A stretch of 64,000 nucleotides of DNA, taken from positions 6,563 to 70,562 of the forward strand of contig CAYJQX010000001.1 of NCBI GenBank assembly GCA_964372755.1, read 5' to 3'. The notes under the pieces were generated by a model. It worked only from the letters and a program-made list of their open reading frames with translations, was not told where the DNA came from and ran no database searches. The stretch is from an uncultured Candidatus Saccharibacteria bacterium. Its GTDB lineage: Bacteria > Patescibacteriota > Minisyncoccia > UBA9983. Positions within the stretch are counted from its first letter, which is position 1, and each line of letters opens with the position of its first letter. Below are positions 1 through 64,000 of this stretch, piece by piece. The translations under genes were made by a program, and so were the position numbers.

Positions 1-1241
1 CCTTGAGCTAATTTTTCTACCCGCCATCTATCTAGATTTTCAGCAACTTCAGTAAAATTTGGCTCTAAAATAACCAAGTAGCCATTTTTATCTACTGCCC
101 GTATCCTTCCCATGGAATCAAAATTTACTTGGGTGAGCCCAGACACTCTCTTTACTTCATCTAAGGTATCTTTTATTACTACAACCAGATCTTCTTTGGA
201 GTAAAAAAGGAAGAAATTTCCGGTCGGATCCAATTGGAGATTACGAACACTTTCATATTTTTTTGGAAATTCTGTTACTACTGATTTCCACGTATTTGGC
301 TCTTCACTTAAATCAAGTCGTGCGACACTTCTAGGATTACTGCTCTGACAGTAATAAATGACATTCGGGTTTGAAGGATCTATCGCTATATTTCTCTCCA
401 CAGAGGGTATGCTTTCAGAAAATATTGGTGAACCTTGAGCATCTCCGGTATCAAAGATATTTATACCAACATCAGTGATAAGTGCGTAATGGGATGCATT
501 AAGTTGTTTGTAACCCTCATTTTCTCCAAGTAATTTCTCTACTTCTTTTTTTAGTTCTTGTGGTATTGGATCAGATGGATTTAGTCTTTTCCAATCTTTT
601 GGGGCAAGAGTGACTCCTTTTTCATTTTTTGTTACAAAAGCAAAGAAAGCACCTTCCTTTGTGGTTAATAACACATATTTATCTGACAGAACAGTAAGCT
701 CGGAGGCAGAAAGCTTTACGGGTTTTTGACCGGAACTTCTTAGTTCAAAATATGTATTTCGATAATTACCGAGAGACTTTTGTGCAAACGCTTTCAACTC
801 AAGTGGAACTTGGTCAATCATCATGATTAAATTACTACTCACATGATCACGGCTGTTACCTATATAAGGTTTACCGATTTTATGTCCTATATCAGATTCT
901 GCCCAATTTACTGTTATTTCTTTAGTACTCAAAGGGGGCTTGAAGTCGTCAATAGGTTCAGCATTTTCATCAAGAATTATTATTTCAGGAGATTCCTCTA
1001 ATGTAATAATTGTATAGTTATTCCAAGGTCGAATTATTTCAATTTTCTTTTTTTCACCGCCTTCTTGATTGATAGGTTGTGCTGATCTTTGTATTTCTTT
1101 CAACTCCAATTCTGGCAAAGCCCGCCCTTCTTCTATGGGTGGCTGTAGTGGTTTACCCGAAGCATCTAATTGAGATTCTGAAAATTCCATATACAAGAAT
1201 AGTAATAAAATTTTCGTCAATGGTAAAGCGCCCGCATTCAT
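1..1241 (-). CDS. hypothetical protein, C-terminus cut by window edge (start at 1241 or alternative ATG at 1190)
   Basis: Hand-translated minus-strand frame is open from ATG 1239-1241 (MNAGALPLTKILLLFLYMEFSESQLDASGKPLQPPIEEGRALPELELKEIQ...) down to coordinate 1 with no stop. It is absent from the ORF track only because it has no stop inside the window. A GGGGA SD-like element sits about 6 nt upstream of 1241. No family recognised. Confidence 0.5.
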   Translation of the reverse strand, partial: MNAGALPLTKILLLFLYMEFSESQLDASGKPLQPPIEEGRALPELELKEIQRSAQPINQEGGEKKKIEIIRPWNNYTIITLEESPEIIILDENAEPIDDFKPPLSTKEITVNWAESDIGHKIGKPYIGNSRDHVSSNLIMMIDQVPLELKAFAQKSLGNYRNTYFELRSSGQKPVKLSASELTVLSDKYVLLTTKEGAFFAFVTKNEKGVTLAPKDWKRLNPSDPIPQELKKEVEKLLGENEGYKQLNASHYALITDVGINIFDTGDAQGSPIFSESIPSVERNIAIDPSNPNVIYYCQSSNPRSVARLDLSEEPNTWKSVVTEFPKKYESVRNLQLDPTGNFFLFYSKEDLVVVIKDTLDEVKRVSGLTQVNFDSMGRIRAVDKNGYLVILEPNFTEVAENLDRWRVEKLAQ

Positions 1242-1697
1242 TCCCCAGACCCCTTTCTGCGGGTGGGAAATCAACCGAGGCAAAACGAAAAATCCTTTTT
1301 CCCAGAAAAAAGATTTTCGCTTTGCCGAGTCCGTATTGAAGCCCCACGCACCCGGCGCGTGCCACATTACCAATTTTGGAAATAGGTTCTAACTTGGTAC
1401 AATAAATACACAATATAATCGAGTCAGGCGGGCGGGTAAGCCGTTAATGTAGGTTCGATTCCAACGTGGTGCAGAATACTTGAATTAGTCCGAACGCATT
1501 TTTCCGAAAAAATCCCCCCGAAAAAATTCGGAAAGGCGGCCGAGTCGCACCGCTCAAAACCGCAAAAGAACCCGGAGAAAAACATCGGCTCGAACCATGT
1601 TTTAGAAAATCGCCAATTCGTTTTTGCCCCGAAAATTCAATACCAACTGGCCGCCGAGCGAAGCGAGGCGGCTTCCTCTGGCTTGCTATTTCCGAAA

Positions 1698-1774
1698 TGG
1701 TGCGGGATGGAGGATTCGAACCCCCGGCATCGTCAGTGTAAATGACGCGCTCTAACCAACTGAGCTAATCCCGC
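1698..1774 (-). tRNA. tRNA-Val (anticodon TAC), CCA encoded
   Basis: Reverse complement is GCGGGAT TA GCTC AGTTGGTTA GAGC G CGTCA TTTACAC TGACG ATGCC GGGGG TTCGAAT CCTCC ATCCCGC ACCA. This gives a canonical cloverleaf with 7-bp acceptor stem, D arm, anticodon loop TTTACAC (anticodon TAC) and a TTCGAAT T-loop. Confidence 0.85.
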
Positions 1775-1865
1775 GATTATTTTAATCTATACGAAAAACA
1801 ACCTGAGGACAAGATGTGTATAAGTAGACTGGTAATATGTATTCTACATACAGTATACTTTACTT

Positions 1866-2540
1866 GTGAAAATAATTGAAAAACAAAAGGCTAGGGAGTT
1901 ACGAAAACAAGGTAAGTCGATTAACCAGATTGTAAAGGAAGCTGGATTATCAAAGTCTAGTGTTAGCGATTGGGTTAGAGATATTGTTTTAACAAAAGCC
2001 CAGAGAAATAAAATTTCTCAAAGAGGTAGGAGTGTTGAATCTATAGAGAGAAGAAGATCAAGTCGTCTTGCAAATGAATATAAAAAGAAAAGAGCCATAA
2101 TTGATTTAGCGAAAGAGGATTTTGATAATATTACTGCAGAGCAGTTAAAGCTAATCGGAATTATTTTATATTTAGGCGAGGGGGCAAAAACTAATAAGGG
2201 AGTGGTTTCTGTGGCAAACAGTGATCCGATAGTTATTAAAATTGTGGCTAAATTCTTAAGAGAAACCTGTAAGGTTTCTGAGGATAAATTTCGTGGACAT
2301 ATACATACATTTGCTCATGCCGATGTAAACAAAACAGAAAGATTTTGGTCAAAAATTTCAGGAATTCCCAGAAATCAGTTTTATAAAACATATATTAAGT
2401 CTAGTTCTGCTAGCTTGCAAAAAAGACAAACACTTCCTTTTGGAACATTTAGTATTTCTACCAATGACACAAAACTTTTTCTGACTATAATGGGTTGGAT
2501 TGAAAGGATTAAGGAATTAACTGTTGGATTTATTAAATAG
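1866..2540 (+). CDS. HTH (resolvase/sigma-r4-like) + LAGLIDADG-like endonuclease family protein
   Basis: GTG start. N-terminal HTH KSINQIVKEAGLSKSSVSDWVRD. LAGLIDADG-like block LIGIILYLGEGAKTNK. Paralog of ORF 61792-62457, aligning over LYLGEG / LFLYWGEGG and the C-terminal part. Lies directly beside tRNA-Val. Confidence 0.5.
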   Translation: MKIIEKQKARELRKQGKSINQIVKEAGLSKSSVSDWVRDIVLTKAQRNKISQRGRSVESIERRRSSRLANEYKKKRAIIDLAKEDFDNITAEQLKLIGIILYLGEGAKTNKGVVSVANSDPIVIKIVAKFLRETCKVSEDKFRGHIHTFAHADVNKTERFWSKISGIPRNQFYKTYIKSSSASLQKRQTLPFGTFSISTNDTKLFLTIMGWIERIKELTVGFIK

Positions 2541-2548
2541 ACTTTTTT

Positions 2549-3256
2549 ATGCAAATTACCTCTATTTACGAAGACGAAGATGTTTTGGTTTTGAATAAAC
2601 CCGCCGGATTACAGGTGCATCCTGCGCCGAATGGGGACACAACACAAAAAACATTGGTTGATTGGATTAAAGAAAACCGACCGGAAATTTTGGGGGTAGG
2701 CGATGACCCTCTTTTGCGCCCGGGGATTGTTCATCGTTTAGACAAAGACACCTCCGGTGTTTTAGTCGTCGCCAAAAATCAGTCCACGTTTGAGTTTTTA
2801 AAAAAACAATTCCAAGAAAAAGTTTTACAAAAAACATATATGGCCCTTGTTTACGGCAATATTAAAAACAACGAAGGAATTATTAATCGGCCGATTGGCA
2901 AGAGCAGGAGCGATTTCCGCAAGAGGTCTTCTTTTGATAACTTGCGTGGGAAAATAAGGGAGGCAATAACCGAGTACAAAGTTCTTCAAAGATTTAAGGA
3001 TTTCACATTTATTGAATGCTATCCAAAAACGGGTCGAACCCACCAGATAAGAGTCCATATGAAGTTTATCGGCCATCCGATAGTCGGGGATATTCTCTAT
3101 GGGGGAAGGAAGAAAATTCCGCCCGAAGGTCTTGCAAGGCAATTTCTGCACGCCAATTCCATAGAAATTACTCTTCCAAACGGAACAAAAGCCCTCTTTG
3201 AGGCTGATTTACCTGCTGATCTTGAGGGCGTTCTCAAAACCTTGCAAAAACTCTGA
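2549..3256 (+). CDS. RluA-family pseudouridine synthase
   Basis: Catalytic motif HRLDKDTSGVLVVAK and downstream THQIRVH are typical of RluA/RluD-class 23S rRNA/tRNA pseudouridine synthases. Confidence 0.85.
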   Translation: MQITSIYEDEDVLVLNKPAGLQVHPAPNGDTTQKTLVDWIKENRPEILGVGDDPLLRPGIVHRLDKDTSGVLVVAKNQSTFEFLKKQFQEKVLQKTYMALVYGNIKNNEGIINRPIGKSRSDFRKRSSFDNLRGKIREAITEYKVLQRFKDFTFIECYPKTGRTHQIRVHMKFIGHPIVGDILYGGRKKIPPEGLARQFLHANSIEITLPNGTKALFEADLPADLEGVLKTLQKL

Positions 3257-3281
3257 TTTCTGTGCTATTGTTACGAGCGTT

Positions 3282-3680
3282 ATGGCATACTCAATAAAGG
3301 AGGAAAGAAAAAGCTGGGCGCCTGTTATCAGAGCCGGCAACACCGTAAAGGTGTGGCAAAAAATCAAGGAAGGCGATAAATTCCGCCTTCAGGCTTTTGA
3401 AGGACTGGTAATCGCCCATAAACATGGCACTGAAGCCGGAGCGACTTTTACCGTGAGAAAAGTGTCAGAAGGTATTGGCATTGAAAGAATTTTTCCTCTT
3501 TATTCTCCGAATGTGGAAAAAATCGATCTTGTAAAAAGCTCTCAAGTGCGTCGCGCCAAACTTTACTATGTTCGCGAAAAAGCCGCTAAAGAGATAAAAA
3601 AGAAAATGCGTCGCTTAAACACTCTTCCCAAAAAAGAGGCGGTAATGGAGGATGTCATCGAAACTTTTAAAGAAGAATAA
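3282..3680 (+). CDS. rplS: 50S ribosomal protein L19
   Basis: MAYSIKEERKSWAPVIRAGNTVKVWQKIKEGDKFRLQAFEGLVIAHKHG...RAKLYYVR matches the L19 signature. The internal ATG at 3282 was chosen over the upstream GTG of the track ORF. Confidence 0.85.
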   Translation: MAYSIKEERKSWAPVIRAGNTVKVWQKIKEGDKFRLQAFEGLVIAHKHGTEAGATFTVRKVSEGIGIERIFPLYSPNVEKIDLVKSSQVRRAKLYYVREKAAKEIKKKMRRLNTLPKKEAVMEDVIETFKEE

Positions 3681-3733
3681 TCTTTTTTACTATAATCCTC
3701 AGGATTTGTTATTTTAAATAATTAATTAAAATT

Positions 3734-3816
3734 GCGCGGGTGCTGTAACGGTAGCCAGGCTGGCTTGAGGTGCCAGTGTCCGCAAGGACGTGGAGGTTCA
3801 AGTCCTCTCCCGCGCA
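3734..3816 (+). tRNA. tRNA-Leu (anticodon GAG), type II with long variable arm
   Basis: GCGCGGG TG CTG TAACGGTAGC CAG G CTGGC TTGAGGT GCCAG TGTCCGCAAGGACGT GGAGG TTCAAGT CCTCT CCCGCGC A. It has a 3-bp D stem, anticodon loop TTGAGGT and a variable-arm hairpin GTCC/GGAC. CCA is not encoded. Confidence 0.85.
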
Positions 3817-3967
3817 TAGTGAGCGAAGCGAACAAAGCGCGGAGCGAGCCAACTGCTTGGCTCGCGAGAGAGGGCTTGAATGCCGGAGTCATATCAAGTC
3901 AGCAGACGAGATGGCGAGGCGGGGGCGAGAAAATTTGTGAGTGACTGACGAACAAATTATTCGTGCC

Positions 3968-3995
3968 CAAGTCCTGATGTCTCTCCCGCGCACCA
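3968..3995 (+). repeat. direct degenerate copy of the tRNA-Leu 3' end (CAAGTCCT..TCTCCCGCGCA + CCA)
   Basis: CAAGTCCTgatgtCTCTCCCGCGCACCA matches the tRNA-Leu 3' region CAAGTCCTCTCCCGCGCA apart from a 5-nt insertion. The intervening 3817-3967 is GC-rich with the hairpin GAGCGAGCC aactgctt GGCTCGCGAG. Confidence 0.5.
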
Positions 3996-4072
3996 GAACA
4001 GAACTCAAAGGTTTCCTTCAACTTCGCTCAGGACAGGTTTCGGAGGTCGAATAAATGTGGCTTTGATAAAAT

Positions 4073-5149
4073 TTAATTGAAAATCTCAAACGAGCAGTTG
4101 TTTTTGTTTGGAATACTTCCTAGGTACTCGTCACAAAAAATCGCAGTTTCCTCGGGGGATAAAAGTTTTGGCTGGGTGCTTATTATTTTGTAGGGGATAA
4201 TATGAACCTCTGTTTTGTTTTGTCCCAAAATCACTCCACCCGCGATTCCTTGATTGGTCTCTGCTTCAAGCTGGTCAAAAACAAAATTTCCGAGAGAGTA
4301 AAAGATCGCTTTTCCTTTATATACTTCAACTGACTCTATGACATGAGGATGGTGGCCGAAAATTATATCGGCGCCACTGTCTATAAGGCTATGAGCTATT
4401 TGCTCCTGATTTTTTGAATGTTGCTTTTGATATTCTATTCCCCAGTGGATATTTACAACGACGTAATCGTTTTCTTCTTTTAATTTCCCAACGAGAGGGT
4501 AAAAATCATGTAGAGGAATCGGTTGGACGGTTTCGTCTATTCCCAAAAAGGCGATATTTTTCTCTCCGATCTGCTTTGAGATGTGGCTTTTCTCGATTGT
4601 TCGTCCGCCAAAATATTCTATGCCAAAGTCATCCAAATTATTTTCTGTGGCGCGGACACCCTCTAGGTAGCAATCAAAGATATGATTATTGGCTAAGTTT
4701 ACCAGACTTACCCCCGCTTTTTTTAGTCTTTCACCCGTACTTTTGGAAAATTGGAAATTATATGCTTTCTTTTGGCAGTTTTCTCTTTCTGTTTCAATAA
4801 TTGGTCCTTCCAGATTACCCACAACAAAGTCTATTTTTTCTTCCAGAAAAGCGTTTTTTATTTCCTCAATATGCTCAAAAGGTTCGCGTCCTTTTGTGAT
4901 GGCATTTCTTACTCCGCGATCCAGCATTATGTCTCCAAAATTTAGGATGGAAATACCCCCCGTCAATTCTTTATATGGGTCTTTCGGTGGGTTTGGTATT
5001 TCTGGATAATTTTCTTGGGAGGTTTGAATTGACTCGTTTTCTTTTGTCTTAAAATAAATCAAGGTTGCCAAGAGAAAAAATATGGCGCCCATGAATACAA
5101 GAAAATGCAACGATTTTTTACCTTTTACCTTTTCCGAGTAATTTTCCAT
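4073..5149 (-). CDS. CapA/PgsA-family metallophosphoesterase (poly-gamma-glutamate synthesis-like), N-terminal membrane anchor
   Basis: Motifs LANNH and GHHPH and a calcineurin-like fold signature. Start placed at internal Met (MENYSEKVKGKKSLHFLVFMGAIFFLL, a TM anchor) so it does not overlap the divergent ORF at 5282. Confidence 0.65.
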   Translation of the reverse strand: MENYSEKVKGKKSLHFLVFMGAIFFLLATLIYFKTKENESIQTSQENYPEIPNPPKDPYKELTGGISILNFGDIMLDRGVRNAITKGREPFEHIEEIKNAFLEEKIDFVVGNLEGPIIETERENCQKKAYNFQFSKSTGERLKKAGVSLVNLANNHIFDCYLEGVRATENNLDDFGIEYFGGRTIEKSHISKQIGEKNIAFLGIDETVQPIPLHDFYPLVGKLKEENDYVVVNIHWGIEYQKQHSKNQEQIAHSLIDSGADIIFGHHPHVIESVEVYKGKAIFYSLGNFVFDQLEAETNQGIAGGVILGQNKTEVHIIPYKIISTQPKLLSPEETAIFCDEYLGSIPNKNNCSFEIFN

Positions 5150-5281
5150 ATTCACCAATGATGTGATTCTACCACTTTCCAAAATTTTTACGCTTTCTCC
5201 CGGGGAGAGAAGGACTGGATTGTTTATGGTATTTGTGGTATCGTCGGAGACGGTATAAGACTTAATCAAAAATATAAAAAT

Positions 5282-6304
5282 ATGGAAAATGTAGAAACAG
5301 CTATAGGGGGCGCGGGGGAGAAAGGCTTTCAAGATCATGGAGAGATAAAATTTCCTAAGGTTTTTTCTTTAATTGAATCTTCTTGGAATATTTACAAAGC
5401 AAATTGGCGGACCTTTTTCGGAGTCATCATTATTCCTCTTGCTGTCTCTGCTTTGTTTAATATTACGAGTCAGTTTATTGGAAATAGTAACAGTTTTTTT
5501 GGTTTTGCTTCATTCTCTGTTTTTTATTTACTTGCCCTATTTTTCCAAGTTTGGGGATATGTGGCTCTTTTGGTTGTGATAACAAACAACGAAGAGAAAA
5601 TCAGCTTCAGAGAAGCTTTCAAAAGAAGTTTACGGAAAATCCATTCTTATCTCTGGGTGACTATTTTATATGTCGCTCTTTTTTTGGGAGGACTGATTTT
5701 TTTTGTAGTTCCTGCCGTTCTTTTTGCCCTGTGGTTTATTTTTAGTTTCTTTATTCTTGTTGCAGAAAACGAGAAAGGAATGAATGCGTTGCTGAAGAGC
5801 CGTGAATACGTAAGAGGTCATTGGTGGCGGATTTTCGGAAAAATATTTTCTTTTGTTTTCTTGGCAATTGTCTCTTGTGTCATATTTCTTTTGCCTGCGG
5901 GTTTGGCTTTTAAGTTTAGTGATTTTTCTTTTCCTCTTATCGCTTTCTTGATTTTTTACTTTTCTATTTTTATGGCATTGGTAACTTTTATTCTTGTCCC
6001 GACGGGCCAAATTTATGCTTTCCTGATATACAAACATCTCAAGGAAATAAAAAAAGATTTTGAATTCAAACCGACAAAGAAAAGAAAAGCCCTTTTCTTT
6101 TCCGTGGCAATCATTGGCCCAGTTGTCGCTCTTGCTTTAACGGCATATTTTATACTCACTGTTTTGGGCTCAATTTTTAAAGCTTTTGGAACACCAAGAC
6201 AGTTTCCTTATGAAAACACCTCCGTTTCTTCGGGGAATGATTTGCAGATTAAAGATCTGGATGCTTTTTTGAATCTCCCAAAAACGATTCCTCCAAAAAA
6301 TTGA
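5282..6304 (+). CDS. polytopic membrane protein, function unknown
   Basis: Multiple hydrophobic helices (FFGVIIIPLAVSALF, LIFFVVPAVLFALWFIFSFFILV and others). No catalytic motif recognised. Confidence 0.45.
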   Translation: MENVETAIGGAGEKGFQDHGEIKFPKVFSLIESSWNIYKANWRTFFGVIIIPLAVSALFNITSQFIGNSNSFFGFASFSVFYLLALFFQVWGYVALLVVITNNEEKISFREAFKRSLRKIHSYLWVTILYVALFLGGLIFFVVPAVLFALWFIFSFFILVAENEKGMNALLKSREYVRGHWWRIFGKIFSFVFLAIVSCVIFLLPAGLAFKFSDFSFPLIAFLIFYFSIFMALVTFILVPTGQIYAFLIYKHLKEIKKDFEFKPTKKRKALFFSVAIIGPVVALALTAYFILTVLGSIFKAFGTPRQFPYENTSVSSGNDLQIKDLDAFLNLPKTIPPKN

Positions 6305-6329
6305 CACATAATCTACGTTGTGATACAAT
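6301..6329 (+). promoter_or_regulatory. sigma70-like promoter: TTGACA-N17-TGaTACAAT, 6 nt before the GTG start of the MscS gene
   Basis: TTGACA at 6301-6306 and an extended -10 TGATACAAT at 6321-6329. Start codon GTG at 6336 implies a leaderless or near-leaderless transcript. Confidence 0.5.
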
Positions 6330-6335
6330 ATAGGG

Positions 6336-7214
6336 GTGGAGTTATTCTCTTTTATAGACGGTTTTTGGAACAAAAATACTTTAGCTGGAGCTACGGCTAT
6401 TTTTGTTCTTGTTATTATCTATCGGCTACTTAGCAAAACTCTTCTTAAACATTTTGAAGAAAAAGGCGTAAAACAAGACGAAAGAAAAAACTTCTTTCTT
6501 TTCTGGCGCTATGGCTGGTATACCTTGGGTATTGTTTTGCTTTTAGTGAGTTTTTCTGGTTCTATCGCGGGCTTGGGTATTTCCGCCGCGTTTCTCGGTC
6601 TTATTATGGGTTGGTCGCTTCAAGCGCCGGTAACGGGCCTTGCGGGCTGGCTTATGATTATTTTGAAACGTCCGTTTAAAATCGGGGACAGAATAATTAT
6701 TGCCGGCATTACCGGAGACGTAACGGATATTAATCTAACCCACATAGTTTTGAATCAGGTGGGTGGCACTATTGGCGGAGAGGAGAGATCGGGCCGGGCG
6801 GTTTTGATTCCAAACGCCACTTTGTTCGGGCAAATAATTTACAACTACACTTCAGAAAGTCATTATTTGCTTGATGAAGTGGTAATTAATGTTACTTTTG
6901 AATCAGATATGGAAGAAGCCAATAAAATTCTTCTTTTGTCAGCCGAAGAGGTGACAGGGGATGTAATGAGGAAAACAAATGAAAAGCCATTTATCCGAAC
7001 GGAAATCATGGAATATGGCGTGCGTCTTCGCTTGCGCTACAAAGCTTTCGCCAAAGACAGGCAGAGAACAACCAGCGAAATATCGGTGCGGATTTTAAAA
7101 GGTTTTAGGGCGTCAGACAAGGTGGCTTTTGCTTATCCTCATACGGAGATAGTTTATAAACCCGACACCAATACGCGAATTGATGCGAATGGCACGAATA
7201 GTATTAAATCCTAA
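6336..7214 (+). CDS. mechanosensitive ion channel, MscS family
   Basis: Three N-terminal TM helices followed by the MscS beta-domain pattern LKRPFKIGDRIIIAGITGDVTDINLTHIVLNQVGG. Confidence 0.8.
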   Translation: MELFSFIDGFWNKNTLAGATAIFVLVIIYRLLSKTLLKHFEEKGVKQDERKNFFLFWRYGWYTLGIVLLLVSFSGSIAGLGISAAFLGLIMGWSLQAPVTGLAGWLMIILKRPFKIGDRIIIAGITGDVTDINLTHIVLNQVGGTIGGEERSGRAVLIPNATLFGQIIYNYTSESHYLLDEVVINVTFESDMEEANKILLLSAEEVTGDVMRKTNEKPFIRTEIMEYGVRLRLRYKAFAKDRQRTTSEISVRILKGFRASDKVAFAYPHTEIVYKPDTNTRIDANGTNSIKS

Positions 7215-7262
7215 CTTCCTTCATTCGCGATATTCGTGGGTATTATTCGTGTATTGGTGTCG
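7163..7262 (+). repeat. about 100-nt imperfect-palindromic MITE-like repeat, copy 1 (terminal inverted repeats CGACACCAATACGCGAAT / ATTCGTGTATTGGTGTCG)
   Basis: Related copies at 27469-27602, 34733-34773 and 39161-39263. This copy contains the last codons and the TAA stop of the MscS gene. Confidence 0.55.
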
Positions 7263-7284
7263 TTACTAAAATTTCATTTTAACT

Positions 7285-7842
7285 ATGACTAATCTTTACA
7301 CAGGCAAAGGAGATGGCGGAGATACGGGATTTTTTGATACCAAAAAAAGAGTATCCAAAGGCTCTTTGCGCGTGGAAGCTCTTGGCGCTCTCGACGAGAT
7401 AAATTCCCTTTTGGGAGTTTTGAAAGTCAAAGCCAGAAAAGATAATTTTAAAAATGTAAGCGAAGTTTTGTTTATCGTGCAAAACGACCTTTTCACCATT
7501 CAAGCGGAAACGGCGGCTATTTATGCGGGGGAAAACACACCCACAAAAACAATGCCAAAAGAAAGAGTGGAGTGGCTCGAGGACATCATCCAAAAAATCG
7601 GCGAGCAGATGAACCCGATAAAAAGTTTTACTGTCGCTGGAGGAAGCGAGCTTTCCGCTACTTTTGATTATGCCAGAGCCATTTCAAGAAGAGTGGAAAG
7701 AGTGGTCGTGCGTCTCAAAGACGAAGAAGGTTTTGGAGTAGAGTCGCTTCGATATTTGAACAGGCTTTCTTCTCTTCTTTTTGCTTTAGCTAGATTTGTA
7801 AACCATAAGCGTGGTATAAGAGAGGAAGCTCCGAAGTATTAG
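7285..7842 (+). CDS. PduO-type ATP:cob(I)alamin adenosyltransferase
   Basis: N-terminus MTNLYTGKGDGGDTGFFD...RVSKGSLRVEALGALDEINSLLG matches the PduO/MMAB family signature. Confidence 0.75.
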   Translation: MTNLYTGKGDGGDTGFFDTKKRVSKGSLRVEALGALDEINSLLGVLKVKARKDNFKNVSEVLFIVQNDLFTIQAETAAIYAGENTPTKTMPKERVEWLEDIIQKIGEQMNPIKSFTVAGGSELSATFDYARAISRRVERVVVRLKDEEGFGVESLRYLNRLSSLLFALARFVNHKRGIREEAPKY

Positions 7843-7918
7843 AGAGGAGGGATTGTATGTGGGATGTAGAGTATAGTGTGTAACTAGTCAGTATTTTAGC
7901 GTATCATTGTAAACTAAT

Positions 7919-7995
7919 GGTGGTCGTAGCTCAATTGGTAGAGCTCCGGTTTGTGGTACCGGCGGTTGCGGGTTCAAGCCCCGTCGATCACCCCA
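7919..7995 (+). tRNA. tRNA-His (anticodon GTG) with extra 5' G(-1), CCA encoded
   Basis: G GTGGTCG TA GCTC AATTGGTA GAGC T CCGGT TTGTGGT ACCGG CGGTT GCGGG TTCAAGC CCCGT CGATCAC C CCA. The G-1:C73 pair is characteristic of tRNA-His. Confidence 0.85.
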
Positions 7996-8101
7996 GACGT
8001 TTCAACTAAAAATGTTTGTTTTAGGTTCTAAATAAGATTTCCTTTTCGCTTCGGCATCATAGATTAAAGCCCTTCTTTTTTCTCTGATACAATAGGCTGT
8101 G

Positions 8102-9814
8102 ATGACTCAAAATCAAGCGCTTGAGATAATGAAAACAGGCGCTAATGTTTTTTTGACCGGCGAGCCCGGATCAGGGAAGACGCATACCATAAACGAGTAT
8201 GTGGCTTATTTGCTCTCTTGTGGCATTGAACCTTCTATTACGGCTTCAACCGGCATTGCCGCGACCCATATTGGCGGAATGACTATTCACTCGTGGAGTG
8301 GTATCGGGATTAGATCCAGATTGACTGAATACGATTTAGATAAAATTACTTCAACAGAATATATTGTAAAACGGGTGCGAAAAGCCAAGGTTCTCATCAT
8401 CGACGAAATTTCCATGCTCTCCGGAGAAACTCTTAATATGGTGGACGCCGTGTGCAAAGAAATAAAAAGAAATTCACTCTCTTTTGGCGGAATGCAAGTG
8501 ATTTTGGTGGGGGATTTTTTCCAACTTCCGCCTGTAAATAAAATTGAAAGAGAGGATGAGCCGGCGCAAATTTCTTTTCTTTTGGAAAATAAATCACATT
8601 TCGCTTACGAATCAGCCTCGTGGAAACAGGCTAATTTTATTGTTTGTTATTTAACCGAACAGCACAGGCAGGACGACCCTGATTTTCTCTCGCTCCTTTC
8701 TTCAATAAGGCGGAAGAATTTTAACCTTAGCCAGATCAAACATATGGAAAATCGCAAGATTTTAATACAAAACGCACCGCCACATGCGCCAAAACTTTTT
8801 TCGCACAATATAGACGTGGATGATGTTAATAAAAAAGCCCTGGAAGATATTTCGGGGAGCCCAAAAGTTTTCGAGATGTCCTCAAAAGGGAATGAAATTT
8901 TGATAAATGCCCTAAAAAAAGGATGCTTGTCTCCAGAGAAACTTTCTCTTAAAATCGGAGCCTCGGTAATGTTTACGAAAAATAGCCCAAGAGAGGGATT
9001 TGTAAACGGGACGCTTGGAGAAGTGACAGGCTTTGACAAAGAAAACGGCTATCCGCTTGTTAAGATTCGCAGTGGAAGGACAATTATGGTTCAACCTATG
9101 GATTGGACGATTGAGGAAGGAGGCACTATTCGCGCGCGAATCACGCAGATGCCTTTGAGGTTGGCTTGGGCGATCACGGTGCACAAGAGCCAAGGAATGA
9201 GCTTGGATCAAGCCGTGGTAGATTTATCACAAGTTTTTGAATTCGGGCAGGGATACGTGGCTCTCTCCAGAGTGCGGAGATTTTCCGGTCTTTATCTGTT
9301 GGGTTGGAACAAGCGGGCTTTTGAGGTTCATCCGGAAGTCTTAGAAAAAGATCAGTATTTTCAAAGTATTTCCCAAGAGATGGCAAGCGCTTTTTCTAAA
9401 ATGGATTCTGGCGAGATTGCAAAATTGCACAAAAATTTTATTGTTGCTTGCGGAGGAAAGAAAACTCAATTGCGAAAGAAAGCGCTAACTCGAATCGGGA
9501 CAAAGGATAAGAAAAAAACGACCTTTGAAACAACCTTGGAAATTTTTAAAAAAGGGAATAATGTTTCGGAAATTGCCAAAGAAAGAAATTTGGCTGAAAC
9601 GACCATCGTTTCCCACTTGGAAAAATTATATATGAAAGATTTGATTGATCAGAAAGAAATTTTGCGTATTATTCCCGCGCGGACAAGGGTGGATTTGGAA
9701 AAGATACAAAGAGCTTTTGGAGAAAGTGAGGACAATAAGCTCCTGCCCGTTTTTGAGAAGTTTAAAGGTAAGTATTCGTTCGAAGATTTGAGACTCGTGA
9801 GGTTGCTTGTTTGA
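8102..9814 (+). CDS. Pif1/RecD-family ATP-dependent DNA helicase with C-terminal HTH domain
   Basis: Walker A GEPGSGKTH, Walker B VLIIDEISM, the Pif1 signature DFFQLPPV, and a C-terminal HTH region (NVSEIAKERNLAETTIVSHLEKL). The extended -10 TGATACAAT at 8085-8093 lies 8 nt before the ATG. Confidence 0.8.
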   Translation: MTQNQALEIMKTGANVFLTGEPGSGKTHTINEYVAYLLSCGIEPSITASTGIAATHIGGMTIHSWSGIGIRSRLTEYDLDKITSTEYIVKRVRKAKVLIIDEISMLSGETLNMVDAVCKEIKRNSLSFGGMQVILVGDFFQLPPVNKIEREDEPAQISFLLENKSHFAYESASWKQANFIVCYLTEQHRQDDPDFLSLLSSIRRKNFNLSQIKHMENRKILIQNAPPHAPKLFSHNIDVDDVNKKALEDISGSPKVFEMSSKGNEILINALKKGCLSPEKLSLKIGASVMFTKNSPREGFVNGTLGEVTGFDKENGYPLVKIRSGRTIMVQPMDWTIEEGGTIRARITQMPLRLAWAITVHKSQGMSLDQAVVDLSQVFEFGQGYVALSRVRRFSGLYLLGWNKRAFEVHPEVLEKDQYFQSISQEMASAFSKMDSGEIAKLHKNFIVACGGKKTQLRKKALTRIGTKDKKKTTFETTLEIFKKGNNVSEIAKERNLAETTIVSHLEKLYMKDLIDQKEILRIIPARTRVDLEKIQRAFGESEDNKLLPVFEKFKGKYSFEDLRLVRLLV

Positions 9815-9901
9815 CAAGACCTGTCGTGGAAAGCTAAAATTCCCTTTGGTTTTGTTTTTTAACTATATTTATCTTCTTAAAATAACGCGAGGGGGTTCGT
9901 T

Positions 9902-10708
9902 ATGTTTGTGGTTAAAGTAGGCGGGAGTCGAGGGATTAATTTGGAATATGTAATCAAAGATTTGGCTGACTTATCAGCAGGAGGAGAGAAATTTGTTTTG
10001 GTGCATGGCGTTTCCGAAGAGATGAACGAGATGTCGTCTAGACTCGGAAAGCCTGTGCGCACGATAACTTCGCCGTCCGGCTATGTTAGTCGGTACACAG
10101 ACAAGGAGACTATGGATATTTTTGGGATGGTCTCTGCGAAAATAAGGAACAAGATAGTTGAAGCGTTCCAGCAAAGAAAAGTTAACGCCCTCGGTTTAAG
10201 CGGAGTGGACGGACGGTTGTTGGAGGGCAAAAGAAAAGACTACATTCGCTCCATGGATGAGAAGGGGAGAATCTTGGTTATCCGCGACGATTACACAGGA
10301 AGAGTTGAAGAAGTGAATGTACCCTTACTCAACTCCCTGTTAAGGCAGGGATATGTTCCCATCGTCAGTCCCATGGCTGTGAGCCATGAAAGCGAGGCTA
10401 TCAATGTGGATGGCGATCGTGCCGCCGCGATAATTGCCGGAGCTCTTGGATTTTGTCGGCTGATTATTATTTCAAACACAGCCGGGTTGTTAAGGGACCC
10501 CGAAGACGAGTCATCACTCATTCAGACTCTTACTGAGGCCAAGATTGACGAGACCATAGAAAAATTTGCCCGTGGAAGAATGAAGAAAAAACTCTTGGGC
10601 GCTAAGGAGGCCTTTAGTCTGGGTGTCAAAGAGGTCATCTTGGCCGATGGGCGGATAGAGTTTCCAGTCTCCATCGCCCTTTCCGGCAGGGGAACTGTAA
10701 TAAGATAG
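9902..10708 (+). CDS. amino-acid kinase family protein, LysZ/ArgB-like ([LysW]-aminoadipate/acetylglutamate kinase-like)
   Basis: MFVVKVGGSRGINLEY...VLVHGVSEEMNEMSSRLGKPVRTITSPSGYVSRYTDKETMDIF...GLSGVDGRLL...INVDGDRAAAIIAGAL is nearly collinear with Thermus LysZ. A GAGGGGG SD sits 6 nt upstream. Confidence 0.65.
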   Translation: MFVVKVGGSRGINLEYVIKDLADLSAGGEKFVLVHGVSEEMNEMSSRLGKPVRTITSPSGYVSRYTDKETMDIFGMVSAKIRNKIVEAFQQRKVNALGLSGVDGRLLEGKRKDYIRSMDEKGRILVIRDDYTGRVEEVNVPLLNSLLRQGYVPIVSPMAVSHESEAINVDGDRAAAIIAGALGFCRLIIISNTAGLLRDPEDESSLIQTLTEAKIDETIEKFARGRMKKKLLGAKEAFSLGVKEVILADGRIEFPVSIALSGRGTVIR

Positions 10709-10720
10709 AGTTTGTGTTCG

Positions 10721-10757
10721 GCCCGAGACAAGTGCTGTCTCGGGCTTTTTTTATTTT
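10721..10757 (+). terminator. rho-independent terminator
   Basis: GCCCGAGACA agtgc TGTCTCGGGC is a perfect 10-bp stem, followed by TTTTTTTATTTT. Confidence 0.75.
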
Positions 10758-10771
10758 CGTGATGAGATAGT

Positions 10772-11371
10772 ATGGAAAGTGTGAAAAGAGAGGAAAAACT
10801 GGCCGATTTTCTTTTTGAGATCGGAACATTGAGAAAAACGGCTCGGGCGCACAGGCAGGTGCTTTTTTCGGATGATTTGTCCGACAATATCGCCTCGCAT
10901 TCTTTTCGAGTGGCTGTTATCGGCTGGGTTTTGGCGAAAATGGAAAAAGCGGATGAAAATAAAGTTCTTAAAATGTGTCTTCTCCACGATACAGGGGAAA
11001 CCAGAAGCAATGACCATAATTGGATTCATAAAAAATACACTAAAGTTTTCGATAAAGAAATTATAGAAGATCAGCTCTCCGGTTTGCCTTACAAAGATTT
11101 TTTGTCTGCGGCCCAAGAATATGAAGAGAGAAAAACCAAAGAGTCTATAATTGCCAAAGACGCCGATATTCTTGATCAGATTTTGCTTTTGCGGGAATAT
11201 GAATGGGGAGGAAACAAAGAAGCATCCCTTTGGCTTTATGGAAATGGCAAGAAAGGGAAAAGCCAGCTCAAAAAATTAAAGCTGAAATCTTCTATTAGGC
11301 TCGGAGAGGCAATCTATAATCAAAACCCTTCCGATTGGTGGGATAATATCTGGACGCCAAAAAACAGATAG
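10772..11371 (+). CDS. HD-domain phosphohydrolase (YfbR-like 5'-deoxynucleotidase family)
   Basis: HD motif HSFRVAVIGW...LLHDTGETRSND and the downstream AKDADILDQ. Confidence 0.7.
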   Translation: MESVKREEKLADFLFEIGTLRKTARAHRQVLFSDDLSDNIASHSFRVAVIGWVLAKMEKADENKVLKMCLLHDTGETRSNDHNWIHKKYTKVFDKEIIEDQLSGLPYKDFLSAAQEYEERKTKESIIAKDADILDQILLLREYEWGGNKEASLWLYGNGKKGKSQLKKLKLKSSIRLGEAIYNQNPSDWWDNIWTPKNR

Positions 11372-11422
11372 GTCCTTAATTATTTTTCCCAGAGAAAATA
11401 TAAATAAAACTTTAAATATTTT

Positions 11423-11866
11423 ATGGAAAGAAGTTTGGATGTAATGCTCATACATTTTTTCAGAAAAATTTCCGTGCCGATGGCGCGCCTTGGGCTTTTT
11501 GTGATTTTTTTCTGGTTCGGCGCGCTTAAAGTTTTTGGATTGAGTCCCGCCAGCGGATTAGTGGAATCTCTTTTTGAAAAAACAATCAGTTTTATGGCTT
11601 TCAACCACTTTATAATTTTATTTGGGTTATTTGAATGTTTCATCGGAGCATTATTTTTAATTAAAGGTATGGAAAGATTGGCGATGCTGTTACTTATCTT
11701 TCACATGGCAACAACTTCCATGCCTTTGTTTTTAGTAAAAGAGGCTGTCTGGAGCGGATTTTTAGTGCCGACTTTGGAGGGGCAATATATAATCAAAAAC
11801 CTCGTGGTGATTGCCTCGGCTATCGGCATTGTTTCGCACCTGCACCCTGTTGGTAGAAAAAAATAA
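11423..11866 (+). CDS. small polytopic membrane protein, unknown function
   Basis: Four predicted TM helices. No motif recognised. Confidence 0.4.
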   Translation: MERSLDVMLIHFFRKISVPMARLGLFVIFFWFGALKVFGLSPASGLVESLFEKTISFMAFNHFIILFGLFECFIGALFLIKGMERLAMLLLIFHMATTSMPLFLVKEAVWSGFLVPTLEGQYIIKNLVVIASAIGIVSHLHPVGRKK

Positions 11867-11903
11867 TATCCCGTTTTTCAAAAAAGAAAAACGGGATATT
11901 TTA
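11866..11903. terminator. bidirectional terminator hairpin between convergent genes
   Basis: ATATCCCGTTTTT caaaaaag AAAAACGGGATAT is a 13-bp stem flanked by A/T runs on both strands. Confidence 0.65.
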
Positions 11904-11921
11904 AGACCACCTAAACCCCTT

Positions 11922-12380
11922 CTAAACCCCTTTTACTATAAATTTTTTTATCAGTTCCCGATGAGTTTTAAAAAATCTCTCTTCGGGAAAGAAAATGTCA
12001 TCAAATTCTTTGAGCTTGATGGTGAAAATCGTTCCTTCTGTCATTATGGTTTTTGGCAGAGAGGATATTTCTTCTTCGGATGCTTGCAACCAAAAAAGGA
12101 TAAGTTCATGGCCGGGTTTTTGCAGGCGCCCGACTTCTCTTAGAGGCTTCTCCGTGATGTCAAAACCTGCTTTATTTTTCACCACTCTTCTGGCGGTTTC
12201 CTCGGGTGTTTCTTTCAAGATTTTTCTTCCAACAGGAAGTTTCCAGAAAGTCTGCTTGTGGACATCTTCTTCTCGGATGCATAGTACATGAAGAACAGAG
12301 CCCTTTCTTTTCGGTTTTTTGATTGGGCAGTGAATAAAAACTGCTGAAGCATGATCTTTTTCTGGGTTGAACTCGGACAA
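11922..12380 (-). CDS. NUDIX hydrolase
   Basis: NUDIX-box-like FWKLPVGRKILKETPEETARRVVKNKAGFD, matching the GX5EX7REUXEEXGU pattern. Confidence 0.55.
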   Translation of the reverse strand: MSEFNPEKDHASAVFIHCPIKKPKRKGSVLHVLCIREEDVHKQTFWKLPVGRKILKETPEETARRVVKNKAGFDITEKPLREVGRLQKPGHELILFWLQASEEEISSLPKTIMTEGTIFTIKLKEFDDIFFPEERFFKTHRELIKKFIVKGV

Positions 12381-12530
12381 AACAATTCACCTCCTTTTTC
12401 GATTCTCCTCTGAATTATAATTTAGGGTAAACAAATTCTGGCTCTATTATAACAGAAACAAAAATAAGTTATAATCAATGGATTCTCGGGTTCTGAAAAT
12501 AAGAGTAGAATCTAGGTATTTTTCATATAA

Positions 12531-13082
12531 ATGTTTGCAGAAATAGTCTACCTTACGCTGAATATTTTTCTGATTGCGCTTATTGTTGTTTTTACCTATG
12601 GGCTTATTTGGTCTCGGCGCGCTCCGCCTTTTATACCCGTGCCGAAAGATGTTGTTCCCCTTGTTATGGAAACTCTTGGGTTGAAGTCCGGAGAAATTTT
12701 TTACGATTTGGGCTCCGGCGATGGCAGGATTGTTTTTGGCGCCAAACAGAATCAGCCGAATGCCGACTGCAGGGGAGTAGAATATAACCGTATGGTCTAT
12801 TGGTTTAGCTTATGGAAAAGAAAAAAATTAAAATTAGACGGAGTGAAATTGATGAGAAAAAGTTTTTACAAAATTTCTGTTTCCGATGCGGACGCTATTT
12901 TCACTTACTTATATCCAAAAACCATGGATCTGCTTCTGCCGAAGCTTGAAGAAGAACTAAAACCGGGCGGAAGAGTGGTCTCCGTTGATTTTGAATTCTC
13001 AAAAAAAGCACCAAGCGAGGTGATTGAAATTAAAGGCAGAGATAGAAAACTCGGGAGGAGAATACTTGTTTATAGATTTTAA
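12531..13082 (+). CDS. membrane-anchored class I SAM-dependent methyltransferase
   Basis: N-terminal TM helix, then motif I EIFYDLGSGDGRIVF. Confidence 0.5.
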   Translation: MFAEIVYLTLNIFLIALIVVFTYGLIWSRRAPPFIPVPKDVVPLVMETLGLKSGEIFYDLGSGDGRIVFGAKQNQPNADCRGVEYNRMVYWFSLWKRKKLKLDGVKLMRKSFYKISVSDADAIFTYLYPKTMDLLLPKLEEELKPGGRVVSVDFEFSKKAPSEVIEIKGRDRKLGRRILVYRF

Positions 13083-13120
13083 CCGCTTAAATTCTCTGGA
13101 TTTAAGTTATACTCAAAGAT

Positions 13121-13993
13121 ATGGAAATTCTTACAACAGAGCCTTCAAAAGACTACGAGTTGGTAGATTCTGGCGACGGGGAAAAACTGGAGAGATACGG
13201 AAATTTTGTGCTTGCCCGTCCTGATCCTCAAGCCATTTGGGAAAAAAGATTGTCAAAAAAAATCTGGGACTCTGCCCACGGGGTTTTTTTAAATGCGAGC
13301 AAAACCCGCTCTGGCTGGAAGCTACTTTCAAAATTGCCGGAGAGATGGCCTGTGCAAATGAATGATCTAAAGTTCTGGGTTCGACCAAGCCCTTTTAAAC
13401 ATACTGGGATTTTTCCTGAACAGTTGGGAAATTGGCAGTGGATTGAGGAGAAAATAAAAACTTCTGGTCGTGCGCCTGCGGTCCTCAATCTTTTTGGCTA
13501 CACGGGAGGGGCAACCCTAGCCAGTCTTCATAGCGGAGCCTCGGTTGTTCATGTTGACAGTTCTAAAACAGCGATTGGCTGGGCCAAAGACAACACGGAA
13601 CTTTCTGGACTTTCCGATAGGCCTGTTCGATGGATATTGGAAGACACCCTTTCTTTTGTAAGAAGAGAAGTTCGTCGCGGAAACAGATATGACGGAATTA
13701 TTCTAGATCCGCCTTCTTTCGGCAGGGGTGTTAAAGGAGAGGTTTGGAAAATAGAAAAAAACTTGCCGGAGCTAATGGAGCTCGTCTTAGAGCTTTTACC
13801 GGGAACTCCTCTTTTTATTTTGTTAAATGGTTACGCTTCCGGTTATTCATCTTTGGCTTATAAAAATAATTTATTACCCCTTATGAACCGTTATGGAGGA
13901 AAATTGTCTTTCGGCGAGCTTTCAATCAAAGAATCTGGAAATGGTTACAGACTTCTGCCGGCCGGTATTTTTGCCAGATGGAGCCTGCAGTAA
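13121..13993 (+). CDS. SAM-dependent RNA methyltransferase, RlmI/RlmK (Methyltrans_SAM) family
   Basis: VLNLFGYTGGATLASL (motif I) and GIILDPPSFGRG (motif IV, DPPxF) are typical of RlmI-type 23S rRNA methyltransferases. TATACT sits 7 nt before the ATG. Confidence 0.6.
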   Translation: MEILTTEPSKDYELVDSGDGEKLERYGNFVLARPDPQAIWEKRLSKKIWDSAHGVFLNASKTRSGWKLLSKLPERWPVQMNDLKFWVRPSPFKHTGIFPEQLGNWQWIEEKIKTSGRAPAVLNLFGYTGGATLASLHSGASVVHVDSSKTAIGWAKDNTELSGLSDRPVRWILEDTLSFVRREVRRGNRYDGIILDPPSFGRGVKGEVWKIEKNLPELMELVLELLPGTPLFILLNGYASGYSSLAYKNNLLPLMNRYGGKLSFGELSIKESGNGYRLLPAGIFARWSLQ

Positions 13994-14078
13994 TCGACTT
14001 GATCCTATCAATTGTTCCTCTTAAGATTTTTCCATCCAGTAATAGATAAAAATTATTATTTTCTGATACAATAAAAAA

Positions 14079-14462
14079 GTGGAGTACGGAATAAACAAAA
14101 ATATAACGCCTGCCGAGGAATTGGAAATTTTACGCAACAGAGTAAAGGAGCTTGAAGCCGTAAACCCAAACTCTGAAAAGAAAGAAATTATAAAAGAGGT
14201 GTTAGCAAAACACCTTGAAGAAACACCTTCCCCAATTTTGCCTCCACAAGAGGGCTCCCCAAAAATACAGGAATCTGTGAATGAGGATGGCGTGGAGATT
14301 ATTGTGGATGAACACGGCGTGGATATGCACAAGTTTCTTTCCTTAATTCACGAAAAAGGCGTCTGGTATGCGCTGGATCTGGCTCGCCGGACATCTCCCC
14401 ACTTGCTGGACGATTTTCACAGTGTGACAATTCAATATTTACAATCAAATCATGGGTTTTGA
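14079..14462 (+). CDS. hypothetical protein
   Basis: GTG start 6 nt after TGATACAAT (14064-14072). Acidic, helical composition. No family recognised. Confidence 0.4.
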   Translation: MEYGINKNITPAEELEILRNRVKELEAVNPNSEKKEIIKEVLAKHLEETPSPILPPQEGSPKIQESVNEDGVEIIVDEHGVDMHKFLSLIHEKGVWYALDLARRTSPHLLDDFHSVTIQYLQSNHGF

Positions 14463-14593
14463 AAGGAAAATGTTGCTCTCGGGGTGAGTGCTCATGGTGA
14501 AATATAGAAAGCATCTTTTTCTTGAAACAGTCGGTTTTTTATTTGATTTATTTTACTGCATACCATATAAAATAAGTTCTCTCTTTTTAAAAA

Positions 14594-16978
14594 ATGCCTT
14601 TCCTTGCCTACATTTTTATGATTATCCCTCTTGCCGGATTAGCTTATACGGCTATTTATTTCTCTCATCGCCATTTGGAGAGAAAAAAATTACTGGAGAG
14701 TTTGAATTATGTCTTGTATGAAATAACCCTGCCGCAAGATAAATTAAAGGAAGGAGAAACATTCAAAGAAAGTGTGGCTTCAATGGCCAAACTCTATGTG
14801 GGACTCTCTGGCGAAAATACCCCGTTTTCTTTTGAAGTGGGATTGCCTGAAAAGGGGAGTGAAATAGTTTTTTTTGCCTCCGTATTGAAATCAAAAAGCG
14901 ACCTTTTTGAAAAACAACTGCAGGGCGTTTTTCCAAACGCGCAAACCAAGCTTAGAAAGGCCGACTACAATGTGTTTAAACCGGAAGGAGTGTCAGTGGC
15001 GACGGAGGCCACTCTCAAAGAACCTTATTTCTTACCTATAAAAACTTTTGACAAGTTTGAAGCCGATCCATTGACTCTGGTTTTAAACACTTTTTCTAAA
15101 ATAAAAAAAGAAGGTGAAGGCGCGGTCATTCAAGTTGTTTTAGCTCATGCCAACGAGTCAAAAATTAAACATATTCTCCATGCCGGAAATTCTATGAGGA
15201 ATGGCAAATCTTTCAAAAAGGCCATTAAAGGGGAAGAGACAATAATCTGGGCAGTTTTGAGAGGTTTTTGGCATCTTATCGCCGGATTTCCGAAGGAGCC
15301 AGAAAAACCAGAAAATACCGATTCCGTAAAGCTTAAATTACTGGAAGAAAAAGCTCTTTATCCTATTCTTGTGGCGAATATTCGTCTTATCGCCTCAGCC
15401 GAAAATGAGACAAGAGCCGAAGGAATTTTAAGCGAGTTGAAAAGCGCTTTCCAGCAATTTACAGATACCGCGGGAAACAGCTTGGTTTTTAAAAAACTTT
15501 CCTTTGTAGATACAAGAGATTTGTTCTTTAGATTTTCTTTCCGATTGCCGAATGATAAAAAGGCTATTTTTTTAAACGCTGGAGAAGTGGCCACAATTTT
15601 TCATATGCCAAAAGGCATTTTAGGAGCTTCTGCTCCACAGCTGAAATACACAAAAACCAGAGAATCGGCTCCGCCACTCAATCTTGCGAAAAATGGCGTT
15701 TTGCTCGGAGAAAATATCTACAGAGGAGAATCTTTGCCGGTGTATTTGTCCGATGATGACAGACGCAGGCATTTATATGTCATCGGTCAAACAGGCACAG
15801 GAAAATCTACGATGATAAAAAACATGGCGGTACAAGACATTGAAGCAGGCAAGGGTGTTTGTTTTATAGATCCGCATGGCTCCGATCTGCAGGATATTTT
15901 GGCTCGCGTGCCCGATAATCGCATAGAAGACGTTGTTTATTTCAATCCGAGCGACGTGGAACGGCCGATGGGGCTCAATATGCTGGAATACGATCCCCGT
16001 TATCCGGAACAAAAAACGTTTGTGGTCAACGAGCTTTTGGGGATTTTTAACAAACTTTTTGATATGAAAACGGCCGGAGGACCGATGTTTGAACAATATT
16101 TTAGGAATGCCACTCTTTTGGTTATGGATGATCCGGCTTCCGGAAACACTCTTTTTGAAATTTCTCGAGTTTTAAGCGATAAGACTTTTCGCGATTATAA
16201 ACTTTCTAAAACCACCAACCCGATCGCCCTTTCTTTTTGGAGAGATGTGGCGGAAAAAGCGGGAGGAGAAGGAGCGCTTCAAAACATTGTGCCTTATATC
16301 ACTTCCAAGTTTGATAATTTTCTCTCAAACGATATTATGCGTCCGATAATCGGGCAAGAAAGATCTTCCCTTAATTTTCGGGAAATAATGGATAGCCAGA
16401 AGATTTTACTGGTCAATCTCTCCAAAGGAAGATTGGGAGATTTAAACTCTTCGCTTTTGGGTCTAATTTTGGTGGGCAAACTTTTAATGGCTTCATTGTC
16501 GCGAGTGGATATGCCGGAGGCGGAGCGAAAAGATTTTTATCTATACATTGATGAATTTCAAAATGTTACCACCAATTCTATAGCCACTATTCTTTCGGAG
16601 GCAAGAAAATATCGTCTAGATCTCACCATCGCTCATCAATTTATCGGCCAACTGCAGGAAGATATCAAGAAAGCCGTTTTCGGCAATGTGGGTTCAATGG
16701 CTATTTTTCGTGTCGGCGCCGAGGATTCTGAGTTTTTGGAAAAACAACTCGCTCCTTTATACACGGCTCAAGACCTAATGAATATAGACAATTATAACGC
16801 TTATGTCAGGTTGCTTATTGCCGGAGAAACAGCCCGGCCTTTTAATATTATCGCGAGACCTTTTACCAAGGGAAGCGAGGAGGTCAAAGAAAAAGTTGCG
16901 GCCTTCTCTTCCTTAAAATATGGGAGGCCAAGGGATGAGATAGAGGCGGAGATAAGAAAGAAGTATTTACAAGATTAA
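14594..16978 (+). CDS. type IV secretion coupling-protein-like ATPase (VirD4/TraG/TrwB-like), N-terminal TM anchor
   Basis: N-terminal TM MPFLAYIFMIIPLAGLAYTAIYF. Walker A HLYVIGQTGTGKST, Walker B FYLYIDEFQNV, plus the downstream LTIAHQFIGQL and MAIFRVG blocks typical of the T4SS-DNA_transf/TraG family. Confidence 0.6.
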   Translation: MPFLAYIFMIIPLAGLAYTAIYFSHRHLERKKLLESLNYVLYEITLPQDKLKEGETFKESVASMAKLYVGLSGENTPFSFEVGLPEKGSEIVFFASVLKSKSDLFEKQLQGVFPNAQTKLRKADYNVFKPEGVSVATEATLKEPYFLPIKTFDKFEADPLTLVLNTFSKIKKEGEGAVIQVVLAHANESKIKHILHAGNSMRNGKSFKKAIKGEETIIWAVLRGFWHLIAGFPKEPEKPENTDSVKLKLLEEKALYPILVANIRLIASAENETRAEGILSELKSAFQQFTDTAGNSLVFKKLSFVDTRDLFFRFSFRLPNDKKAIFLNAGEVATIFHMPKGILGASAPQLKYTKTRESAPPLNLAKNGVLLGENIYRGESLPVYLSDDDRRRHLYVIGQTGTGKSTMIKNMAVQDIEAGKGVCFIDPHGSDLQDILARVPDNRIEDVVYFNPSDVERPMGLNMLEYDPRYPEQKTFVVNELLGIFNKLFDMKTAGGPMFEQYFRNATLLVMDDPASGNTLFEISRVLSDKTFRDYKLSKTTNPIALSFWRDVAEKAGGEGALQNIVPYITSKFDNFLSNDIMRPIIGQERSSLNFREIMDSQKILLVNLSKGRLGDLNSSLLGLILVGKLLMASLSRVDMPEAERKDFYLYIDEFQNVTTNSIATILSEARKYRLDLTIAHQFIGQLQEDIKKAVFGNVGSMAIFRVGAEDSEFLEKQLAPLYTAQDLMNIDNYNAYVRLLIAGETARPFNIIARPFTKGSEEVKEKVAAFSSLKYGRPRDEIEAEIRKKYLQD

Positions 16979-17042
16979 AATGACAACTTTTTATTGTTCT
17001 GGTATTATTAAGATATAATTTATTAATAGAAAAATAATTTTT

Positions 17043-17369
17043 ATGCCCCCAAAAACACAAACGCTTCAAAACGACATTGTTACGGCTCTCGGCCTTAACG
17101 ATTTGCCGGAGGAGACTCGTGACGAGCTCATTGCCAAAATGACGGAAGTAGTGATCAAAAGACTGCTTCTCAATATTTTTGAAAAATTATCGGAGGATTC
17201 GGTTGAGGAGTTCGGCAAGCTTCAGACTTCCGGAGATGCGGAAGCTATGGAAGCTTTCTTGAAGGAAAAAATAGAAGATTACGATGGACTAGTGCAGAAA
17301 ACGGTTTCCGATTTTATTACCGAGGTGAAAGGAACAATAGAGACATTAAAAAGTTCCATAAATTCTTAA
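17043..17369 (+). CDS. small acidic hypothetical protein
   Basis: 108 aa, helical and acidic. Sits immediately downstream of the VirD4-like gene. Confidence 0.4.
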   Translation: MPPKTQTLQNDIVTALGLNDLPEETRDELIAKMTEVVIKRLLLNIFEKLSEDSVEEFGKLQTSGDAEAMEAFLKEKIEDYDGLVQKTVSDFITEVKGTIETLKSSINS

Positions 17370-17378
17370 TGATAAAAC

Positions 17379-20009
17379 ATGAGCTTAGAAAATCCCATCA
17401 ATCCACTGAATAACCCTGTCATCAGGAAAGGAGTTCTTGATGCTTTGGAGGGTAGGAATGATTTACCTACCTCTTTAGAGGTGGCGACCGCGAGAGCTTC
17501 AAGATTAAATGGACACGAAGAAGACGGGAACTCTTCTGGTAGTACGAAAAGTGAGAAGAAAGAGGAGGCTAATTTGGTGGACGCCGAGACGCAAATGGTT
17601 TTGGATGAAATGAAAGCCAAGGAAGAGCGTGAGAAAATGGAAAAACTTATGAGCGGAGGAGACAAAGAGCCGGAAATTCCGGGCGTGGTTGTTTTTGATT
17701 CCCCTAATGCTGAAATTCAAATGTCTTCTAATAAAAATCCAACTGATGCTGAGAGTATGCGCGGAGAAGCTGAAATTGTTCCGAAAATCCAAAAAGAAAC
17801 AGCCCCTGTTCCTCCTCAAGAATCTCCCCAAGAAGAAAAAATAGAAGCGAAAGAAGAGAAAAAAGAAATGCCTCAAATTTCCATAGAGGAAGCCAAAAAG
17901 AATCTTGATTCTTTTAGAAAAGCTTACGCTGTCTCAAGAGAAGCTAACGAAACAGCCATGAAAAAAGGAATGACTTCCGGAGAAATGCTAGCGATGGGAA
18001 AAGAAGCGGCCGATAAAGAAAGAGAATATTTTGAAGCTGTGGCAATGTATCGAGCCTCCTTGTTTAACGAGGCGCAAGGCAAGGGAGAGGCAAATGAAAA
18101 CATATTAAAAAATATTTTACTTGAGACAGTCACAAAGGAAGCCATTAACCTTCATGGAGAAAAAGTGCAGGCGGGATATGAGTCTCGCGGAGGCGATCCG
18201 AAATGGATAAAAGCCGGAAAAGTGGTGGCTAAAATAGGGGAGTGGTATACCAAACAGCCTTTAAAATATAAACTGGCCGCTGGTATTGGGCTAGGCCTTC
18301 TGGGAGGGTTGGCTGGAGGAGTAGTTGCTAGCGGTGTTTTTGCCGGACAGGCTGTTTTGCGGGGTGTAGGAGGAGCGGCTTCTGGAGTAGCGGTTGAAAG
18401 AGGTTTGGGAAAATGGCAGGAGAAAAGTTCCCAGAAAGAAGTATTAAAGGATTTTGGCGGCAACTTGATGGAGCATCTCGTTCAAATCGGAGGAGAAGCC
18501 GACAAAAAAATCTTAGCTTTGGAGAAAACGGAAAAATGGAATAGATTTAAACGTTTTGCCACAGCTGGTACCGTGGCGACTTTAATTGGTTCAGGTGCTT
18601 TTGCTGAAACTTTAAAATATGGTATCGGGAAAGTATCTTCTTTTTTTGGAGGAGGCAGTGTTTCAGCCCAGGAAACAGTTACTGGCAAAGTATTACCATC
18701 TTCCGAAAATATTCCAAGAAAATTTGACATGGGCGCGTTTGGAGAAGGAAGCAAAGCAGGGGAAATTGCAAAAGATTCCTTAAAATATGCTTCTCAAGAA
18801 GAAGCAAGGTTGAGAATGGGACTTCCTGAGGGAACGGTAATGCCGGAAATACCAAAATCGGTCGAAGATGTTTCGTTGGCTGGCTCGGCTGAAACAGCTA
18901 GCCTTTCAGCCGTAGCTGAGGGGGCAGTAAAAACAGCGGAAAGCATAGGAAGCGGCGAGTATGTCGTTAAAACAGGAGATAATCTTTGGCATATAGTCAG
19001 AGACAAAATAAATGAGGGAAGTTATTTCAAGGGCTTGACGGGGTCGTCCGAGGAATTAGCGGCCAAGAAAGCCAATGTGATCGCCAATCTTTTGAGGGAA
19101 GTGGAGAAAGATCCGAAAGCGTACGGAATCAATTCGCCCAAGGGCATAAATTTTGTTTATCCGGGAGACCATATCCAAATGCCAAAAGGTTTGTCTGATG
19201 CAAAAATAATGCAAGGTCTGATTGAACGAGCCAATAATCTTAGCTCTGATCAGATGAAAGTTATCACAGAGTCAATGAAAAAAATAGCCGGGGGAAAAGT
19301 GCTGGAAGATTTGGTTGATAATCAGACGGGGATAAAATTGCCATCAATGGGATTGCCCTATGAAGCCCACACAGCTTTAGAAGATAAATTAAATACGATG
19401 TCTTCTGTTACCCCAGAAGCTCCGGTAAGTGAAGTGCCGGAAAGACTTGGGTATACCGGCCTGCCATACGAGATGCATGCTGGGTTAGAGGATCAGATGA
19501 ATACGGGCGGAACAGAAAATCTTCCAAAGACAGAAATTCCAAGTAATCCACCGGTTAATGAAATGCAGGGCACTGTTTTGCCGGAAGAGCAGGGGCTTAC
19601 AGATGCCGAGAAGACTCTCTCGGCGGTCAATGAAGGAACAGCGAAGGCTTTGGCGAGAGAATCTTATAATATCAATGCGTTGGGGATTTTCGGACCCAAT
19701 TCCCCGATTTCTTATCGAGACATAAAAGAAATCCCTGTAAAGAAATTTCTTGACGCCTTGCCTCTTTCTGCCGAGGAAACAGAGAAAAATTTCAGTAATA
19801 GCACGCAATATATAAAAATACCCGGCCACAGTGGGGTATTAAATAATGTACAACTCGCTAAATATTTGAATCTTCGCGATTTTTTGAACAGTCCGGAAGT
19901 TTTTGGAAAAGGGTTTGATGCAAAACAGCTGGCTAACATAAAAATCGGAGATGCGATGAAAAATATTCCAAAGGAGTTGGTTGATAAATGGACTAGCTCT
20001 CATAAATAA
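17379..20009 (+). CDS. large (876 aa) membrane-associated protein with Gly-rich TM region, LysM-like motif and C-terminal tandem repeats
   Basis: AAGIGLGLLGGLAGGVVASGVFAGQAVLRGVGGAASGVAV is a Gly-zipper TM. YVVKTGDNLWHIVRDKI is LysM-like. Tandem repeat about 30 aa long, x2: GLPYEAHTALEDKLNTM / GLPYEMHAGLEDQMNTG. Confidence 0.45.
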   Translation: MSLENPINPLNNPVIRKGVLDALEGRNDLPTSLEVATARASRLNGHEEDGNSSGSTKSEKKEEANLVDAETQMVLDEMKAKEEREKMEKLMSGGDKEPEIPGVVVFDSPNAEIQMSSNKNPTDAESMRGEAEIVPKIQKETAPVPPQESPQEEKIEAKEEKKEMPQISIEEAKKNLDSFRKAYAVSREANETAMKKGMTSGEMLAMGKEAADKEREYFEAVAMYRASLFNEAQGKGEANENILKNILLETVTKEAINLHGEKVQAGYESRGGDPKWIKAGKVVAKIGEWYTKQPLKYKLAAGIGLGLLGGLAGGVVASGVFAGQAVLRGVGGAASGVAVERGLGKWQEKSSQKEVLKDFGGNLMEHLVQIGGEADKKILALEKTEKWNRFKRFATAGTVATLIGSGAFAETLKYGIGKVSSFFGGGSVSAQETVTGKVLPSSENIPRKFDMGAFGEGSKAGEIAKDSLKYASQEEARLRMGLPEGTVMPEIPKSVEDVSLAGSAETASLSAVAEGAVKTAESIGSGEYVVKTGDNLWHIVRDKINEGSYFKGLTGSSEELAAKKANVIANLLREVEKDPKAYGINSPKGINFVYPGDHIQMPKGLSDAKIMQGLIERANNLSSDQMKVITESMKKIAGGKVLEDLVDNQTGIKLPSMGLPYEAHTALEDKLNTMSSVTPEAPVSEVPERLGYTGLPYEMHAGLEDQMNTGGTENLPKTEIPSNPPVNEMQGTVLPEEQGLTDAEKTLSAVNEGTAKALARESYNINALGIFGPNSPISYRDIKEIPVKKFLDALPLSAEETEKNFSNSTQYIKIPGHSGVLNNVQLAKYLNLRDFLNSPEVFGKGFDAKQLANIKIGDAMKNIPKELVDKWTSSHK

Positions 20010-20012
20010 AGA

Positions 20013-20828
20013 ATGAAAGAAGTTGGGGGCGGACCGAAAAAAAAATTAGGTCAGAATTTTCTGACATCGGGCAAGATAGCGGGGGATATTGTATCCTCCG
20101 CTGGTCTTATTTCAAGCGATGTTGTTTTGGAAATCGGTCCGGGCAAGGGATTTTTGACGAAAGAAATTCTTAAAACCGGCGCGAAAATTATCGCTATTGA
20201 AAAAGATAAGGCGCTTGTGTCGATATTAAATTCACTTTTCGCCAGTGAAATTAAAAAAGGCTCTTTGGAGATTATCAGTGGAGATATTCGGGAATTTTTG
20301 AACAACAAGACCCGCGCTCCAAACCGCATTTTACTTACTACGCGCTACAAACTCATTGCTAATATTCCCTACTATCTCACTTCCTACCTCATCACTTCAT
20401 TTTTGAGGCTGTCTAATCCTCCGACAGAGATGATTTTGATGGTTCAAAAAGAAGTGGCGGAGAGGATTATCGCCAAAGACGGCAAAGAAAACCTTTTGTC
20501 TCTTTCAGTCAAATATTATGGCGAGCCGAAAATAGAGAGGCTGGTTAAAGCCGGAAGTTTTTTTCCAAAACCGAAAGTGGACTCCGCCGTTCTTTCCATA
20601 AAGAATATTCGCAAAGAAAATTCAAGGAGGTCAAAAACTTTTTTTAATTTAATAGAAAAAAGTTTTAACCAGAAAAGGAAAAAAATGTTTTCTGTTTTGA
20701 GTCAAAGCATAAAGAAAGAAACCCTTGCGAAAGCTTTTGAAAAGGGCGGTTTTAGCCAGAACATCCGCGCCGAAGATCTCTCGCTGGGTCAATGGAGGCT
20801 TTTGGCCGATTTTATCCCCATTGAATAA
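20013..20828 (+). CDS. rsmA: 16S rRNA (adenine1518/1519-N6)-dimethyltransferase
   Basis: KsgA signature LGQNFL, motif I LEIGPGKGFLT and NIPYYLTS. Confidence 0.85.
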   Translation: MKEVGGGPKKKLGQNFLTSGKIAGDIVSSAGLISSDVVLEIGPGKGFLTKEILKTGAKIIAIEKDKALVSILNSLFASEIKKGSLEIISGDIREFLNNKTRAPNRILLTTRYKLIANIPYYLTSYLITSFLRLSNPPTEMILMVQKEVAERIIAKDGKENLLSLSVKYYGEPKIERLVKAGSFFPKPKVDSAVLSIKNIRKENSRRSKTFFNLIEKSFNQKRKKMFSVLSQSIKKETLAKAFEKGGFSQNIRAEDLSLGQWRLLADFIPIE

Positions 20829-20889
20829 GTTTCTTTTGACGGAAAACAAGGCTGACGCGTGATACAATAATAAGCGGTATCAATATAAA

Positions 20890-21873
20890 ATGAGGATTAC
20901 CGCGTACCTTCCAACCAAAAGAAATGCTTATTGGATTTTGGCCGTTTTGATAATCTCTATCGGCCTTTTGGTGGTGTATCCGAGAAAGAAGATTCCAAAT
21001 TATTCTTATTCTAAAAATCTTTCTGGAATTCTTTCTCAACAAGCCGGAGGAGCAGACGATATAGACGGCGATGGCCTGAAAGATTGGGAAGAGGTTCTTT
21101 GGAAAACGGATCCGAATAGTCCAGATTCGGACAATGACGGCACTTCGGATGGAGAAGAGGTGGCTCTGGGCCGTGATCCGTTAAAACCCGGCCCAGACGA
21201 TATTTTCAACAATCCTCTCGCTTCAAATGTTTTTGTAAACAAATACGATACCGAGACGGAAGGTCTCTCCAGAAGGCTTTTTGCCGAATACTTAACGCTC
21301 AAGAAAGACGGGAGCTTGGATGACGAAACAAAAACGCAAATTATAGAAAGATTCATTAATGATTTGCCGGGACAAGACGGAGCGAAAGACCCTTTCACCT
21401 TGGCTGATTTGAAAATATCAAAAGATAATTCCGCCAGTGCTTACAGGAGGTATGGGAATATTTTAGGGCTTCTTGTGGCGGAAATGACCAAACCGGTAAA
21501 CGAGGAAGAATTGGAAATATTTTCTCGAGCCGTTGAAACAAATAATAATGAAATTTTGAAAAAATTGGATCCGGCCAAAGAAACTTTCAGAGGAATCGCT
21601 TCCACAATATCTCTGATGGAGGTTCCTTCGGGTTTGGCGGAAAATCATTTGACGTTGCTTAATTCTTTAGTTGGCGCCTATTATTCTCTCTCCGCCATGC
21701 AGGAAGTAAATAACGATCCCGCTCTCGCCTTGGGAGGCTTAAACGCTTATCAGTATGAGGTGGAGGTTATTACCGGTTCTTTTAAAGTGATCAGCCAAGC
21801 TGTCAAAAATAAAGGCGTGGTTTATTCTCCCAAAGAAGCGGGCGCTCTTATTTTTGAACTGGGCTCCGTTTAA
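20890..21873 (+). CDS. membrane-anchored hypothetical protein with Asp-rich calcium-binding-like repeats
   Basis: N-terminal TM. DIDGDGLKDWEE and DPNSPDSDNDGTSDGEE resemble thrombospondin type 3 or EF-hand-like D-x-D-x-D-G loops. Confidence 0.4.
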   Translation: MRITAYLPTKRNAYWILAVLIISIGLLVVYPRKKIPNYSYSKNLSGILSQQAGGADDIDGDGLKDWEEVLWKTDPNSPDSDNDGTSDGEEVALGRDPLKPGPDDIFNNPLASNVFVNKYDTETEGLSRRLFAEYLTLKKDGSLDDETKTQIIERFINDLPGQDGAKDPFTLADLKISKDNSASAYRRYGNILGLLVAEMTKPVNEEELEIFSRAVETNNNEILKKLDPAKETFRGIASTISLMEVPSGLAENHLTLLNSLVGAYYSLSAMQEVNNDPALALGGLNAYQYEVEVITGSFKVISQAVKNKGVVYSPKEAGALIFELGSV

Positions 21874-21887
21874 TTTTTGATATTTAA

Positions 21888-23945
21888 ATGAAAATTTTCA
21901 GTAAAAAAATTATTTCCCTTTTTATCGTCTCCTCCATTTTTTTGCAGATGCTTTTGCCTGTTGTTGTTTTGGCGGTGGAAGATGGAGCAAGCTTGGGAGG
22001 AGGAGAAAGCTCGTCCGGTTCCGGAGGAGCTGGCAGTTTGATACCGGGGAATGGTTGCTTCAGCGGAAAGGGCATCATGGGGAGAATAAGAAGTTTTGGC
22101 GAAAGAGTTTTTGGGGGCAAAGAGAAAGAGCAGGGAGCCAAAAATGTTTCCGATTTAGAGTTTAATGTAAGCGAGCTTGAAGCGGCGGCTGAAGAAGAAA
22201 ATGCGGCCAATCTCATTAAAGAGCAGGCTTCTCTTGAGAGGTTTCAAAAAGTTTTTGGCGACAAATTGAAACTCGGCTCGGCGGCTTCCGCTGTTTCCGA
22301 TGCCACCGGAATTTCCGGTTCAAGCGCATCCAGCGCGGCCAAAAGGGGTTTAAGTAGCGCGACTGAATTCGGAGCCAAACTTATTCCTATCCCCGGCGCC
22401 GGGGATGCAATAAGGGGAGCTCTTGGCAAGATTCCCGGTATTGGTGCCGTCTTTGGCGGAGGTCCGCAAGAAACAAAAGAAGTGGACGGCCCTCTTCTTG
22501 ACGCCACCAAGAACCTTTATGAAGTCCAGAAGGAGATGCTAAAAAAACAGGAGGAGACAAGAAAAATTGTTCAGACGGAGTGCGTCAAAAGCCATATTTA
22601 TGATTCCATCGCGTGGTTTGTGGCCAAGCGCATCATCCATAGTTTTACCACTAGCATTGTCGGATGGATAAGCGGGGAAGGCAAATCCGATCCGAAATTT
22701 ATCGTCAATACTCCAGAGTTTTGGAAAGATGTGGCAAACGAAGCCTCCGGTTTGGTCATAGAAGAGTTGGGGGTGGGGGATCTTCTTTGCAAGCCTTTTA
22801 AATTTCAACTCCAGTTTGATTTGAAGTTTAGGCAAAAAAGATTGGATACGAGACTGAAATGTACGGCTGACGACGTGGTGGATAATTTCAGGGATAGTTT
22901 TTCCTACGGCGGGTGGGATAGCTGGCTGAAACTTACAGCCAATCCGCAAAATTATTATTCCGGCGCCTATCTTTCTTCTTTGGACGAAATAGCAAGAAGG
23001 AGACAGGAAGCCGTTGAGGCGGCAAAGACGGATCAGGAAGCGGGGGGAAATTTTATGGGAGTAAGAGTGTGTGTAAACCAAACAGCAAACGGTTTGTGCG
23101 CGCGCTGGGAAACTAGGACTCCCGGAAAAACGGTGAGCGATCTTTTATCCCGTGCTTTAGGGAGCGATATTGCCCAGCTTGAACTGGCCGATGAGTTTAA
23201 CGAAATTGCCGTCGCTTTGGTTAATCGAATGAGAGGCTGGATTGTAACAGGCGGAGGAGGAAACAAAGGACTCCTAAAATTTGACGGGAAAATAGAAGAG
23301 GTGGCTGATTCTTCGGGAACGGGAGGAGGCGGATCCGGACAAACAGGGGGAGGGAACACTTCTTCCGATAATCAAGTAGAGACAAAAAGAGCGGAAATTA
23401 TCTCTCGCTTGGATGCTTATCTTTCAAGAGAGATTGCCTACAGGGACGCAAAACAAAAAATCTTAGACTTTATTTTAGAGAACGAGGGAAGTTACACGGA
23501 CTTAAAATTATGTTATCAGGGACAATTTTTTGTTAATCGCCAGAAGTTTTCCGGTAAAACAAACCCGACAGAAGCTGAAAAGGCGGAATTTGAGAAGGAA
23601 GACGAAAGACTCTCTGGCCTCATTGCCGGAGTGGGCGCCACCACTACCTCAATCTTTGGTCCTCTTGCAAGCGGTGTTCAGACAGAAATAGACCGCTCGC
23701 AAGCAATCATTGATGAGTTTTTTGACGGCAAATCCATCGCCAGAAATGTCACTATACTTGAGGCTTTAAATAGCGTGGAGGCAAATTATTTAAGCGGAGA
23801 GGCGATTAGGAATGTTCATGATGGTCTGGACGTGAAAAACGCGGAAGACGAGCTGGAGAGTTTGAAGAAAACTTTGAGTGAGAAAAGCGTTGAAACAGAA
23901 TTTAACAAATGTTTGGCCGATCTGGAAATCTTAAACAAAAAATGA
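21888..23945 (+). CDS. secreted hypothetical protein (685 aa)
   Basis: Signal peptide MKIFSKKIISLFIVSSIFLQMLLPVVVLA and Gly/Ser-rich linkers. Its stop overlaps the start of the next gene (ATGA). Confidence 0.4.
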   Translation: MKIFSKKIISLFIVSSIFLQMLLPVVVLAVEDGASLGGGESSSGSGGAGSLIPGNGCFSGKGIMGRIRSFGERVFGGKEKEQGAKNVSDLEFNVSELEAAAEEENAANLIKEQASLERFQKVFGDKLKLGSAASAVSDATGISGSSASSAAKRGLSSATEFGAKLIPIPGAGDAIRGALGKIPGIGAVFGGGPQETKEVDGPLLDATKNLYEVQKEMLKKQEETRKIVQTECVKSHIYDSIAWFVAKRIIHSFTTSIVGWISGEGKSDPKFIVNTPEFWKDVANEASGLVIEELGVGDLLCKPFKFQLQFDLKFRQKRLDTRLKCTADDVVDNFRDSFSYGGWDSWLKLTANPQNYYSGAYLSSLDEIARRRQEAVEAAKTDQEAGGNFMGVRVCVNQTANGLCARWETRTPGKTVSDLLSRALGSDIAQLELADEFNEIAVALVNRMRGWIVTGGGGNKGLLKFDGKIEEVADSSGTGGGGSGQTGGGNTSSDNQVETKRAEIISRLDAYLSREIAYRDAKQKILDFILENEGSYTDLKLCYQGQFFVNRQKFSGKTNPTEAEKAEFEKEDERLSGLIAGVGATTTSIFGPLASGVQTEIDRSQAIIDEFFDGKSIARNVTILEALNSVEANYLSGEAIRNVHDGLDVKNAEDELESLKKTLSEKSVETEFNKCLADLEILNKK

Positions 23946-26224
23946 GAAGAAAAATTTTAAAATCCGACATTTTTGTTTTTACCGGTTTTTTTGTCCTGAT
24001 TTTATTTTTCTTTTACGGGCCGTTTTCGGCGCATACCACTTACGCAGCATTTGAATTTATTGATATTGGGGCAGGGGTTTTAAAAAAATTAGTTGCCGGC
24101 ATCGGCGGAATAGTCATCCATATCGCCTCTTGGTTTTTAGCCCTTTCGGGATGGATTTTTGATTACACGATACAATTTTCCATTCTTAATTATTTCGGCG
24201 AGGGCGGATTTGTAGAAAAAGGGTGGACGACGGTGAGAGATCTCTCCAATGTGGTTTTTATATTCATTCTTTTGTACGCGGCTTTCATGACTGTCTTGGG
24301 GATGGGCGGAGTGGATATTAAAAAAGTGGTGGCCAATGTGGTCTTGATTGCCCTACTGGTTAATTTCAGTTTGGTTATCACAAAGGTGGTCATAGACGCC
24401 AACAACATCTTGGCGGTGGAGTTTTACAACAAACTTAACAACATTGAGGATGCCAGCAACCCCGGAAAAAAACTCACTCTTTCTGAAGGAATATCAAATG
24501 CTCTAAGCCCGCAGAATTTTTTTAAGCAACCAGAAGACAATTCTTCGTTTTGGGGAGAAATATTTTCCCGCGGGGCAGAAGCTGACGAGGAATCAACCCT
24601 GATGCAGATAGCCATAAGCACCATTTTTGGCTCAATATTCATTTTGGCTCTGGCTTTCGTGCTTTTGGCCGGAGGGCTAATGTTTATTCTCCGCACCGCC
24701 GCTCTGTGGCTTGTTATGATTCTCTCTCCCGCCGCTTTTGTTTGCTACGCTGTTCCGGGAGCGGAAAAATTTTTCACCAAATGGAAAGGGCATTTGATCA
24801 ACCACGCCCTTTTTGCGCCGGCCTATATGTTTTATCTCTATGTGGTCGTCAAAATTGTTTCCGAGTCCAATCTTCTCTCTTCAACGGGCAGGGAAAACGT
24901 TCATTTGAGTGCGGACGCCAAAGACCTGGACACGGCCTCCATGGGTCTGATTTTCAAATACCTAATCGTTCTTTTTCTCCTCACAATGGCTTTAAAACTC
25001 GCGAGTGATATGGGCGCTTATGGCGCTTCGGCGGCCAATAAATATTTTGATAAAGGCAAGGGTTGGCTGACCGGTAAGGCGAAAAGAATCAGTCAAAAAG
25101 TTCCCGGAGGCGCCTCTAGAGTTTTGTTGAGCAACCAAAAAACAAGACAAGCTCTGCAGAGTTTTGCGGCCAGCAGTCCGAGGGTCGGGGGGGCTATTTC
25201 AAGAACAGTTCGCTCTGGCGCCAAGCTCGGCTTAAACGAAGAGCTTATCAAAGCGAGAGCAGAGACAGCGAAATCCCTGACACCGGAACAGCAAGCAAAA
25301 TATTTCGCAAAGCTTGGCAGAGTGCCTTTTGCCGGCCGTTTGCAAGGGGCAAGTTCTAATGTTCCAGGCCTTAAGCAAGCGGCTTTTGTCCTAAGTCCTG
25401 TTGCAGCAATTATGAATTTTCTTGGCGGGGATAACCAGTCTCAAAAGAGAATGCTTGAAGAAATGTCCTCAAGCCAGAGAAGAAAATTTGTTGCTGAAGC
25501 TGACAAGGATACTGGCGCCAGAGCGCTCGTTAATAAATATTTGTTGGAGAAAGAAATCTTGGACAAACTCTCTTCAGAGGAGAAAATGGAATTTTATGCC
25601 AGAGGAGAAAATGATCCCACTATTGCCAAGGATCCGAGCAATGTAGAGTTCAGAAAAGGAATGGAAAAGAAAATTCTTGAAAACACGGAAGAATTCCAGA
25701 AACTTTCTATCCGTGACAGGGTGGAATTTGGAAAAATGATCGATAAAATGGGTGGAGATGTTGCTTTATTCAATAAGGCTGTCGATAAAATGTCAAAAGA
25801 AGACAAAGAGAATTATACTAAAACAAAAAACGAGGTTGGCAGGAAGGAAAAAATCGGAGATTTTCTTCTTAAGACAGATCCCATTTCTGGTAATCCCATT
25901 TCTGTGCCGGATCTTTCGGATAAAAGCGTCTTGGGTCGTTTCAACAACATAAAACCGGATGAGATTCAAACTTTAAGAGACGATCTGTTTACAGACAGCA
26001 ACGTTGATTACATGTTGGATAATCTTAGAACCGAACATTTCAATAAAATCATGGCTCGTGGCGATGAATCTTCCGATAAATTTATTGAAAGAGTTATCGC
26101 TAAAGCCCCCGGAGCCAAAAGTCCGGATGATGTCAGCAAGGCTTGGAAAACAATTTCTCCGTCTGTATCCGCTTGGGCTATCAGTCCGGCCGGACGATAT
26201 GCGCTAGAATCAAGATTGCCATAA
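23942..26224 (+). CDS. polytopic membrane protein, VirB6/TrbL-like candidate
   Basis: ATG overlaps the upstream TGA (translational coupling). At least six hydrophobic helices in the N-terminal 400 aa, then a long hydrophilic C-terminal domain, which is the VirB6-type architecture. Confidence 0.45.
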   Translation: MRRKILKSDIFVFTGFFVLILFFFYGPFSAHTTYAAFEFIDIGAGVLKKLVAGIGGIVIHIASWFLALSGWIFDYTIQFSILNYFGEGGFVEKGWTTVRDLSNVVFIFILLYAAFMTVLGMGGVDIKKVVANVVLIALLVNFSLVITKVVIDANNILAVEFYNKLNNIEDASNPGKKLTLSEGISNALSPQNFFKQPEDNSSFWGEIFSRGAEADEESTLMQIAISTIFGSIFILALAFVLLAGGLMFILRTAALWLVMILSPAAFVCYAVPGAEKFFTKWKGHLINHALFAPAYMFYLYVVVKIVSESNLLSSTGRENVHLSADAKDLDTASMGLIFKYLIVLFLLTMALKLASDMGAYGASAANKYFDKGKGWLTGKAKRISQKVPGGASRVLLSNQKTRQALQSFAASSPRVGGAISRTVRSGAKLGLNEELIKARAETAKSLTPEQQAKYFAKLGRVPFAGRLQGASSNVPGLKQAAFVLSPVAAIMNFLGGDNQSQKRMLEEMSSSQRRKFVAEADKDTGARALVNKYLLEKEILDKLSSEEKMEFYARGENDPTIAKDPSNVEFRKGMEKKILENTEEFQKLSIRDRVEFGKMIDKMGGDVALFNKAVDKMSKEDKENYTKTKNEVGRKEKIGDFLLKTDPISGNPISVPDLSDKSVLGRFNNIKPDEIQTLRDDLFTDSNVDYMLDNLRTEHFNKIMARGDESSDKFIERVIAKAPGAKSPDDVSKAWKTISPSVSAWAISPAGRYALESRLP

Positions 26225-26254
26225 TAATATAGTAGAGAATAATTATTTTTAAAG

Positions 26255-27010
26255 ATGAAAAAACATTCTTTTGAAGACATAAAAAAAGCTTACGCTTCTT
26301 TGCCGGAAGATTTGATTGAAGCGGGGTCTTCTGTTCAAACCACAGAAGCTTTAAGGGACATAGGCAAAAAATATGGGCTGATGATGGATCAGGCCGGGGA
26401 AATGGCGAGCGAAGCCGGTTCCGTCATCCTCGGCCTTACGCCTGTCCAGGAATTTGTTCCCAATCTTCAGGAAAGACTTGGAGTTTCTAAAGACATTGCC
26501 ACAAAGATAGCGGAAGACATCAGCGCTCAAGTTTTTTCCAAAGTAAGGGAGTCGATGAAAAAGATTCATTCAACTCACGGCGGAGATCAAGCTCTTTTAG
26601 AGGTGAAAGAAAATGCTCCCGCGGAAAAAAAGGATGATGTGCTAAAACATTTGGATGAAGACGCGGAAATAGAAAAGGATTTGAAAACAATGGTTGTTTC
26701 CAAAAACACGGAAGAAGAAAAAAAGAGATTTCCTGTGAGTGATTTAATTAATGCTTCTTTAGGTCTGGAGAGCAGGGAAAGAGAAGAATCTTTTCCCATA
26801 AACGACCTTATTAATGCATCCCTTCCTCCAGAGAATTTGCCGATCAATGGCTCTTCGAATTTACCACGACAGGAAAAAACTTCATCTACGCCTGTCCCTA
26901 AACCTCCGGTAAAACCAGCCGTTCCTCAAATAACCAGAATGCCGAAAGAAGAAAAAACACTGAATGTTCCCCTAAAGACAAAAGATCCCTACAGAGAACC
27001 AATAAGTTAG
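26255..27010 (+). CDS. hypothetical protein with tandem FP(V/I)SDLINASL repeats
   Basis: RFPVSDLINASLGLESREREESFPINDLINASLPPE. Pro-rich C-terminus. Confidence 0.4.
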   Translation: MKKHSFEDIKKAYASLPEDLIEAGSSVQTTEALRDIGKKYGLMMDQAGEMASEAGSVILGLTPVQEFVPNLQERLGVSKDIATKIAEDISAQVFSKVRESMKKIHSTHGGDQALLEVKENAPAEKKDDVLKHLDEDAEIEKDLKTMVVSKNTEEEKKRFPVSDLINASLGLESREREESFPINDLINASLPPENLPINGSSNLPRQEKTSSTPVPKPPVKPAVPQITRMPKEEKTLNVPLKTKDPYREPIS

Positions 27011-27034
27011 AAATAACAACTAAATCTAAAAGCG

Positions 27035-27466
27035 ATGAAATTTCAAGTTCCGCAATTCATAGAAGTTGAGACAAAAATATTCGGGCCGCTGACTTTGAAG
27101 CAGTTTTTGTATTTAGCCGGAGGCGCCGGCGCTTCTATCGTGCTCTACAGTTTGCTCCCTTTCTTTTTGATGATTATTTTCGCTGCGCCGATTGTCGCCC
27201 TCGCCCTCGCCCTCGCTTTTTACAAGCTAAATAATCAGCCTTTTGTGAGGGTGCTTGAAAATGCCATTAAGTTTTATCTGTCAGGCAGGCTTTTTTTGTG
27301 GAAGAAGACGCCAAATGAGGACAATAAATCAGTTTCTGTTGATAAAGAAGGAATATTGAAAACTGCGGGAATACAAACAAGCGGAACAACAGGTTATGTG
27401 CCGAAATTAACGCAAAGCAAATTAAAAGATTTATCCTGGAGTTTGGATATTAATAAAGAAACATAA
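27035..27466 (+). CDS. PrgI-family (VirB3-like) small membrane protein of Gram-positive-type T4SS
   Basis: MKFQVPQFIEVETKIFGPLTLKQFLYLAGGAGASIVLYSL matches the PrgI family N-terminal consensus (K.P.D.E...IFG.LT.RQF.YL) followed by a TM hairpin. Confidence 0.6.
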   Translation: MKFQVPQFIEVETKIFGPLTLKQFLYLAGGAGASIVLYSLLPFFLMIIFAAPIVALALALAFYKLNNQPFVRVLENAIKFYLSGRLFLWKKTPNEDNKSVSVDKEGILKTAGIQTSGTTGYVPKLTQSKLKDLSWSLDINKET

Positions 27467-27468
27467 CT

Positions 27469-27602
27469 CGACTCCAATACGCGAATTGACTCGAATGACA
27501 CTAATAGTATTAAAGCCTAACTTCTTTCATCCGCGTCATTCGTGCGCATTATTCCCTCCTTTGCTAGGAAGCTACGGGCGGGCAAGCGTGTATTAGCGTC
27601 GG
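27469..27602 (+). repeat. MITE-like repeat copy 2 (with an internal insertion of about 35 nt)
   Basis: CGACTCCAATACGCGAATTGACTCGAATGACACTAATAGTATTAAAGCCTAACTTCTTTCATCCGCGTCATTCGTGCGCATTATTC ... CGTGTATTAGCGTCGG is collinear with copy 1 at 7163-7262. Confidence 0.55.
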
Positions 27603-27608
27603 GTAAAA

Positions 27609-27624
27609 TGTTATAATTAAATCG
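27609..27624 (+). promoter_or_regulatory. extended -10 TGTTATAAT positioned 7 nt before the ATG (leaderless-type promoter)
   Basis: TGTTATAAT taaatcg ATG. The same layout recurs at many genes in this window. Confidence 0.45.
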
Positions 27625-28284
27625 ATGGCTATAAGTTCACAAGCAACACAAGTATTTGTTCCCATAAAAGAAATTCGTGAAGGAGTGGTTATTTTAAAAG
27701 ACGAATCGTTCAGAATGATTTTAATGTGCTCCACTCTGAATTTTGCTCTTAAATCTGAAGACGAGCAGAGCGCCATTGTCATGCAATATCAAAATTTTTT
27801 AAACTCCCTTGATTTTTCGGTGCAATTTTTTATCCAGTCGAGAAAATTAAACATTAATCCATACCTTACTACCCTTGAAGAGGCAAGAGTTCAACAGCCG
27901 AACGAGCTTTTGAAAATCCAAACAAAAGAATACATAGATTTTATTAGAAATTTTGTTACAACGACCAATATAGTGGAGAAAACTTTTTATGTGGTTGTGC
28001 CTTATGCTTCCTCCATTGCCATGCCCACAAAATCTTCGAACCCCATAAGCGGAATTCTTTCTATTTTTTCTCGGAACAAAGATAATCTGGGGCAGGCTGA
28101 GGCAATGCGTTTTGCCGAAGCAAGACTGCAAATTCAGCAAAGAGCAGACGTGGTTTCTCAAGGCTTGGCTGGAGCCGGCATTCGTTCCAAACAGCTTGGA
28201 ACGGAGGAGTTGATCGAGCTCTATTACAAACTTTTCAATCCGGGCGAGCTGGAAAAAGAATCTCTTAAAAGCATAAAATCATAA
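27625..28284 (+). CDS. virB4: VirB4/TrbE/CagE-family T4SS ATPase, N-terminal domain fragment
   Basis: VFVPIKEIREGVVILKDESFRMILMCSTLNFALKSEDEQSAIVMQYQNFLNSLDFSVQFFIQSRKLNINPYL matches the conserved VirB4 N-terminal domain. It ends with TAA one nt before the next ATG. Confidence 0.65.
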   Translation: MAISSQATQVFVPIKEIREGVVILKDESFRMILMCSTLNFALKSEDEQSAIVMQYQNFLNSLDFSVQFFIQSRKLNINPYLTTLEEARVQQPNELLKIQTKEYIDFIRNFVTTTNIVEKTFYVVVPYASSIAMPTKSSNPISGILSIFSRNKDNLGQAEAMRFAEARLQIQQRADVVSQGLAGAGIRSKQLGTEELIELYYKLFNPGELEKESLKSIKS

Positions 28285-28285
28285 C

Positions 28286-30154
28286 ATGAGCATATTAGAT
28301 TCCTTAAAAAATAATTCTGTCACCCCAGCTCCTCAGACGCCGCAACCTTCTTTGCAAAATCCTTCTGTGGCAAGCGGAGAAATATTGCCGGTCATACCTC
28401 AAAATATTTATGAATATGGCGTTTTAAAATTGCAGGACGTTATTGCTCCGTCGGCCCTGGAAGTAGCTTCAAACCACATAAAAATCGGCGAGAAGGTAGC
28501 AAGGGTGATTTTTGCCATGTCTTATCCGAGATTTTTATCATCGGATTGGTTTTCTCCGATAGTTAATCTCGATAAAGTTTTTGATGTTTCTATTTTTGTT
28601 CATCCGATAGATACCGCTTCAGTTTTGCATCAAATGCAGAGAAGGGTGGCGGAAGTGCAATCTCAAATTAACGAGAGAGAATCCAAAGGATTGGTGCGCG
28701 ACCCGATGCTCGATACCGCTTATCAAGATCTGGAGAATTTACGCGATGACCTCCAACAGGCCACTGAAAAATTATTTAATCTAGGGCTTTATGTTACGGT
28801 TTATGCCGACTCACTGGACGAATTGGATAAAATAGAAACGGAAGTGCGCCAGATTATGGAATCCAAGCTTATTTATGTAAAACCGGCTCTTTTCCAACAG
28901 CTTGACGGGCTCTACACGGTCTTTCCTTTTGAGACGGATAAATTGGACATTCATAATCAGATGAATTCGTCTCCTCTCTCTTCTCTTTTTCCTTTTGTCT
29001 CTTTTGATCTTTCTTCCGACAGAGGAATTCTTTATGGAGTAAACAGACACAATAACGGCCTTGTTCTTTTTGATCGATATTCTCTGGAAAATTACAACTC
29101 GGTAGTTTTTGCCAAGTCTGGTTCGGGAAAATCTTACGCGACCAAATTGGAAATTTTGCGTACCCTTATGTTTGATACGGACGTGATCGTGATAGATCCG
29201 GAGAGGGAATATGAATATCTGGCGGAATCGGTAGACGGACAATATTTCAGCATCTCTCTTTCATCCAAACATCATATTAATCCTTTTGATCTGCCTCCTG
29301 TGGGCGAAGGAGAATCCCCCTCGGATGTTTTGAGAAGCAACATCATTTCCCTCGTGGGACTCTTTCGTTTGATGTTGGGCGGTCTTACGCCGGAGGAAGA
29401 CTCTGTTATTGACAGAGCGATTACCGAAACTTACGCTTCTCGCGATATCACGCCGGACACGGATTTTTCTACTCTTCCTCCACCGACTTTGTCGGACTTA
29501 GAAATTATTTTAGCCAGTATGGAGGGAGCGGAGTCTTTGGCCCAGCGCTTGGCCAAGTTTACTCGCGGGACTTGGGCCGGCTTTATCAACCAGCCGACCA
29601 ATGTTGACGTGAACCGAAAGTTTGTCGTTTTTTCCGTTCGCGACATGGAAGACGAGCTTCGTCCGATCGCGATGTATATAGTTATGCACTATATCTGGAA
29701 CATGGTCAGGAAAAATATCAGGAAAAGACTTTTGGTGGTGGATGAGGCTTGGTGGATGATGAAATCCGAAGACACGGCTTCTTTTCTTTTTGGCATCGCC
29801 AAACGAGGCAGAAAATATTTTTTGGGATTGCTCACTATCACTCAAAACGTGGAAGACTTTTTAAGTTCTCCTTACGGAGTGCCAATCATAACAAACTCTT
29901 CTATGCAGTTGCTGTTGAAGCAATCGCCTGCTTCCATAGAGATAGTGAAAAAGACTTTCAATCTTACAGAGGAGGAGAAATTTCTGCTTTTGGAATCAGA
30001 CGTGGGGGAGGGTATCTTTTTTGCGGGAGCCAAACATGTGGCCATAAAAGTCATTGCTTCATATACAGAAGATCAGATTATTACTTCCGATCCGGCCCAG
30101 CTTTTGGCCATAAAAAAAGCGCGAGAGGAAATTGGCAACCCCGTTACCGCTTGA
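28286..30154 (+). CDS. virB4: VirB4/TrbE/CagE-family T4SS ATPase, central and C-terminal ATPase domain
   Basis: Walker A VVFAKSGSGKSYAT and Walker B RLLVVDEAWWMM. The LTITQNVEDF motif is typical of VirB4. Confidence 0.75.
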   Translation: MSILDSLKNNSVTPAPQTPQPSLQNPSVASGEILPVIPQNIYEYGVLKLQDVIAPSALEVASNHIKIGEKVARVIFAMSYPRFLSSDWFSPIVNLDKVFDVSIFVHPIDTASVLHQMQRRVAEVQSQINERESKGLVRDPMLDTAYQDLENLRDDLQQATEKLFNLGLYVTVYADSLDELDKIETEVRQIMESKLIYVKPALFQQLDGLYTVFPFETDKLDIHNQMNSSPLSSLFPFVSFDLSSDRGILYGVNRHNNGLVLFDRYSLENYNSVVFAKSGSGKSYATKLEILRTLMFDTDVIVIDPEREYEYLAESVDGQYFSISLSSKHHINPFDLPPVGEGESPSDVLRSNIISLVGLFRLMLGGLTPEEDSVIDRAITETYASRDITPDTDFSTLPPPTLSDLEIILASMEGAESLAQRLAKFTRGTWAGFINQPTNVDVNRKFVVFSVRDMEDELRPIAMYIVMHYIWNMVRKNIRKRLLVVDEAWWMMKSEDTASFLFGIAKRGRKYFLGLLTITQNVEDFLSSPYGVPIITNSSMQLLLKQSPASIEIVKKTFNLTEEEKFLLLESDVGEGIFFAGAKHVAIKVIASYTEDQIITSDPAQLLAIKKAREEIGNPVTA

Positions 30155-30198
30155 TTGAGATAAGGGATTAGAGGATTTGTTTTAAGTTTTTTAAAAAA

Positions 30199-30744
30199 AT
30201 GGCCGTTACACGTTATTCAGAAGAAGAGTTGCTGGAGGAAGAGAGGCGAACCACCTTGGAGAAAGCTCGTATGGAGGAAGATTCAGAAGAAGAGTCAGAG
30301 GAAGAAGAAACCTCTCGCCCTATGTATTCAGACAGAGAAGAAGAAAATGAAGAAAAAAAAGAGCCGAGAATTTCTACTTTCACGGCAATCCTGATGCTTG
30401 TTTTTGTTTCAACCGTAGAACTTGCGCAGTTCGGCCTTACCTTTCTTGTTGTGGGAGTCGTGGTGAGCCCGATAATCGCTTTCTGCGCGCAAATGATTGT
30501 GACTTTTTGGTTTTGGATGAAAGGCGTCAGCTTCAGGAGCGCTAAAAAAATTATCACAATCGGGGTTTCCATGCTCATAGAATTTATTCCCGGTTTGGAT
30601 GTCTTGCCAGGATTCTTGCTTCAAGTTATTGCTATTATATTAATGACAAAAGCCGAAGATGGCGCGCTGGGTAAAATTGCCTCGACAGTGCCAGGCGGAA
30701 AAAAATTAACGGAAGCCGTCGAGAAGACCTTGAAGAAAGCTTAA
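30199..30744 (+). CDS. small membrane protein with highly acidic N-terminal region (possible pilin/VirB2-like subunit, speculative)
   Basis: EEELLEEERR...DSEEESEEEETS is followed by two or three TM helices (AILMLVFVSTVELAQFGLTFLVVGVVVSPIIAF, ITIGVSMLIEFIPGLDVLPGFLLQVIAIILM). Confidence 0.4.
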   Translation: MAVTRYSEEELLEEERRTTLEKARMEEDSEEESEEEETSRPMYSDREEENEEKKEPRISTFTAILMLVFVSTVELAQFGLTFLVVGVVVSPIIAFCAQMIVTFWFWMKGVSFRSAKKIITIGVSMLIEFIPGLDVLPGFLLQVIAIILMTKAEDGALGKIASTVPGGKKLTEAVEKTLKKA

Positions 30745-30747
30745 AAA

Positions 30748-31731
30748 ATGAAGAAAAATTTTTATCTGATACTAACATTGATAATTATCTTTACGGCGAC
30801 CTTTTTAGCGCCAAGATTTTTTGTTTTAGCCTTCGGAGATGATTTATCTCTTTCAGTTTTTCCGGAAAATCCCGAGGCCGGAGAGGAAATAAAAATCACC
30901 GCTTCAGGTTTTACTTTCAATGTAGATGATTCCGATTTTATTTGGGCGATAAACGGCAAGGTGGCGCTCAAGGGACGCGGAGAAAAGTCTTTGACTTTCA
31001 CAAATGGCGAAGCTGGCAAGGTAACGGAAGTCGTTGTAACGGTAATAGGAGAAAACGGGGAAAGTGTGGTAAGGAAAATCTCCTTTGCTCCGCAAGATCT
31101 GGATATTTTATGGGAAGCCGAAACCTACACTCCTCCTTTTTACAGGGGGAAAGCTCTGCCGAGCTCTGAAGCCTATATCACCTTTTTTGCCCTGCCACAT
31201 TTTTTTGTGAGCGGAAAAAAACTCGCGCCAACGGAACTTACTTACACTTGGAAAATCAACAACAAAATTCTAAGCGATTTTTCAGGGCTGGGGAAAACCA
31301 GTATCCGCATAAAAGGCCCGGAACTTTTTTCCAAGATGGAGGTGGAAGTTGCCGTTTCAAACAGGACCGGCTCCACATCGCAAAATAAAAAATTGACCAT
31401 AGAACCTATTTTTCCGGAACTTATTTTTTATCGCGAGGATGCTCTGGAGGGGACAAATTATGCCAAAGTTTTGGAAAATCCGGCTAAATTTGGCGAAGGA
31501 GAAGTTGGGGTAAGGGTCGAGCCGTATTTCTTTTCTCTTTCAGAGATTAATTTTCTTGATTACGCGTGGAGAGTGAACGGATTTTTATCAAAGCAATACG
31601 AGAAATCCAGAGTGGTTGTTTTCAGAAACAGAGAAGGCCAGGAGAAGGGGCGAGTAAGTGTCTCCCTTGAAGTGCAGAATCAAAAAAATGTGGGGCAAAT
31701 TAGTAAAGCCAGCGCCATGTTAGAATTTTAG
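30748..31731 (+). CDS. secreted hypothetical protein
   Basis: Signal peptide MKKNFYLILTLIIIFTATFLAPRFFVLA. Beta-rich. Confidence 0.4.
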   Translation: MKKNFYLILTLIIIFTATFLAPRFFVLAFGDDLSLSVFPENPEAGEEIKITASGFTFNVDDSDFIWAINGKVALKGRGEKSLTFTNGEAGKVTEVVVTVIGENGESVVRKISFAPQDLDILWEAETYTPPFYRGKALPSSEAYITFFALPHFFVSGKKLAPTELTYTWKINNKILSDFSGLGKTSIRIKGPELFSKMEVEVAVSNRTGSTSQNKKLTIEPIFPELIFYREDALEGTNYAKVLENPAKFGEGEVGVRVEPYFFSLSEINFLDYAWRVNGFLSKQYEKSRVVVFRNREGQEKGRVSVSLEVQNQKNVGQISKASAMLEF

Positions 31732-31734
31732 AAT

Positions 31735-32754
31735 ATGAAAAAGATAGCGTATATTTTTCTTTTTATTTTTATATTTTTTCCGACAGCTTTGTTGGCTGTG
31801 GATTTTATAGATCCGAATTCATCCAATCCTTGCGGGGGAGGCGGTATAACGGAAGATATCCAGAGAGGCAACGAATTCAGGCCGTGTCTTTTGGCTCCTT
31901 TGCCGACAGGGGCGGCCAATGAAGCAAGCCCCACCTTCACCGAGTATCTTACTTTTGTTTACAGGTTTTTGATTGCTGGGACGGCTTTGGTTGCCACCGG
32001 CCAGATAGTTTACGCGGGAATTTTGCGTATTTGGGGCGGAGTGAGCCAGTCAAGTATCACCAAATCAAGAGAGATCATAGAACGATCTCTCTGGGGTCTT
32101 GGCCTTGCTCTATCTTCTTACTTAATTCTCTACACCATCAATCCCAGTCTGGCGGAGATTAAACTGGAAATTCCGCCGATAGTATGGAAGGTGCAGAAGT
32201 TTGAGCCGGTTGAAAAGGGTCCCACCCAAGGTTCTGTTCTAAGTGGCGAAAATATTTCCTCTTCAGAGGAGGCAACAAGAAAATATATACTCAGTAAAGG
32301 TGTAACTATTGTGAGTTCTGGAAATAATTCTGGTGTTGTGGATGCCTGTCCTGATGGGGAAAAATTCTTTGATTATAAAGAAAGAACAGGCAGGAGTTGT
32401 ACCTCAGTAAGAGGTTTAGCTACAAGTACCATAGACAAGATTGGTAATTTAAAAAAGGATTGTAATTGCTCCGTTGCTATTAGTGGAGGGACTGAAGAAG
32501 GACATCAAACTCATGGCCCGAATCATCCAAGTACCTTAGATCTGGAAAAGGGTTTGAATTTTGATAATTTAGAAAAATATATTAAGGAAAATTCTAGTGC
32601 TATTTGCACCAAAAAAATCAAGAAAAAAATAAAACAAGAAGATGGAACAGAGAAGGAAGTAGAAGTGGAAATTAAATCATACGTAACAGATGGTATTAAG
32701 TTTACGGATGAAGATAACCACTGGCACGTGCTGGTCGGAGGTAGATGTTATTAA
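31735..32754 (+). CDS. secreted/membrane hypothetical protein with Cys-rich C-terminal domain
   Basis: Signal peptide plus two hydrophobic helices (FLIAGTALVATGQIVYAGIL, LGLALSSYLILYTI), reminiscent of VirB2/TrbC pilin topology. The C-terminal domain has 8 Cys. Confidence 0.4.
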   Translation: MKKIAYIFLFIFIFFPTALLAVDFIDPNSSNPCGGGGITEDIQRGNEFRPCLLAPLPTGAANEASPTFTEYLTFVYRFLIAGTALVATGQIVYAGILRIWGGVSQSSITKSREIIERSLWGLGLALSSYLILYTINPSLAEIKLEIPPIVWKVQKFEPVEKGPTQGSVLSGENISSSEEATRKYILSKGVTIVSSGNNSGVVDACPDGEKFFDYKERTGRSCTSVRGLATSTIDKIGNLKKDCNCSVAISGGTEEGHQTHGPNHPSTLDLEKGLNFDNLEKYIKENSSAICTKKIKKKIKQEDGTEKEVEVEIKSYVTDGIKFTDEDNHWHVLVGGRCY

Positions 32755-32757
32755 TTT

Positions 32758-34002
32758 ATGTCAAAAAGAAAAATTATCATTTTAGTCCTGGCTGTAATTT
32801 TGATCGGTTTTTCCGCTTATTCCTATTTCTTTTTTGAAAAAAAAGATCTCAACAATAATACTGGAAATGATAACAGAGAGGGAACCTTAGAAAACCTTTT
32901 TCCTTCTTCTGGAGATGCGGAAAATGAAAAACAAAACGAGGGTGGAGTTTCTAGAGAAGAAAGTCAGCTTCCACAAGAAGGTTCAGAAAATAGAGAGGAA
33001 ATATTTGGTCAGGAGATAGAGGCGCCAAAGCAATTAACTATCAATCCAATCTCTGGTTATACCATTGTTTCCACAACTTCGGTCCGTTATGTAGAGACTT
33101 CAACGGGTCATATTTATGAAGTTGATTTTTCCGGAGAAAACTACAATAGATTATCTAATACTACTATTCTAAAAACAGAAGAGTCTTATTGGTCGCCCAA
33201 AGGAGACAAGGTTATCATTAGATATTTAAACGGCGTAAATGACTCTATGATTTTAAAAAATTATTCAGCTGTTTTGCCAAAATCGGCCTCTTCCACCGAG
33301 CTTACGGGATCATTCTTTAATGACTTTAAGGAAATAGCAGTTTCTTCTTCGGAGGAAAGTGTCGCTCTTCTCCAAAAAAATAGCGCAAAATACGATTTAA
33401 TTTTAACTAGCTTTGAGAATACCAAAAGAAAACTTCTTGCCAGTTTCCCCATAGGCCAGTTCAATATCTCTTGGGCCGGTAAAAATACTTTGTCTCTTTT
33501 AACAAAACCAACGAGGGGAATACAAGGAATCTTTTATGGGCTAGACATTAAAACAGGCTCACTAAGAAAAATAGTAGAAGGAAATTCCGGTTTGACGGCC
33601 AAACTTTCGCCGCTCAACAACTTTGTTTTTTATTCAGAAACTGACAAAACCGGAAAAGTCATAGGATATTTTTATGATGTTAAGAAAAACCAAAGACTTA
33701 TCCTTGGCACCAACACTTTTGCGGATAAATGTATCTGGAGCAACAAAACAGAGGGAATTATTTATTGCGCGGTTCCAAAGGAATATTCTTCCGGTGTTTA
33801 TCCGGATGATTGGTATAAAGGAGTAAAGAGTACGGAAGACAAACTATGGCTAGTAGATGCGCAAACAGGAGAGGTTCAAATTTTAAGTGAAAATATGGGC
33901 GGAAATATTGATGCCGTGGATTTGAAATTTACCTCTGACGAGAGTTATTTTTTCTACACAAACAAAAAAGATGGCACTCTATGGACGGTGAAAATAAGAT
34001 AA
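32758..34002 (+). CDS. membrane-anchored hypothetical protein, beta-propeller-like
   Basis: N-terminal TM anchor. Repeated Trp/Tyr-containing beta strands, TolB/WD40-like. Confidence 0.4.
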   Translation: MSKRKIIILVLAVILIGFSAYSYFFFEKKDLNNNTGNDNREGTLENLFPSSGDAENEKQNEGGVSREESQLPQEGSENREEIFGQEIEAPKQLTINPISGYTIVSTTSVRYVETSTGHIYEVDFSGENYNRLSNTTILKTEESYWSPKGDKVIIRYLNGVNDSMILKNYSAVLPKSASSTELTGSFFNDFKEIAVSSSEESVALLQKNSAKYDLILTSFENTKRKLLASFPIGQFNISWAGKNTLSLLTKPTRGIQGIFYGLDIKTGSLRKIVEGNSGLTAKLSPLNNFVFYSETDKTGKVIGYFYDVKKNQRLILGTNTFADKCIWSNKTEGIIYCAVPKEYSSGVYPDDWYKGVKSTEDKLWLVDAQTGEVQILSENMGGNIDAVDLKFTSDESYFFYTNKKDGTLWTVKIR

Positions 34003-34075
34003 GGTGTTTTTTTGACGGGAAACAAAAAACCAGCTAATTAAATATTGGCTGATTTTTTGTTTTGTTTATAAAATA

Positions 34076-34600
34076 TTATTTCTTTCTTTTCTCCTCTCTT
34101 TTTACCGCTTCTTTAATTTCTTTCTTGGCGGAAGTTGCGTTGCCCCAGCCTTTAATCTGAACCTTCTTACCTTCAAGCTCTTTGTAGGCCTGGAAGAAAT
34201 GGGAAATTTCTTTTAGAGAATGGCCGTGAATATCTTTTAAATCTTTCACATTTTCAAAACGGGGATTATCCGCTTGCACGCCGAGAATTTTAAAATCTTC
34301 TTCGCCTCCATCTATCATTTTTAAAATCCCAATCGGGCGCATTCGGACGACGCATCCGGGGAAAGAAGGATCGCTTCCTAAGACAAGGGCGTCTAAATGA
34401 TCTCCGTCTTCTGATCTGGTTTCGGGGATAAAGCCATAGTCGGCGGGATAATGCATGGGAGAAAAAAGAACACGATCGAGATGGATAGCGCCGGTTGTCT
34501 CATCAAATTCGTATTTATTTTGGCTGTTCTTGGGAATTTCTACTACGACATTTACTACTTCGGGATTTTTATCTCCAATTTTTATATTGTGTAAAGACAT
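34076..34600 (-). CDS. ppa: inorganic pyrophosphatase (family I)
   Basis: VVEIPKNSQNKYEFD...DGDHLDALVL...DGGEEDFKIL is the family I PPase signature, including the active-site Asp cluster. Confidence 0.9.
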   Translation of the reverse strand: MSLHNIKIGDKNPEVVNVVVEIPKNSQNKYEFDETTGAIHLDRVLFSPMHYPADYGFIPETRSEDGDHLDALVLGSDPSFPGCVVRMRPIGILKMIDGGEEDFKILGVQADNPRFENVKDLKDIHGHSLKEISHFFQAYKELEGKKVQIKGWGNATSAKKEIKEAVKREEKRKK

Positions 34601-34732
34601 GCTTGATAATTTAATTATTAGTAATTGTTTATTAATTCAAAAGGCAAGGGTCAAAATTTTCAGAGTTTTATACTTTACATTTTTTACTTTTAATTTTGCC
34701 TTTTGAGTTTTAACTTTTGATTTAAGTTTTTA

Positions 34733-34773
34733 ATTCGCGTCATTCGTGCGTATTATTCGTGTATTAGCGTCGG
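34733..34773 (+). repeat. MITE-like repeat, partial copy 3 (right half)
   Basis: TAATTCGCGTCATTCGTGCGTATTATTCGTGTATTAGCGTCGG. Overlaps the last codons and stop of nusA on the minus strand. Confidence 0.5.
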
Positions 34774-35931
34774 ATCTACGACTACTTCTTCCTCATCGGC
34801 GTTGGCCAAAGATTTCCCGTCTCTTGAAGAAATGTCTATCCTCCAACCTGTCAGACGGGCGGCTAGGCGCACATTCTGTCCGCCTTTTCCGATAGCCAGA
34901 GAAAGCTGGTCTTCGTCTACAATCACTTTGGCTTCGCGCATTTCTTTGTCGGTAATTTCCACGTCTACCACTTTGGCTGGTGAAAGAGAATTGCCTATAA
35001 ATTTTTCAGGATCGTCCGACCACTCTATCAAATCTATTTTTTCTCCTCCCAATTCCGAAATAATGGTGCCGACACGAACGCCTTTTTGTCCTACGCAAGC
35101 TCCCACAGGGTCTACTCCGGTTTCCTTGGAAAGGACAGCCACCTTGGAGCGGGAGCCGGCTTCCCGGACAATCGCTTTAATTTCTACAACACCGTTTGTG
35201 ATTTCAGGCACTTCCAACTCAAAAAGTTTCCCTAAAAATTTTGGGTGGGAGCGGGAGAGATAAAGATTGATACCACGCGGAGTATCTTCTATAAGATAGA
35301 GAAGCGCGCGAGTGCGTTCTCCCACACGATATCTTTCGCCGGCCATCTGTTCTTCCCGAGGGAGGATAGCCGTGGTTTTTTCCAAATTGATAAAAACATT
35401 ATTTGGCTCCACTCTTTGGACAATTCCGCTCACGATGGTATTTTCTCTGGACTTGAATTCTGCGTAAACGGAGCGTCTTTCTGCTTCTCTGATTCTTTGA
35501 GTGATAACTTGTTTGGCTGTTTGAGCGGCGATTCTGCCGTAATCCGTCTTTGACTCAAGCGGAAAAACAATCTCTTCTTCCGGATTCACATCTTTTTTTA
35601 TTTTTCTAGCTTCCTCGAGCATTATATGGTGTTCGGGATTGAAGCGCACTTTTTTCACGCCATTTTCATCTATCGTGACCTCTTCATAGTTGTCGCCCTC
35701 TTCGTTTTCGGGCTTAATCATGGATTCGTCTACCACTACTTTAATTTGGGAAAATTCAGTCTTCCCAGTTTCAAAATCAAAATTAGCGCGAATGATTTGT
35801 CCGCGTTTCCCGTAGTCTTTTTTATAAGCGGCCGCAAGAGCCATTTCTATGGCTTCTTTAACCTCTTCTTTTTTAATTCCTCGCTCGGCCTCAAGTTGCT
35901 CTAGAGCCACCTGCATCATCTTTAAATCCAT
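34753..35931 (-). CDS. nusA: transcription termination/antitermination factor NusA
   Basis: Has the N-terminal domain, S1 domain and two KH domains (GQNVRLAARLTGWRIDI). Lacks the C-terminal AR repeats, as in many small genomes. Confidence 0.9.
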   Translation of the reverse strand: MDLKMMQVALEQLEAERGIKKEEVKEAIEMALAAAYKKDYGKRGQIIRANFDFETGKTEFSQIKVVVDESMIKPENEEGDNYEEVTIDENGVKKVRFNPEHHIMLEEARKIKKDVNPEEEIVFPLESKTDYGRIAAQTAKQVITQRIREAERRSVYAEFKSRENTIVSGIVQRVEPNNVFINLEKTTAILPREEQMAGERYRVGERTRALLYLIEDTPRGINLYLSRSHPKFLGKLFELEVPEITNGVVEIKAIVREAGSRSKVAVLSKETGVDPVGACVGQKGVRVGTIISELGGEKIDLIEWSDDPEKFIGNSLSPAKVVDVEITDKEMREAKVIVDEDQLSLAIGKGGQNVRLAARLTGWRIDISSRDGKSLANADEEEVVVDPTLIHE

Positions 35932-36069
35932 ATTTTTTATTTAAACTTTTTTGTTAAAAAAGCCCGTTTCTCGAAATTTGAGAACGGACCATAAGTGCCT
36001 TTTATTATAGTTTATCCACATAGGGTTTGTCAATGTGGGCTTATTCTTGTGTGCTATAATGAGTCTATT

Positions 36070-36480
36070 ATGGATATGGACATAAAAAGCTTCATTTCTG
36101 CCAGTATTCCTCCCGAATCCTCTCAATCTTCAGAAGGAGGGAAGTCTCCCTCCGGAGGGATTAAACTTCTAGTAATCGTAGCTATAGTTGTCCTTATTGT
36201 GGGCGTTGTCTGGTATTATCCCACTATTTCTAGAAAAAATATCACGAGAGAAGAAGAAGCGATAAATAAACAAGTGGAAGAATTGGATAATTTGCGCAAG
36301 CAAGCAGGTGTTAAAACTTACTCAGAAAAAGAGCTTCAGGCTCAATCAAAGGAGCTTGATGCTATGAGACAAACTATTATAGGTTCAGATGGAAAGCCTG
36401 TCAAAGTAGAATCCAAACCGCTCACAGAAGCCGAAATTAAACAGCAGATTGACGAATTAGACGCATTAAGGAAAAGATAA
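36070..36480 (+). CDS. small membrane-anchored coiled-coil protein
   Basis: Internal ATG preceded by TGCTATAAT and a 9-nt spacer. One TM (LLVIVAIVVLIVGVVWYY), then a coiled-coil tail. Confidence 0.4.
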   Translation: MDMDIKSFISASIPPESSQSSEGGKSPSGGIKLLVIVAIVVLIVGVVWYYPTISRKNITREEEAINKQVEELDNLRKQAGVKTYSEKELQAQSKELDAMRQTIIGSDGKPVKVESKPLTEAEIKQQIDELDALRKR

Positions 36481-36520
36481 AATCTTCTAGTTTTTTAAGT
36501 TATTTTAAATTTTATTTTTA

Positions 36521-37927
36521 ATGAACAAAAAAATTCTCTTGCTTGCGATACTTGCTTTCGTTTTAGGAATGGGATTTTCCAAAGCTTTGGCTAATTGGTC
36601 TCCTCCTACCACTAATCCTACGGCGGGAAATGCCCCCACTCCTATTAGTGTTTCTGATTTGTCTCAATATAAAGGAGGGGCGCTTGGTGTGGGCGGTCTT
36701 TTTCGCGCTTTCAGTAATGTTTTGATAGACGGAAACCTTAATTTTTCTGCCAGCTCTACCGGAGCAATCAGAGTAAATGTTCCCGGCAAGCTCAATGCCA
36801 CCCAAGTTTGTATTAATGGAGATTGCAGAGGTAGTTGGGTCTCCGGAGGGGGTGGAGGTACAACAGTCAGCAACAATGGCTCCACTCTTGTGGCTGGAGA
36901 GGGCTTGAGTCTTTCTGATGGGACTCTTTCTTTGAATATAAATAACGGCACTGTCCAAACTTGTCCATCCGGTCAAAAGGCAGATGGCTTATCCCCGCTA
37001 GGAATTATTTCTTGTTCTGCCGATGCTGCTGGAGGTGTAGGGGGTTCGAACGTTTCTGGAGGGACAATAGGGAATCTAGCTTATTTCACCAGCCCAACTA
37101 CTTTGGGTAACTCTGCTCTTACACAGAACAACAAGGGAGCTCTTTACACTGGAGGCGCTTTGGGTGTGGGCGGACGTCTTGTTACTTGGGGGGGTTTTAA
37201 TGTGGGTTTGCCGGGTTTGGTGAATACGGCTCAAGTTTTTGTAAGACGCCCGAATCTTGGTGGCCAAGGAGTTTATGTTGGTAACCTCGATCCGGCTGGC
37301 TCTACTGATGGTTTTTCCACTAATTTTTCCGCAAACGCTACTCATTTCTCGGCGTTGATTAATGGCCAACCAGTTTTTAGTGTCGTCGGGAACGGGGACG
37401 GAAGTTTTAAAGGTAACCTTACGGTGGGTGGTACGGCTACTTTTGATAATGTCGTCACTTTCAAAAATAAATTAGAATTGTGGCCTCTGGATTTGCAATC
37501 TAATTCAGTGTCGGGTGGAGTTTCTCTTTCAAGTTCTGCAAGCGGTCGTTTTGATATCATGTTCGGAAACAAAGTAGGGGCTTTGTTCAACGCAAATGGA
37601 AACCTGACTCTTCCGGGCATAAATGATGTAAATGGTGGCCACATTAGAGCCGGACGACTGGAAATTGTGGACGGAAATTTTGTAACCACTATAGACGATA
37701 GTGTTTTGACAACCCAAGACGTGAATTTGCAGGATCCAAAATGGTCTATCACTAAACCAGAGCAAACAGCTCCCACAGTTAATACCACTAGGACAATCGG
37801 CGCTGTTTTTTACGATGAATGGAATAGGTGTCCAACAGGATATTTTATAAGCGGAATAAGGTTCGGCAAGAAAACGGCCGTGGGCGCAACCGCGGCAACC
37901 ACTGTCATAGAATGCAGCAAGCTCTAA
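36521..37927 (+). CDS. secreted Gly/Ser/Thr-rich fibre/adhesin-like protein (paralog family A)
   Basis: Signal peptide, then ANWSPPTTNPTAGNAPTPISVSDLSQYKGGALGVGGLF and a Cys-x-G-D-C-x-x-x-W motif (VCINGDCRGSWVS). Shares an N-terminal module with ORF 39280-40692. Confidence 0.5.
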   Translation: MNKKILLLAILAFVLGMGFSKALANWSPPTTNPTAGNAPTPISVSDLSQYKGGALGVGGLFRAFSNVLIDGNLNFSASSTGAIRVNVPGKLNATQVCINGDCRGSWVSGGGGGTTVSNNGSTLVAGEGLSLSDGTLSLNINNGTVQTCPSGQKADGLSPLGIISCSADAAGGVGGSNVSGGTIGNLAYFTSPTTLGNSALTQNNKGALYTGGALGVGGRLVTWGGFNVGLPGLVNTAQVFVRRPNLGGQGVYVGNLDPAGSTDGFSTNFSANATHFSALINGQPVFSVVGNGDGSFKGNLTVGGTATFDNVVTFKNKLELWPLDLQSNSVSGGVSLSSSASGRFDIMFGNKVGALFNANGNLTLPGINDVNGGHIRAGRLEIVDGNFVTTIDDSVLTTQDVNLQDPKWSITKPEQTAPTVNTTRTIGAVFYDEWNRCPTGYFISGIRFGKKTAVGATAATTVIECSKL

Positions 37928-39150
37928 AAAGAATTATATTGGCGGGTGTTTTGCTTTTGGTTTTTTCTTTTTTACCTGTCGTTCGCGCGGCTGGCACGGA
38001 AGTTTCTATAAACGGGCAAGCTTGGTCTTCCAATATCGGTTGGATAGATTTTCAGCCCGCCTTCGGCGGAGTTAAGTATGACACTTCAAACGGTAACCTT
38101 TCCGGATACGGCTGGTCTTCCAATGTCGGCTGGATAAGTTTTGAAAATAACGACACTAATAATTGTCCGGCCGGTTCTTGCAGGCCGAAAGTAATTCAAG
38201 ATAGCGACAATCCGAGTGATCCGACAAAGGGCATGGTTACCGGTTGGGCGAGAGTGGTTTCCGCTTGCGCGACAGACAAGTGGAACGGGAGTAATTGCAC
38301 AGGCAACGGAAGCGCGGGAAATTTAGCTGGAGGCTGGGACGGCTGGATAAGTTTTAATTGCACCAATAGTAACGGATGCGGAACTTCTAACTATAAAACA
38401 AAAATCAATCACGTAACGGGGGATTTTTCTGGTTATGCCTGGGGTTCGGACGTTGTGGGTTGGATAAGCTTCAATTGCACCAATCACAGCGGATGCGCCC
38501 AATCAAATTATAAAGTAACAAAAACCCCGGTAGTGGCTCCGACAGTGGATCTTACAGCCACTCCTTCTTCTGTAAATCAAGGCGGGTCTTCCACTCTTTC
38601 TTGGACTTCAACGGATGCAACCTCTTGTGATGCTTCGGGCGATTGGTCTGGCAGCAAAACAACAAGCGGATCTTCTGGAACAGGGACGCTAAATTCGCCA
38701 CCGGCTTCTCGCTCATACACGCTCACCTGTACTGGTCCGGGTGGAAGCTCTTTTGATACTGTGGCAGTTTCGATTCTTTATGATTTTGGAATAACTTCCA
38801 CTCCGGCAAATACGCAGGCGACATTTATAAGCGGTGCGTCTGCTTCAACGACGCCGGTAGATATCACCATTTCTCCCCTTGGCGGGTTCGCTCAACCTGT
38901 TTCCCTTTCTGTTTCTTCTATCACCAAAGATACGGACGGATCTCCGGTTACTGGTTTTACCTATAATATGAACCCAGCAACACAAAGTTCCCCCTACAGC
39001 TCTGGTTCTACTCTAGTGATTACTCTTCCTGGCACCACTCCGGCTGGAAGTTATACTGCCACGATTCAAGGCACAGGCGGGGGCTTGGTACGCACAACTT
39101 CTTTGAGAATCAACAGTGGCGGGGTGACGCCGGAGGTAAGGGAAAGATAG
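37912..39150 (+). CDS. secreted Cys-rich repeat protein
   Basis: Signal peptide MQQALKRIILAGVLLLVFSFLPVVRAAG. Repeats GWI(D/S)F...N..GC...NYK, x3 or more. Thr/Ser-rich C-terminus. Confidence 0.45.
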   Translation: MQQALKRIILAGVLLLVFSFLPVVRAAGTEVSINGQAWSSNIGWIDFQPAFGGVKYDTSNGNLSGYGWSSNVGWISFENNDTNNCPAGSCRPKVIQDSDNPSDPTKGMVTGWARVVSACATDKWNGSNCTGNGSAGNLAGGWDGWISFNCTNSNGCGTSNYKTKINHVTGDFSGYAWGSDVVGWISFNCTNHSGCAQSNYKVTKTPVVAPTVDLTATPSSVNQGGSSTLSWTSTDATSCDASGDWSGSKTTSGSSGTGTLNSPPASRSYTLTCTGPGGSSFDTVAVSILYDFGITSTPANTQATFISGASASTTPVDITISPLGGFAQPVSLSVSSITKDTDGSPVTGFTYNMNPATQSSPYSSGSTLVITLPGTTPAGSYTATIQGTGGGLVRTTSLRINSGGVTPEVRER

Positions 39151-39160
39151 TAGGTAGTAT

Positions 39161-39263
39161 AATGCGAACCCACGAATGTATGCGAATAATAAGAATTACA
39201 AGATTAAACCAGTGGTAAATTATTATTTTAACCTTAATTTGCGTCACTCGGGCGCATTTATAG
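39161..39263 (+). repeat. MITE-like repeat copy 4 (inverted left half + direct right half)
   Basis: AATGCGAACCCACGAATGTATGCGAATAATAAGAAT ... GCGTCACTCGGGCGCATTTATAG is related to the core GCGTCATTCGTGCGCATTATTC of copies 1 to 3. Confidence 0.5.
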
Positions 39264-39279
39264 ATTCACATTACGCTTT

Positions 39280-40692
39280 ATGAAAACAACCAAAACAATT
39301 TTAATTAGCGCTACGATCTTTACGGCTATTTTTATTGGCCAAGTTGTTTTTGCCTCTTGGACTGCCCCAACAGCTGATCCGACAGCCAACAACACGGAAG
39401 CGCCGATTAATGTAAGTGGTATAACTCAAAGCAAAGCGGGCGCTCTGGGGTCGGGAATTTTCAAAGCTTATGGGGATGTTGTGGGTTTGATTGACAACAT
39501 GCAGATTGTCGCAAGCGGTAATTCAAATACAAACAAAGGAATTACTATCGGCTATGACACTTCCGGCAACGTCGGGCACATATATTCCAGAGAAGTCGGA
39601 GCGGGCTCAAGGCCTTTGTCCTTGAACGGAAATAGTTTATACAGCACTGGTCTAAACGGTTCTGTGGGTATTGGCAATAATTCGCCGACTCAAAAATTAG
39701 ATGTCACAGGCAATGTCAAAGCCACTCAATTCTGTTTGGGTGCAAGTTGTATAAGCGACTGGACTTCAACCGGCAATAGCCAATGGACAAACGTAACGGG
39801 AGGCATTAATTATAGCGGTGGCAACGTAGGAGTGGGGGCCTCGACACCCGGAGCAAAATTCCATGTTTCAGGCACTTCTCTTTTTGACGGCAATATTACC
39901 CTAGATATTGCCGGTTCCGGCAATGATAGTCCTTCTCTCACTTTTGTAAGGTCTCCAAACGCCAACTGGTCTTTTCAAGACAGAAGCGGAAATTTTTATT
40001 TGGACACGAACTCTGAGGCCGACCAAACATTTTTTGTTTCAAACACGAATTCATCAAGAGTAGCTTCTCTTGATGTTGAAGGGAATGTAAAAGGAAGCCA
40101 ATTATGTATTGGCGGTGATTGCCGTACTGCTTGGCCAAGCACGGGGACATCATATGTTGGTAGCGCAAACATAGGCATCAGTGGCAGTACAATAAGTTTG
40201 GTCAGTTCGCCGACAGTTTCAAGTCTTACTTCTCAAGGTGCTATTTCTGCGAACTCGTTAAATCAATCGACTTATGGTTTACTTGTTCCCAATGGTAACG
40301 TCGGGATTGGCACGGCAGCTCCAAGTTCTAAGCTTGAAGTTGTGGGGAATATAATTGCCAACAGTCCGATTGCTAGTAATCATGTGGCCACGAAAGGATA
40401 TGTTGACGCTCAAGCTGGCGGAGCGCAATCGGTCATGGTTAAATCTCAATCCTCCTCCGTCAGTTGTCCGTCGGGATATGTGATTGCTAAATGCGGTTTT
40501 GGGAGTGGAAACAACGCTCAAGTCCAGAGTGAGGTCAACAACGGCGCAGCGCAATCATTTCAGGACGGGATAGAGACGGGCAGTACTCTTACGCGGACGT
40601 ATTGTCGTTATAACGATCTCGGTAGCCAAACGGCCACAAATCCGTATCCCAACCAAAAGAACGCTGCTGTAGCGCTTTGTGTCAAGCAATAG
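39280..40692 (+). CDS. secreted Gly/Ser/Thr-rich fibre/adhesin-like protein (paralog family A)
   Basis: Signal peptide, then ASWTAPTADPTANNTEAPINVSGITQSKAGALGSGIF. Two copies of the C-x-G-x-x-C-x-x-x-W motif (FCLGASCISDWTS, LCIGGDCRTAWPS). Confidence 0.5.
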   Translation: MKTTKTILISATIFTAIFIGQVVFASWTAPTADPTANNTEAPINVSGITQSKAGALGSGIFKAYGDVVGLIDNMQIVASGNSNTNKGITIGYDTSGNVGHIYSREVGAGSRPLSLNGNSLYSTGLNGSVGIGNNSPTQKLDVTGNVKATQFCLGASCISDWTSTGNSQWTNVTGGINYSGGNVGVGASTPGAKFHVSGTSLFDGNITLDIAGSGNDSPSLTFVRSPNANWSFQDRSGNFYLDTNSEADQTFFVSNTNSSRVASLDVEGNVKGSQLCIGGDCRTAWPSTGTSYVGSANIGISGSTISLVSSPTVSSLTSQGAISANSLNQSTYGLLVPNGNVGIGTAAPSSKLEVVGNIIANSPIASNHVATKGYVDAQAGGAQSVMVKSQSSSVSCPSGYVIAKCGFGSGNNAQVQSEVNNGAAQSFQDGIETGSTLTRTYCRYNDLGSQTATNPYPNQKNAAVALCVKQ

Positions 40693-40695
40693 ATT

Positions 40696-41229
40696 ATGAA
40701 GGTTGTCACTAGCTTTGTTGTGGTTGCCGCAATTGCCGTTCTTGCTTATTTCTACGGTGATTTTAAAAGTGGTAAAATCGTCGAAACAGATAAAACATGT
40801 CCTGTTTCAGAGACGATGCACGAAGTGCGCGGACAATCACTTGTGGGTGTCGTTGAAGAAGGAACAACGATTCTAATTGAGGAGGGATACTATAAATGCC
40901 ATAAAGCAAAAAAGAATGAAATTGTCGCTTATCGGTATGCCGGGAATCCGAACTTGATTATAAAAATTATTAAAGGTGTTCCCGGAGATTCTCTAAAGAT
41001 AAATCCAGAAGGTCAGATCGTCGTCAATAATGAAATTCTTGCAACAACTATGAATGAGCCTTATATCACAAGAGTTGATCCGCCAAGCGCCCTTAAACTT
41101 TATGAAGGTGCAATTCCGGAAGACGCCTATCTTATTTTAGGCAATATTCCAAGTGGGGGAGTGGACAGCACTCGTTTCGGCCTTGTCCACATTTCTGATG
41201 TGGTAGGGAAAGTTAAAATAGCCCCGTAA
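40696..41229 (+). CDS. signal peptidase I-like (S26 family) membrane peptidase
   Basis: N-terminal TM. Ser block RGQSLVGVV, Lys box IIKIIKGVPGDSL and the C-terminal GNIPSGGVDSTRFGLV match S26 boxes B, D and E. Confidence 0.6.
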   Translation: MKVVTSFVVVAAIAVLAYFYGDFKSGKIVETDKTCPVSETMHEVRGQSLVGVVEEGTTILIEEGYYKCHKAKKNEIVAYRYAGNPNLIIKIIKGVPGDSLKINPEGQIVVNNEILATTMNEPYITRVDPPSALKLYEGAIPEDAYLILGNIPSGGVDSTRFGLVHISDVVGKVKIAP

Positions 41230-41388
41230 AGGCTCCTAAAAAGATATCCACAGCTTTTTTAGGGTTTTTGTTTTACCCCCTTGCGTTTTTGTGCTATAGG
41301 AGTACCCTCTGAAGTAGAAGGAACCTTCAAAATCCGAAAAAAGTCAAATCTTCATCCACGAAATATTTTCTAGCATAGGAGGTGTCTT

Positions 41389-42582
41389 ATGAAAAAGACA
41401 CTAGCAATGCTTATTATGGCCATGTTTTGCCTTGTTTTAACGGCAAATTGTGGCGGAGGAAAGAATCCGGTCGGAGGACCAAATCCGACACCCACACCGA
41501 CCCCAACACCAACGCCGACTCCGACACCAGATCCTACTCCAACTCCTACCCCGACTCCAACCCCCGCAAATTGGCCGATTATTGATTTCCCCGTGGATTT
41601 TTATCCGCGAGGAGTCGCCGTGACCGGCAATGTTTTAACGGTTGTAGGAGTAAGAACGAGTCCTGGAATTTCCAATGCCATAGCTGGCTTCGTTTTTGGC
41701 TACAACAAAGAGACAGGAGAGAAAATCTGGCAGGCCGTTGTTCCCGAAATGAAAGAAACGGGATACACGAGAGGGATCGGAGCCAGAGACAACAATATTT
41801 ATTTCCCATGGAACCAAACAAACCTGGCCGGCAAGGTGTATGTCAGCGCATATACCAACACCGGTTTGAAGGTGGATCCATGGCCGGTGAAGCTGGCGGA
41901 TTCTGATTATCAGACAGGTTTGGTGGCCAATGGACAGATCTTCGCTTCCACGCTGGAGAAAGTAACATCCTTTTCTCTGAATGGGGACATGATTTGGTCC
42001 AGCACTCTTGGACTTAGCCATGTTTACGAAGCGATATCAAGTATTGCTTCTGCCGGAGGCGATATTCTGGTGGTTGGCAGTACCACGCGGAGTTTGTACA
42101 AAACATCCCTCGGAGACTGGGATATTTTCTTGACCCGCAGAGATTCTATGGGGAATAAAGTGTGGAATATCCAGTGGGGGGATGACACCAGAAATACCTC
42201 CACATGGGGAGTGGCGACCAATAATTCCCATATCTTTTTGGGAATTATGACTGGGGCTAAGACCGGGGAACCTGGGACCACCACACGGGTTATAAGTTTT
42301 TCTTTGGGTGGTCCGGATAATGCCGACCCAGTCTGGATCTCATCTGATCTTGATGGTGGTGGTGCATACGGCATACGAGCTCTTTCGGCTGAAGGCAACG
42401 ATATCTACGTGCTATTAAAGCACGGCCTTCAGAGGGTTGATGCCACAACCGGCATCCTGGGATGGAAAATCCCAGAGGTCAGTTCAGACCAATTCGGAGG
42501 CATTGTCGTTGACGGCGGGTATCTGTATGTTGTGAACGGAGAGAAGCTCTACCGAGTATCTCGCGGTGGAGCCGTCTCCTAA
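41389..42582 (+). CDS. lipoprotein with (Pro-Thr)n linker and beta-propeller-like domain; compositionally atypical
   Basis: Lipobox LTANC. PTPTPTPTPTPTPTPDPTPTPTPTPTP linker. Clear GGAGG SD 7 nt upstream. Local GC visibly higher than flanks. Confidence 0.5.
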   Translation: MKKTLAMLIMAMFCLVLTANCGGGKNPVGGPNPTPTPTPTPTPTPTPDPTPTPTPTPTPANWPIIDFPVDFYPRGVAVTGNVLTVVGVRTSPGISNAIAGFVFGYNKETGEKIWQAVVPEMKETGYTRGIGARDNNIYFPWNQTNLAGKVYVSAYTNTGLKVDPWPVKLADSDYQTGLVANGQIFASTLEKVTSFSLNGDMIWSSTLGLSHVYEAISSIASAGGDILVVGSTTRSLYKTSLGDWDIFLTRRDSMGNKVWNIQWGDDTRNTSTWGVATNNSHIFLGIMTGAKTGEPGTTTRVISFSLGGPDNADPVWISSDLDGGGAYGIRALSAEGNDIYVLLKHGLQRVDATTGILGWKIPEVSSDQFGGIVVDGGYLYVVNGEKLYRVSRGGAVS

Positions 42583-42724
42583 AATGGTTTTTGATTTTGA
42601 AGCAAAAAAACAACAAGGCGCGTTTGTGCGATCCACGGCGCGTCTTTTTTCTTGCAAAACACTTCTTCCACAAAGAGGTGTTTTTTGCTGTCTAAAAATT
42701 CATTTTCCGTTTATAATTAAATCA

Positions 42725-43681
42725 ATGGCAGAAGAAAGAATATCTCCTTTCAGTTTTCTTTTTCGCGGATGCAGAGAATACAGCTTGAGCCCTTGGCAGT
42801 GCCCGCAGTTTTTGTTTTTGTTGATGGGTACGATTATCATTGCTTCTATTTTGGTGACTAATTTTGTGGCTCGCCGTTATGTAGAACCGGAAGTGGTGGC
42901 TCTCATAGTTCTTTTTGTGACAGGCGTTCTTTTTATAATCAGCTATGTCATAGTTTCTTCCTTTGAGCGAATCGCCGAATCTTCGCGCTCCAAATCCGAA
43001 TTTATCAGTATCATGTCTCACAGGCTAAGGGCTCCTCTTTCGGGCATAAAATGGAAAGTGGATGCCATGATGAGCGATAAGTTTTCCGGGAAAGTCGAAC
43101 TCGTGGAAGAATCTATTCACGAAATAAGAAATTATAATGAGAGGATGATTTCGTTGGTAAACGATCTCCTTGACCTAAACAGAATAGAGGATCACACCGT
43201 AAAATTAAATCCTTCTTCTTTTTCTTTGAGAGCGTTGGTGGATGAGGAGGCCGATATTTTAAAGAAAGAAGCAAAAACCAAAGATCTTGTTTTTGAAATA
43301 AAATCCAGTGAAAACCTCTTGCCTGTTTTTGCCGACAGGGGAAGAATAAAAAATATCGTTCTGCATCTTTTAGACAACGCGGTAAAGTATTCAACTCACG
43401 GAGGAGTGATACAAGTTTCTCTGGAATCTTGGCAAAACGGCAAACAAATCAGATTTTCGGTAAGAGACCAAGGGATTGGAGTGTCTGAAGAAGATCAAAA
43501 AAAGGTTTTTTCAAAGTTTTTCCGCGCGCGCAACAGCTTGCAATACCAAACGGAAGGAACTGGAGTGGGCATTTATCTGGCCAAAAAAATCGTGGAGTTA
43601 TCTCAAGGAGAGATTGGCTTTACTTCCGTAGAAGGGAAAGGTTCAACATTTTGGTTTACCTTGCCGTCGCAGGGCGTTTAA
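42725..43681 (+). CDS. sensor histidine kinase (HisKA + HATPase_c)
   Basis: Two TM helices. H-box ISIMSHRLRAPLSGI, N-box LLDNAVKYS, G-boxes DQGIGV and GTGVGIYLAK. TATAAT sits 7 nt before the ATG. Confidence 0.75.
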   Translation: MAEERISPFSFLFRGCREYSLSPWQCPQFLFLLMGTIIIASILVTNFVARRYVEPEVVALIVLFVTGVLFIISYVIVSSFERIAESSRSKSEFISIMSHRLRAPLSGIKWKVDAMMSDKFSGKVELVEESIHEIRNYNERMISLVNDLLDLNRIEDHTVKLNPSSFSLRALVDEEADILKKEAKTKDLVFEIKSSENLLPVFADRGRIKNIVLHLLDNAVKYSTHGGVIQVSLESWQNGKQIRFSVRDQGIGVSEEDQKKVFSKFFRARNSLQYQTEGTGVGIYLAKKIVELSQGEIGFTSVEGKGSTFWFTLPSQGV

Positions 43682-43703
43682 GTTTAACAGGTTTATATAT
43701 TAC

Positions 43704-44081
43704 ATGGCTAAAATTCTTTTTATAGAAGACGAAGTAAAATTCCAAAAGTCCTTTATGGAATTTTTTAGCAGGGAAGGCTTAGAGGTGATTCCTGCTTACG
43801 ACGGTGTCTCCGGATTGAAAATGGCGGAGGAAAATATGCCGGATTTAATAATTTTGGATCTTGTTTTGCCTAAAAAAGACGGTTTCGAAGTTTTGAAAGA
43901 AATAAAAACCAACGCTCTTCTTCAAAAAATCCCGATCATCGTACTCACAAACTTGGAAGGAGCGGAGGACATAGAAAGGGTAATGAAATACAAGGTGCAA
44001 GATTACCTTGTCAAAGCCAATTATTCTCTGCAGGAAATTTTGGGAGTAGTAAAAAAATATGTTCCGAATTCTAACTCATGA
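43704..44081 (+). CDS. stand-alone response regulator receiver domain (CheY-like)
   Basis: Receiver motifs ILFIEDE, the phospho-acceptor region IILDLVLP, IIVLT and the conserved K. Confidence 0.8.
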   Translation: MAKILFIEDEVKFQKSFMEFFSREGLEVIPAYDGVSGLKMAEENMPDLIILDLVLPKKDGFEVLKEIKTNALLQKIPIIVLTNLEGAEDIERVMKYKVQDYLVKANYSLQEILGVVKKYVPNSNS

Positions 44082-45838
44082 AAATAACTAATAATCAAAT
44101 TAAGCTTTTTCTTCTGGACTCTGATTTAGTTTCAGCCAAAGATGTTGCGGAAGCGGAGGAAAAAGCTAAGAAAGAAAACAAATCCCTAGGAGAAGTTTTG
44201 GTCTCGTCTGGAAAAATTTCAGAAGATCAGATGAGTCGTCTCTACGCCTATATAATGGGAATTCCTTTTTTAAGCCTTGAACACGAAAAGATAGACAGCA
44301 AAGTTCTCTCCATCATACCCGAACCGATTGCGCGGAGCCATAACATTGTGGCATACAAGCTCACAGGAGAAGAACTTGAAGTGGCTATGCTTGATCCCGA
44401 CGATCTGGAGACCATCGAATTTATCAGAAAGGCTAATAAATACAAGATAAAACCTCGTCTTACGGATCAAAAATCCATCAAGCAAGCGCTTTCCCAGTAT
44501 CAGAAAAGTTTGGGCGCGGAATTCGGAGAAATTATAGACACTGAAGCTAAACTTGTAACGGTAAAAGACAAAGAGGGCGAAGACGTTTCGCAAGAAGATT
44601 TAAAAAAACTTGCCGAAGATTTGCCGGTGGTAAAAATTGTCGATACTCTCTTGAGGCACGCGATTTTGCAAAGAGCCAGTGATATTCATATAGAGCCGAT
44701 GGATAACCAGGTTATTGCTCGCTATCGGATAGACGGGATTTTGCACGATGCTATGAATTTACCTAAGGAAACGGCTTCCGGTATTATCGCGAGAATCAAA
44801 GTGTTGGCGAGTTTAAAGCTGGACGAAAAAAGATTGCCTCAAGACGGGCGTTTTAAAATTGAAAGCCAAGAAGATAAAGTTTCCCTGCGTGTTTCTATTT
44901 TGCCGGTCTACAATGGCGAAAAAGTGGTTATGCGTATTCTGAGGGAAAATGCTAAAGGGTATACTCTTGAAGGCTTAGGTATTTCCCCAGATCAAATAGA
45001 AAGAATTCAAAATGCAATGAGAAGACCTCATGGCATGCTTCTTGTAACCGGTCCGACAGGCTCGGGTAAAACTACCACTCTCTACACCATTTTGGATATT
45101 TTAAATACTCCCGCAGTGAATATTTCCACGATTGAAGATCCGATAGAGTATCAAATGCCGCGTATCAATCAAAGCCAAGTCAAGCCAGAAATTGGATTTT
45201 CTTTCGCCAACGGCTTGCGTTCCCTGTTACGGCAAGATCCGGATATTATTATGGTGGGGGAAATCAGAGACAACGAAACGGCCGCGCTGGCTATAAACGC
45301 GGCTCTTACCGGACATTTGGTGCTCTCCACTTTGCATACAAACTCTTCAGCAGGAGCGATTCCAAGATTGATTGATATGAAAGTGGAACCTTTTCTTTTG
45401 TCTTCTACTTTGAATCTTATTGTCGCCCAGAGGCTTGTGCGCAAACTTTCTAAAGACAAGGAAAAATATTTTTTGAGCAAAGACCAATACGAAAGTTTAT
45501 CCAAAGAAGTCGATCTAAATCTTATTTTAGATTATTTGAAAAAATGGAAGATAATTCCAGTTAATGATAAAGAAAAAAATCCGTGGGAAAAAATTCCCTT
45601 TTATTTGCCGAAAGCGGGAGAGGATTCTGCCGATGGCTACTCGGGCAGGGTAGGGATCCACGAATCTATCCTTGTAACAGAAACGATAAGAGCCATGATT
45701 ATCGGAAATGCTTCTTCCGATGAAATAGAGAAACAAGCGAAAAAAGAAGGGCTGATGACAATGTTAGAAGATGGCATTGTAAAGGCAGTGCAGGGGATTA
45801 CTTCCATTGAAGAAGTGTTAAGAGTGACAAGAGAATGA
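44078..45838 (+). CDS. pilB: type IV pilus assembly ATPase PilB (GspE family)
   Basis: N-terminal GSPII-like domain, Walker A LVTGPTGSGKTTT and the His box LVLSTLHTNS. Overlaps the RR stop and the pilC start (ATGA). Confidence 0.9.
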   Translation: MKITNNQIKLFLLDSDLVSAKDVAEAEEKAKKENKSLGEVLVSSGKISEDQMSRLYAYIMGIPFLSLEHEKIDSKVLSIIPEPIARSHNIVAYKLTGEELEVAMLDPDDLETIEFIRKANKYKIKPRLTDQKSIKQALSQYQKSLGAEFGEIIDTEAKLVTVKDKEGEDVSQEDLKKLAEDLPVVKIVDTLLRHAILQRASDIHIEPMDNQVIARYRIDGILHDAMNLPKETASGIIARIKVLASLKLDEKRLPQDGRFKIESQEDKVSLRVSILPVYNGEKVVMRILRENAKGYTLEGLGISPDQIERIQNAMRRPHGMLLVTGPTGSGKTTTLYTILDILNTPAVNISTIEDPIEYQMPRINQSQVKPEIGFSFANGLRSLLRQDPDIIMVGEIRDNETAALAINAALTGHLVLSTLHTNSSAGAIPRLIDMKVEPFLLSSTLNLIVAQRLVRKLSKDKEKYFLSKDQYESLSKEVDLNLILDYLKKWKIIPVNDKEKNPWEKIPFYLPKAGEDSADGYSGRVGIHESILVTETIRAMIIGNASSDEIEKQAKKEGLMTMLEDGIVKAVQGITSIEEVLRVTRE

Positions 45839-47052
45839 TCTTTGCTTACAAAGCTAAAAAAATATCCGGCGAAAAAACAGAGGGCGCGTTGGAAGCTCGT
45901 GACCGTTTTGAACTGGCTCGCAATCTGCGGTCTAGCGGGTTCATTCTGACCGAATGGGAAGAAGCAAACAAAGAAAAGGGAAATGTTCTTAACATAAATT
46001 TTTCATTTCTTCAAAAAGTGTCTCTTTCCGATAAAATGATTTTCAGTAAAAATCTTTCAGCCATGGTTTCAGCGGGCATGCCAGTCGTAAGAGGGATAGA
46101 GACGTTAGCACGGGAGACAAGCAATAAAAATTTTCAAAAGATTTTAAAAGATATTGCCGACAATATCAAACGAGGAAAAAGCCTGAGTGAAAGCTTGAAA
46201 GAACATGAGAAAATCTTCTCTCCGCTTTTTGTCGCCATGGTCAAGGTAGGCGAGGAGGGCGGTAAACTTTCGGAATCTCTTTTACTTATCGGTTCTCAAC
46301 TGGAAAGAGACAACACGCTAAGAAGGAGAATCAAGGGAGCTTTGATGTATCCCCTTATAATATTGCTTGCTATGTTCGGGATCGGCGCGCTGATGATGAT
46401 TTACGTGGTGCCAACCTTGGTGGGTACTTTTACAGAGCTTGGAGTGGAACTTCCTAGCTCCACCAAGCTGATAATTTTTTTCAGCAATTCCCTCTCGCAT
46501 AATCCCATAATTACCTTCTCTATAATTTTTGCTTTAGCGGGGAGTCTTTTTTGGTTTTTAAAAACGGAAACAGGCAAAAGAATGATTGTGGAAATCATGC
46601 TTAAAATGCCGGTGCTTTCTGTTTTGGTCAAAAAGATTAACTCTGCCAGAACAGCCAGAGCCTTATCTTCTCTCATCGGTTCGGGTGTTAATTTGGTGGA
46701 AGGTTTGAATATTACTAAAAATGTTTTACAGAATTATCGTTACAGGGCAATTTTAGAAGAAGCTAGCAGTCGAATCCAAAAAGGAGGCACCTTATCGGAA
46801 ACTTTTCTCCGTTACGAAAATCTTTATCCCTCTTTGGTTGGAGAAATGGTTTCGGCGGGAGAAGAAACCGGCAAGCTCGGAGAAATGCTCAATCGCTTGG
46901 CTGACTTTTATGAAGAGGAAGTGGCTGATTCCACAAAAGACTTGTCCTCCATCATTGAGCCGATTATATTAATTTTTATCGGCATAGCAGTAGGCTTTTT
47001 TACAGTTTCCATGGTAAAACCTCTTTATTCGGTGTTAGACACCATTCAATAA
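45835..47052 (+). CDS. pilC: type IV pilus inner-membrane platform protein PilC (GspF family)
   Basis: Two GspF repeats with three TM helices. Confidence 0.85.
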   Translation: MIFAYKAKKISGEKTEGALEARDRFELARNLRSSGFILTEWEEANKEKGNVLNINFSFLQKVSLSDKMIFSKNLSAMVSAGMPVVRGIETLARETSNKNFQKILKDIADNIKRGKSLSESLKEHEKIFSPLFVAMVKVGEEGGKLSESLLLIGSQLERDNTLRRRIKGALMYPLIILLAMFGIGALMMIYVVPTLVGTFTELGVELPSSTKLIIFFSNSLSHNPIITFSIIFALAGSLFWFLKTETGKRMIVEIMLKMPVLSVLVKKINSARTARALSSLIGSGVNLVEGLNITKNVLQNYRYRAILEEASSRIQKGGTLSETFLRYENLYPSLVGEMVSAGEETGKLGEMLNRLADFYEEEVADSTKDLSSIIEPIILIFIGIAVGFFTVSMVKPLYSVLDTIQ

Positions 47053-47856
47053 ATGAACAAAAATTTTTACATTATTGGTAATTGGAAGATGAATCCCGTC
47101 AGCTTACTACAGGCAAGAAAATTAGCTTCTGAGTTGAAGAGGGGCGCTGTTAATTTAAAGAAAATAAAGCTTGTTATTTGCCCGCCTTATGTATATTTAA
47201 ATGTGATAAAACCCAGCCATAGTCTTTCTCTCGGAGCTCAAGATGTCTCCGTGGATGGCCCCGCGGGATCTTTTACGGGAGAAATTTCCTTAGAAATGCT
47301 AGGAGATTCTTCCGTGGATTGGATTATTGTGGGTCATTCCGAAAGAAGAGCAAAAGGAGAAACAAATATTCTAATAAATAAAAAAATTAAATTGGCTTTA
47401 AAGTCAGGTTTTAAAACTATTCTGTGTGTCGGGGAGCTAGAAAGAGGAGAAGAGGAAAGTAATTTTTTTGAAAACAAAAAAGAAAACGCCTTTGCATATG
47501 TCAGGAGGGAATTAAAAGAAGGCTTGTCTGGCATAGACAAAAAAAATTTAGCGAACCTCTTTATTGCTTACGAGCCGGTCTGGGCTCTCTCCTCTAATTC
47601 TAGAGGTCTTTCTGCTCCGCCTGAACATGCTTTTAAGATGGCTTTATATATAAGAAAAATCCTTTTGTCGGTAGTTGGCGAAAAAATTGCCAAATCAGTC
47701 CCCATTCTCTATGGAGGTTCAGTTTCAAAAGAAAACATTGCAGATTTTTTAAAGGATGGCTGGCTACAAGGCGCTCTTGTGGGATCAAAGAGTTTGAATG
47801 CCAAAGAATTTTTGGCGATTGCAAAAATTGCTTCCGCTACCGCGTACTTTAAGTAG
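47053..47856 (+). CDS. tpiA: triosephosphate isomerase
   Basis: GNWKMN, the catalytic GHSERR, and YGGS. Confidence 0.9.
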   Translation: MNKNFYIIGNWKMNPVSLLQARKLASELKRGAVNLKKIKLVICPPYVYLNVIKPSHSLSLGAQDVSVDGPAGSFTGEISLEMLGDSSVDWIIVGHSERRAKGETNILINKKIKLALKSGFKTILCVGELERGEEESNFFENKKENAFAYVRRELKEGLSGIDKKNLANLFIAYEPVWALSSNSRGLSAPPEHAFKMALYIRKILLSVVGEKIAKSVPILYGGSVSKENIADFLKDGWLQGALVGSKSLNAKEFLAIAKIASATAYFK

Positions 47857-47901
47857 GTTCAATTCCTGCTCTGCGCATTTCTTGCTACAATTAGGACCAA
47901 G

Positions 47902-48999
47902 ATGGATTTTAGAACCATTCGGAATTTTGACCCCAGAGACAAGCGAGTAATTGTTCGTGTTGATTTTAATGTCCCATTCAGAAATGGCAGGATTGAAGAT
48001 GACCACAGAATAAAGAAGTCTTTGCCGACGCTGAAATACTTGATCGATAAAGACGCTCAGATAATTCTCATTACTCATCTCTCTGATAATATTCCAGGAG
48101 CCTTAGTGGCGGTGTCTGATTATCTCAAGAAGATTTTTGAAACGGTTGTTTTTATTCCCGGTAACGATTTAAGTATTGCCAAAGAGACTCTGAAAATAAC
48201 GGTTCCCGGAGAAATTATTCTTCTTGATAACATACGACTTTTTGAGGGCGAAGAAAAAAACGATCCGGATTTTGCCAAGGAGTTGGCTTCTTTGGGGGAT
48301 TATTACGTGAATGATGCTTTTAGCGTAAGCCACAGATCGCATGCGTCCATCGTGGAGATGCCTAAAATAATGCCGGGGTTTGCGGGATTTCTTTTTGAAG
48401 AAGAATATAAAAATCTTAGCTTGGCTTTTAAGCCGGAACATCCCTTTTTGTTGATATTAGGAGGAGTGAAGTTTGAGAGCAAACTTGGGGTTTTAAATAA
48501 ATTTATAAAAATTGCCGATAAAATTTTCATCGGCGGAGGATTGGCTAATAATTTTTTTAAAGCGTTGGGAGAGGATATAGGAGAATCCGTGATGGATGAG
48601 ACGGTTAATGTTATGCCCTATATTGGCAACCCTAAAATATTTTTACCCATAGACAAAAGGATTAAAAATGGAAAAATCCTAGATCTAGGGCCTGAAAGTA
48701 TAAAATTTTTATCAGGTTTGATAGAAAGAGCAAAATTTATCTTGTGGAATGGGCCTCTGGGTAGTTACGAAACAGAAGACTTTGATTGGGGAACCAAAGA
48801 GTTAGCTAAAATTATTTCTCATTCAAAGGCTAAAATAGTGATTGGAGGGGGAAATACTTTAGATGTCCTAAAGCACCTAGTTGATGAAAGTGATTTAGAA
48901 AAACATGCTTTTCTCTCCACCGCCGGCGGAGCGATGCTGGAATTTTTAGCCAACGAAACCCTCGTCGGCCTAGAGGCTCTTAAAACAAAAAGAGATTAA
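47902..48999 (+). CDS. pgk: phosphoglycerate kinase (short form)
   Basis: RVDFNVP N-terminal signature and the C-terminal GGGLANNFFKALG, GGGNTL and STAGGAMLEFL. Confidence 0.8.
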   Translation: MDFRTIRNFDPRDKRVIVRVDFNVPFRNGRIEDDHRIKKSLPTLKYLIDKDAQIILITHLSDNIPGALVAVSDYLKKIFETVVFIPGNDLSIAKETLKITVPGEIILLDNIRLFEGEEKNDPDFAKELASLGDYYVNDAFSVSHRSHASIVEMPKIMPGFAGFLFEEEYKNLSLAFKPEHPFLLILGGVKFESKLGVLNKFIKIADKIFIGGGLANNFFKALGEDIGESVMDETVNVMPYIGNPKIFLPIDKRIKNGKILDLGPESIKFLSGLIERAKFILWNGPLGSYETEDFDWGTKELAKIISHSKAKIVIGGGNTLDVLKHLVDESDLEKHAFLSTAGGAMLEFLANETLVGLEALKTKRD

Positions 49000-49000
49000 G

Positions 49001-49016
49001 TGATATAATATTTTCT
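49001..49016 (+). promoter_or_regulatory. extended -10 TGATATAAT, 7 nt before the GTG start of recJ (leaderless-type)
   Basis: TGATATAAT attttct GTG. Confidence 0.45.
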
Positions 49017-50696
49017 GTGCTTAAGCAGTGGAGAATTATAGAAAAGCTTCATCCTCAGCTGGTTCAACATCTTCTTGAAACTCGAGGTCTCAAAGAGACA
49101 AAAGAAAAAGAAAGGTTTCTTTTCCCTGATTATGAAAATCATTTAATTGATCCATTTGAGATAAAGGGAATGGAGGAGCTTGTTGGCCGGTTTGTACAAG
49201 CGATCGATAAGAAGGAGATGATTGGCATATTAAGCGATTACGATGCCGATGGTGTGTGCTCGGCGGCGCTCTTTTCTGATTTTTTTCGTGCGATTGGCTA
49301 TAAAAAATATTTCATACATATTCCAGACAGAAACAAAGATGGTTATGGCCTTTCTTTGGATTTTGTCCTTGAAGCAAAAGAGAAAGGGGTGAGCTTGCTT
49401 TTTACTTTGGACTCGGGCGTCTCAAATTTCGAGGAGATAAAAAAAGCTTCCGAAATGGGAATAGATGTTATTGTGGTGGACCATCATGAACCGCCACCCA
49501 TACTTCCTTCCGCGCTTGTTATTGTGGATCCAAAACAAAAAGACGAGACATCTCCTTTTATCTATTTTTGTACGGCGGGATTATTATTTAAAATAATCTG
49601 TGCCCTTCTTAAAAAAAGGAATTTTGGTTTGCCTATCGGTTGGGAAAAATGGCTTTTGGATTTGGTGGCCGTGGCAACTATCGCCGACATGGTTCCCATG
49701 GTAAATGAAAACAGGATTCTTGTTCATTACGGTCTTAAAGTTTTACGCAGGAATCGTCGCCCCGGTTTAAATGCCTTGCTTCAGAGTAAAAGATTATGGG
49801 CGAGTAATTTATCCGAAGACGATGTTTCTTTTAGTATTGCTCCAAGTATCAATTTGGCTGGACGGATGACTCACGCTAAGGAAAGCCTAGACCTACTTCT
49901 TTCTCCGTCCGTAGAAGAGGCAAAGGAGATTATTTCAAGATTGAACACGCTCTCTCTCGATCGGAAAAAAGCTGTTTCTACGATCATAGATAGTTTGGAT
50001 AAAGAGCTTGGAGAAGGTAACAAAAAAAATTTGATTGTTTCGGGACATCCCGATTGGCATCCGGGAGTGCTGGGTTTGGCTGCAAACAAGATGGTGGAAA
50101 AATATGGGGGAATAGTTTTTCTTTGGGGGCAAGGAGCGGGAGACAACGCCAAAGGTTCTTGTCGGAGTGATGGCGGAGTGGATTTGGTAAGCTTAATGCA
50201 AGCTATGCCAGAAAATTTCTTGAGTGAATTCGGAGGACACAAATTAGCGGGCGGTTTTTCCTTGTCTTTGGAGAAAACAAAAAATTTGAAAAAAGTTATA
50301 GAAAAAACTTATAAAGCTTTTAAAAATCAGGAATCCGAAAAATCAATTTTTGCCGATGCGGAATTGGTTTTGGACGATGTAAATTGGCTTAATTATGAAA
50401 AAATAAGGAAACTTTCCCCGTTTGGCAAAGAGAATGTAAAGCCAATGTTTGTTTTTAGAGATATTATTATTGAAGAAATAAAAATCTTTGGCGTGGGAAG
50501 GGAACATATAAAACTCGTTTTGAACAATTCAAAAGGCGAAGAAATAACGGCCGTCAGTTTTTTTTCGGGATCTCATTTATGGGGAGTAAAAGAAAAGATT
50601 AAAAAAGGAGAAAAAATCGATCTTCTTGCTTCATTTGATATTGAGAATTATCGAGGCGCAAAAAATTTAATATTAAGGATAGTTGATGTAAAGTAA
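49017..50696 (+). CDS. recJ: single-stranded-DNA-specific exonuclease RecJ
   Basis: DHH motifs ILSDYDADGVCS, DHH (VVDHHEPP) and the DHHA1 GGGHKLAGGFSL. Confidence 0.8.
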   Translation: MLKQWRIIEKLHPQLVQHLLETRGLKETKEKERFLFPDYENHLIDPFEIKGMEELVGRFVQAIDKKEMIGILSDYDADGVCSAALFSDFFRAIGYKKYFIHIPDRNKDGYGLSLDFVLEAKEKGVSLLFTLDSGVSNFEEIKKASEMGIDVIVVDHHEPPPILPSALVIVDPKQKDETSPFIYFCTAGLLFKIICALLKKRNFGLPIGWEKWLLDLVAVATIADMVPMVNENRILVHYGLKVLRRNRRPGLNALLQSKRLWASNLSEDDVSFSIAPSINLAGRMTHAKESLDLLLSPSVEEAKEIISRLNTLSLDRKKAVSTIIDSLDKELGEGNKKNLIVSGHPDWHPGVLGLAANKMVEKYGGIVFLWGQGAGDNAKGSCRSDGGVDLVSLMQAMPENFLSEFGGHKLAGGFSLSLEKTKNLKKVIEKTYKAFKNQESEKSIFADAELVLDDVNWLNYEKIRKLSPFGKENVKPMFVFRDIIIEEIKIFGVGREHIKLVLNNSKGEEITAVSFFSGSHLWGVKEKIKKGEKIDLLASFDIENYRGAKNLILRIVDVK

Positions 50697-50706
50697 GAGC
50701 AGTATT

Positions 50707-51150
50707 ATGAATGAGCAAAAAATAGTCATTTATACCGATGGCGGAGCGAGAGGGAATCCGGGACCTTCAGGTATTGGAATTGTCATAAAAAATGAAAAAG
50801 AGGAAGCAATTAAGGTGTTTTCCGAGAGTATTGGTTTTAGAACTAACAACGAAGCGGAATATGAAGCCGTAATTATCGCCCTCATGAAATTAAAAGAAAT
50901 GACTTTGGAAGATGCTAAAAAAATTTCTGTTGAAATAAGAATGGACAGCCAGTTGGTAGCGAGACAGTTGAAGGGTGAATGGAAAATTAAAGAGAGTCGC
51001 TTAAAGGCCTTATCTTTGAGATTTAGCCAACTCGCTTCAAATTTTAAAGCCGTGAATTTTGTGGAAATTCCGAGAGAAAAAAACATTGAGGCGGACTTAT
51101 TGGCCAACAAGGCGATGGATTTGGCCGAAGAATCAAATTCGGAAATGTAA
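50707..51150 (+). CDS. rnhA: ribonuclease HI
   Basis: IYTDGGARGNPGPSGIG and the downstream E and D catalytic residues (NNEAEYEA, EIRMDSQLV). Confidence 0.8.
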   Translation: MNEQKIVIYTDGGARGNPGPSGIGIVIKNEKEEAIKVFSESIGFRTNNEAEYEAVIIALMKLKEMTLEDAKKISVEIRMDSQLVARQLKGEWKIKESRLKALSLRFSQLASNFKAVNFVEIPREKNIEADLLANKAMDLAEESNSEM

Positions 51151-51160
51151 GCCTTTTGAA

Positions 51161-52627
51161 ATGGATGTTTTTCTAAAAACAATTGTCGCCGGGTTCACCC
51201 TCGGTGTCTTTGTTTCTTCCGTATTTCCGCTCGACGACATTCTTATCCCTATCGTTTTTAGCTTCTTCTCTTTTTTTATTTTAGTTATTAGTTTTTTTCT
51301 GAGAAAGAAAACTTTCTTCCTGTTTTGCGGTCTTTTTGGTTTTTCTTTAGCCTTAGGAACTTTTTATTTTATTTCCTCAAGTCCGAAAATTATAAATTTT
51401 ATCCCGCAGAAGATTATTTTCGATGGCTATGTCAGCGAAGAACCAGACGAGAGGGAAAATAACGTAAGGCTGGTTATTGAATCGGAAGAATATGGGCGAA
51501 CGATGGTATATGCAAAAAAATACCCCTCCTTTTTTTATGGAGATAGGGTGGTTATCGAAGGGCTTTTAAAAAAACCAAAAGGTTTCCTTGATGACCGAGG
51601 GGAGTTTTTTGATTGGCCGGCATATCTTGCTAAAGACGGAATAAACAGCGAGATGATTTATCCAAAAATAGAGAAAGCGGAGGGGTTTTCAGGAAGTTTT
51701 TTTATCCGGAAGCTTCTTGAATTCAAAAATCTTTTCGTAAGATCTTTAAGGGCAAATATTCCGGAGCCGGAAGCCTCACTTTCCTCTGGAGTAACCATAG
51801 GAGCAAGAGGTTCTTTGCCTTACGAGATGGAGAATGATTTTAGAATATCCGGACTTAGTCATATTGTGGTTGTCTCCGGATACAATGTTTCCTTGGTGGC
51901 TGATTATATTTCCAGACTGGTTAATTTTTTCTCGGTCAGAGCCAGTTTTCTTTTTGGATTCTTGGGAGTTGTGGCATTTACTTTTATAACTGGGGCCTCA
52001 GCCACGGTTGTAAGGGCTTCTATTATGGCTTCTTTGATTCTTGTGGCAAGAAAAACTGGCCGGATGTATGCCGCTCCTCGGGCTCTGTGCATTGCTGGAT
52101 TTCTGATGATTTTAGAAAATCCCCGGCTTCTTGTTTTTGACCTCTCGTTTCAGCTTTCTTTCTTGGCTACGCTGGGTATTATGCTTTGTTCCAAACCATT
52201 GGAGGAAAGATTTTACAAATTGCCGAATTTTTTGGGCATCAGAGAAATAGCCTCGTCTACTCTTTCGGCGCAAATTTTTGTTTCGCCTCTTCTTGCCTAT
52301 AAAATAGGCATGGTTTCTTTTTCTGGAATTATTGCCAATCTTCTTGTTTTGATCACGGTGCCATTTCTAATGTTCTCTTCCGCGCTCACGGGGTTGCTTG
52401 GCATATTTTCTGAAATTCTGTCTTTGCCCTTTGCTTATGTTTCCTATATGGTTTCTCATTATATTATCGCTGTTTCCCATTACACGGCACTGATCCCGTA
52501 TGGATCGACAATCTTAGAAGATTTTTCCTTATCTCTTATGGTGTTGATTTACATAATAATTTTATCGGGTTTATTTTTCCTTATAAAATTAAATAAAAAA
52601 CAAGGATCTCAGCAAGATGAACAATAA
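51161..52627 (+). CDS. comEC: competence protein ComEC/Rec2 (DUF4131 + competence channel domains)
   Basis: Polytopic membrane protein with the competence-domain motif ISGLSHIVVVSGYNVSLVA. Start placed at the internal Met after rnhA. Confidence 0.7.
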   Translation: MDVFLKTIVAGFTLGVFVSSVFPLDDILIPIVFSFFSFFILVISFFLRKKTFFLFCGLFGFSLALGTFYFISSSPKIINFIPQKIIFDGYVSEEPDERENNVRLVIESEEYGRTMVYAKKYPSFFYGDRVVIEGLLKKPKGFLDDRGEFFDWPAYLAKDGINSEMIYPKIEKAEGFSGSFFIRKLLEFKNLFVRSLRANIPEPEASLSSGVTIGARGSLPYEMENDFRISGLSHIVVVSGYNVSLVADYISRLVNFFSVRASFLFGFLGVVAFTFITGASATVVRASIMASLILVARKTGRMYAAPRALCIAGFLMILENPRLLVFDLSFQLSFLATLGIMLCSKPLEERFYKLPNFLGIREIASSTLSAQIFVSPLLAYKIGMVSFSGIIANLLVLITVPFLMFSSALTGLLGIFSEILSLPFAYVSYMVSHYIIAVSHYTALIPYGSTILEDFSLSLMVLIYIIILSGLFFLIKLNKKQGSQQDEQ

Positions 52628-53480
52628 AAGAGTTTTTACCATTTCAATTTTTGGCCTGCTTTTGGCAAGTTGTCTGGTTGCTTGGTTCCTTGTTCTAAAG
52701 GAGTCTCCTCATTCTCTCAAGGTTTATTTTCTTGATGTCGGCCAAGGTGACGCTGTCTTTATTGAGACTCCAAATGGAAATCAAATTTTAGTTGACGGAG
52801 GCCCGTCCAACGGAAAAGCAGTAAAAGAGCTTTCCAAGATAATGCCTTTTTATGACAGGACTATCGATATGGTTTTAGCCAGCCATCCGCATGCCGATCA
52901 TATCGGCGGTTTAAACGAGGTTTTTGAGAGATACAAAGTTTCTTTGGTTGTTGATTCTGGGGTGGCGCATAAAACATCAGAGTACGAGGCTTATCAAAAA
53001 AATGTTAAAAACGAGAAAGCGAAATATATGAGTGGAGAAAGAGGCATGGCCATAAAGATAGACAATGAGGTTTATTTGGATATCTTATTGCCGATTCAAA
53101 CCAATGCTAATCTCGCTCCGCATGACGGCATGTTGGTTTTGAAGCTCCGTTCCCCTTATGGCAGTGTTTTTTTCTCTGGGGACATGGAGATGCCCTTGGA
53201 AAAATATTTGGCCAGTCTTCACGGCAATATCAAAAGTGCAATCCTGAAAGTCGGACACCACGGATCAAAAACATCCACCTCGGATGAGATTTTAGAAAAA
53301 GTGCAACCTGAATATGCCGTTATTCCAGTGGGAAAAGATAATAAATATGGACACCCGAATCTTGAGGTTTTGAAGAGACTGCGTGATTTAAACATAAAAA
53401 CTTTTCGCACGGATGAAGATGGCACTGTTGAAATTATTTTTGATGAAAAAGGCTTGAAAATTCCAAAAAATAATTTATAA
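52617..53480 (+). CDS. ComEC-associated metallo-beta-lactamase-fold hydrolase, encoded as a separate ORF
   Basis: N-terminal TM. MBL motif HPHADHIGG and the KVGHHGS block. Overlaps the comEC stop by 11 nt. In many bacteria this is the C-terminal domain of ComEC. Confidence 0.7.
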   Translation: MNNKRVFTISIFGLLLASCLVAWFLVLKESPHSLKVYFLDVGQGDAVFIETPNGNQILVDGGPSNGKAVKELSKIMPFYDRTIDMVLASHPHADHIGGLNEVFERYKVSLVVDSGVAHKTSEYEAYQKNVKNEKAKYMSGERGMAIKIDNEVYLDILLPIQTNANLAPHDGMLVLKLRSPYGSVFFSGDMEMPLEKYLASLHGNIKSAILKVGHHGSKTSTSDEILEKVQPEYAVIPVGKDNKYGHPNLEVLKRLRDLNIKTFRTDEDGTVEIIFDEKGLKIPKNNL

Positions 53481-53490
53481 TGACAGGCAT

Positions 53491-53964
53491 ATGAAAAATT
53501 TTGAAGAGACTCTTGTCATTATCAAACCGGAAGGACTACAAAGGAATTTACTCGGGGAAATTATTTCACGTTTTGAAAGGAAGGGTTTAAAAATAATCGG
53601 ACTAAAAATGGTCCATTTGGGCGACGTTATTTTAAACGATCACTATTTTCATCACAAAGACAAACCCTTCTTTGATTCCTTAAAAGAGTATATGAAGTCC
53701 TCGCCGGTTATAGTAATGGTTCTCTCCGGTCTCAAGGCGGTTTCGGCGGTAAGATTGATTGTTGGACCCACGAAGAGCTATGAAGCTGATGCGGGGACGA
53801 TCAGGGGAGACCTTTCTTTGAGTACTCAAACAAATATTGTTCATGCTTCCGACTCTGTCGAAAATGCCCAGATTGAAATAAAAAGGTTTTTTGGCGAGGA
53901 AGAACTTTTTGAATACAGAAAAATAGATATGGAATATGTTTATGGCGAAGACGAAAGAGGCTAA
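53491..53964 (+). CDS. ndk: nucleoside diphosphate kinase
   Basis: ETLVIIKPEG and the active-site NIVHASD (His). Confidence 0.85.
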   Translation: MKNFEETLVIIKPEGLQRNLLGEIISRFERKGLKIIGLKMVHLGDVILNDHYFHHKDKPFFDSLKEYMKSSPVIVMVLSGLKAVSAVRLIVGPTKSYEADAGTIRGDLSLSTQTNIVHASDSVENAQIEIKRFFGEEELFEYRKIDMEYVYGEDERG

Positions 53965-54003
53965 TTTCTTTAGATTTTATACGTTATTTGATATAATAAA
54001 TGT

Positions 54004-54132
54004 GGGTCATCGGGATATAACTTCCTAACAAAAATCACAAGGGAGCCTCATATTGTTCCGAAAGCTTAGCTTTCGGAATTGCGGGCACCCACCTGGCATT
54101 TAGCTAGGAGTGATTATATCCCTTCATGGCCC
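54004..54132 (+). ncRNA. candidate structured 5' leader / small RNA (unclassified)
   Basis: TATAAT at 53994-53999, then GGGTCATCGGGATATAA (54004-54020), which is complementary to TTATATCCCTTCATGGCCC (54114-54132). A perfect internal hairpin CCGAAAGC tta GCTTTCGG sits inside. The region lies upstream of the membrane-protein gene at 54210. Confidence 0.25.
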
Positions 54133-54209
54133 CCAGAAAAAATCTTTCCGAAAACTTTAAAAATAAGTGTTCTGGAAAGATTTTTTCTTTTGTTTTACTC
54201 TAATAAGAT

Positions 54210-54722
54210 ATGGAACCAAAGGCTAGACGAAGTCTTGTGAAATTTTTTCCGTTCATTACCTCGATAGCAATCTTTTTTGTGCTGTCTCTTATAAATTATC
54301 TGGCGGTTAGATCTTATCTATATTGGAAAATCTATTGGTTGGATATGGTCATGCATTCTTTAGGCGGACTAGCTCTCGGACTTTTATTTTTCTCGCTTCT
54401 TTTTTATTTGAAAGAAAATAACAAACTCTTTTCTCCGAAATATTTTATTTTTCTCTCTGTAGTATCTTTTGCAGTTTTTGGAGGAGTAATGTGGGAAATG
54501 TTTGAATATGTTATCAGAGAATTTTTTTCTCCTCTTATAGACTTAAGACGAAATTTGGTTTTTGGGGAGATAGGTTACCAAGATACAATTTCAGATTTAG
54601 GATTTGATTTTTTGGGAGGCTTGTTTGCTGGCCTTTTTTCTGTTCTCTATATCAGATATAATGAATCCCATGCGAGAAAAAGAAACATTGGAGAAAATGA
54701 TGCATCCGGACTGGAGTCATAA
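54210..54722 (+). CDS. small polytopic membrane protein, unknown function
   Basis: Four TM helices. Confidence 0.4.
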   Translation: MEPKARRSLVKFFPFITSIAIFFVLSLINYLAVRSYLYWKIYWLDMVMHSLGGLALGLLFFSLLFYLKENNKLFSPKYFIFLSVVSFAVFGGVMWEMFEYVIREFFSPLIDLRRNLVFGEIGYQDTISDLGFDFLGGLFAGLFSVLYIRYNESHARKRNIGENDASGLES

Positions 54723-55275
54723 ATACAAAATTTGTGTTTCTGGTAGCGCTTCGATGGCCGTTTGCGGAGAAGGAGCTAAAAATAAAGCAATTCTTGTTGG
54801 AGAGGAAATCGCTAAACAGGGTGGGGTTATCACGACCGGAGCAACGACCGGATTTCCTTACTGGTCTTCCTTCGGGGCAAAAAAGGCAGGCGGAATCTCT
54901 ATCGGCATTTCTCCGGCTATTACGGAGATTGAACACGTAAAAAAATATCATTTACCCACGGATACTTTCGATCTGATCATCTATACCGGCGCGGGATATT
55001 CAGCGAGAAATTTGCTTCTTACTCGTTCGTCTGATGCTGTTATTTTAGGCTGTGGAAGAATAGGCACCATAAATGAATTTACGGTCGCTTTTGAAGATAA
55101 AAAACCAATCGGGGTTTTAGAAGGGGATTGGACACTAGACGAAACTTTAAAAAATATTATCGAAAAAGCCAAAAGAGGAACTTCGGCTGGAATAATTTTT
55201 GACAGTGATCCCGTATCTTTAGTTTCAAAAGTCATTACCCTGATAGAAAAGAAAAAAAATCGTTTAAGACAATAA
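54697..55275 (+). CDS. TIGR00725-family Rossmann-fold protein (LOG/DprA-like SLOG family)
   Basis: KICVSGSAS...GEGAKNKAILVGEEIAKQGGVITTGATTGFPYW matches the TIGR00725 pattern. Start is uncertain (the ORF overlaps the upstream gene). Confidence 0.5.
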   Translation: MMHPDWSHKYKICVSGSASMAVCGEGAKNKAILVGEEIAKQGGVITTGATTGFPYWSSFGAKKAGGISIGISPAITEIEHVKKYHLPTDTFDLIIYTGAGYSARNLLLTRSSDAVILGCGRIGTINEFTVAFEDKKPIGVLEGDWTLDETLKNIIEKAKRGTSAGIIFDSDPVSLVSKVITLIEKKKNRLRQ

Positions 55276-55306
55276 TAATTTTTACTTATCTTCTATTTCC
55301 CGTGAA

Positions 55307-56473
55307 ATGATTTCAAAATATATTCAAGGTGTTGCTCTTTTGGTTGGAATGATTTTTGGGGCTGGTATTTTTGGCTTGCCTTATGTTTTTAGCGAAGCTG
55401 GCTTGGCTTGGAGCTTGCTGTTTTTTTTCTTGGCGCTTTTTATTGTCCTTATCTCACATATTCTCTATGCGGAGATAGTTTTTTTTCTAAAAGGAAACCA
55501 CCGTTTTGTTGGATATACAGAAATCTTGCTTGGTAAAAACGCCAGGATTTGGGGTCTTTTGAGCACTGTTTTTTCATACTATGGTTCACTTCTTATTTAT
55601 GGTCTTTTGGGAGGGATTTTTGTCAAGAATATCTTTAGCAATTTAGAGGTTGATATACTGACTTATTTATTTTTTTTGCTGGCTGGTATGCTCACCCTTT
55701 TGAAATTAAAAGATTTTGCCAAGGTTAATCTGTATCTGACCATTCCCTTACTGGGATTTGTAATATATCTTTTTTTCTCCTCTCTGCCTTTTATCAATAC
55801 AGAATATTTTTTATCTTCAGGTAATCACAGCTTCTCTTTTTCTTGGTTTTTGCCTTTTGGAGTATGGCTATTTGCTCTGGGAGGATATTCGTCCCTTCCG
55901 GAGGTAAGAGATATTTTTCGAAAAAGCAGTTTTCATCACTTTAGAAGAGTTATCCTTTTGAGTTTTGGGACTATTGTTTTTTCGTACCTTCTTTTTATTT
56001 TTGGCATATGGGGAGTAAGCGGTCCTCTTACAACGGAAGACGCTCTTTTAGGACTTCTTCCCGTTCTGGGATCGGGAGTTTTGTTGATTGGTTCTTTAAT
56101 AGGTATTTTAGCGGTTTTGACTTCTTATTTAGCCTTATCGGAAGATATGCGCTTTATTTTTAAGTTTGATTACAAGATTTCATCAACTTATGCTTGGCTT
56201 CTGACGGTGGCTCCACCGGTACTTTTTTTTGCCATGGGCGCCCAAAATTTTACAAGAGCCCTTAGTTTTATTGGCACCGTAGGATTGGGTATCTTTGCTT
56301 TGTTTATTGTTTTAATGTCAAAAGCTTTGAGAAAAGCAAACGAGACACGCCCTGAAATTTTTCAAGTCCTGCCCCGAAATGGAGAGTTACTGAAGTATTC
56401 AAAATTTTATGAGATTACAATTTTACTTGGCGTAGGCCTAGCTTCTATTCACGAGATCTGGAGAATTTTTTGA
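55307..56473 (+). CDS. amino-acid permease-family transporter
   Basis: Eleven or twelve TM helices. N-terminal GAGIFGLPYVFSEAG is typical of the aromatic/hydroxy amino-acid permease family. Confidence 0.55.
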   Translation: MISKYIQGVALLVGMIFGAGIFGLPYVFSEAGLAWSLLFFFLALFIVLISHILYAEIVFFLKGNHRFVGYTEILLGKNARIWGLLSTVFSYYGSLLIYGLLGGIFVKNIFSNLEVDILTYLFFLLAGMLTLLKLKDFAKVNLYLTIPLLGFVIYLFFSSLPFINTEYFLSSGNHSFSFSWFLPFGVWLFALGGYSSLPEVRDIFRKSSFHHFRRVILLSFGTIVFSYLLFIFGIWGVSGPLTTEDALLGLLPVLGSGVLLIGSLIGILAVLTSYLALSEDMRFIFKFDYKISSTYAWLLTVAPPVLFFAMGAQNFTRALSFIGTVGLGIFALFIVLMSKALRKANETRPEIFQVLPRNGELLKYSKFYEITILLGVGLASIHEIWRIF

Positions 56474-56522
56474 GATATTTTTGATCGCGATTGCGATGAT
56501 TTAAACTTTTTTATAAGACAAG

Positions 56523-56569
56523 AGTCAGTCAGCCTTAAGCAGTTTGCTTTACCTGACTGACTATTTTTT
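56523..56569. terminator. bidirectional terminator between the permease gene and rplT
   Basis: AGTCAGTCAG ...20-nt loop... CTGACTGACT is a perfect 10-bp stem, followed by ATTTTTT. The rplT stop codon lies in the loop. Confidence 0.7.
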
Positions 56570-56888
56570 CAAAGACAGCAGGATTGTTCTCGGCCAAAAA
56601 GGCAAGAACTTTTCGATCCAAAATAATGTTTCGTTTCTTAAGCTTGTCGATAAATTTACTGAAGGAAACTCCCAGTTTTCTTGAGGAAGCATTGATTTTC
56701 ACTTGTTGAAGCTCTCTCATTACGCCTTTTTTCTTTCTTCTGGCTTGAAAACTGTTGACACCCGCATGGAAAATGGCTACTTTAGCCGCTTTTTCTTTTG
56801 ATTTTATGCCAAAACGAAAACCTTTAGTTTTTTTCAAAACATTCCGTCTTCTTTTCGTTGCGATCATCCCACGTTTAACTCGAGCCAT
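56535..56888 (-). CDS. rplT: 50S ribosomal protein L20
   Basis: MARVKRGMIATKRRRNVLKKTKGFRF matches the L20 signature. Confidence 0.9.
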   Translation of the reverse strand: MARVKRGMIATKRRRNVLKKTKGFRFGIKSKEKAAKVAIFHAGVNSFQARRKKKGVMRELQQVKINASSRKLGVSFSKFIDKLKKRNIILDRKVLAFLAENNPAVFEKIVSQVKQTA

Positions 56889-56922
56889 ATTTTTAGATTA
56901 AGCAGGTCTTATTAATTAATGA

Positions 56923-57117
56923 TTATTTATGTGGCATAAAACGAGCCAACGACTTGTTTTTGATATTAACGCTAATCCTCCTTTTTTTATCTAATTGATT
57001 AGATCGATTTGCTTTGGCATTGAAATGATTCAAGCCGGCTCGGCGCCCCAAAACCTTGCCATTTTTGGTGATGGTCAGTCTCTTACTGAAAGATTTGTTT
57101 GTTTTGTTGGATGCCAT
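56923..57117 (-). CDS. rpmI: 50S ribosomal protein L35
   Basis: 64 aa, basic, between infC and rplT in the conserved infC-rpmI-rplT operon. Confidence 0.85.
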   Translation of the reverse strand: MASNKTNKSFSKRLTITKNGKVLGRRAGLNHFNAKANRSNQLDKKRRISVNIKNKSLARFMPHK

Positions 57118-57118
57118 A

Positions 57119-57628
57119 TTATTTCTTTTTTTCTATGATTATGTTTATGCCTCGGGGACCCTTTTTAGGTTCCTGGGCTACTTTATACTCTTCTGTCACA
57201 AATTTCAAGATGCGACTCATTCTTTCATTCAAAAAACTTGGTTCCAGATATTTTTCCCTTCCTCTCAACACCATGTCTATCTTGACCCTGTCCCCATCCT
57301 TTAAAAACTCAGAGATCTTCTTGGCCTTCATTTGGAGGTCATGTTCACCAGTACCTAGGTTTACTCTCACCCCCCGGATCTCCGTTTCTTTTACCTTACT
57401 CATAGCTTTTCGCACTTTCTTTTGTTCTTCATATTGCCACTTGCCATAGTCCATGATTTTTACAACTGGCGGAGTGGCACTTGAAACCAATTCAATCAAA
57501 TCAAACTCCAAAGACTTGGCTCTTTCTAAAGCTTCTGAAGTTTTCATCACACCCAAATTCTCTCCGCCGGGGCCAATGACACGAACTTCTTCGGAATCTA
57601 TTTGATTATTGATGCGAATTTTCTTCAA
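57119..57628 (-). CDS. infC: translation initiation factor IF-3 (TTG start)
   Basis: KKIRINNQIDSEEVRVIGPGGENLGVM matches IF-3. The start codon read by hand is TTG (revcomp of CAA at 57626-57628). Confidence 0.9.
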   Translation of the reverse strand: MKKIRINNQIDSEEVRVIGPGGENLGVMKTSEALERAKSLEFDLIELVSSATPPVVKIMDYGKWQYEEQKKVRKAMSKVKETEIRGVRVNLGTGEHDLQMKAKKISEFLKDGDRVKIDMVLRGREKYLEPSFLNERMSRILKFVTEEYKVAQEPKKGPRGINIIIEKKK

Positions 57629-57717
57629 TCAAGTTCTTATTTACAAGGTACATTGTAACACAGGATAGGTTTATAAGTCCAACCCTGTTTCTAGCAATTT
57701 TCTGGTATAATGAACAT

Positions 57718-58164
57718 ATGCCAGTTTTAGCCGAAAATCGTAAAGCCAGATTTGATTATGAAATCATTGAAGTTTTTGAATCGGGCTTAAAACTTACAGG
57801 TAGCGAAGTGAAAGCTGTTCGGGATGGAAAGGCCTCTATTGCGGGCGCTCATGTCATTATTCGCGGCGGGGAAGCTTATATTGTGGGGGTATCCATACAG
57901 CCATACCAGCCTTCAAATAAGTCTTCTTTGGTGGAAAAAGAAAGAACCATCACTCTTCTTCTAAACAAAAAGGAAATAGAATATCTTTTTGGGAAAACGG
58001 AAAAAACTGGTTTGACAATTGTGCCTATACGTGTTTATACTAAAGGGCCGAGAATAAAGCTGGAAATAGCTCTTTCTCGAGGCAAGAAAAAGAGCGATAA
58101 GAGGGAAACCATAAAAAAAAGAGACGATGAAAGGATTTCCGCTCGCGCTCTAGTACGGGAGTGA
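57718..58164 (+). CDS. smpB: SsrA-binding protein SmpB
   Basis: ENRKARFDYEIIEVFESGLKLTGSEVKAVRDGKASIAGAHV matches the SmpB signature. TGGTATAAT lies 6 nt before the ATG. Confidence 0.9.
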   Translation: MPVLAENRKARFDYEIIEVFESGLKLTGSEVKAVRDGKASIAGAHVIIRGGEAYIVGVSIQPYQPSNKSSLVEKERTITLLLNKKEIEYLFGKTEKTGLTIVPIRVYTKGPRIKLEIALSRGKKKSDKRETIKKRDDERISARALVRE

Positions 58165-58228
58165 CAATTGGTATCGACAAGAAATGTACTTTTATATGCG
58201 CATCGAGCAACATCTCAAATCTCGTAAA

Positions 58229-58516
58229 TCTGGGGGATAAAAACTCAAATGTAGCATCACCTTTTGCTACTCCGGCTCCCGCATACGCGTAAAGTCGGCG
58301 TTTCTTTCCGCAATTCTTGGTAGCGGAGAGAGGCGTTAATTGCCAAGATCGAAATATCACTTTGATTGATAGATGATGTTTCTAAACAAAAATCAATCAC
58401 GGCTTTAAAGATTTGGCCCACTTTCTACTTTAAGGTTTAAAAAATAAAGTGAAGCTACATGCGTAGAAATATTCAAGGAACCTTCTTGCACGTGGGTTCG
58501 AACCCCACCACTTCCA
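58229..58516 (+). ncRNA. ssrA: candidate tmRNA (ssrA) region; ends not resolved
   Basis: Immediately downstream of smpB. A tRNA-like T arm GTGGG TTCGAAC CCCAC (58492-58508) is followed by a 7-nt acceptor-like strand CACTTCC plus A (58509-58516). Upstream candidate 5' end GGGGGAT (58229), hairpin GTAGCA..TGCTAC and a short Ala-rich frame GCT ACT CCG GCT CCC GCA TAC GCG TAA (ATPAPAYA*). The intrinsic terminator at 58580-58607 closes the region. No clean 5' acceptor partner could be found by eye. Confidence 0.35.
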
Positions 58517-58579
58517 CTCGACTCGTTTTGCTTTGGAAAGCAAAACTCGCTCGTGGTAAACCACGTGAGCGATAAAAAT

Positions 58580-58607
58580 ACCCAACCGTAACGGTTGGGT
58601 ATTTTTG
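58580..58607 (+). terminator. rho-independent terminator
   Basis: ACCCAACCG taa CGGTTGGGT ATTTTTG. Confidence 0.7.
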
Positions 58608-58699
58608 AGTTGAGTGCCCCGAGGTTTTGTCGAGGGGCAGTATTCGACGAGTCGAGCGGGCTGTTTACCATGAAGTATCCGAGGGGATATAATTTATCT

Positions 58700-58966
58700 A
58701 TGTATTTTGTTTATATGATTATGAATTCTAGTAGAGATCTTTATGTCGGAGTTACTAAAAATCCAAATGAAAGAGTAAATTTTCATAACAAAAAACAAGG
58801 AGCGAATTTTACTAAAAATAGACTAGAATTCAAGATAGTTTTTCTTGAAGAGTATAAAAGTTTTAAAGAAGCAAGGCAAAGAGAAATCCAAATTAAAAAA
58901 TGGCGAAGAGACAAGAAAGAACGTTTAATAAGTCTTTACAAACAAGGATTAAACACAAAGAAATAA
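58700..58966 (+). CDS. small GIY-YIG nuclease-superfamily protein (YhbQ/UPF0213-like)
   Basis: MYFVYMIMNSSRDLYVGVTKNPNERVNFHN matches the GIY-x10-YIG...R...H...N pattern. TATAAT lies 6 nt before the ATG. Confidence 0.6.
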   Translation: MYFVYMIMNSSRDLYVGVTKNPNERVNFHNKKQGANFTKNRLEFKIVFLEEYKSFKEARQREIQIKKWRRDKKERLISLYKQGLNTKK

Positions 58967-59041
58967 TAGCGGTAATCAAGAGTGGGTTTCCGAGTCGTTC
59001 CAACCCTCGGAGTTACCTCTATTATTTGATAATATAGGCTT

Positions 59042-59671
59042 ATGAAAAATCTTGCTTCAATTTCAAAAACAAAAAGATTTGCTTTCATAGATGTTCAAAA
59101 CACAGCGAGTACAACTGCTAAATTGCTCGGATTTATTATTGATTGACATAAACTTAGTGTCTATCTGAAAGAAAAATGGAATTGTGAAAAAGTTTTCTTT
59201 TATTCTGGTATTGACGAAGGGGATACAGAGTCTGCAAAAGAATTCGATTCTCTGTCAAAAAGTGGCTGTATTGTAAAAGCTAAAACCGTTTTTTCTTACA
59301 AGAAACCGGACAAAACAATATCTATAAAATGTGTTGATTGCGGAAAAGATAATGTTGAAGTTGTCGACATGGGATATAATAGAAAATCAAATTGTGATGT
59401 TGATTTGACTGTTGATGCTATGGAAATAGCCAGCACTAAAACAGAATTTCTTATTTTTACCGGTGACGGTGATTTTGATTATCTTATTCGTAAAGTGGTG
59501 GAAAGAGGAACAAAAGTTTATATAGTTTCTTCCAATGCTGGAGTTCGAAAACCTGGAATAAATACAAAACGCCTTTCTACTAGGCTTAAAAGCCTAGTAG
59601 ATGGAAATAGGGGAAAAATTAACCTTATTGATATCAATAGTTGGAAAATGAGGATAAAGAAAGAGATATAA
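59042..59671 (+). pseudogene. NYN/LabA-like (PIN-related) domain gene interrupted by an in-frame TGA at 59144-59146
   Basis: A single frame reads MKNLASISKTKRFAFIDVQNTASTTAKLLGFIID * HKLSVYLKEKWNCEKVFFYSGIDEGD...NCDVDLTVDAMEIAS...EFLIFTGDGDFDYLIRKVVERGTKVYIVSS. The NYN/LabA conserved blocks span the stop. TGA is a genuine stop elsewhere in this window (for example pilB). Confidence 0.5.
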
Positions 59672-59855
59672 TACAAATCGCCACGAAGCGTGGCGATTTG
59701 CGAATGACATCAGCATACTATCAAAATCAGGGAAAAAGTCAAGGTTAGTGTAGATAAAACACCGGAAACACTCAATCTCGCCCAATTGAAAGTTTATCGT
59801 TTTCGTGACTTATTATTTGCCTTTCTGCCCCTAAAATCCTATACTCTTTAGGTAT

Positions 59856-61718
59856 ATGGAAAGCTTAAAATCCTTTTCCCGCCATATTGTGGCCGCCCTT
59901 TTGATTCTGATGATTATGGCCGGTTTGTATTCCATAATTGTCGGACGCGAAGCCAAAAAACCGGAGACTCTGACTCTTTCGGAGGTTGTTGGCGCTATCA
60001 AAGGAGGCAATATCAAAAATATAGAAATCAAAGGAAATGATTTAAAAATTGTTTTTGGTGATGACTCTGTAAAGGAAGCAAAGAAAGAAAGCGATGCGTC
60101 TTTGACTGATACTCTCGCCAACTACGGACTTTCTAAAGAGGAAATTTCCAAAGTGGGAATTTCCATAAAAGAACCCTCAGGTTTTCTTTTCTGGATTGGA
60201 AATATCTTGCCCTTTCTTGCTCCCATTATAATTATCCTTGTTTTTTTCTGGCTGGCTTCAAGGCAGGTCAAGGGGGCAAGCGGACAAGCTTTTTCTTTCG
60301 GGCAATCAAGAGCGAGGATTGCTCTGCCGGATGATCAAAAACCAAAAACTACTTTCAAAGATGTGGCGGGCGTGAAAGAAGCCAAAGAGGAACTTCTGGA
60401 AATCGTGGATTTTTTGAGAAGTCCGGAAAAATTTCTTTCAATCGGAGCAAAAATTCCCAAAGGCGTATTGTTGATGGGCGCGCCGGGGACAGGAAAAACT
60501 CTTTTGGCCCGCGCGGTAGCGGGCGAAGCAGAAGTGCCGTTTTTTCATATTTCCGGTTCGGAATTCGTGGAAATGTTTGTGGGGGTGGGCGCTTCTCGCG
60601 TGCGTGATCTGTTTAAGATGGCTAAACGCGCCGCTCCTGCCATAATTTTTATAGACGAGATAGACGCGGTGGGAAGACACAGGGGTTCTGGTATGGGAGG
60701 GGGACATGACGAAAGAGAGCAGACCCTAAATCAGATATTGGTGGAAATGGATGGATTTGAGCCGACGGAAAAGGTGATTGTAATGGCAGGGACAAACAGG
60801 CCGGATGTGTTGGATCCTGCTCTTCTTCGGCCGGGCAGGTTTGACAGAAGAGTAATTTTGGATTTGCCGGATATAAAAGAAAGAGAAGAGATATTGCAGA
60901 TTCATTCAGTCGGGAAACCGCTTGCGAAAGATATTGTTTTAAGAGTCATTGCCGAGCGCACTCCGGGGTTTTCCGGCGCTGATCTCATGAACTTAATGAA
61001 CGAAGCGGCAATTTTAACCGCTCGGCAAAACAGGAAAGAAGTGGAGCAAGATGATCTTATTCGTTCTATCGAAAAAGTAATGCTGGGGCCGGAGAGAAAA
61101 AGCCGGTTACTGACCGCGAAAGAAAAAAAGATTACCGCTTATCATGAAGCCGGGCACGCTCTCGTCTCTTCTGTTTTGCCCCACGCCGATCCGGTGCATA
61201 AAGTCTCAGTTGTCTCAAGAGGGAGAGCTGCCGGCTACACGCTAAAACTTCCTCTTGAAGAGAAACATCTTCATTCAAGAGCCCATTTTCTGGACGATTT
61301 GGCGGTTTCTATGGGCGGTTTTGTGGCGGAGAAATTAATTTTCGGAGATATGACTACGGGAGCTTCAAACGATATTCGCGTTTCGTCTGATTTAGCGCGT
61401 GCGGTAGTCACAAAATACGGCATGTCGGAAAAAATCGGGCCAGTCGCTTATGGTGAGGACGAGCCGGCTCTTTTTCTGGGAAAAGATTTTGGGCATGGTA
61501 AAAACTACTCCGAAGAAACAGCCAAAGAAATTGATGCCGAGGTGACCAAACTGATGAAAGACGCCGAAAGGCGGGCGCGGGATGTCATCACCAAACACAA
61601 AGACGCGCTGGAAGCCATTACAAAAACTCTGATGGAAAAAGAAACGATCGAACAGGCGGATTACGAAAAAATAATATCCTCTTTTGGAATTACGCCTAAG
61701 AGAGTAGAGATAGTATAG
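59856..61718 (+). CDS. ftsH: ATP-dependent zinc metalloprotease FtsH
   Basis: Walker A GAPGTGKT, the SRH, the zinc motif HEAGHAL, and an N-terminal TM pair. Confidence 0.9.
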
Positions 61719-61791
61719 CTGTTTAGATAGATATTTTTGTAAAAACGAACACACGCTGTATAATATACGCACCATTTAATGGTTCGTATAT

Positions 61792-62457
61792 ATGGCAAGA
61801 AAAGAAGATAAAATAAAAGCAATAAGTCTCCGGCTTAAAGGCCAAAGTTACAGCCAAATAAAATCTAAAATTAAAATAAGTAAAAGCACCTTGAGCAATT
61901 GGCTTCAAGATTATCCGCTTTCAGAAAAGAGAATAAGAGAACTTCGCGATTTAAATCCCCAAAGAATAGAGAGGTATAGGGCAACTAGAGCTTTGCAGAA
62001 AAAAACTCGCTTGGATGAGATTTATGCAAAAGAGAAGAAAGCGCTTCTGCCTTTTTCAAAACGAGACCTTTTTATCGCAGGTCTTTTCCTGTATTGGGGA
62101 GAGGGAGGGAAAACCGCCAATGCACAGTTGACTTTAACAAATACAAAACCAAGTATTATCAAGTTTTTTATTTTTTGGGCGGACAAAGTTTTAAAAATAA
62201 ATAAAAAAGATATTGTATTTCGTCTGCATATTTTTAAGGATATGAGTCCCGAGAAAGAGATATTTGCTTGGTCTAAAGAGTTAAAAGTTTCTAAAAATCA
62301 GTTTAGGAAATGTTTTGTAAAGAAAACTTTAAGTTCTAGCGTGACATACAAAAGAAGCTTTAGGCATGGGACATGTGACGCGATAATCAGGGGTGCTCGA
62401 TTAGCAGAAAAAGTTTTAATGTCACTTAAAGCGATTGAAGATAGTTTCCGAAATTGA
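61792..62457 (+). CDS. HTH + LAGLIDADG-like endonuclease family protein (paralog of 1866-2540)
   Basis: HTH QSYSQIKSKIKISKSTLSNWLQD. LAGLIDADG-like block FIAGLFLYWGEGGKTAN. The stop lies 18 nt before the tRNA at 62476. Confidence 0.5.
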   Translation: MARKEDKIKAISLRLKGQSYSQIKSKIKISKSTLSNWLQDYPLSEKRIRELRDLNPQRIERYRATRALQKKTRLDEIYAKEKKALLPFSKRDLFIAGLFLYWGEGGKTANAQLTLTNTKPSIIKFFIFWADKVLKINKKDIVFRLHIFKDMSPEKEIFAWSKELKVSKNQFRKCFVKKTLSSSVTYKRSFRHGTCDAIIRGARLAEKVLMSLKAIEDSFRN

Positions 62458-62475
62458 TATAGTCAGCAAATAAGC

Positions 62476-62547
62476 GCGTCCGTAGCTCAATGGTAGAGCA
62501 GTCGTCTTATACACGACTGGCTGGGGGTTCGAGTCCCTCCGGACGCA
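62476..62547 (+). tRNA. tRNA with anticodon TAT (UAU; would decode AUA = Ile); CCA not encoded
   Basis: GCGTCCG TA GCTC AATGGTA GAGC A GTCGT CTTATAC ACGAC TGGCT GGGGG TTCGAGT CCCTC CGGACGC A. The cloverleaf is regular. Anticodon stem GTCGT/ACGAC is perfect and the loop CTTATAC puts TAT at positions 34-36. Confidence 0.65.
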
Positions 62548-62563
62548 TAGCAAGTCTTCAGGC

Positions 62564-62585
62564 ATGCGTCTGGAGGGACTCGAAC
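62564..62585 (+). repeat. inverted copy of the tRNA 3' end, forming a 22-bp hairpin with the tRNA T-arm/acceptor 3' strand
   Basis: ATGCGTCTGGAGGGACTCGAAC is the reverse complement of the tRNA 3' end GTTCGAGTCCCTCCGGACGCAT (62528-62549). One G-U position. A 14-nt spacer separates them. Confidence 0.6.
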
Positions 62586-62716
62586 AGGAAAGGGGTCGGG
62601 CGATTTTTAAGCGTAAAAATCGGTTCAAAATCTGCTAATTTTAAACTTCCTTATTCTTCTATTTTTCCCGTGGAGGAAAAATACGAAACCGTGGGTTTAG
62701 TAGGAGCGAAGCGACG

Positions 62717-62739
62717 TTTGATTCCCTCCGGACTCATAT
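62717..62739 (+). repeat. direct degenerate copy of the tRNA(UAU) 3' end
   Basis: GTTTGATTCCCTCCGGACTCATA versus tRNA GTTCGAGTCCCTCCGGACGCATA gives 20 of 23 identical, about 170 nt downstream of the tRNA. Confidence 0.5.
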
Positions 62740-62805
62740 AATATTCTCTCCCTGCCCTTGACTTCACAACACCAGATATGATAGAAATTTTACTGGAAAT
62801 ACCAA

Positions 62806-62878
62806 AGCGGGTTCGTTCAAACGGTCCAGGACGCCTTTCTCCCCGGAAGGAAATAGGGTTCAAATCCCTACCCGCTTT
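62806..62878 (+). other. tRNA-like element / possible pseudo-tRNA (T arm and acceptor fold; D arm does not)
   Basis: AGCGGGT ... TAGGG TTCAAAT CCCTA CCCGCTT T. The acceptor (7 bp) and T arm are good. A candidate anticodon arm CCTTT CTCCCCG GAAGG exists, but no D arm could be folded. Followed by the terminator at 62881-62920. Confidence 0.3.
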
Positions 62879-62880
62879 TA

Positions 62881-62920
62881 CCCACAATCATTTTTTATAA
62901 TTGTGGGTTTTTTATTTTTT
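62881..62920 (+). terminator. rho-independent terminator
   Basis: CCCACAAT cattttttat AATTGTGGG TTTTTTATTTTTT. Confidence 0.7.
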
Positions 62921-62941
62921 AAATCGTATAATGGATAAGAA

Positions 62942-63766
62942 ATGGTAAATAAGGAGGTTTTAAATTATATCAGCGGGGAAATGGACAAAGGAACGTCGCG
63001 CGAAGCGATAGAAAAAAATCTTTTAAGCAATGGCTGGGACGCCAATGATTTAAAAGAAGCTTTTGCTTTAGTTTCTAGCGTCAATTCTTCATCTTCTTCT
63101 CCTGTCAACGCAAATAAAATTTCTGACATGAAGGAGGGAGTTTTAAAAACTGAACAGACCTTTCCCTCCGTGAAAACAATGCCAAATGAGGCAACCGACA
63201 ATAACTCTATAAATCCTGTTGCTAATTCTCCGTCTCCTAACCTTTCAAATAAAATTCCCGAAACTAAGCCTCTTTCTGGCTTTACGACGATGCAGAGCCA
63301 GCTTAGCCAATCGCCCTCGCCTCAAATGAATTCAGGAGAGACTAATTTATCGCAAAACTTTGCTAGTGTCAAAACCGTGACTCGCGAAACAAAAACAAGC
63401 GGTTTTATGGGATATGTTTGGACAGCTTTAATTTTCGTTTTAATTGGTCTGGGAGGAGGATTTTATATCTCAAATAAATTTTTTGGAATATCTGAACCGG
63501 TGGAGGAATACACCTCCTCAACACCACAGCCTGTTCTGCCCCCAACAAAAGATGTATCCGAAGATCCGGTATCAAATGAGATAGCAACCAGCACGAATGA
63601 TATTATATGTATTCAAGTGGTCACGAAAGCCAGAGATCCAAAGACGAAGATCGTAAAAGAATTTGGAACTCCTTGCGATGTTCCTGAAGGATGGGAGATA
63701 ATCTCTGCAACCAGTACGGATGTTTCTCCTTTGTCTAATTCAACATCTTCTGTTCCTAAAAGATAA
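62942..63766 (+). CDS. single-pass membrane protein, Ser/Pro-rich, unknown function
   Basis: TCGTATAAT lies 9 nt before the ATG. One TM helix (FMGYVWTALIFVLIGLGGGFYI) and low-complexity S/P/N-rich segments. Confidence 0.4.
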   Translation: MVNKEVLNYISGEMDKGTSREAIEKNLLSNGWDANDLKEAFALVSSVNSSSSSPVNANKISDMKEGVLKTEQTFPSVKTMPNEATDNNSINPVANSPSPNLSNKIPETKPLSGFTTMQSQLSQSPSPQMNSGETNLSQNFASVKTVTRETKTSGFMGYVWTALIFVLIGLGGGFYISNKFFGISEPVEEYTSSTPQPVLPPTKDVSEDPVSNEIATSTNDIICIQVVTKARDPKTKIVKEFGTPCDVPEGWEIISATSTDVSPLSNSTSSVPKR

Positions 63767-63767
63767 G

Positions 63768-63989
63768 CTACTCAAAATGAATTTCTTTGTGCCTCTTTTC
63801 TATAATCTGGAGAAGAGGTTTATTTTTTTCCAATTCAGGATCGTTTGATAAAATTAATTTCGCTTCCTCTCTGGCCGCTTCCACCATGCGAATATTTTTT
63901 ATCGCTTCCATGCCGACATCCGATATTCCCCACTGCTTTACCCCATCCAAATTTCCCGCGCCCCTAAATTTTAGGTCATATTCGGCCAA
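63768..63989 (-). CDS. small hypothetical protein (may extend beyond window end)
   Basis: 73-aa ORF at the window edge. No family recognised. Confidence 0.3.
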   Translation of the reverse strand: MAEYDLKFRGAGNLDGVKQWGISDVGMEAIKNIRMVEAAREEAKLILSNDPELEKNKPLLQIIEKRHKEIHFE

Positions 63990-64000
63990 TTCAAATCCAT

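Follow-up and report, generated by a model that had tools for sequence, protein, structure and literature searches.

A G3:U pair in the acceptor stem is an alanine identity element, and in the permuted tmRNA genes of alpha-proteobacteria, beta-proteobacteria and cyanobacteria the acceptor/T-arm piece lies upstream of the coding piece. SegB of phage T4 is a free-standing GIY-YIG homing endonuclease gene in a tRNA gene cluster; to our knowledge, no structured module abutting CCA is known for the Seg genes. The UPF0213, YhbQ and YazA (bacterial Slx1-like) proteins are encoded by ordinary chromosomal genes and their role is not established, and we know of no report in which UPF0213-type genes are linked with a structured flank or with the 3′ ends of tRNA or tmRNA genes. 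Single-strand elements of the IS200/IS605 type use HUH (Y1) enzymes, and parvovirus inverted terminal repeats (ITRs) contain GAGC repeats. SegB and tRNA genes are the subject of PMC13096335, and PMC1564403 mentions tRNA only by way of a TrmH fusion. The same three tmRNA gene forms are given in PMC11915505, according to which some taxa escape ARAGORN and BLASTN and CCA is not encoded in every tmRNA gene.

The locus described here brings a tmRNA gene and a GIY-YIG gene together around a structured element. The window, that is, the whole stretch of DNA analysed, spans 64,000 nucleotides from an uncultured Candidatus Saccharibacteria bacterium, and the relevant features are as follows:

57718..58164, plus strand: smpB, 148 aa (NCBIfam SmpB equivalog, E 9.8e-50; Pfam PF01668, E 4.7e-48)
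58157..58516, plus strand: tmRNA gene (ssrA), one-piece standard form, 360 nt, from the RF00023 match
58157..58163, plus strand: acceptor stem 5′ strand GGGAGUG, partner 58509–58515, containing G3:U
58204..58238, plus strand: PK1, CGAG 58204–07 with CUCG 58221–24 and AUCUC 58212–16 with GGGAU 58234–38, from the Rfam alignment
58254..58292, plus strand: predicted tag frame, GCA resume codon to TAA, encoding ASPFATPAPAYA
58492..58516, plus strand: 3′ end of ssrA, with T arm 58492–58508, CACUUCC 58509–15 and discriminator A58516
58515..58524, plus strand: helix P1 5′ strand CAC-UCGACUC, pairing with 58607–58616 (one G.U)
58525..58546, plus strand: hairpin hp1, GUUUUGCUU-UGGA-AAGCAAAAC, variable in sequence and fixed in position
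58547..58572, plus strand: core TCGCTCGTGGTAAACCAC (hp2, GUGG-UAAA-CCAC), here extended by GTGAGCGA
58574..58606, plus strand: hp3, intrinsic-terminator-like (A-run, 10-bp stem, T-run)
58607..58616, plus strand: helix P1 3′ strand GAGUUGAGUG
58616..58661, plus strand: right block, hairpin GCCCC-GAGG..UCGA-GGGGC at 58616–38, then a second GAGTCGAG box and CGGGC at 58648–61
58664..58693, plus strand: promoter-like TTTACC-18-TATAAT, 10/12 consensus positions, a consensus match only
58700..58966, plus strand: 88-aa GIY-YIG gene, UPF0213/YhbQ-like, catalytic domain only (PF01541)

We consider it very probable that this arrangement joins two distinct things, an ordinary tmRNA gene and a separate module or cassette downstream of it. 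For the first, covariance-model and comparative analyses show that 58157–58516, judged as sequence, is the one-piece standard tmRNA of a Patescibacteria (CPR) bacterium. An Rfam covariance-model search gave RF00023 a score of 104 bits (gathering score 47, E 1.5e-39) with a colinear, untruncated alignment over model positions 1–374, and ARAGORN run with -ps90 reproduced the borders 58157/58516. The acceptor pairs (G-C, G-C, G.U, A-U, G-C, U-A, G-C) are the same in the window and in its two closest relatives, L218 and L219. In a consensus fold of these three sequences, 13 compensatory pairs fall in helix 2, PK1 and the T arm; the second PK1 stem covaries in L218 and L219 (alignment columns 63–67 with 85–89), and the T arm carries a compensatory UA-to-CG change. 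When the tmRNA and its flank were compared with 80 related loci by blastn, alignment was confined to the conserved ends, though the comparison brought L060 to light. The gene shares with the standard tmRNA–SmpB system a tRNA-like domain with G3:U, PK1, a tag frame, a T arm and adjacency to smpB, and it differs in its 8-nt overlap with smpB, its unencoded CCA, its AS...AYA tag and the failure of tag detection by ARAGORN. With permuted two-piece tmRNAs it has in common only that it is a tmRNA, since the gene order here is standard.

The original prediction had recognised a tmRNA adjoining smpB, which the full-length RF00023 match upholds, and the Rfam/Infernal search that it proposed is indeed the one in which the standard model matches. 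Its description of the gene as atypical, and perhaps divergent, permuted or two-piece, with a true 5′ end at GGGGCAGTATTCGAC (58634) after the T arm, fares differently. That sequence is superficially like a canonical tmRNA 5′ end, and ARAGORN with default settings reports no tmRNA in the window; yet this reading is already refuted by the sequence comparisons and retains virtually no probability. The standard alignment is colinear and full-length, and compensatory changes in two relatives cover T arm, helix 2 and PK1 along with the acceptor stem. A tmRNA-family search of 58100–58760 at E up to 10 returned no second hit, whole or partial, at 58634 or elsewhere in that interval, and no match to the permuted families. 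GGGGCAGTATTCGAC itself is present as claimed, as the 3′ arm of a hairpin within an element that also trails ordinary tRNAs. CACTTCC, held to lack a complement, pairs with GGGAGTG at 58157–58163, 3 nt upstream of the start coordinate given earlier. Several smaller observations were accurate, namely the T arm GTGGG-TTCGAAC-CCCAC, the hairpin GTAGCA 58251–56/TGCTAC 58265–70 and the frame ...ATPAPAYA-TAA with its TAA at 58290–92; GGGGGAT exists too, but at 58232–38 rather than 58229.

The smpB stop codon TGA (58162–64) lies within the first 8 nt of ssrA. An identical GGGAGTGAC/TGA overlap occurs in L021 (interval −8), L218 and L219, four more relatives have overlaps of other kinds, and across 47 related loci the smpB–ssrA gap is at most 5 nt in 20, five overlaps among them. 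With the 5′ end of ssrA placed inside smpB, genomes may be wrongly scored as lacking tmRNA. CCA is absent from the gene, A58516 being followed by CTC; the two closest relatives do encode it, and the encoded CCA appears to have been lost here because of the downstream element. By analogy with the established tmRNA–SmpB pathway, the tmRNA would be excised from a longer transcript, arising either by co-transcription with smpB or from a TTGACA-18-TATACT box within it; this internal promoter-like box is kept in relatives, but in codons that are themselves conserved, so that its retention carries no information. RNase P would generate the 5′ end and CCA would be added enzymatically, after which the alanine-charged tmRNA with SmpB would rescue stalled ribosomes and tag the nascent peptide.

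The tag frame and its AAAUGUA-GCA context are kept in L218 (ASPFATPAQAYA) and L219 (ASPFATPTLAYA). Tags of relatives end in AYA, AFA or ALA, and that of the window starts with AS and ends in AYA. Two features count against the tmRNA assignment: the second tag residue is S, where N or K is usual among relatives, and the spacer between PK1 and the resume codon is 15 nt as against 10–12 nt in relatives judged by eye. An alternative resume codon, GAU 58236, would give a tag (DKNSNVASPF...) like AKNISSKVASIVSPF tags; it was dropped because it lies in the 3′ strand of PK1, which covaries. The ARAGORN test put forward in the original prediction would have misled, as the default run is silent and the run at 90% thresholds, despite correct borders, proposes a wrong tag (DVSKQ...), which we did not use. 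ARAGORN likewise makes no call for L218 and L219, in all three cases solely because of its tag scoring, and it also misses six relatives detected by Rfam. The value of the tmRNA itself is one of annotation only, as the ssrA of a lineage invisible to ARAGORN.

Directly behind the tmRNA, folding and comparative analyses show that 58515–58661 is a separate conserved structured module, distinct from it. Its parts follow in the order P1, hp1, the hp2 core TCGCTCRTGGYAARCCAC, hp3, which resembles a terminator, and a right block that is inverted and bears tandem-GA hairpins. The predicted fold energy of 58517–58660 is −74 kcal/mol, well outside chance expectation (z = −9.8 relative to shuffled sequences). 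P1 opens with two bases that belong to the tmRNA, its last acceptor C and its discriminator A. All six hp1 pairs tested show several pair types across copies, and the mean fold energy of hp1 is −9.4 kcal/mol against −2.9 kcal/mol for shuffles. The core has one exact match within the window and is near-invariant among the copies read, with a loop-closing Y-R pair that is CG in 23, UA in 17 and UG in 1; L219 has a swapped-stem variant of hp2, GGUG-CAAG-CACC. The right block is a degenerate inverted copy of the left module, as also seen in L081, whose right block is matched on the minus strand by a left-module profile (nhmmer). It holds GGGGCAGTATTCGAC, and its flanking stems covary (CCCU/AGGG, UCCC/GGGA, UUCC/GGAA, CAGU/ACUG); right-block hairpins were located with a tight regular expression, a loose one returning mostly spurious overlapping units. 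Two further structures that the earlier reading had seen belong here: the hairpin TCGCTCGTGG..CCACGTGAGCGA (58547–58572) and the terminator-like palindrome (A-run 58574–78, stem 58579–58601, T-run 58602–06), both of which hold. The complementarity of CTCGACTCG (58517–25) to CGAGTCGAG (58648–56) is likewise real, though as part of the downstream element and not of the tmRNA.

From its form, hp3 probably ends the ssrA transcript. An equivalent hairpin and T-run stand at the same position in L082, L161, L107, L114, L144, L100, L131 and L156. A simple terminator scanner missed hp3, probably because its T-run pairs into the stem. As hp3 lies within P1, RNA terminated there would be unable to form P1.

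The same ordered motifs recur in L060, L065, L081, L082, L084 and L090, and the order smpB–ssrA–element–GIY-YIG gene is identical as well in L060, L081, L082, L084 and L090. A search pattern made from three copies matched at least 120 metagenomic copies. CCAC or CCAT, which is absent from the pattern itself, precedes 75 of the 81 copies read, and at least 45 of the 81 directly abut an RNA gene (30 ARAGORN tRNAs and 15 tmRNAs), the tRNAs having 11 identities: Val, Ala, Lys, Tyr, SeC, Gly, Arg, Leu, Phe, Ile and Met. Across 41 copies, the CA[Y]/[R]UG pair of P1 is CG in 24, UA in 16, UG in 1 and never unpaired, and the second P1 pair is CG in 35 and UA in 6. Overall, 90.4% of cells are paired against 78.1% in shuffled alignments (0 of 500 shuffles as high; 30–38% when the partner is slid), counts that lean towards the structure to the extent that the alignment was built from motif anchors. 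Occupancy is sporadic, with two clear copies and one weak copy among 80 species-level smpB loci, and no element motif is found within 60 nt after the CCA of L218. Rfam 15 gave nothing relevant for 58517–58700 at E up to 10 or for 18 loci with copies at E up to 1; the element had no match in plasmid and phage collections, nor did the pattern in viral contigs, and the literature searched, literal sequence strings included, holds no description of it.

Between ssrA and an NYN gene, the single ORF is the 88-aa GIY-YIG gene, whose product matches PF01541 over residues 1–73 (E 1.7e-18). Its best PDB matches are UPF0213 structures, 1ZG2 (BH0048; E 3e-8) and 1YWL (5.5e-6), so that UPF0213/YhbQ/YazA proteins are its nearest solved relatives, equal in size and likewise single-domain. 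We found 539 homologues, those named being from Patescibacteria; the exact protein had no database record, and the exact SmpB occurred on a 4.7-kb Logan contig only. The catalytic domain takes up 73 of the 88 aa and no C-terminal DNA-binding domain was found; among the cassette ORFs there is no tyrosine integrase, recombinase or Y1 (HUH) transposase. Of the 81 copies, 37 have a GIY-YIG ORF 40–190 nt past the core, and A/T-rich TATAAT-like boxes occur in relatives at the site corresponding to the promoter-like sequence of the window. Like the Seg genes, this is a sporadic and plausibly selfish GIY-YIG gene beside tRNA-type genes. Unlike them, it encodes an 88-aa protein that is a catalytic domain only and lacks a DNA-binding domain, it resides on bacterial chromosomes (0 viral or phage matches), and a strongly conserved structured module abutting CCA goes with it.

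These observations suggest, tentatively and with the balance tipping slightly against, an undescribed and widespread class of structured element of about 100–180 nt whose partner is a GIY-YIG nuclease of minimal size, 88 aa. Members of the class would start directly after CCA, or after acceptor CC and discriminator A, pair the terminal CA, and share a near-invariant core, UCGCUCRUGG-YAAR-CCAC, with tandem-GA hairpins. We lean, just to the probable side of even, towards the module and the GIY-YIG gene forming a selfish cassette, one that either spreads to the 3′ boundary of tRNA-type genes or is maintained there. A structure-specific GIY-YIG nuclease would act at the folded junction beside CCA, the cassette would give the upstream RNA gene a terminator and carry a promoter of its own, and copies without the ORF would be decayed or non-autonomous derivatives. 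An analogy with IS200/IS605, REP/RAYT and parvovirus ITRs lies in the one-orientation placement immediately 3′ to a short motif, CCA-Y in this case, the subterminal hairpins and multi-arm junction, the GAGC/CGAG boxes, and junction-side bases that pair and covary with internal sequence; in contrast to IS200/IS605, the sole protein of the cassette is a GIY-YIG nuclease. This cassette model is inferential, no transposition or homing event having been observed. Points against it are the missing recombinase, the 88-aa protein without a DNA-binding domain, the position of hp3 within P1, and non-Watson-Crick cells in which G.U does not outnumber A.C, a pattern that fits folding as RNA or as DNA.

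The downstream structure could instead be a cis-acting RNA, either a tRNA/tmRNA 3′ trailer for precise CCA processing or a leader of the GIY-YIG gene, with spread being secondary; we rate this unlikely, if worth serious attention. The element is always on the strand of the tRNA or tmRNA and of the ORF, P1 pairing of the terminal CA would put the processing site at the end of a helix, the YAAR and GNA-type loops fit RNA folding, and the alternative pairings (boxes A/A′/A″ and B/B′) are switch-like. Against this, some copies lack the ORF and precede unrelated genes, AT-rich copies have a terminator-like hairpin inside P1, G.U is not in excess over A.C among the small number of non-Watson-Crick cells, and most tRNA genes go without the element, including five in the window. 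A cis-acting role is also compatible with mobility, and both could hold. Far less probable is that the cassette is a remnant of an integrase-type genomic island with the tmRNA 3′ end as attB, its hairpins and nuclease being leftover cargo. tRNA and tmRNA genes are classic island sites at which the gene is regenerated and a fragment displaced (PMC4383910), L060 and L135 have a second tmRNA 3′-end copy past the ORF, and L140 has 136-nt repeats (tRNA 3′ part plus left module) 3.8 kb apart. The locus resembles tyrosine-integrase islands (Islander, PMC4383910) in its 3′-side target class and in occasional displaced 3′ fragments; however, the cassette is about 450 bp, there is no integrase in or beside it at the window locus, the junction follows the last nucleotide of the gene (after CCA) instead of lying within it, and there is no regular att duplication. 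A resident 3′-end copy behind the ORF is significant in just 2 of 39 copies, which also speaks against the cassette; in the window, the displaced copy (GTTCCAACCC versus GTTCGAACCC) has p ~0.08. One conserved noncoding module at 11 tRNA identities would moreover be unexpected of random cargo.

What stands out is that many uncultured bacteria carry a conserved fold placed exactly at the 3′ end of tRNA-type genes, together with a GIY-YIG nuclease of the smallest kind. If borne out, it would be either a new mobile element that reads tRNA-type 3′ ends by nucleic-acid structure, or else a new RNA with a processing or ribozyme-like role, and it offers a testable entry to the role of UPF0213/YhbQ-like nucleases and to integrase-free recognition of tRNA ends. 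The element may also account for assembly breaks at the locus. Some individual copies also speak for the cassette: L144 has a foreign tmRNA 3′ fragment behind the ORF, and left modules stand in tandem in L148 and L170.

The window carries a standard one-piece tmRNA gene (ssrA), and what had looked atypical within the flagged interval belongs to a separate object, other than the tmRNA. The features at issue are:

57718-58164, + strand: smpB ORF, stop codon TGA at 58162-58164
58157-58519, + strand: match to RF00023 (tmRNA)
58515-58661: conserved structured element, 3′ of the tmRNA
58700-58966: GIY-YIG ORF, 88 aa (Pfam PF01541, E 1.7e-18)

The identity of SmpB is given by NCBIfam (E 9.8e-50), and Pfam agrees. 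The original prediction had proposed an atypical or permuted tmRNA, to be checked with Rfam covariance models and ARAGORN. A cmscan search against all 4227 Rfam families placed RF00023 in the flagged region at 104 bits (gathering score 47, E 1.5e-39), covering model positions 1-374 without truncation, and even with the cutoff relaxed to E 10 no second tmRNA-family match emerged between 58100 and 58760. The tmRNA call therefore stands, while the colinear, full-length match refutes the permuted reading. ARAGORN at default settings reported five tRNAs and no tmRNA in the window; with thresholds at 90% it returned a gene at exactly 58157-58517, but chose an implausible tag (the peptide encoded in the tmRNA reading frame) further downstream. 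Given right borders and a wrong tag, the failure is one of resume-codon and tag scoring and not of the tRNA-like domain.

The T arm GTGGG-TTCGAAC-CCCAC (58492-58508), followed by CACTTCC (58509-58515) and A58516, is as first described. CACTTCC had been thought to lack a partner, yet GGGAGTG at 58157-58163 pairs with it, with G.U at the third position; this strand lies three bases ahead of the flagged interval and escaped notice through its overlap with the 3′ end of smpB. Also present as described are hairpins GTAGCA/TGCTAC and TCGCTCGTGG/CCACGTGAGCGA, a terminator-like palindrome near 58580, a frame ending in ATPAPAYA-TAA, GGGGCAGTATTCGAC at 58634, and the complementarity of CTCGACTCG and CGAGTCGAG; GGGGGAT sits at 58232 rather than 58229. 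The tmRNA is thus an ordinary one whose 5′ end had been missed, and is of low interest in itself. A tmRNA database paper (PMC11915505) lists three forms of the gene, notes that some genes lack CCA at the CCA position, and reports taxa where ARAGORN and BLASTN come up empty and an Rfam-based search is required; the window tmRNA matches this pattern (CCA not encoded; ARAGORN fails, Rfam succeeds). By the established pathway, RNase P would make the 5′ end, CCA would be added afterwards, alanylation would proceed through G3:U, and trans-translation would be SmpB-dependent. Within smpB, at 58012-58041 and ~110 nt 5′ of the ssrA start, is a promoter-like box close to consensus, TTGACA-18-TATACT.

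Scanning species-representative genomes for SmpB gave 80 loci, nearly all from Patescibacteria MAGs (best identity 61%), and in most of them the tmRNA lies directly 3′ of smpB. At least six of these tmRNAs were found by Rfam and missed by ARAGORN (stretches L006, L016, L022, L030, L032 and L033). The gap from smpB stop to ssrA start is ≤5 nt in 20 of 47 loci with mapped genes, and the two genes overlap in five of those 20; in L021 the overlap is again 8 nt with TGA as the stop, in a GGGAGTGAC arrangement identical to that of the window. A protein search yielded closer relatives, L219 (SmpB 82% identical) and L218 (70%), whose tmRNAs, likewise missed by ARAGORN, align with that of the window at 88% column identity. 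The consensus fold of these three sequences has an acceptor stem with G.U in 3/3, both-sided changes in 13 of 96 pairs, and compensatory changes in helix 2, the T arm and the second stem of the pseudoknot PK1. These three also share the tag frame (window, ASPFATPAPAYA; L218, ASPFATPAQAYA; L219, ASPFATPTLAYA) within an identical AAAUGUA-GCA context, and other relatives have tags ending in AYA, AFA or ALA. Together, the Rfam match, the relatives' fold and the kept tag frame establish the one-piece assignment. An in-frame upstream GAU was rejected as the resume codon, since it belongs to PK1. L218 and L219 retain both promoter-like hexamers; as these fall within conserved codons, their conservation proves nothing about a promoter. 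Assembly seems prone to break at this locus, since the contigs of L218, L219 and L220, the three closest relatives, all end inside ssrA or within ~75 nt beyond it.

Nucleotides 58517-58660 form a closed multi-hairpin fold (-74 kcal/mol, z = -9.8), and blastn of the stretch after the tmRNA recovered L060, where the same motifs lie between another, unalignable tmRNA and an ORF homologous to that at 58700-58966. From 5′ to 3′ the element reads:

CCA-Y, then TCGACTCR
hp1, a hairpin of variable sequence
hp2, the core, TCGCTCRTGG-YAAR-CCAC
hp3, a terminator-like hairpin, often present
GAGTCGA-R-TG
at least one hairpin NNNN-GAGC-loop-GTCGA-N'N'N'N', ending GAGTCGARNGGGC
a promoter-like A/T-rich box, then ATG

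The left module recurs, inverted, as the right block, and helix P1 takes in the C and A with which the tRNA or tmRNA ends. Pairs were counted over 41 distinct copies in a gap-free alignment of anchor-defined segments, which is biased towards structure because motif anchors built it: 90.4% of cells are paired versus 78.1% in shuffles, 0 of 500 shuffles reach the observed value, and sliding the partner column leaves only 30-38% pairing. The base after CCA pairs with the R of GAGTCGA-R-TG as CG in 24 copies, UA in 16 and UG in one, with none unpaired; another P1 pair is CG in 35 and UA in six, and the pair closing the hp2 loop is CG in 23, UA in 17 and UG in one. Several pair types occur at 6/6 pairs of hp1. 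Flanks of the right-block hairpins covary (CCCU/AGGG, UCCC/GGGA, UUCC/GGAA, CAGU/ACUG), with an internal change from C-G to U-A. Two-state pairs could in part reflect two lineages. Among the non-Watson-Crick cells G.U is not in excess over A.C, a result that favors neither RNA nor DNA as the folding molecule. L219 carries a divergent left module after its encoded CCA (1108-1160: TTCGCTCC, a hairpin, then GGTG-CAAG-CACC), in which bases of the hp2 stem are swapped in compensatory fashion.

A search pattern from three copies (TCGAYT, gap, TCRCTCRTGGYAARCCAC) matched at least 120 metagenome stretches and no viral contigs. Among the metagenome matches listed, 81 copies were read, and CCAC or CCAT, bases outside the pattern, stands directly 5′ in 75. 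Thirty copies begin 0-1 nt past an ARAGORN tRNA gene, 15 begin after a tmRNA, and a further 15 have T-arm-like sequence upstream; the tRNA identities occupied are Val, Ala, Lys, Tyr, SeC, Gly, Arg, Leu, Phe, Ile and Met. Genes that encode CCA give the junction CCA-T-TCGACTCG, and those in the copies read that do not (tmRNA, tRNA-Ala, tRNA-Ile) have an acceptor end of CC plus discriminator A; the junction reads CCA even there. The window obeys this rule, its element beginning directly after A58516, and its two closest relatives (L218, L219) encode CCA after the discriminator. A GIY-YIG ORF follows 40-190 nt downstream in 37 of the 81 copies; others are ORF-less, with unrelated genes next. In L118, a group I intron (123-376, Rfam 79.5 bits) lies just 5′ of a T-arm-like 3′ end (..CCAT), then the element; ARAGORN calls no tRNA at that end. 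L140 holds a 136-nt direct repeat (202-337 and 4014-4149, 3.8 kb apart), comprising the 3′ part of tRNA-Leu and a left module, and a third, partial tRNA fragment (5578-5633), an arrangement suggestive of islands in tandem at a single tRNA gene.

The nearest solved structures to the GIY-YIG protein are the UPF0213 proteins BH0048 and EF2693, and the named ones among its 539 homologues are from Patescibacteria. Four homologues (66-69% identical) all show the order smpB, tmRNA, conserved spacer, GIY-YIG gene, with varying flanking genes on both sides. More distant GIY-YIG ORFs occur ~100 nt past a tmRNA with other hairpins and the TCGACTCG motif absent (L078:4900-5230), and between smpB and ssrA (L046:4604-4870). 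Past the GIY-YIG stop, GAGTGGGTTTCCGAGTCGTTCCAACCCTCGG at 58983-59020 weakly resembles the tmRNA T arm (GTTCCAACCC versus GTTCGAACCC, p ~0.08 against shuffles); this may be chance, or the trace of a displaced 3′ end that has since decayed.

We lean towards reading the element and its GIY-YIG gene as a selfish cassette, in which a small structure-specific nuclease would act on the folded junction adjoining CCA, and which would supply a terminator to the upstream RNA gene and carry its own promoter. Mobility, present or former, is suggested by sporadic occupancy (two clear copies and one weak among 80 species-level ssrA loci), with 60 nt from CCA to the contig end lacking any element motif in L218. 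The same reading is favored by the spread over many tRNA identities and over hosts that differ widely in base composition, by noncoding sequence kept where the host tmRNAs are unalignable, by tandem left modules together with a core that itself ends in CCAY (L148, L170), and by ORF-less derivatives. Just past the GIY-YIG ORF, L060 (2712-2735, minus strand) and L135 have a second copy of the resident tmRNA 3′ end; in L144 a 3′-end fragment from a foreign tmRNA (ATCCGCCCATCTCCA) suggests that one host passed it to another.

Less easily squared with a cassette are the want of regular target duplication (2 of 39 copies), the absence of both a recombinase and a DNA-binding domain in the protein, and the location of the terminator-like hairpin within P1. 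The main rival, a purely cis-acting processing or regulatory RNA, we regard as possible, though doubtful. Descent from an integrase island, with the cassette as its remnant, seems quite improbable. Whether cassette or not, the element is widespread and conserved in structure, and by the searches made here it is undescribed: Rfam 15 contains no family matching it in the window or in 18 loci carrying copies, plasmid and phage collections gave no matches, full-text literature searches, with literal sequence strings among the queries, turned up no account of it, and neither a GIY-YIG superfamily survey (PMC1564403) nor the tmRNA database paper (PMC11915505) mentions it. It lifts the overall interest to moderate.

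Elsewhere in the window, an NYN-domain ORF (PF01936, 59042-59671) is intact but for one in-frame TGA (59144-59146, ..GFIID*HKLSVY..); as smpB also stops at TGA, this points to a pseudogene, a sequencing error or local recoding. At 62476-62547, and also in the related Patescibacteria stretches L026, L028, L033, L039, L044, L051, L061, L063 and L068, ARAGORN places a tRNA-Ile whose anticodon is TAT (UAU), which is uncommon in bacteria. A 90-nt direct repeat (7159-7248 and 27465-27554, 86% identical), with a third partial copy at 34730-34772, may be another small repeat element.

Follow-up and report, generated by a model that had tools for sequence, protein, structure and literature searches.

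An interrupted NYN/LabA-like gene with a predicted convergent antisense RNA, probably one of two independent one-gene cassettes between ssrA and ftsH in a Patescibacteria genome

In the type I loci txpA/RatA and bsrG/SR4 of Bacillus subtilis, the toxin gene faces a convergently transcribed antisense RNA that overlaps it at the 3' end. SymE/SymR and RalR/RalA of Escherichia coli are also type I systems, and their toxins act on nucleic acids; we know of no description of either as a widely dispersed cassette. Genomic islands at the 3' end of ssrA, the tmRNA gene, are integrated by tyrosine integrases, and the Seg proteins of phage T4 are free-standing GIY-YIG homing endonucleases. A major survey gives the function of the LabA-like NYN group as unknown and ties its bacterial members, through the genes around them, to the processing of tRNA and rRNA (PMC5499597).

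The locus that we compare with these systems lies in the window, the 64,000-nucleotide stretch of DNA analysed here, between ssrA and ftsH (Table 1). The only open reading frames (ORFs) with protein-family support in this interval are a GIY-YIG gene and a NYN gene. Their positions in the initial annotation are confirmed by matches to PF01541 and PF01936 and, for ssrA, to RF00023, and its description of both genes as accessory is borne out. The G+C content is 30-35% over the two genes vs 41% in the whole window. The tmRNA gene, whose 5' end overlaps the smpB stop codon, was missed by ARAGORN; it ends in CCACTC in the window vs CCACCA in the sister locus L075. Our analysis makes it probable that the interval holds two independent one-gene cassettes, one with the GIY-YIG gene and one with the NYN gene (about 59017-59760), and that the latter is a type-I-like selfish module whose protein gene was killed by a recent TGG>TGA change.

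Table 1 Features of the ssrA-ftsH interval (positions in the window).
Feature	Position	Strand	Evidence or remark
tmRNA gene (ssrA)	58157-58519	+	Rfam RF00023, 104 bits, E=1.5e-39; the segment that varies among sisters begins at the last tmRNA bases
Intrinsic terminator hairpin 3' of tmRNA	58574-58606	+	16-nt perfect inverted repeat, then T run
GIY-YIG promoter-like site	58664-58693	+	Promoter scan, TTTACC-18-TATAAT, 10/12 matches; -10 TATAAT at 58688-58693
Stand-alone GIY-YIG nuclease-domain gene, 88 aa	58700-58966	+	PF01541, E=1.7e-18
Short element GTGGGTTTCCGAGTCGTTCCAACCC, common to window and sisters L075 and L076	58983-59006	+	Alignments
NYN gene extended -10 promoter TGaTAATAT	59027-59035	+	Sequence; 6 nt 5' of ATG
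NYN/LabA-like nuclease gene (predicted), 209 codons, TGA at codon 35	59042-59671	+	PF01936
In-frame TGA replacing Trp35	59144-59146	+	Translation; TGG in intact relatives
Predicted antisense sRNA, ~40 nt: 5' tail GUCAUUCGCA, hairpin, U tract	59664-59709	-	Alignment of 58 loci; position relative to -10
Hairpin common to both convergent transcripts; sRNA terminator and body	59673-59701	-	Terminator scan, 13 pairs; covariation
Antisense sRNA promoter: -35 TTGACT, 16-nt spacer, TG-extended -10 TAGTAT	59715-59742	-	Promoter scan
DnaA-box-like motif TTATCTACA, 8/9 to TTATCCACA; distal right end of NYN cassette	59749-59757	-	Covariance-model alignment
Full covariance-model match to 3' module (box, promoter, sRNA)	59655-59758	-	84.5 bits, E=8e-14
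ftsH promoter region	59810-59855	+	Promoter scan, TTGCCT-17-TATACT, 59817-59845
ftsH	59856-61718	+	Gene directly 3' of ftsH promoter region

By sequence, the NYN ORF encodes a predicted nuclease of the NYN/LabA-like family. Its translation matches PF01936 over residues 15-164 (E=2.4e-14, 54.5 bits, cut-off 24.2), and an AlphaFold2 model (mean pLDDT 85) has a PIN-like alpha/beta fold, for which the best matches among solved structures are the LabA-like protein 2qip (target-normalised TM-score 0.72) and the MARF1 NYN domain (0.69-0.70). In an alignment of 31 family members, all invariant residues are intact in the window ORF apart from the TGA codon. The acidic residues characteristic of LabA-like NYN proteins (PF01936, COG1432) are kept: D17, D119, D125, D142 and D144 show no variation in the alignment and are all encoded in the window, where only D17 precedes the stop. 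The protein nevertheless belongs to a divergent subfamily: it scores only 18.7 bits against TIGR00288, its sequence match to a solved structure reaches the C-terminal half only, it carries an additional Cys-containing beta segment (residues ~84-118, with C97, C100 and C118 invariant), and nearly every member examined here has an antisense sRNA partner. We found 469 homologues. Most copies in the family are intact, evolve under purifying selection and are well conserved (55-89% identity across several candidate phyla), as would also be expected of a housekeeping or regulatory RNase. The -10 element lies 6-9 nt 5' of the ATG in 18 of 30 distinct loci examined, and only 6 nt before it in the window, so the NYN mRNA is probably leaderless. 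Two possible affiliations of the cassette were considered and rejected: as a known defence system, PADLOC yields only a generic NYN profile and no match for the GIY-YIG gene, and as a phage element, its relatives in IMG/VR are distant (24-44% identity) and none carries the sRNA module. Our literature search found no paper linking NYN proteins with Patescibacteria.

On the minus strand, 3' of the NYN ORF, scans called both a promoter and a terminator. A convergent antisense sRNA gene of ~40 nt is predicted here with strong support. The helix covaries, with 95% of alignment cells paired, compensatory changes in 8 of 11 pairs and none of 500 shuffles as good. The strand is indicated by wobble pairs, with 37 G.U cells if the RNA is read from the minus strand and 0 if it is read from the plus strand. 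In the window the hairpin folds at -20.6 kcal/mol (z=-7.0). The same layout recurs in about 60 loci, with protein identities as low as 39%; the -35 element is TTGACT or TTGACA in 52/67 loci and the spacer measures 16-17 nt in 63/68, the position of the transcription start being deduced from this promoter geometry. The conserved predicted gene for the sRNA (59673-59742) lies inside the span described by the initial annotation, which did not mention it.

A covariance model places the 3' module next to 66 NYN loci, including 10 that had not been used to build it, and also in L075 and L076. The copy in the window is the only one there, and no module was found away from a NYN gene in the 681 kb searched. 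Assignment to a known RNA family was rejected, with no Rfam match even up to E=5. A DnaA-box-like motif with at least 8/9 matches lies within 40 nt of the -35 element in 29/61 loci, vs 1.4% of control windows. As far as its sequence goes, the sRNA gene of the window copy is intact.

The unit resembles txpA/RatA and bsrG/SR4 in several ways. A protein gene and a small cis RNA are transcribed convergently into a common terminator region, of the two promoters that of the RNA is the stronger and close to consensus, and the whole is compact, accessory, variable in location and often has a dead toxin gene. A cis-encoded antisense RNA overlapping the presumed toxin mRNA, as type I loci have, is present at the sequence level (promoter, terminator, covariation, G.U ratio of 37:0). 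In contrast, the NYN protein is a soluble, nuclease-fold protein of 209 aa and not a small hydrophobic membrane peptide of <60 aa, the antisense overlap is short, comprising only the hairpin and about 10 nt of the tail, and a DnaA-box-like motif lies 5' of the sRNA promoter. Protein size and short overlap speak against a type I toxin, as does the pairing in trans of the sRNA tail with the NYN mRNA 5' end, which was no better for cognate than for non-cognate pairs (p=0.11, 0.39). With SymE/SymR and RalR/RalA the unit would share a harmful protein of nuclease type checked by a cis-antisense sRNA; in those systems, however, the sRNA overlaps the 5' end or coding region, and the toxin folds (AbrB-like SymE, the small DNase RalR) are unrelated. 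We propose that the NYN nuclease would be the harmful product of a selfish type-I-like toxin/antitoxin module, restrained by an abundant cis-antisense sRNA through the common 3' hairpin region, and that loss-of-function alleles of the nuclease would be tolerated and recurrent.

The surroundings of the NYN cassette differ from those expected of a single islet integrated at ssrA, as the initial annotation had assumed. In the closely related locus L002, the cassette lies 5' of ftsH, and the 667 nt that precede it on the contig contain no ssrA and no GIY-YIG gene. DNA similarity of the window to L002 and L076 begins at 59017, marking the left end of the cassette. Left of the NYN gene, L002, L075 and L076 carry a duplicated ftsH promoter and start (ftsH'). 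The window is without ~107 nt directly after GTGGGTTTCCGAGTCGTTCCAACCC, a stretch that in the sisters L075 and L076 corresponds to the duplicated ftsH promoter and first ~22 codons. An ancestor of the window and its three sisters probably received the cassette at the 5' end of ftsH, in an insertion that would have duplicated about 22 codons of ftsH together with its promoter; most of this duplicate would later have been lost in the window lineage. The flanking duplication is absent from the window itself, and its reconstruction there rests on the sister genomes. A relic of ftsH' in the window was considered and rejected: no more than the ~35 nt directly 5' of the NYN ATG can be aligned, and the rest is deleted.

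Members of the NYN family lie next to ftsH only in the closest relatives. In every genomic position seen, the cassette keeps its own promoter, terminator and sRNA, and nearly all family members retrieved have the sRNA module beside them, in varied contexts and often with long flanking duplications. Direct repeats of local sequence flank 13/60 NYN genes vs 8/126 size-matched ORFs (p=0.005), and four of these eight control ORFs are themselves another NYN gene, two SocA/Panacea genes and a Bro-N gene. Some genomes have at least two copies (L018 and L023; L017 and L044; L021 and L042), and L059 is an array of such cassettes. L059 recalls integron cassette arrays in its promoter-proximal single genes separated by ~80-nt repeat copies with a hairpin, but repeats of the L059 type consist of local target sequence and differ per genome, unlike an attC carried by the element. 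The stretches of roughly 12 kb retrieved around the cassettes showed no integrase gene. A general targeting of the cassette to tRNA or tmRNA genes was rejected, as family members in other genomes seldom have a tRNA or tmRNA gene nearby and a tRNA is directly adjacent in only 4-5/60 loci.

Integration at the end of ssrA fits the other gene better. As in ssrA islands, the foreign DNA starts exactly at the end of the tmRNA gene. Unlike them, the GIY-YIG insert is ~0.45 kb long with one 88-aa gene and no integrase, the window has no significant ssrA repeat, and the NYN cassette is not targeted to ssrA. No tyrosine or serine integrase is present among the ORFs between ssrA and ftsH, and an att-like repeat of the ssrA 3' end was rejected for the window, where the best match (9/10 bases) falls inside the control distribution. 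The GIY-YIG ORF scores 67.2 bits against PF01541 (cut-off 22.6), and Y15, G17, R25, H29, N30 and E62 are invariant in 27 relatives. Among its 539 homologues in Patescibacteria (57-75% identity), 42 of 61 loci have a same-strand tmRNA (28 loci) or tRNA (14 loci) 32-372 nt 5' of the gene, and in 6 of these 42 a copy of the RNA gene 3' end lies on its 3' side. The idea of an ssrA hot-spot, put forward for the whole interval, therefore holds for the GIY-YIG family but not for the NYN cassette, which is tied to the 5' end of ftsH. The -10 element of the GIY-YIG gene lies 6 nt before the ATG, so this mRNA too is probably leaderless. The GIY-YIG cassette would consist of a single gene with its own promoter, from a family characteristically found just 3' of tmRNA and tRNA genes. 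Sequence comparison shows turnover at this slot, which in the sister genomes holds a non-orthologous GIY-YIG gene of only 24% identity.

In this the gene resembles the Seg proteins, being a small GIY-YIG gene between conserved genes, present, absent or swapped among close relatives, and next to tRNA-type genes. It differs from a homing endonuclease, however, in having 88 aa with the catalytic domain only and no DNA-binding domain; neither a homing event nor a cleavage site was identified for this gene, which is swapped between sisters. We found no paper in our literature search that links bacterial GIY-YIG genes with tmRNA.

The in-frame TGA of the NYN gene differs from TGG by a single G>A transition, and the next base is C. 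The codon-35 column is Trp in at least 90% of the 31 aligned family members, and of the 66 family loci retrieved with an alignment that includes codon 35, 62 have TGG. The codon is also TGG in L002 and L076, the nearest relatives with an intact gene, which share 89% amino-acid identity and the ftsH context with the window copy. The initial annotation had noted conserved blocks on both sides of the stop; the PF01936 match spans it, and both halves align to one protein family. Termination at the TGA removes 175 of 209 residues, including 6 of 7 family-invariant Asp. The window branch shows 25 synonymous and 8 non-synonymous changes besides the TGA (dN/dS ~0.1), which indicates that the lesion is recent. 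On the sequence evidence, a recent nonsense mutation of the NYN gene is the simplest account of the TGA, as had been suggested from the start. That neighbouring genes use TGA as a true stop was also correct: it terminates 11 of the 57 long ORFs of the window, where no other gene with an internal TGA was found. Treating TGA as sense raises long-ORF coverage in the window only from 0.87 to 0.90, and nothing there points to reassignment of the codon to Trp or Gly, L057 being a contrasting case. Nor is there any sign of selenocysteine recoding, as the codon-35 column is TGG in 62/66 loci and never Cys.

Three other readings of this codon have to be weighed. UGA followed by C is a weak stop in E. 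coli, reportedly the weakest context, and readthrough by tRNA-Trp, programmed or leaky, could leave a functional, down-tuned allele: Trp, the residue lost here, is also the one put in when UGA is decoded by a near-cognate tRNA, the base after the TGA is C, and the rest of the ORF is free of lesions with low dN/dS. The low ratio is equally expected if the mutation is very recent, however, and there is no conserved downstream structure that would suggest a signal. No other genome that uses TGA as a stop has it at codon 35, and the deletion of 70 codons of the same gene in a sister indicates that its loss is tolerated, which makes readthrough improbable. An artefact at codon 35, with a genome that truly reads TGG, might be suspected from a one-base difference in a metagenome-derived genome. 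It is unlikely, and to our minds very much so: the site is outside a homopolymer, and a separately built Logan contig (run ERR4904391) is identical to positions 58683-59854 over 1172/1172 bases, TGA included, a match that rules out an assembler artefact but, since the run may be the genome's source sample, not a systematic read error. Finally, the TGA could be a sense codon brought by horizontal transfer of the cassette from a lineage in which TGA is Trp. A recoded lineage with the cassette does exist: the Trp35 codon of L057 is likewise TGA, and in that genome TGA stands for Trp in PurA and further genes, while L052 and L058 look similar. Yet the window ORF is 87% identical in DNA to L002/L076, with the same flanks round the codon and one transition apart, its protein is only 45% identical to that of L057, all its remaining Trp codons are TGG, and the window uses TGA as a stop; the phylogeny of the cassette, as it stands here, contradicts this origin, which is scarcely credible. 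We also rejected L057 as a second, independent nonsense mutation at Trp35, given that its genome reads TGA as Trp.

Inactivation of the NYN gene recurs across the family. The sister L075 has an in-frame deletion of residues 12-81, the gene is frameshifted in L051, L056, L060 and L067 and 5'-truncated in L023 and L068, and internal stops occur in L036 (TAG) and L055 (TAA); the sRNA module is retained in all these inactivated loci, a pattern that is the sole indirect sign that the protein may be toxic and the RNA may neutralise it. This history bears on the reading of the NYN-sRNA unit as a nuclease that serves the host in RNA processing or regulation and whose level a cis-antisense RNA adjusts, with changes of position that reflect ordinary Patescibacteria rearrangement. 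Such a role would agree with the intact state and good conservation of most copies in several candidate phyla, with the neighbourhood link of LabA-like NYN proteins to tRNA/rRNA processing (PMC5499597), and with the lack of any anti-phage defence model beyond the generic NYN profile. It agrees less well with a cassette that is a full transcription unit with its own promoter, terminator and sRNA everywhere, is multi-copy in some genomes and arrayed with Panacea-domain genes in places, has target duplications at its borders more frequently than other genes do, is recurrently inactivated, and has a G+C content below that of its surroundings. We therefore find a host function possible but doubtful, and prefer the selfish type-I-like module. 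A more far-reaching version of this preferred reading, which we advance only tentatively, is that the NYN gene, the ~40-nt sRNA and the DnaA-box-like motif might form an undescribed mobile addiction or toxin/antitoxin cassette specific to Patescibacteria, which would lack a recombinase of its own, duplicate 30-200 nt of its target and sometimes form arrays; the window copy would then be a toxin-null survivor.

For annotation, these results mean that the NYN ORF calls for a pseudogene label, and that gene callers may silently render TGA as Trp on short contigs, of which the Logan contig is an example. The nonsense codon alone would be ordinary gene decay; following it up exposed an sRNA family and a cassette. 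To our knowledge, almost nothing is known of RNA regulation and selfish elements in Patescibacteria, and the clade has no cultured member. The predicted small RNA family is new and strongly supported by covariation, strand-specific wobble pairs and its own promoter, and it is tied to one NYN subfamily in roughly 70 Patescibacteria genomes. The NYN-sRNA cassette is apparently undescribed and widespread, and a testable function for a LabA-like NYN protein follows from it. The 3' flank of tmRNA and tRNA genes appears as a landing site for mini GIY-YIG genes. Our data suggest that reduced genomes may gain single genes as complete transcription units flanked by long target duplications, which bears on how they gain and lose accessory functions.

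The region between smpB and ftsH is laid out as the initial annotation had described it, with the tmRNA, the GIY-YIG ORF and an NYN frame containing a TGA all in place. The window is Patescibacteria-like, its long ORFs are tightly packed under the standard bacterial code, and its G+C content is 41% overall vs 30-35% over the GIY-YIG and NYN genes. ARAGORN misses the tmRNA gene of the window and those of nine related metagenome loci (L104, L106, L110, L116, L118, L124, L133, L141 and L167); Rfam RF00023 recovers all of these at 48-116 bits.

Features of the smpB-ftsH interval (window positions)
Feature	Position	Strand	Remarks
smpB	57718-58164		last codons hold the tmRNA start
tmRNA, full-length	58157-58519		Rfam, 104 bits
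Perfect 16-bp hairpin, then T run	58574-58606		downstream of tmRNA
GIY-YIG ORF	58700-58966		match to GIY-YIG catalytic domain, E=1.7e-18
NYN frame	59042-59671		NYN domain match over residues 15-164, E=2.4e-14
TGA	59144-59146		codon 35; sole interruption of the NYN frame
sRNA terminator	59701-59673	-	generic scan of the window
sRNA promoter	59742-59715	-	generic scan of the window
DnaA-box-like motif	59757-59749		TTATCTACA
ftsH	starts 59856

As had been noted from the sequence, TGA is a genuine stop of neighbouring genes: 11 of the 57 long ORFs of the window end in it, and no other gene of the window contains an internal one. The protein collection contains 469 relatives of the read-through NYN protein, and almost all are about 200 aa in length. 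Alignment to intact relatives identifies the residue replaced by the TGA as Trp35; Trp occupies this position in at least 90% of 31 aligned relatives, and among the 66 retrieved family loci with an alignment over codon 35, this codon is TGG in 62. The nearest intact relatives are found in the sister genomes L002 and L076 (89% protein identity), of which L002 has a 95% identical FtsH and the same ftsH context. The window sequence GAT TGA CAT is GAT TGG CAC in both, so that the lesion is a single G>A transition.

An assembler artefact is an unlikely source of the TGA, since a Logan contig from run ERR4904391, a separate assembly of what may be the same sample, reproduces it and equals window 58683-59854 at all 1172 bases. 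The Logan pipeline rendered the TGA as Trp (protein P0001). One end of that contig lies at the GIY-YIG promoter and the other 2 nt short of the ftsH ATG, and graph branching at these ends would fit strain variation of the flanks in that sample. Polarised with six outgroups, the substitutions on the window branch comprise 25 synonymous and 8 non-synonymous changes, the TGA being extra. The resulting dN/dS near 0.1 indicates purifying selection on the gene for almost the entire branch, and the stop is therefore recent. This ratio and the TGG of both sisters bear out the earlier proposal of a recent nonsense mutation. All family-invariant residues are still encoded. Some readthrough may occur, as the TGA stands at a Trp position and is followed by C; no sequence feature argues for a programmed event. 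A product cut at the TGA would have 34 aa, and the next in-frame start is Met110. In our view the TGA is an ordinary nonsense mutation of recent date, and the gene it hits is accessory.

A TGA at the same codon, Trp35, occurs in the NYN gene of the metagenome-assembled genome L057 (CAZCTX010000005.1), which reads TGA as Trp (3366-3980, 4230-5570 and 6911-9847). Its long genes hold 4-8 in-frame TGAs each, and in its PurA P-loop, GAQ-W-GDEGKGK, the Trp is encoded by TGA. Two further loci of the same NYN subgroup (L052 and L058, 30% G+C) give the same ORF-lengthening signal; taken together, the three point to a lineage of Patescibacteria-like genomes in which TGA codes for Trp.

Compared with family members elsewhere, the window shows DNA similarity from near the NYN start codon to 40-85 nt beyond the stop (about 59742-59757). 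On the left, the sole common feature is a -10 element, extended (TGnTAnnAT) or plain, which 18 of the 30 distinct loci examined have 6-9 nt upstream of the start codon; so short a distance implies that the NYN mRNA is probably leaderless. In a confident structure prediction (mean pLDDT 85), the protein adopts an NYN fold into which a beta segment with cysteines is inserted, and its closest structures are the LabA-like 2qip and the NYN domain of MARF1. The main survey of the PIN-like superfamily gives the function of this NYN group as unknown (PMC5499597). Four of the cysteines C48, C76, C97, C100 and C118 (named together with window 59097-59116) are invariant and one is near-invariant; 2qip is without the Cys-bearing insertion. 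The cysteines and the inserted segment (residues ~84-118) suggest a zinc-binding insertion of this NYN subfamily.

To the right of the NYN gene lies a non-coding module that almost all loci share, even at protein identities as low as 39%. Its minus-strand promoter has a -35 of TTGACT or TTGACA in 52 of 67 loci, a spacer of 16-17 nt in 63 of 68, often TG-extended, and a good -10. About 7 nt after the -10 follows a conserved tail, GUCAUUCGCA or, in other members, AUCCUUAGAA, and then an 11-bp hairpin and a U tract. The hairpin is paired in 95% of alignment cells, with compensatory changes in 8 of its 11 pairs; 0 of 500 shuffles scored as high. The helix contains 37 G.U pairs when read on the minus strand vs none on the plus strand, and it is therefore under selection as an RNA of the minus strand. 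For the predicted 46-nt RNA, the folding energy is -20.6 kcal/mol (z=-7).

By a covariance model of the module, the window has a single copy, scoring 84.5 bits. The model detects the module next to 66 NYN loci, 10 of which had not been used to build it, and next to two divergent paralogues, and a search of 681 kb found none away from an NYN gene. The module is absent from distant viral NYN loci, and no Rfam relative was found. Just past the -35, a DnaA-box-like motif matches the consensus TTATCCACA at no fewer than eight of nine positions, in either orientation, in 29 of 61 loci (1.4% in control windows). The sRNA tail showed no cognate-specific pairing to the 5' end of the NYN mRNA.

The FtsH cluster at 90% identity has four members. 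Of the three sisters, L075 shares the synteny of the window (L20, IF3, smpB, ssrA, GIY-YIG, NYN, ftsH), but residues 12-81 of its NYN gene are deleted in frame, with loss of Asp17. In L076, a GIY-YIG gene and an intact NYN gene accompany ftsH. In L002, where NYN is intact too, the gene ahead of NYN and ftsH is a different one, and the 667 nt of contig upstream of NYN contain neither ssrA nor a GIY-YIG gene. The nuclease has thus been inactivated independently in two of four sisters, by the TGA and by the L075 deletion; the 3' module is kept in L075 and L076. In all three sisters, an extra copy of the ftsH promoter and first ~22 ftsH codons precedes the NYN gene, 87-91% identical to the real copy 900 nt downstream, from which we infer that the cassette entered at the ftsH 5' end with duplication of a ~110-nt target. 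The window arrangement equals that of the sisters minus about 107 nt that carried the duplicate.

The segment that differs between window and sisters begins at the last bases of the tmRNA, and the GIY-YIG genes of L075 and L076 share only 24% identity with that of the window; judged by this comparison, the post-tmRNA slot has been refilled with a different GIY-YIG gene. At the contig start of L076, the 55-nt stretch directly upstream of the GIY-YIG gene occurs twice, 125 nt apart (1-55 and 126-180), either as a true duplication flanking the post-tmRNA segment or as a contig-end assembly artefact. Between ftsH and tRNA-Ile(UAU), window 61719-62475 contains a 221-aa ORF (61792-62457) with an HTH_23-like N-terminus and weak matches to IS3 and IS630 transposases in their N-terminal parts. 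The ORF belongs to a ~700-nt insertion missing from L002 and L076, and is therefore a third single-gene insertion in the neighbourhood. The 3' half (62527-62548) of the tRNA (62476-62547) is followed after 15 nt by its 22-nt reverse complement (62564-62585; 95% complementary), which would form a long hairpin with the tRNA 3' end.

The ssrA 3' region had been proposed as an integration hot-spot, and for the GIY-YIG gene this holds. Its 88-aa protein has 539 relatives in Patescibacteria at 57-75% identity. Among 61 metagenome loci, each retaining an upstream flank of 450 nt or more, a same-strand RNA gene lies 32-372 nt upstream (median 147 nt; 181 nt in the window), a tmRNA in 28 and a tRNA in 14. 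The insert itself is a 0.45-kb mini-cassette without integrase. A copy of the RNA gene's 3' end is found downstream in only 6 of 42 loci, and the window has no such repeat of its tmRNA. A -10 element of its own precedes the GIY-YIG start codon by 6 nt.

NYN family members in other genomes do not lie beside ftsH or smpB, tRNA neighbours are few exceptions, and several genomes carry two or more copies. In 13 of 60 NYN loci the gene lies between direct repeats of 30-117 nt, vs 8 of 126 size-matched ORFs from the same loci (p=0.005); four of these eight are another NYN gene, two SocA/Panacea genes and a Bro-N gene. Each repeat is made of local sequence (terminator, promoter, start of the next gene), and the repeats vary from genome to genome. 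One locus, L059 (1605-6780), is an array of six copies of one 80-nt unit between single-gene cassettes whose proteins are much more divergent than the repeats. Its cassettes comprise NYN paralogues, which share 24-46% identity with the window protein, and a SocA/Panacea gene; the unit contains a terminator hairpin and a promoter-like stretch, its copies being 66-98% identical to the reference copy. No recombinase gene accompanies the NYN cassettes.

The window holds a nonsense nuclease allele next to an intact sRNA gene. The NYN gene and the sRNA form a pair that is conserved as a unit, shifts context, and repeatedly loses the protein gene yet keeps the RNA gene. This unit probably resembles a type-I-style toxin/antitoxin or addiction module, in which the nuclease mRNA, weakly expressed and probably leaderless, would be countered by an antisense RNA, convergent and abundant, via the common 3' hairpin. 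In layout the unit comes closest to txpA/RatA and bsrG/SR4, and in toxin type to SymE/SymR and RalR/RalA. The small hydrophobic peptide that defines type I systems is not what the NYN protein is, and we therefore do not file the unit as a type I member. The main functional rival, a host RNase tuned by antisense RNA, seems to us rather unlikely. No earlier description of such a cassette was found in the literature searched, and it is apparently undescribed so far. The TGA thereby leads to a cassette of nuclease and antisense sRNA, and also to two ways in which single genes are inserted in Patescibacteria.

Follow-up and report, generated by a model that had tools for sequence, protein, structure and literature searches.

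A tRNA-Ile(UAU) gene next to ftsH in a CPR bacterium, a probable lysidine-independent decoder of AUA

Telling AUA from AUG is one of the classic problems posed by the genetic code. TilS is generally regarded as indispensable and almost universal among bacteria, and its use as a target for antibacterials has been discussed. M. mobile and other bacteria lacking tilS read AUA by means of a tRNA-Ile(UAU) (PMC3575796). In the mycoplasma model of Taniguchi et al. (2013), this tRNA goes back to a CAT gene that underwent a C-to-T change at position 34; in M. mobile, U34 is unmodified, Arg865 of IleRS is the adaptation, and the ribosome rejects AUG (PMC3575796). In the known cases, U34 is accepted through an Arg/Lys substitution in IleRS or by a eukaryote-type IleRS. 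Bacterial tRNA-Ile(UAU) genes have been called "rare cases" (bioRxiv 2026), and the published lists comprise 9 to 17 genomes (PMC3575796, PMC8450103). No relevant account of tRNA-Ile(UAU), lysidine, tilS, or tRNA modification was found in the searchable literature on CPR, Patescibacteria, or Saccharibacteria.

Here, a tRNA gene with the anticodon UAU was analyzed together with its surroundings in a Saccharibacteria contig; the window refers to the whole stretch of DNA studied, 64 kb in length. The gene probably encodes a functional minor tRNA-Ile of a CPR bacterium, the encoded UAU of which reads AUA as isoleucine without conversion to lysidine (LAU) by TilS.

The tRNA-Ile(UAU) gene and the meaning of AUA

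Scanning of the whole window with ARAGORN returned a tRNA-Ile(tat) at exactly the position listed in Table 1. The Rfam model RF00005 covered the gene from end to end with 73.5 bits (E 3e-14, posterior 1.00), which was the top score of any tRNA in the window, and a covariance model of the family (R1) gave 92.6 bits. The tRNA consists of the acceptor stem GCGTCCG/CGGACGC with discriminator A73, the D arm GCTC-AATGGTA-GAGC, the anticodon arm GTCGT-CTTATAC-ACGAC, the variable loop TGGCT, and the T arm GGGGG-TTCGAGT-CCCTC. All four stems were free of mismatches, and the structure of minimum free energy of the isolated tRNA was the cloverleaf (-30.3 kcal/mol). There is no doubt about the register of the anticodon because C32, U33, UAU, and A37 were, like A73, invariant in 61 of 61 homologous UAU genes. 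Members of the Ile2 class, the substrates of TilS, carry CAU; the window tRNA has TAT in its place, so that it is not a TilS substrate.

Table 1. Positions of the tRNA gene, its signals, and neighboring features in the window
Feature	Coordinates	Strand	Description	Evidence
tmRNA	58157-58519		104 bits; start 8 nt before smpB stop	
GIY-YIG nuclease ORF	58595-58966		Between smpB and ftsH	
Truncated NYN-domain ORF	59369-59671		Profile positions 73-125 of 145 only	
ftsH	59856-61718	+	Upstream synteny anchor; no tilS before it	ORF translation
221-aa HTH + LAGLIDADG-like ORF	61792-62457	+	Insert between ftsH and tRNA	Pfam, HTH only
Promoter-like TTGAAG-17-TATAGT with TG extension	62435-62463	+	In 3' end of upstream ORF	Consensus scan
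tRNA-Ile(UAU) gene	62476-62547	+	72 nt; compact 7-nt D loop; CCA not encoded	ARAGORN, Rfam
Anticodon TAT (positions 34-36)	62508-62510	+	Loop C32-U33-UAU-A37-C38	Sequence, Rfam alignment
Inverted copy of T arm and acceptor 3' half	62564-62585	+	21/22 nt; 15 nt downstream of tRNA	Repeat search
Direct copy of tRNA 3' end and 3 flanking bases	62716-62738	+	87%; 189 nt downstream	Repeat search
recG 3' end	63768-64000	-	Convergent downstream anchor; gene leaves window	Pfam RecG_dom3_C

The IleRS identity set of Escherichia coli comprises A73, A37, A38, U12-A23, C29-G41, and C4-G69. Of the E. coli Ile identity elements, A73, A37, A35, U36, U12-A23, and C29-G41 were found in the window tRNA, which departs in C38 and U4-A69 from a set that may not apply to the IleRS of CPR. 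The promoter-like site listed in Table 1 stops 12 nt short of the gene. The number of such sites found by the consensus scan of the region was not above shuffle expectation, and as the promoter of the tRNA this site is only a lead.

Codon usage was determined for 52 window ORFs with 18,005 codons. ATA made up 21.3 per 1000 codons and 27.5% of the Ile codons; it was commoner than ATC or ATG, and its share of Ile codons was unchanged in housekeeping genes. The meaning of AUA was assessed at the 24 AUA sites of the window genes ftsH, smpB, and infC by counting the orthologue residues that are specified by codons other than AUA. These residues were isoleucine in 53%, leucine in 20%, valine in 15%, and methionine in 3% of cases. 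For comparison, ATT sites of the window aligned with isoleucine in 43% and ATG sites with methionine in 39%. One AUA site in FtsH was occupied by isoleucine in 86 of 86 orthologues. As judged from these alignments, AUA is isoleucine in the source genome, and since AUA sites align with isoleucine, the tRNA can be regarded as the cognate decoder of this codon. Binning of the AUA share in ftsH by GC3 revealed no consistent difference between lineages of the UAU and the TilS type.

The first-pass annotation, made from the letters of the window, had described a regular cloverleaf with TAT at positions 34-36 and had assigned the tRNA to isoleucine and the AUA codon. Both assignments are upheld. ARAGORN and Rfam agreed on the coordinates, ARAGORN returned the anticodon TAT, and the predicted fold was the cloverleaf; AUA proved to be frequent, as shown by the codon counts, and to align with isoleucine in orthologues.

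The UAU family, the ftsH slot, and TilS in relatives

GTDB species genomes were scanned for the exact D arm of the window tRNA with either C or T at position 34, which yielded at least 120 matches and TAT-bearing tRNAs in at least 33 GTDB species. Among the matches listed, the MAGs with UAU tRNAs belonged to Saccharibacteria and to Uhr-, Kaiser-, Nomura-, Adler-, Taylor-, Doudna-, Veblen-, Yanofsky-, and Gottesmanbacteria; further labels among the matches listed were Levyibacteriota, Paceibacterota, Minisyncoccia, and Parcubacteria/Patescibacteria, and two MAGs were without group name. A second sample, independent of the tRNA pattern, consisted of 80 FtsH-anchored metagenome loci and contributed 27 additional UAU tRNAs. 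The collection finally comprised 61 tRNA(UAU) genes, nearly all of them from CPR/Patescibacteria MAGs. They are 72-74 nt long, and CCA is encoded in only 10 of the 61. At position 38, C is present in 38 genes, A in 15, and T(U) in 8, which amounts to a pyrimidine in 46/61. In an alignment of 34 UAU sequences, 99.4% of the stem cells were paired, and 14 of the 17 pairs outside the search pattern varied on both sides. Covariation amounted to 0.713 versus 0.18 in shuffles, and pairing fell to 31-46% in slid-partner controls. Such strong compensatory covariation in the stems indicates that the gene is under strong structural selection.

Among the matches listed, three compact UAU tRNAs came from MAGs labeled outside the CPR, namely Bathyarchaeia (L003), Desulfotomaculum (L057), and "Gammaproteobacteria" (L039). 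The first two have a common acceptor stem and T arm and resemble the gene from Gottesmanbacteria (L033). The three could be due to binning contamination, horizontal transfer, or independent origin.

In the window, ftsH is followed by the 221-aa HTH ORF, the tRNA gene, and, after some 1.2 kb of sequence specific to the window, the 3' end of recG. As found by tblastn, at least 15 named CPR loci have ftsH directly 5' of the tRNA, and recG adjoins the tRNA in at least 10 CPR loci. The named CPR UAU loci also have infC and smpB further upstream and recG in convergent orientation downstream. Homologues of the HTH ORF occupied the position between ftsH and the tRNA in 8 loci, i.e. in only some relatives; in relatives without the inserted ORF, the tRNA begins 9-130 nt past ftsH. 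Among the FtsH-anchored loci, 72 had enough downstream sequence, and in 22 of these a tRNA(UAU) was present within 1.5 kb of ftsH. In a neighbor-joining tree of FtsH, the window clustered with all named UAU-bearing CPR genomes, and the tRNA was found in about 42 of the 49 loci of this clade, most of the others being contigs that end soon after ftsH. The arrangement ftsH -> tRNA(UAU) <- recG is a conserved slot across several CPR classes.

TilS was sought in the 64-kb window with Pfam and tblastn, and no matching ORF was detected; ARAGORN found no tRNA-Ile2(CAU) in the window. An IleRS adapted to U34 would have Arg/Lys at the position of E. coli Trp905 or belong to type 2; no ORF matching IleRS was present in the window, and a search by HIGH/KMSKS motifs gave no IleRS in any CPR locus examined. 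In 7 FtsH-anchored loci, a TilS gene (Pfam PF01171) ends just before ftsH, and the TilS_C and/or the TilS substrate-binding domain was recognized in 3 of them. None of these 7 tilS-ftsH loci had a UAU tRNA, and all fell outside the UAU clade of the FtsH tree. The zero overlap between tilS-ftsH and UAU loci (7 versus 27 of 80) corresponds to a hand-calculated hypergeometric P of ~0.05, which is confounded by phylogeny. In tblastn searches of all loci collected with six TilS proteins, a TilS-like gene was detected in 18 loci, 0 of which had a UAU tRNA, and the 61 UAU loci gave no TilS-like match over their total of 675 kb, the window included. Because about one tilS is expected per Mb if placed at random, zero matches in 675 kb are statistically weak, and the argument for a replacement rests on the tree and on synteny.

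The named matches of two protein searches with TilS included Candidatus Moranbacteria/Moraniibacteriota, the "Parcubacteria group", "candidate division Kazan", and the "Patescibacteria group"; none was from a UAU-bearing phylum. On this evidence, some CPR lineages (Moranbacteria, Kazan) retain TilS. The TilS proteins of these CPR lineages are short, ~315-345 aa; they contain a PP-loop domain, whereas the substrate-binding domain was matched weakly at best (L153, L168, L197, L199, L202-L209; P0001-P0081, P0121-P0157). They lack the TilS_C domain, which is present in the 450-500-aa enzymes that these lists also include from other phyla.

In TilS-retaining CPR, tRNAs with the anticodon CAU were found close to tilS and ftsH. 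The order is tilS - ftsH - tRNA-Val(GAC) - tRNA(CAU) in L202 (Moranbacteria GCA_030645735.1), whereas tilS - ftsH is followed by tRNA(CAU) and tRNA-Val(GAC) in L208 and L209; in the Kazan-like locus L168, a CAU tRNA lies directly 5' of tilS-ftsH. These tRNAs have the Ile-type acceptor stems GGGCCCA, GGGACCA, and GGGCGCG together with A73 and A38. On a covariance model built on 57 UAU tRNAs they reached 78.5-83.9 bits, compared with 80-95 bits for true UAU members, 68 bits for elongator, and 51 bits for initiator tRNA-Met, a ranking only suggestive as to ancestry because many high-scoring CAU tRNAs had been picked with the D-arm pattern of the scan and tRNA-Val(UAC) also scores 77-79 bits. Median identity to the UAU family was 0.71 for the CAU tRNAs linked to tilS/ftsH and 0.64 for tRNA-Val, the value within the family being 0.73. 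By these measures, the CAU tRNA near tilS/ftsH is tRNA-Ile2-like and has a body very similar to that of the UAU family.

Three further statements of the first-pass annotation bear on this comparison. A genomically encoded UAU anticodon had been called rare, which applies to the cultured bacteria surveyed (17 genomes, PMC8450103) and fails for this lineage with its at least 33 GTDB species and 27 of 80 FtsH-anchored loci. UAU decoding, "rare in bacteria", looks widespread in CPR. The idea that AUA is decoded by a strategy independent of lysidine agrees with a window devoid of tilS and with relatives in which tilS-ftsH goes along with CAU and not with UAU tRNAs. The suggested loss of tilS stands for the window and the site upstream of ftsH, and TilS-bearing relatives are without UAU; for the whole genome, absence is only inferred.

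Sequences around the tRNA gene and in the rest of the window

The last 22 nt of the tRNA recur in two copies downstream of the gene (Table 1). For a read-through precursor, the structure of minimum free energy was a 22-bp hairpin between the 3' half of the tRNA and the inverted copy (-62.5 kcal/mol, z -7.5). According to this prediction, the inverted copy would out-compete the cloverleaf in the unprocessed transcript and could interfere with folding. It occurred only in this window among the 61 UAU loci, and similar direct copies of the 3' end were present in 5 of the 61. The direct copy resembles, by its sequence, an att-type integration scar.

The ORF inserted upstream of the tRNA belongs to a family of HTH proteins of 220-290 aa with an N-terminal HTH of the transposase/resolvase type and a conserved "GLxLYWGEGxKT...NSDP" core. 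The window holds this copy and another at 1866-2540 (+), which are 28% identical to each other; the former lies 19 nt from tRNA-Ile(UAU) and the latter about 90 nt from tRNA-Val(UAC). Homologues were found in L009, L044, L087 (two), L120, L145, L149 (two), L156 (two), L179, and L180, and all 12 have a tRNA gene within 2-81 nt of their end (7 Ile-UAU, 3 Gly-GCC, 2 Val). Profile matches to the LAGLIDADG homing endonuclease I-DmoI were weak (E ~0.01-0.02), and Pfam recognized the HTH only. The family looks like a mobile, homing endonuclease-like gene that targets sites adjacent to tRNA genes.

ARAGORN also reported a "tRNA-Gly(ccc)" at 62805-62878 (+). This candidate was not accepted; it had no Rfam tRNA match even at E <= 10. 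On the UAU model it gave 18 bits from the acceptor and T arm only. The region 62805-62925 was predicted to adopt a cloverleaf-like fold with a 5-nt "anticodon" loop (z -4.2), and an intrinsic terminator, a 9-bp stem at 62880-62908 followed by a T run, comes directly after 62805-62878. No copy of the element 62805-62925 was found in 209 loci. As modeled, it is a structured tRNA-like RNA. Another ARAGORN call, tRNA-Leu(gag) at 3733-3817 (+) with a long variable arm, remained below the Rfam gathering score in the whole-window scan. Its score of only 23 bits on the UAU model is what a class II tRNA should give, and the gene is probably real.

The window has a GC content of about 40% and carries a small set of housekeeping genes for L19, NusA, PGK, TIM, NDK, L20, L35, IF3, SmpB, tmRNA, and FtsH, as well as type IV pilus genes, ComEC, and a T4SS-like cluster. 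The latter, a conjugation-like cluster at 14594-30154, includes a VirD4/TraG-like coupling ATPase (14594-16978), a PrgI-like protein (27035-27466), and a TraC/VirB4-like ATPase split into two parts (27625-28284 and 28286-30154), interleaved with very large ORFs that have no Pfam match (17379-20009, 21888-23945, and 23909-26224). The smpB-ftsH stretch (58157-59856) was different in each relative examined.

Origin of the UAU gene and comparison with known AUA decoders

From synteny and sequence comparison, the most likely reading is that the tRNA(UAU) corresponds by position to tRNA-Ile2(CAU), as its orthologue with an exchange of C34 to U, tilS being gone from its ancestral site. The ancestral CPR arrangement would have been tilS-ftsH with a tRNA-Ile2(CAU) nearby. 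The C34-to-T exchange would have arisen in the CAU gene of a lineage from which most CPR groups descend, and tilS would afterwards have been lost from the place upstream of ftsH. The IleRS of the UAU lineage would have to accept U34, and the ribosome, a modification, or the anticodon loop would have to limit misreading of AUG by U34. Effects of positions 32-38 on decoding are the general basis of the idea that position 38 serves for tuning, and the replacement of A38, the base of the CAU orthologues, by C or U in 46/61 UAU genes is a feature specific to the family and a candidate for such a change.

The tRNA could also be a redundant second reader of AUA in a genome that has tilS and tRNA-Ile2(CAU) elsewhere, a role proposed for the UAU tRNAs of Lactobacillus casei/plantarum, Cyanothece, and Ferrimonas. 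UAU and tilS do co-occur in other bacteria (PMC3575796), TilS exists in some CPR lineages, and the view of the source genome comprised 64 kb. However, no locus had both systems (UAU in 0/18 TilS loci, TilS in 0/61 UAU loci), the CAU tRNA adjoins tilS or ftsH in TilS-bearing CPR, the named TilS matches of both searches included none from UAU-bearing phyla, and the conserved site 5' of ftsH was free of tilS throughout the UAU clade. We therefore consider redundancy unlikely. Still less probable is a descent from a tRNA other than Ile2(CAU), for instance recruitment of tRNA-Val(UAC) by a C36-to-U or of tRNA-Thr(UGU) by a G35-to-A exchange. Recruitment of a tRNA took place in a tilS deletion strain of Bacillus subtilis (PMC3919564), and in one locus (L087) the UAU, Val(UAC), and Val(GAC) tRNAs have the same acceptor stem, GGGCGCG. 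Position and acceptor-stem type are the main grounds for an Ile2 ancestry, given that tRNA-Val(UAC) reaches 77-79 bits on the UAU model. The CAU tRNAs beside tilS/ftsH nevertheless outscore it (78.5-83.9 bits) and are more similar to the family (identity 0.71 versus 0.64 for Val), and the acceptor stems of the L202 CAU and the L179 UAU tRNA are identical. The impression of a tRNA-Thr-like body that might have been recruited by the G35-to-A exchange was dropped: the compact D loop that hinted at Thr is not kept in the syntenic orthologues, whose D loops are ordinary, and the nearby CAU tRNA is of the Ile2 type.

That an element or phage brought the tRNA(UAU) as cargo appears very improbable, even though the HTH/LAGLIDADG-like ORF abuts the gene and direct and inverted copies of its 3' end lie downstream. 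The order ftsH-tRNA-recG is kept in several CPR classes whether or not the ORF is present, a scan of viral contigs with a pattern of the tRNA body free of the anticodon gave 0 matches, GC content is unremarkable, and the parts that look mobile lie beside the tRNA rather than containing it. We give hardly any credence to an identity other than isoleucine (AUA recoded, e.g. to methionine) or to a pseudogene. At C38 and U4-A69 the tRNA differs from the Ile identity set of E. coli, and a hairpin with the inverted copy downstream could trap the precursor; against this, AUA sites show isoleucine in 53% and methionine in 3% of cases and include invariant Ile sites, and the gene combines perfect stems with the best tRNA score of the window and strong covariation of its family.

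Decoding of AUA by a descendant of tRNA-Ile2(CAU) is thus the preferred reading for the window. For the source lineage, the tRNA(UAU) itself is ordinary, and the interesting part is the pattern at the level of lineages. Whether most CPR exchanged TilS and lysidine for a tRNA-Ile(UAU) in the ftsH slot with the usual pyrimidine 38, including Saccharibacteria, many Parcubacteria/Paceibacteria, Uhr-, Doudna-, and Veblenbacteria, and at least some Microgenomates, is in our estimation evenly balanced. If they did, lysidine-independent decoding of AUA would be standard in a large part of bacterial diversity rather than a curiosity of a few parasites, and it would imply matching adaptations of IleRS and of AUA/AUG discrimination that are still undescribed. 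The CPR offers a natural contrast between UAU lineages and sisters having tilS-ftsH and a nearby tRNA-Ile2(CAU), by which the acceptance of U34 by IleRS, the block on isoleucine at AUG, and the role of the change from A38 to a pyrimidine become testable; cultured Saccharibacteria are a possible source of tRNA for such experiments. In annotation, a CPR MAG without Ile2 or TilS should not be counted as incomplete on that account.

The canonical system of tRNA-Ile2(CAU) and TilS serves the same codon and amino acid, and the bodies of CPR CAU tRNAs reach 78-84 bits on the UAU model; it differs in that lysidine is needed there, whereas here UAU is encoded and tilS was seen neither in the window nor in any UAU locus. 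Lactobacillus casei and Lactobacillus plantarum, Cyanothece, and Ferrimonas keep tRNA-Ile(UAU) and tilS together (PMC3575796), in contrast to the CPR loci, where this pairing did not occur (0/18 and 0/61, counts that refer to loci and not to whole genomes). In Bifidobacterium and Neorickettsia, as apparently in the present case, tRNA-Ile(TAT) replaces Ile2(CAT) and tilS is missing (PMC3575796; PMC8450103), but there the use of U34 is explained by a horizontally acquired type-2 IleRS (PMC3575796; PMC8450103). Nanoarchaeum equitans and Korarchaeum cryptofilum are likewise reduced or deep-branching organisms in which UAU replaces a decoder with a modified C (PMC8450103); they are archaea, and the system replaced is that of TiaS and agmatidine (PMC8450103). 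The tRNA-Ile2(UAU) of M. mobile resembles the window tRNA in its encoded UAU, in the lack of a visible tilS, in the reduced genome, and in the proposed origin by a C34-to-T exchange. It represents a single species, whereas the tRNAs of CPR, for the most part compact (72 nt) and with a pyrimidine as the usual base 38, occur across a whole radiation. Judged by its sequence, the tRNA(UAU) of the window would be a decoder of the M. mobile type and hence of a known kind; the apparently CPR-wide spread, the fixed slot near the sister Ile2(CAU), and the pyrimidine at position 38 apparently go beyond the searchable literature.
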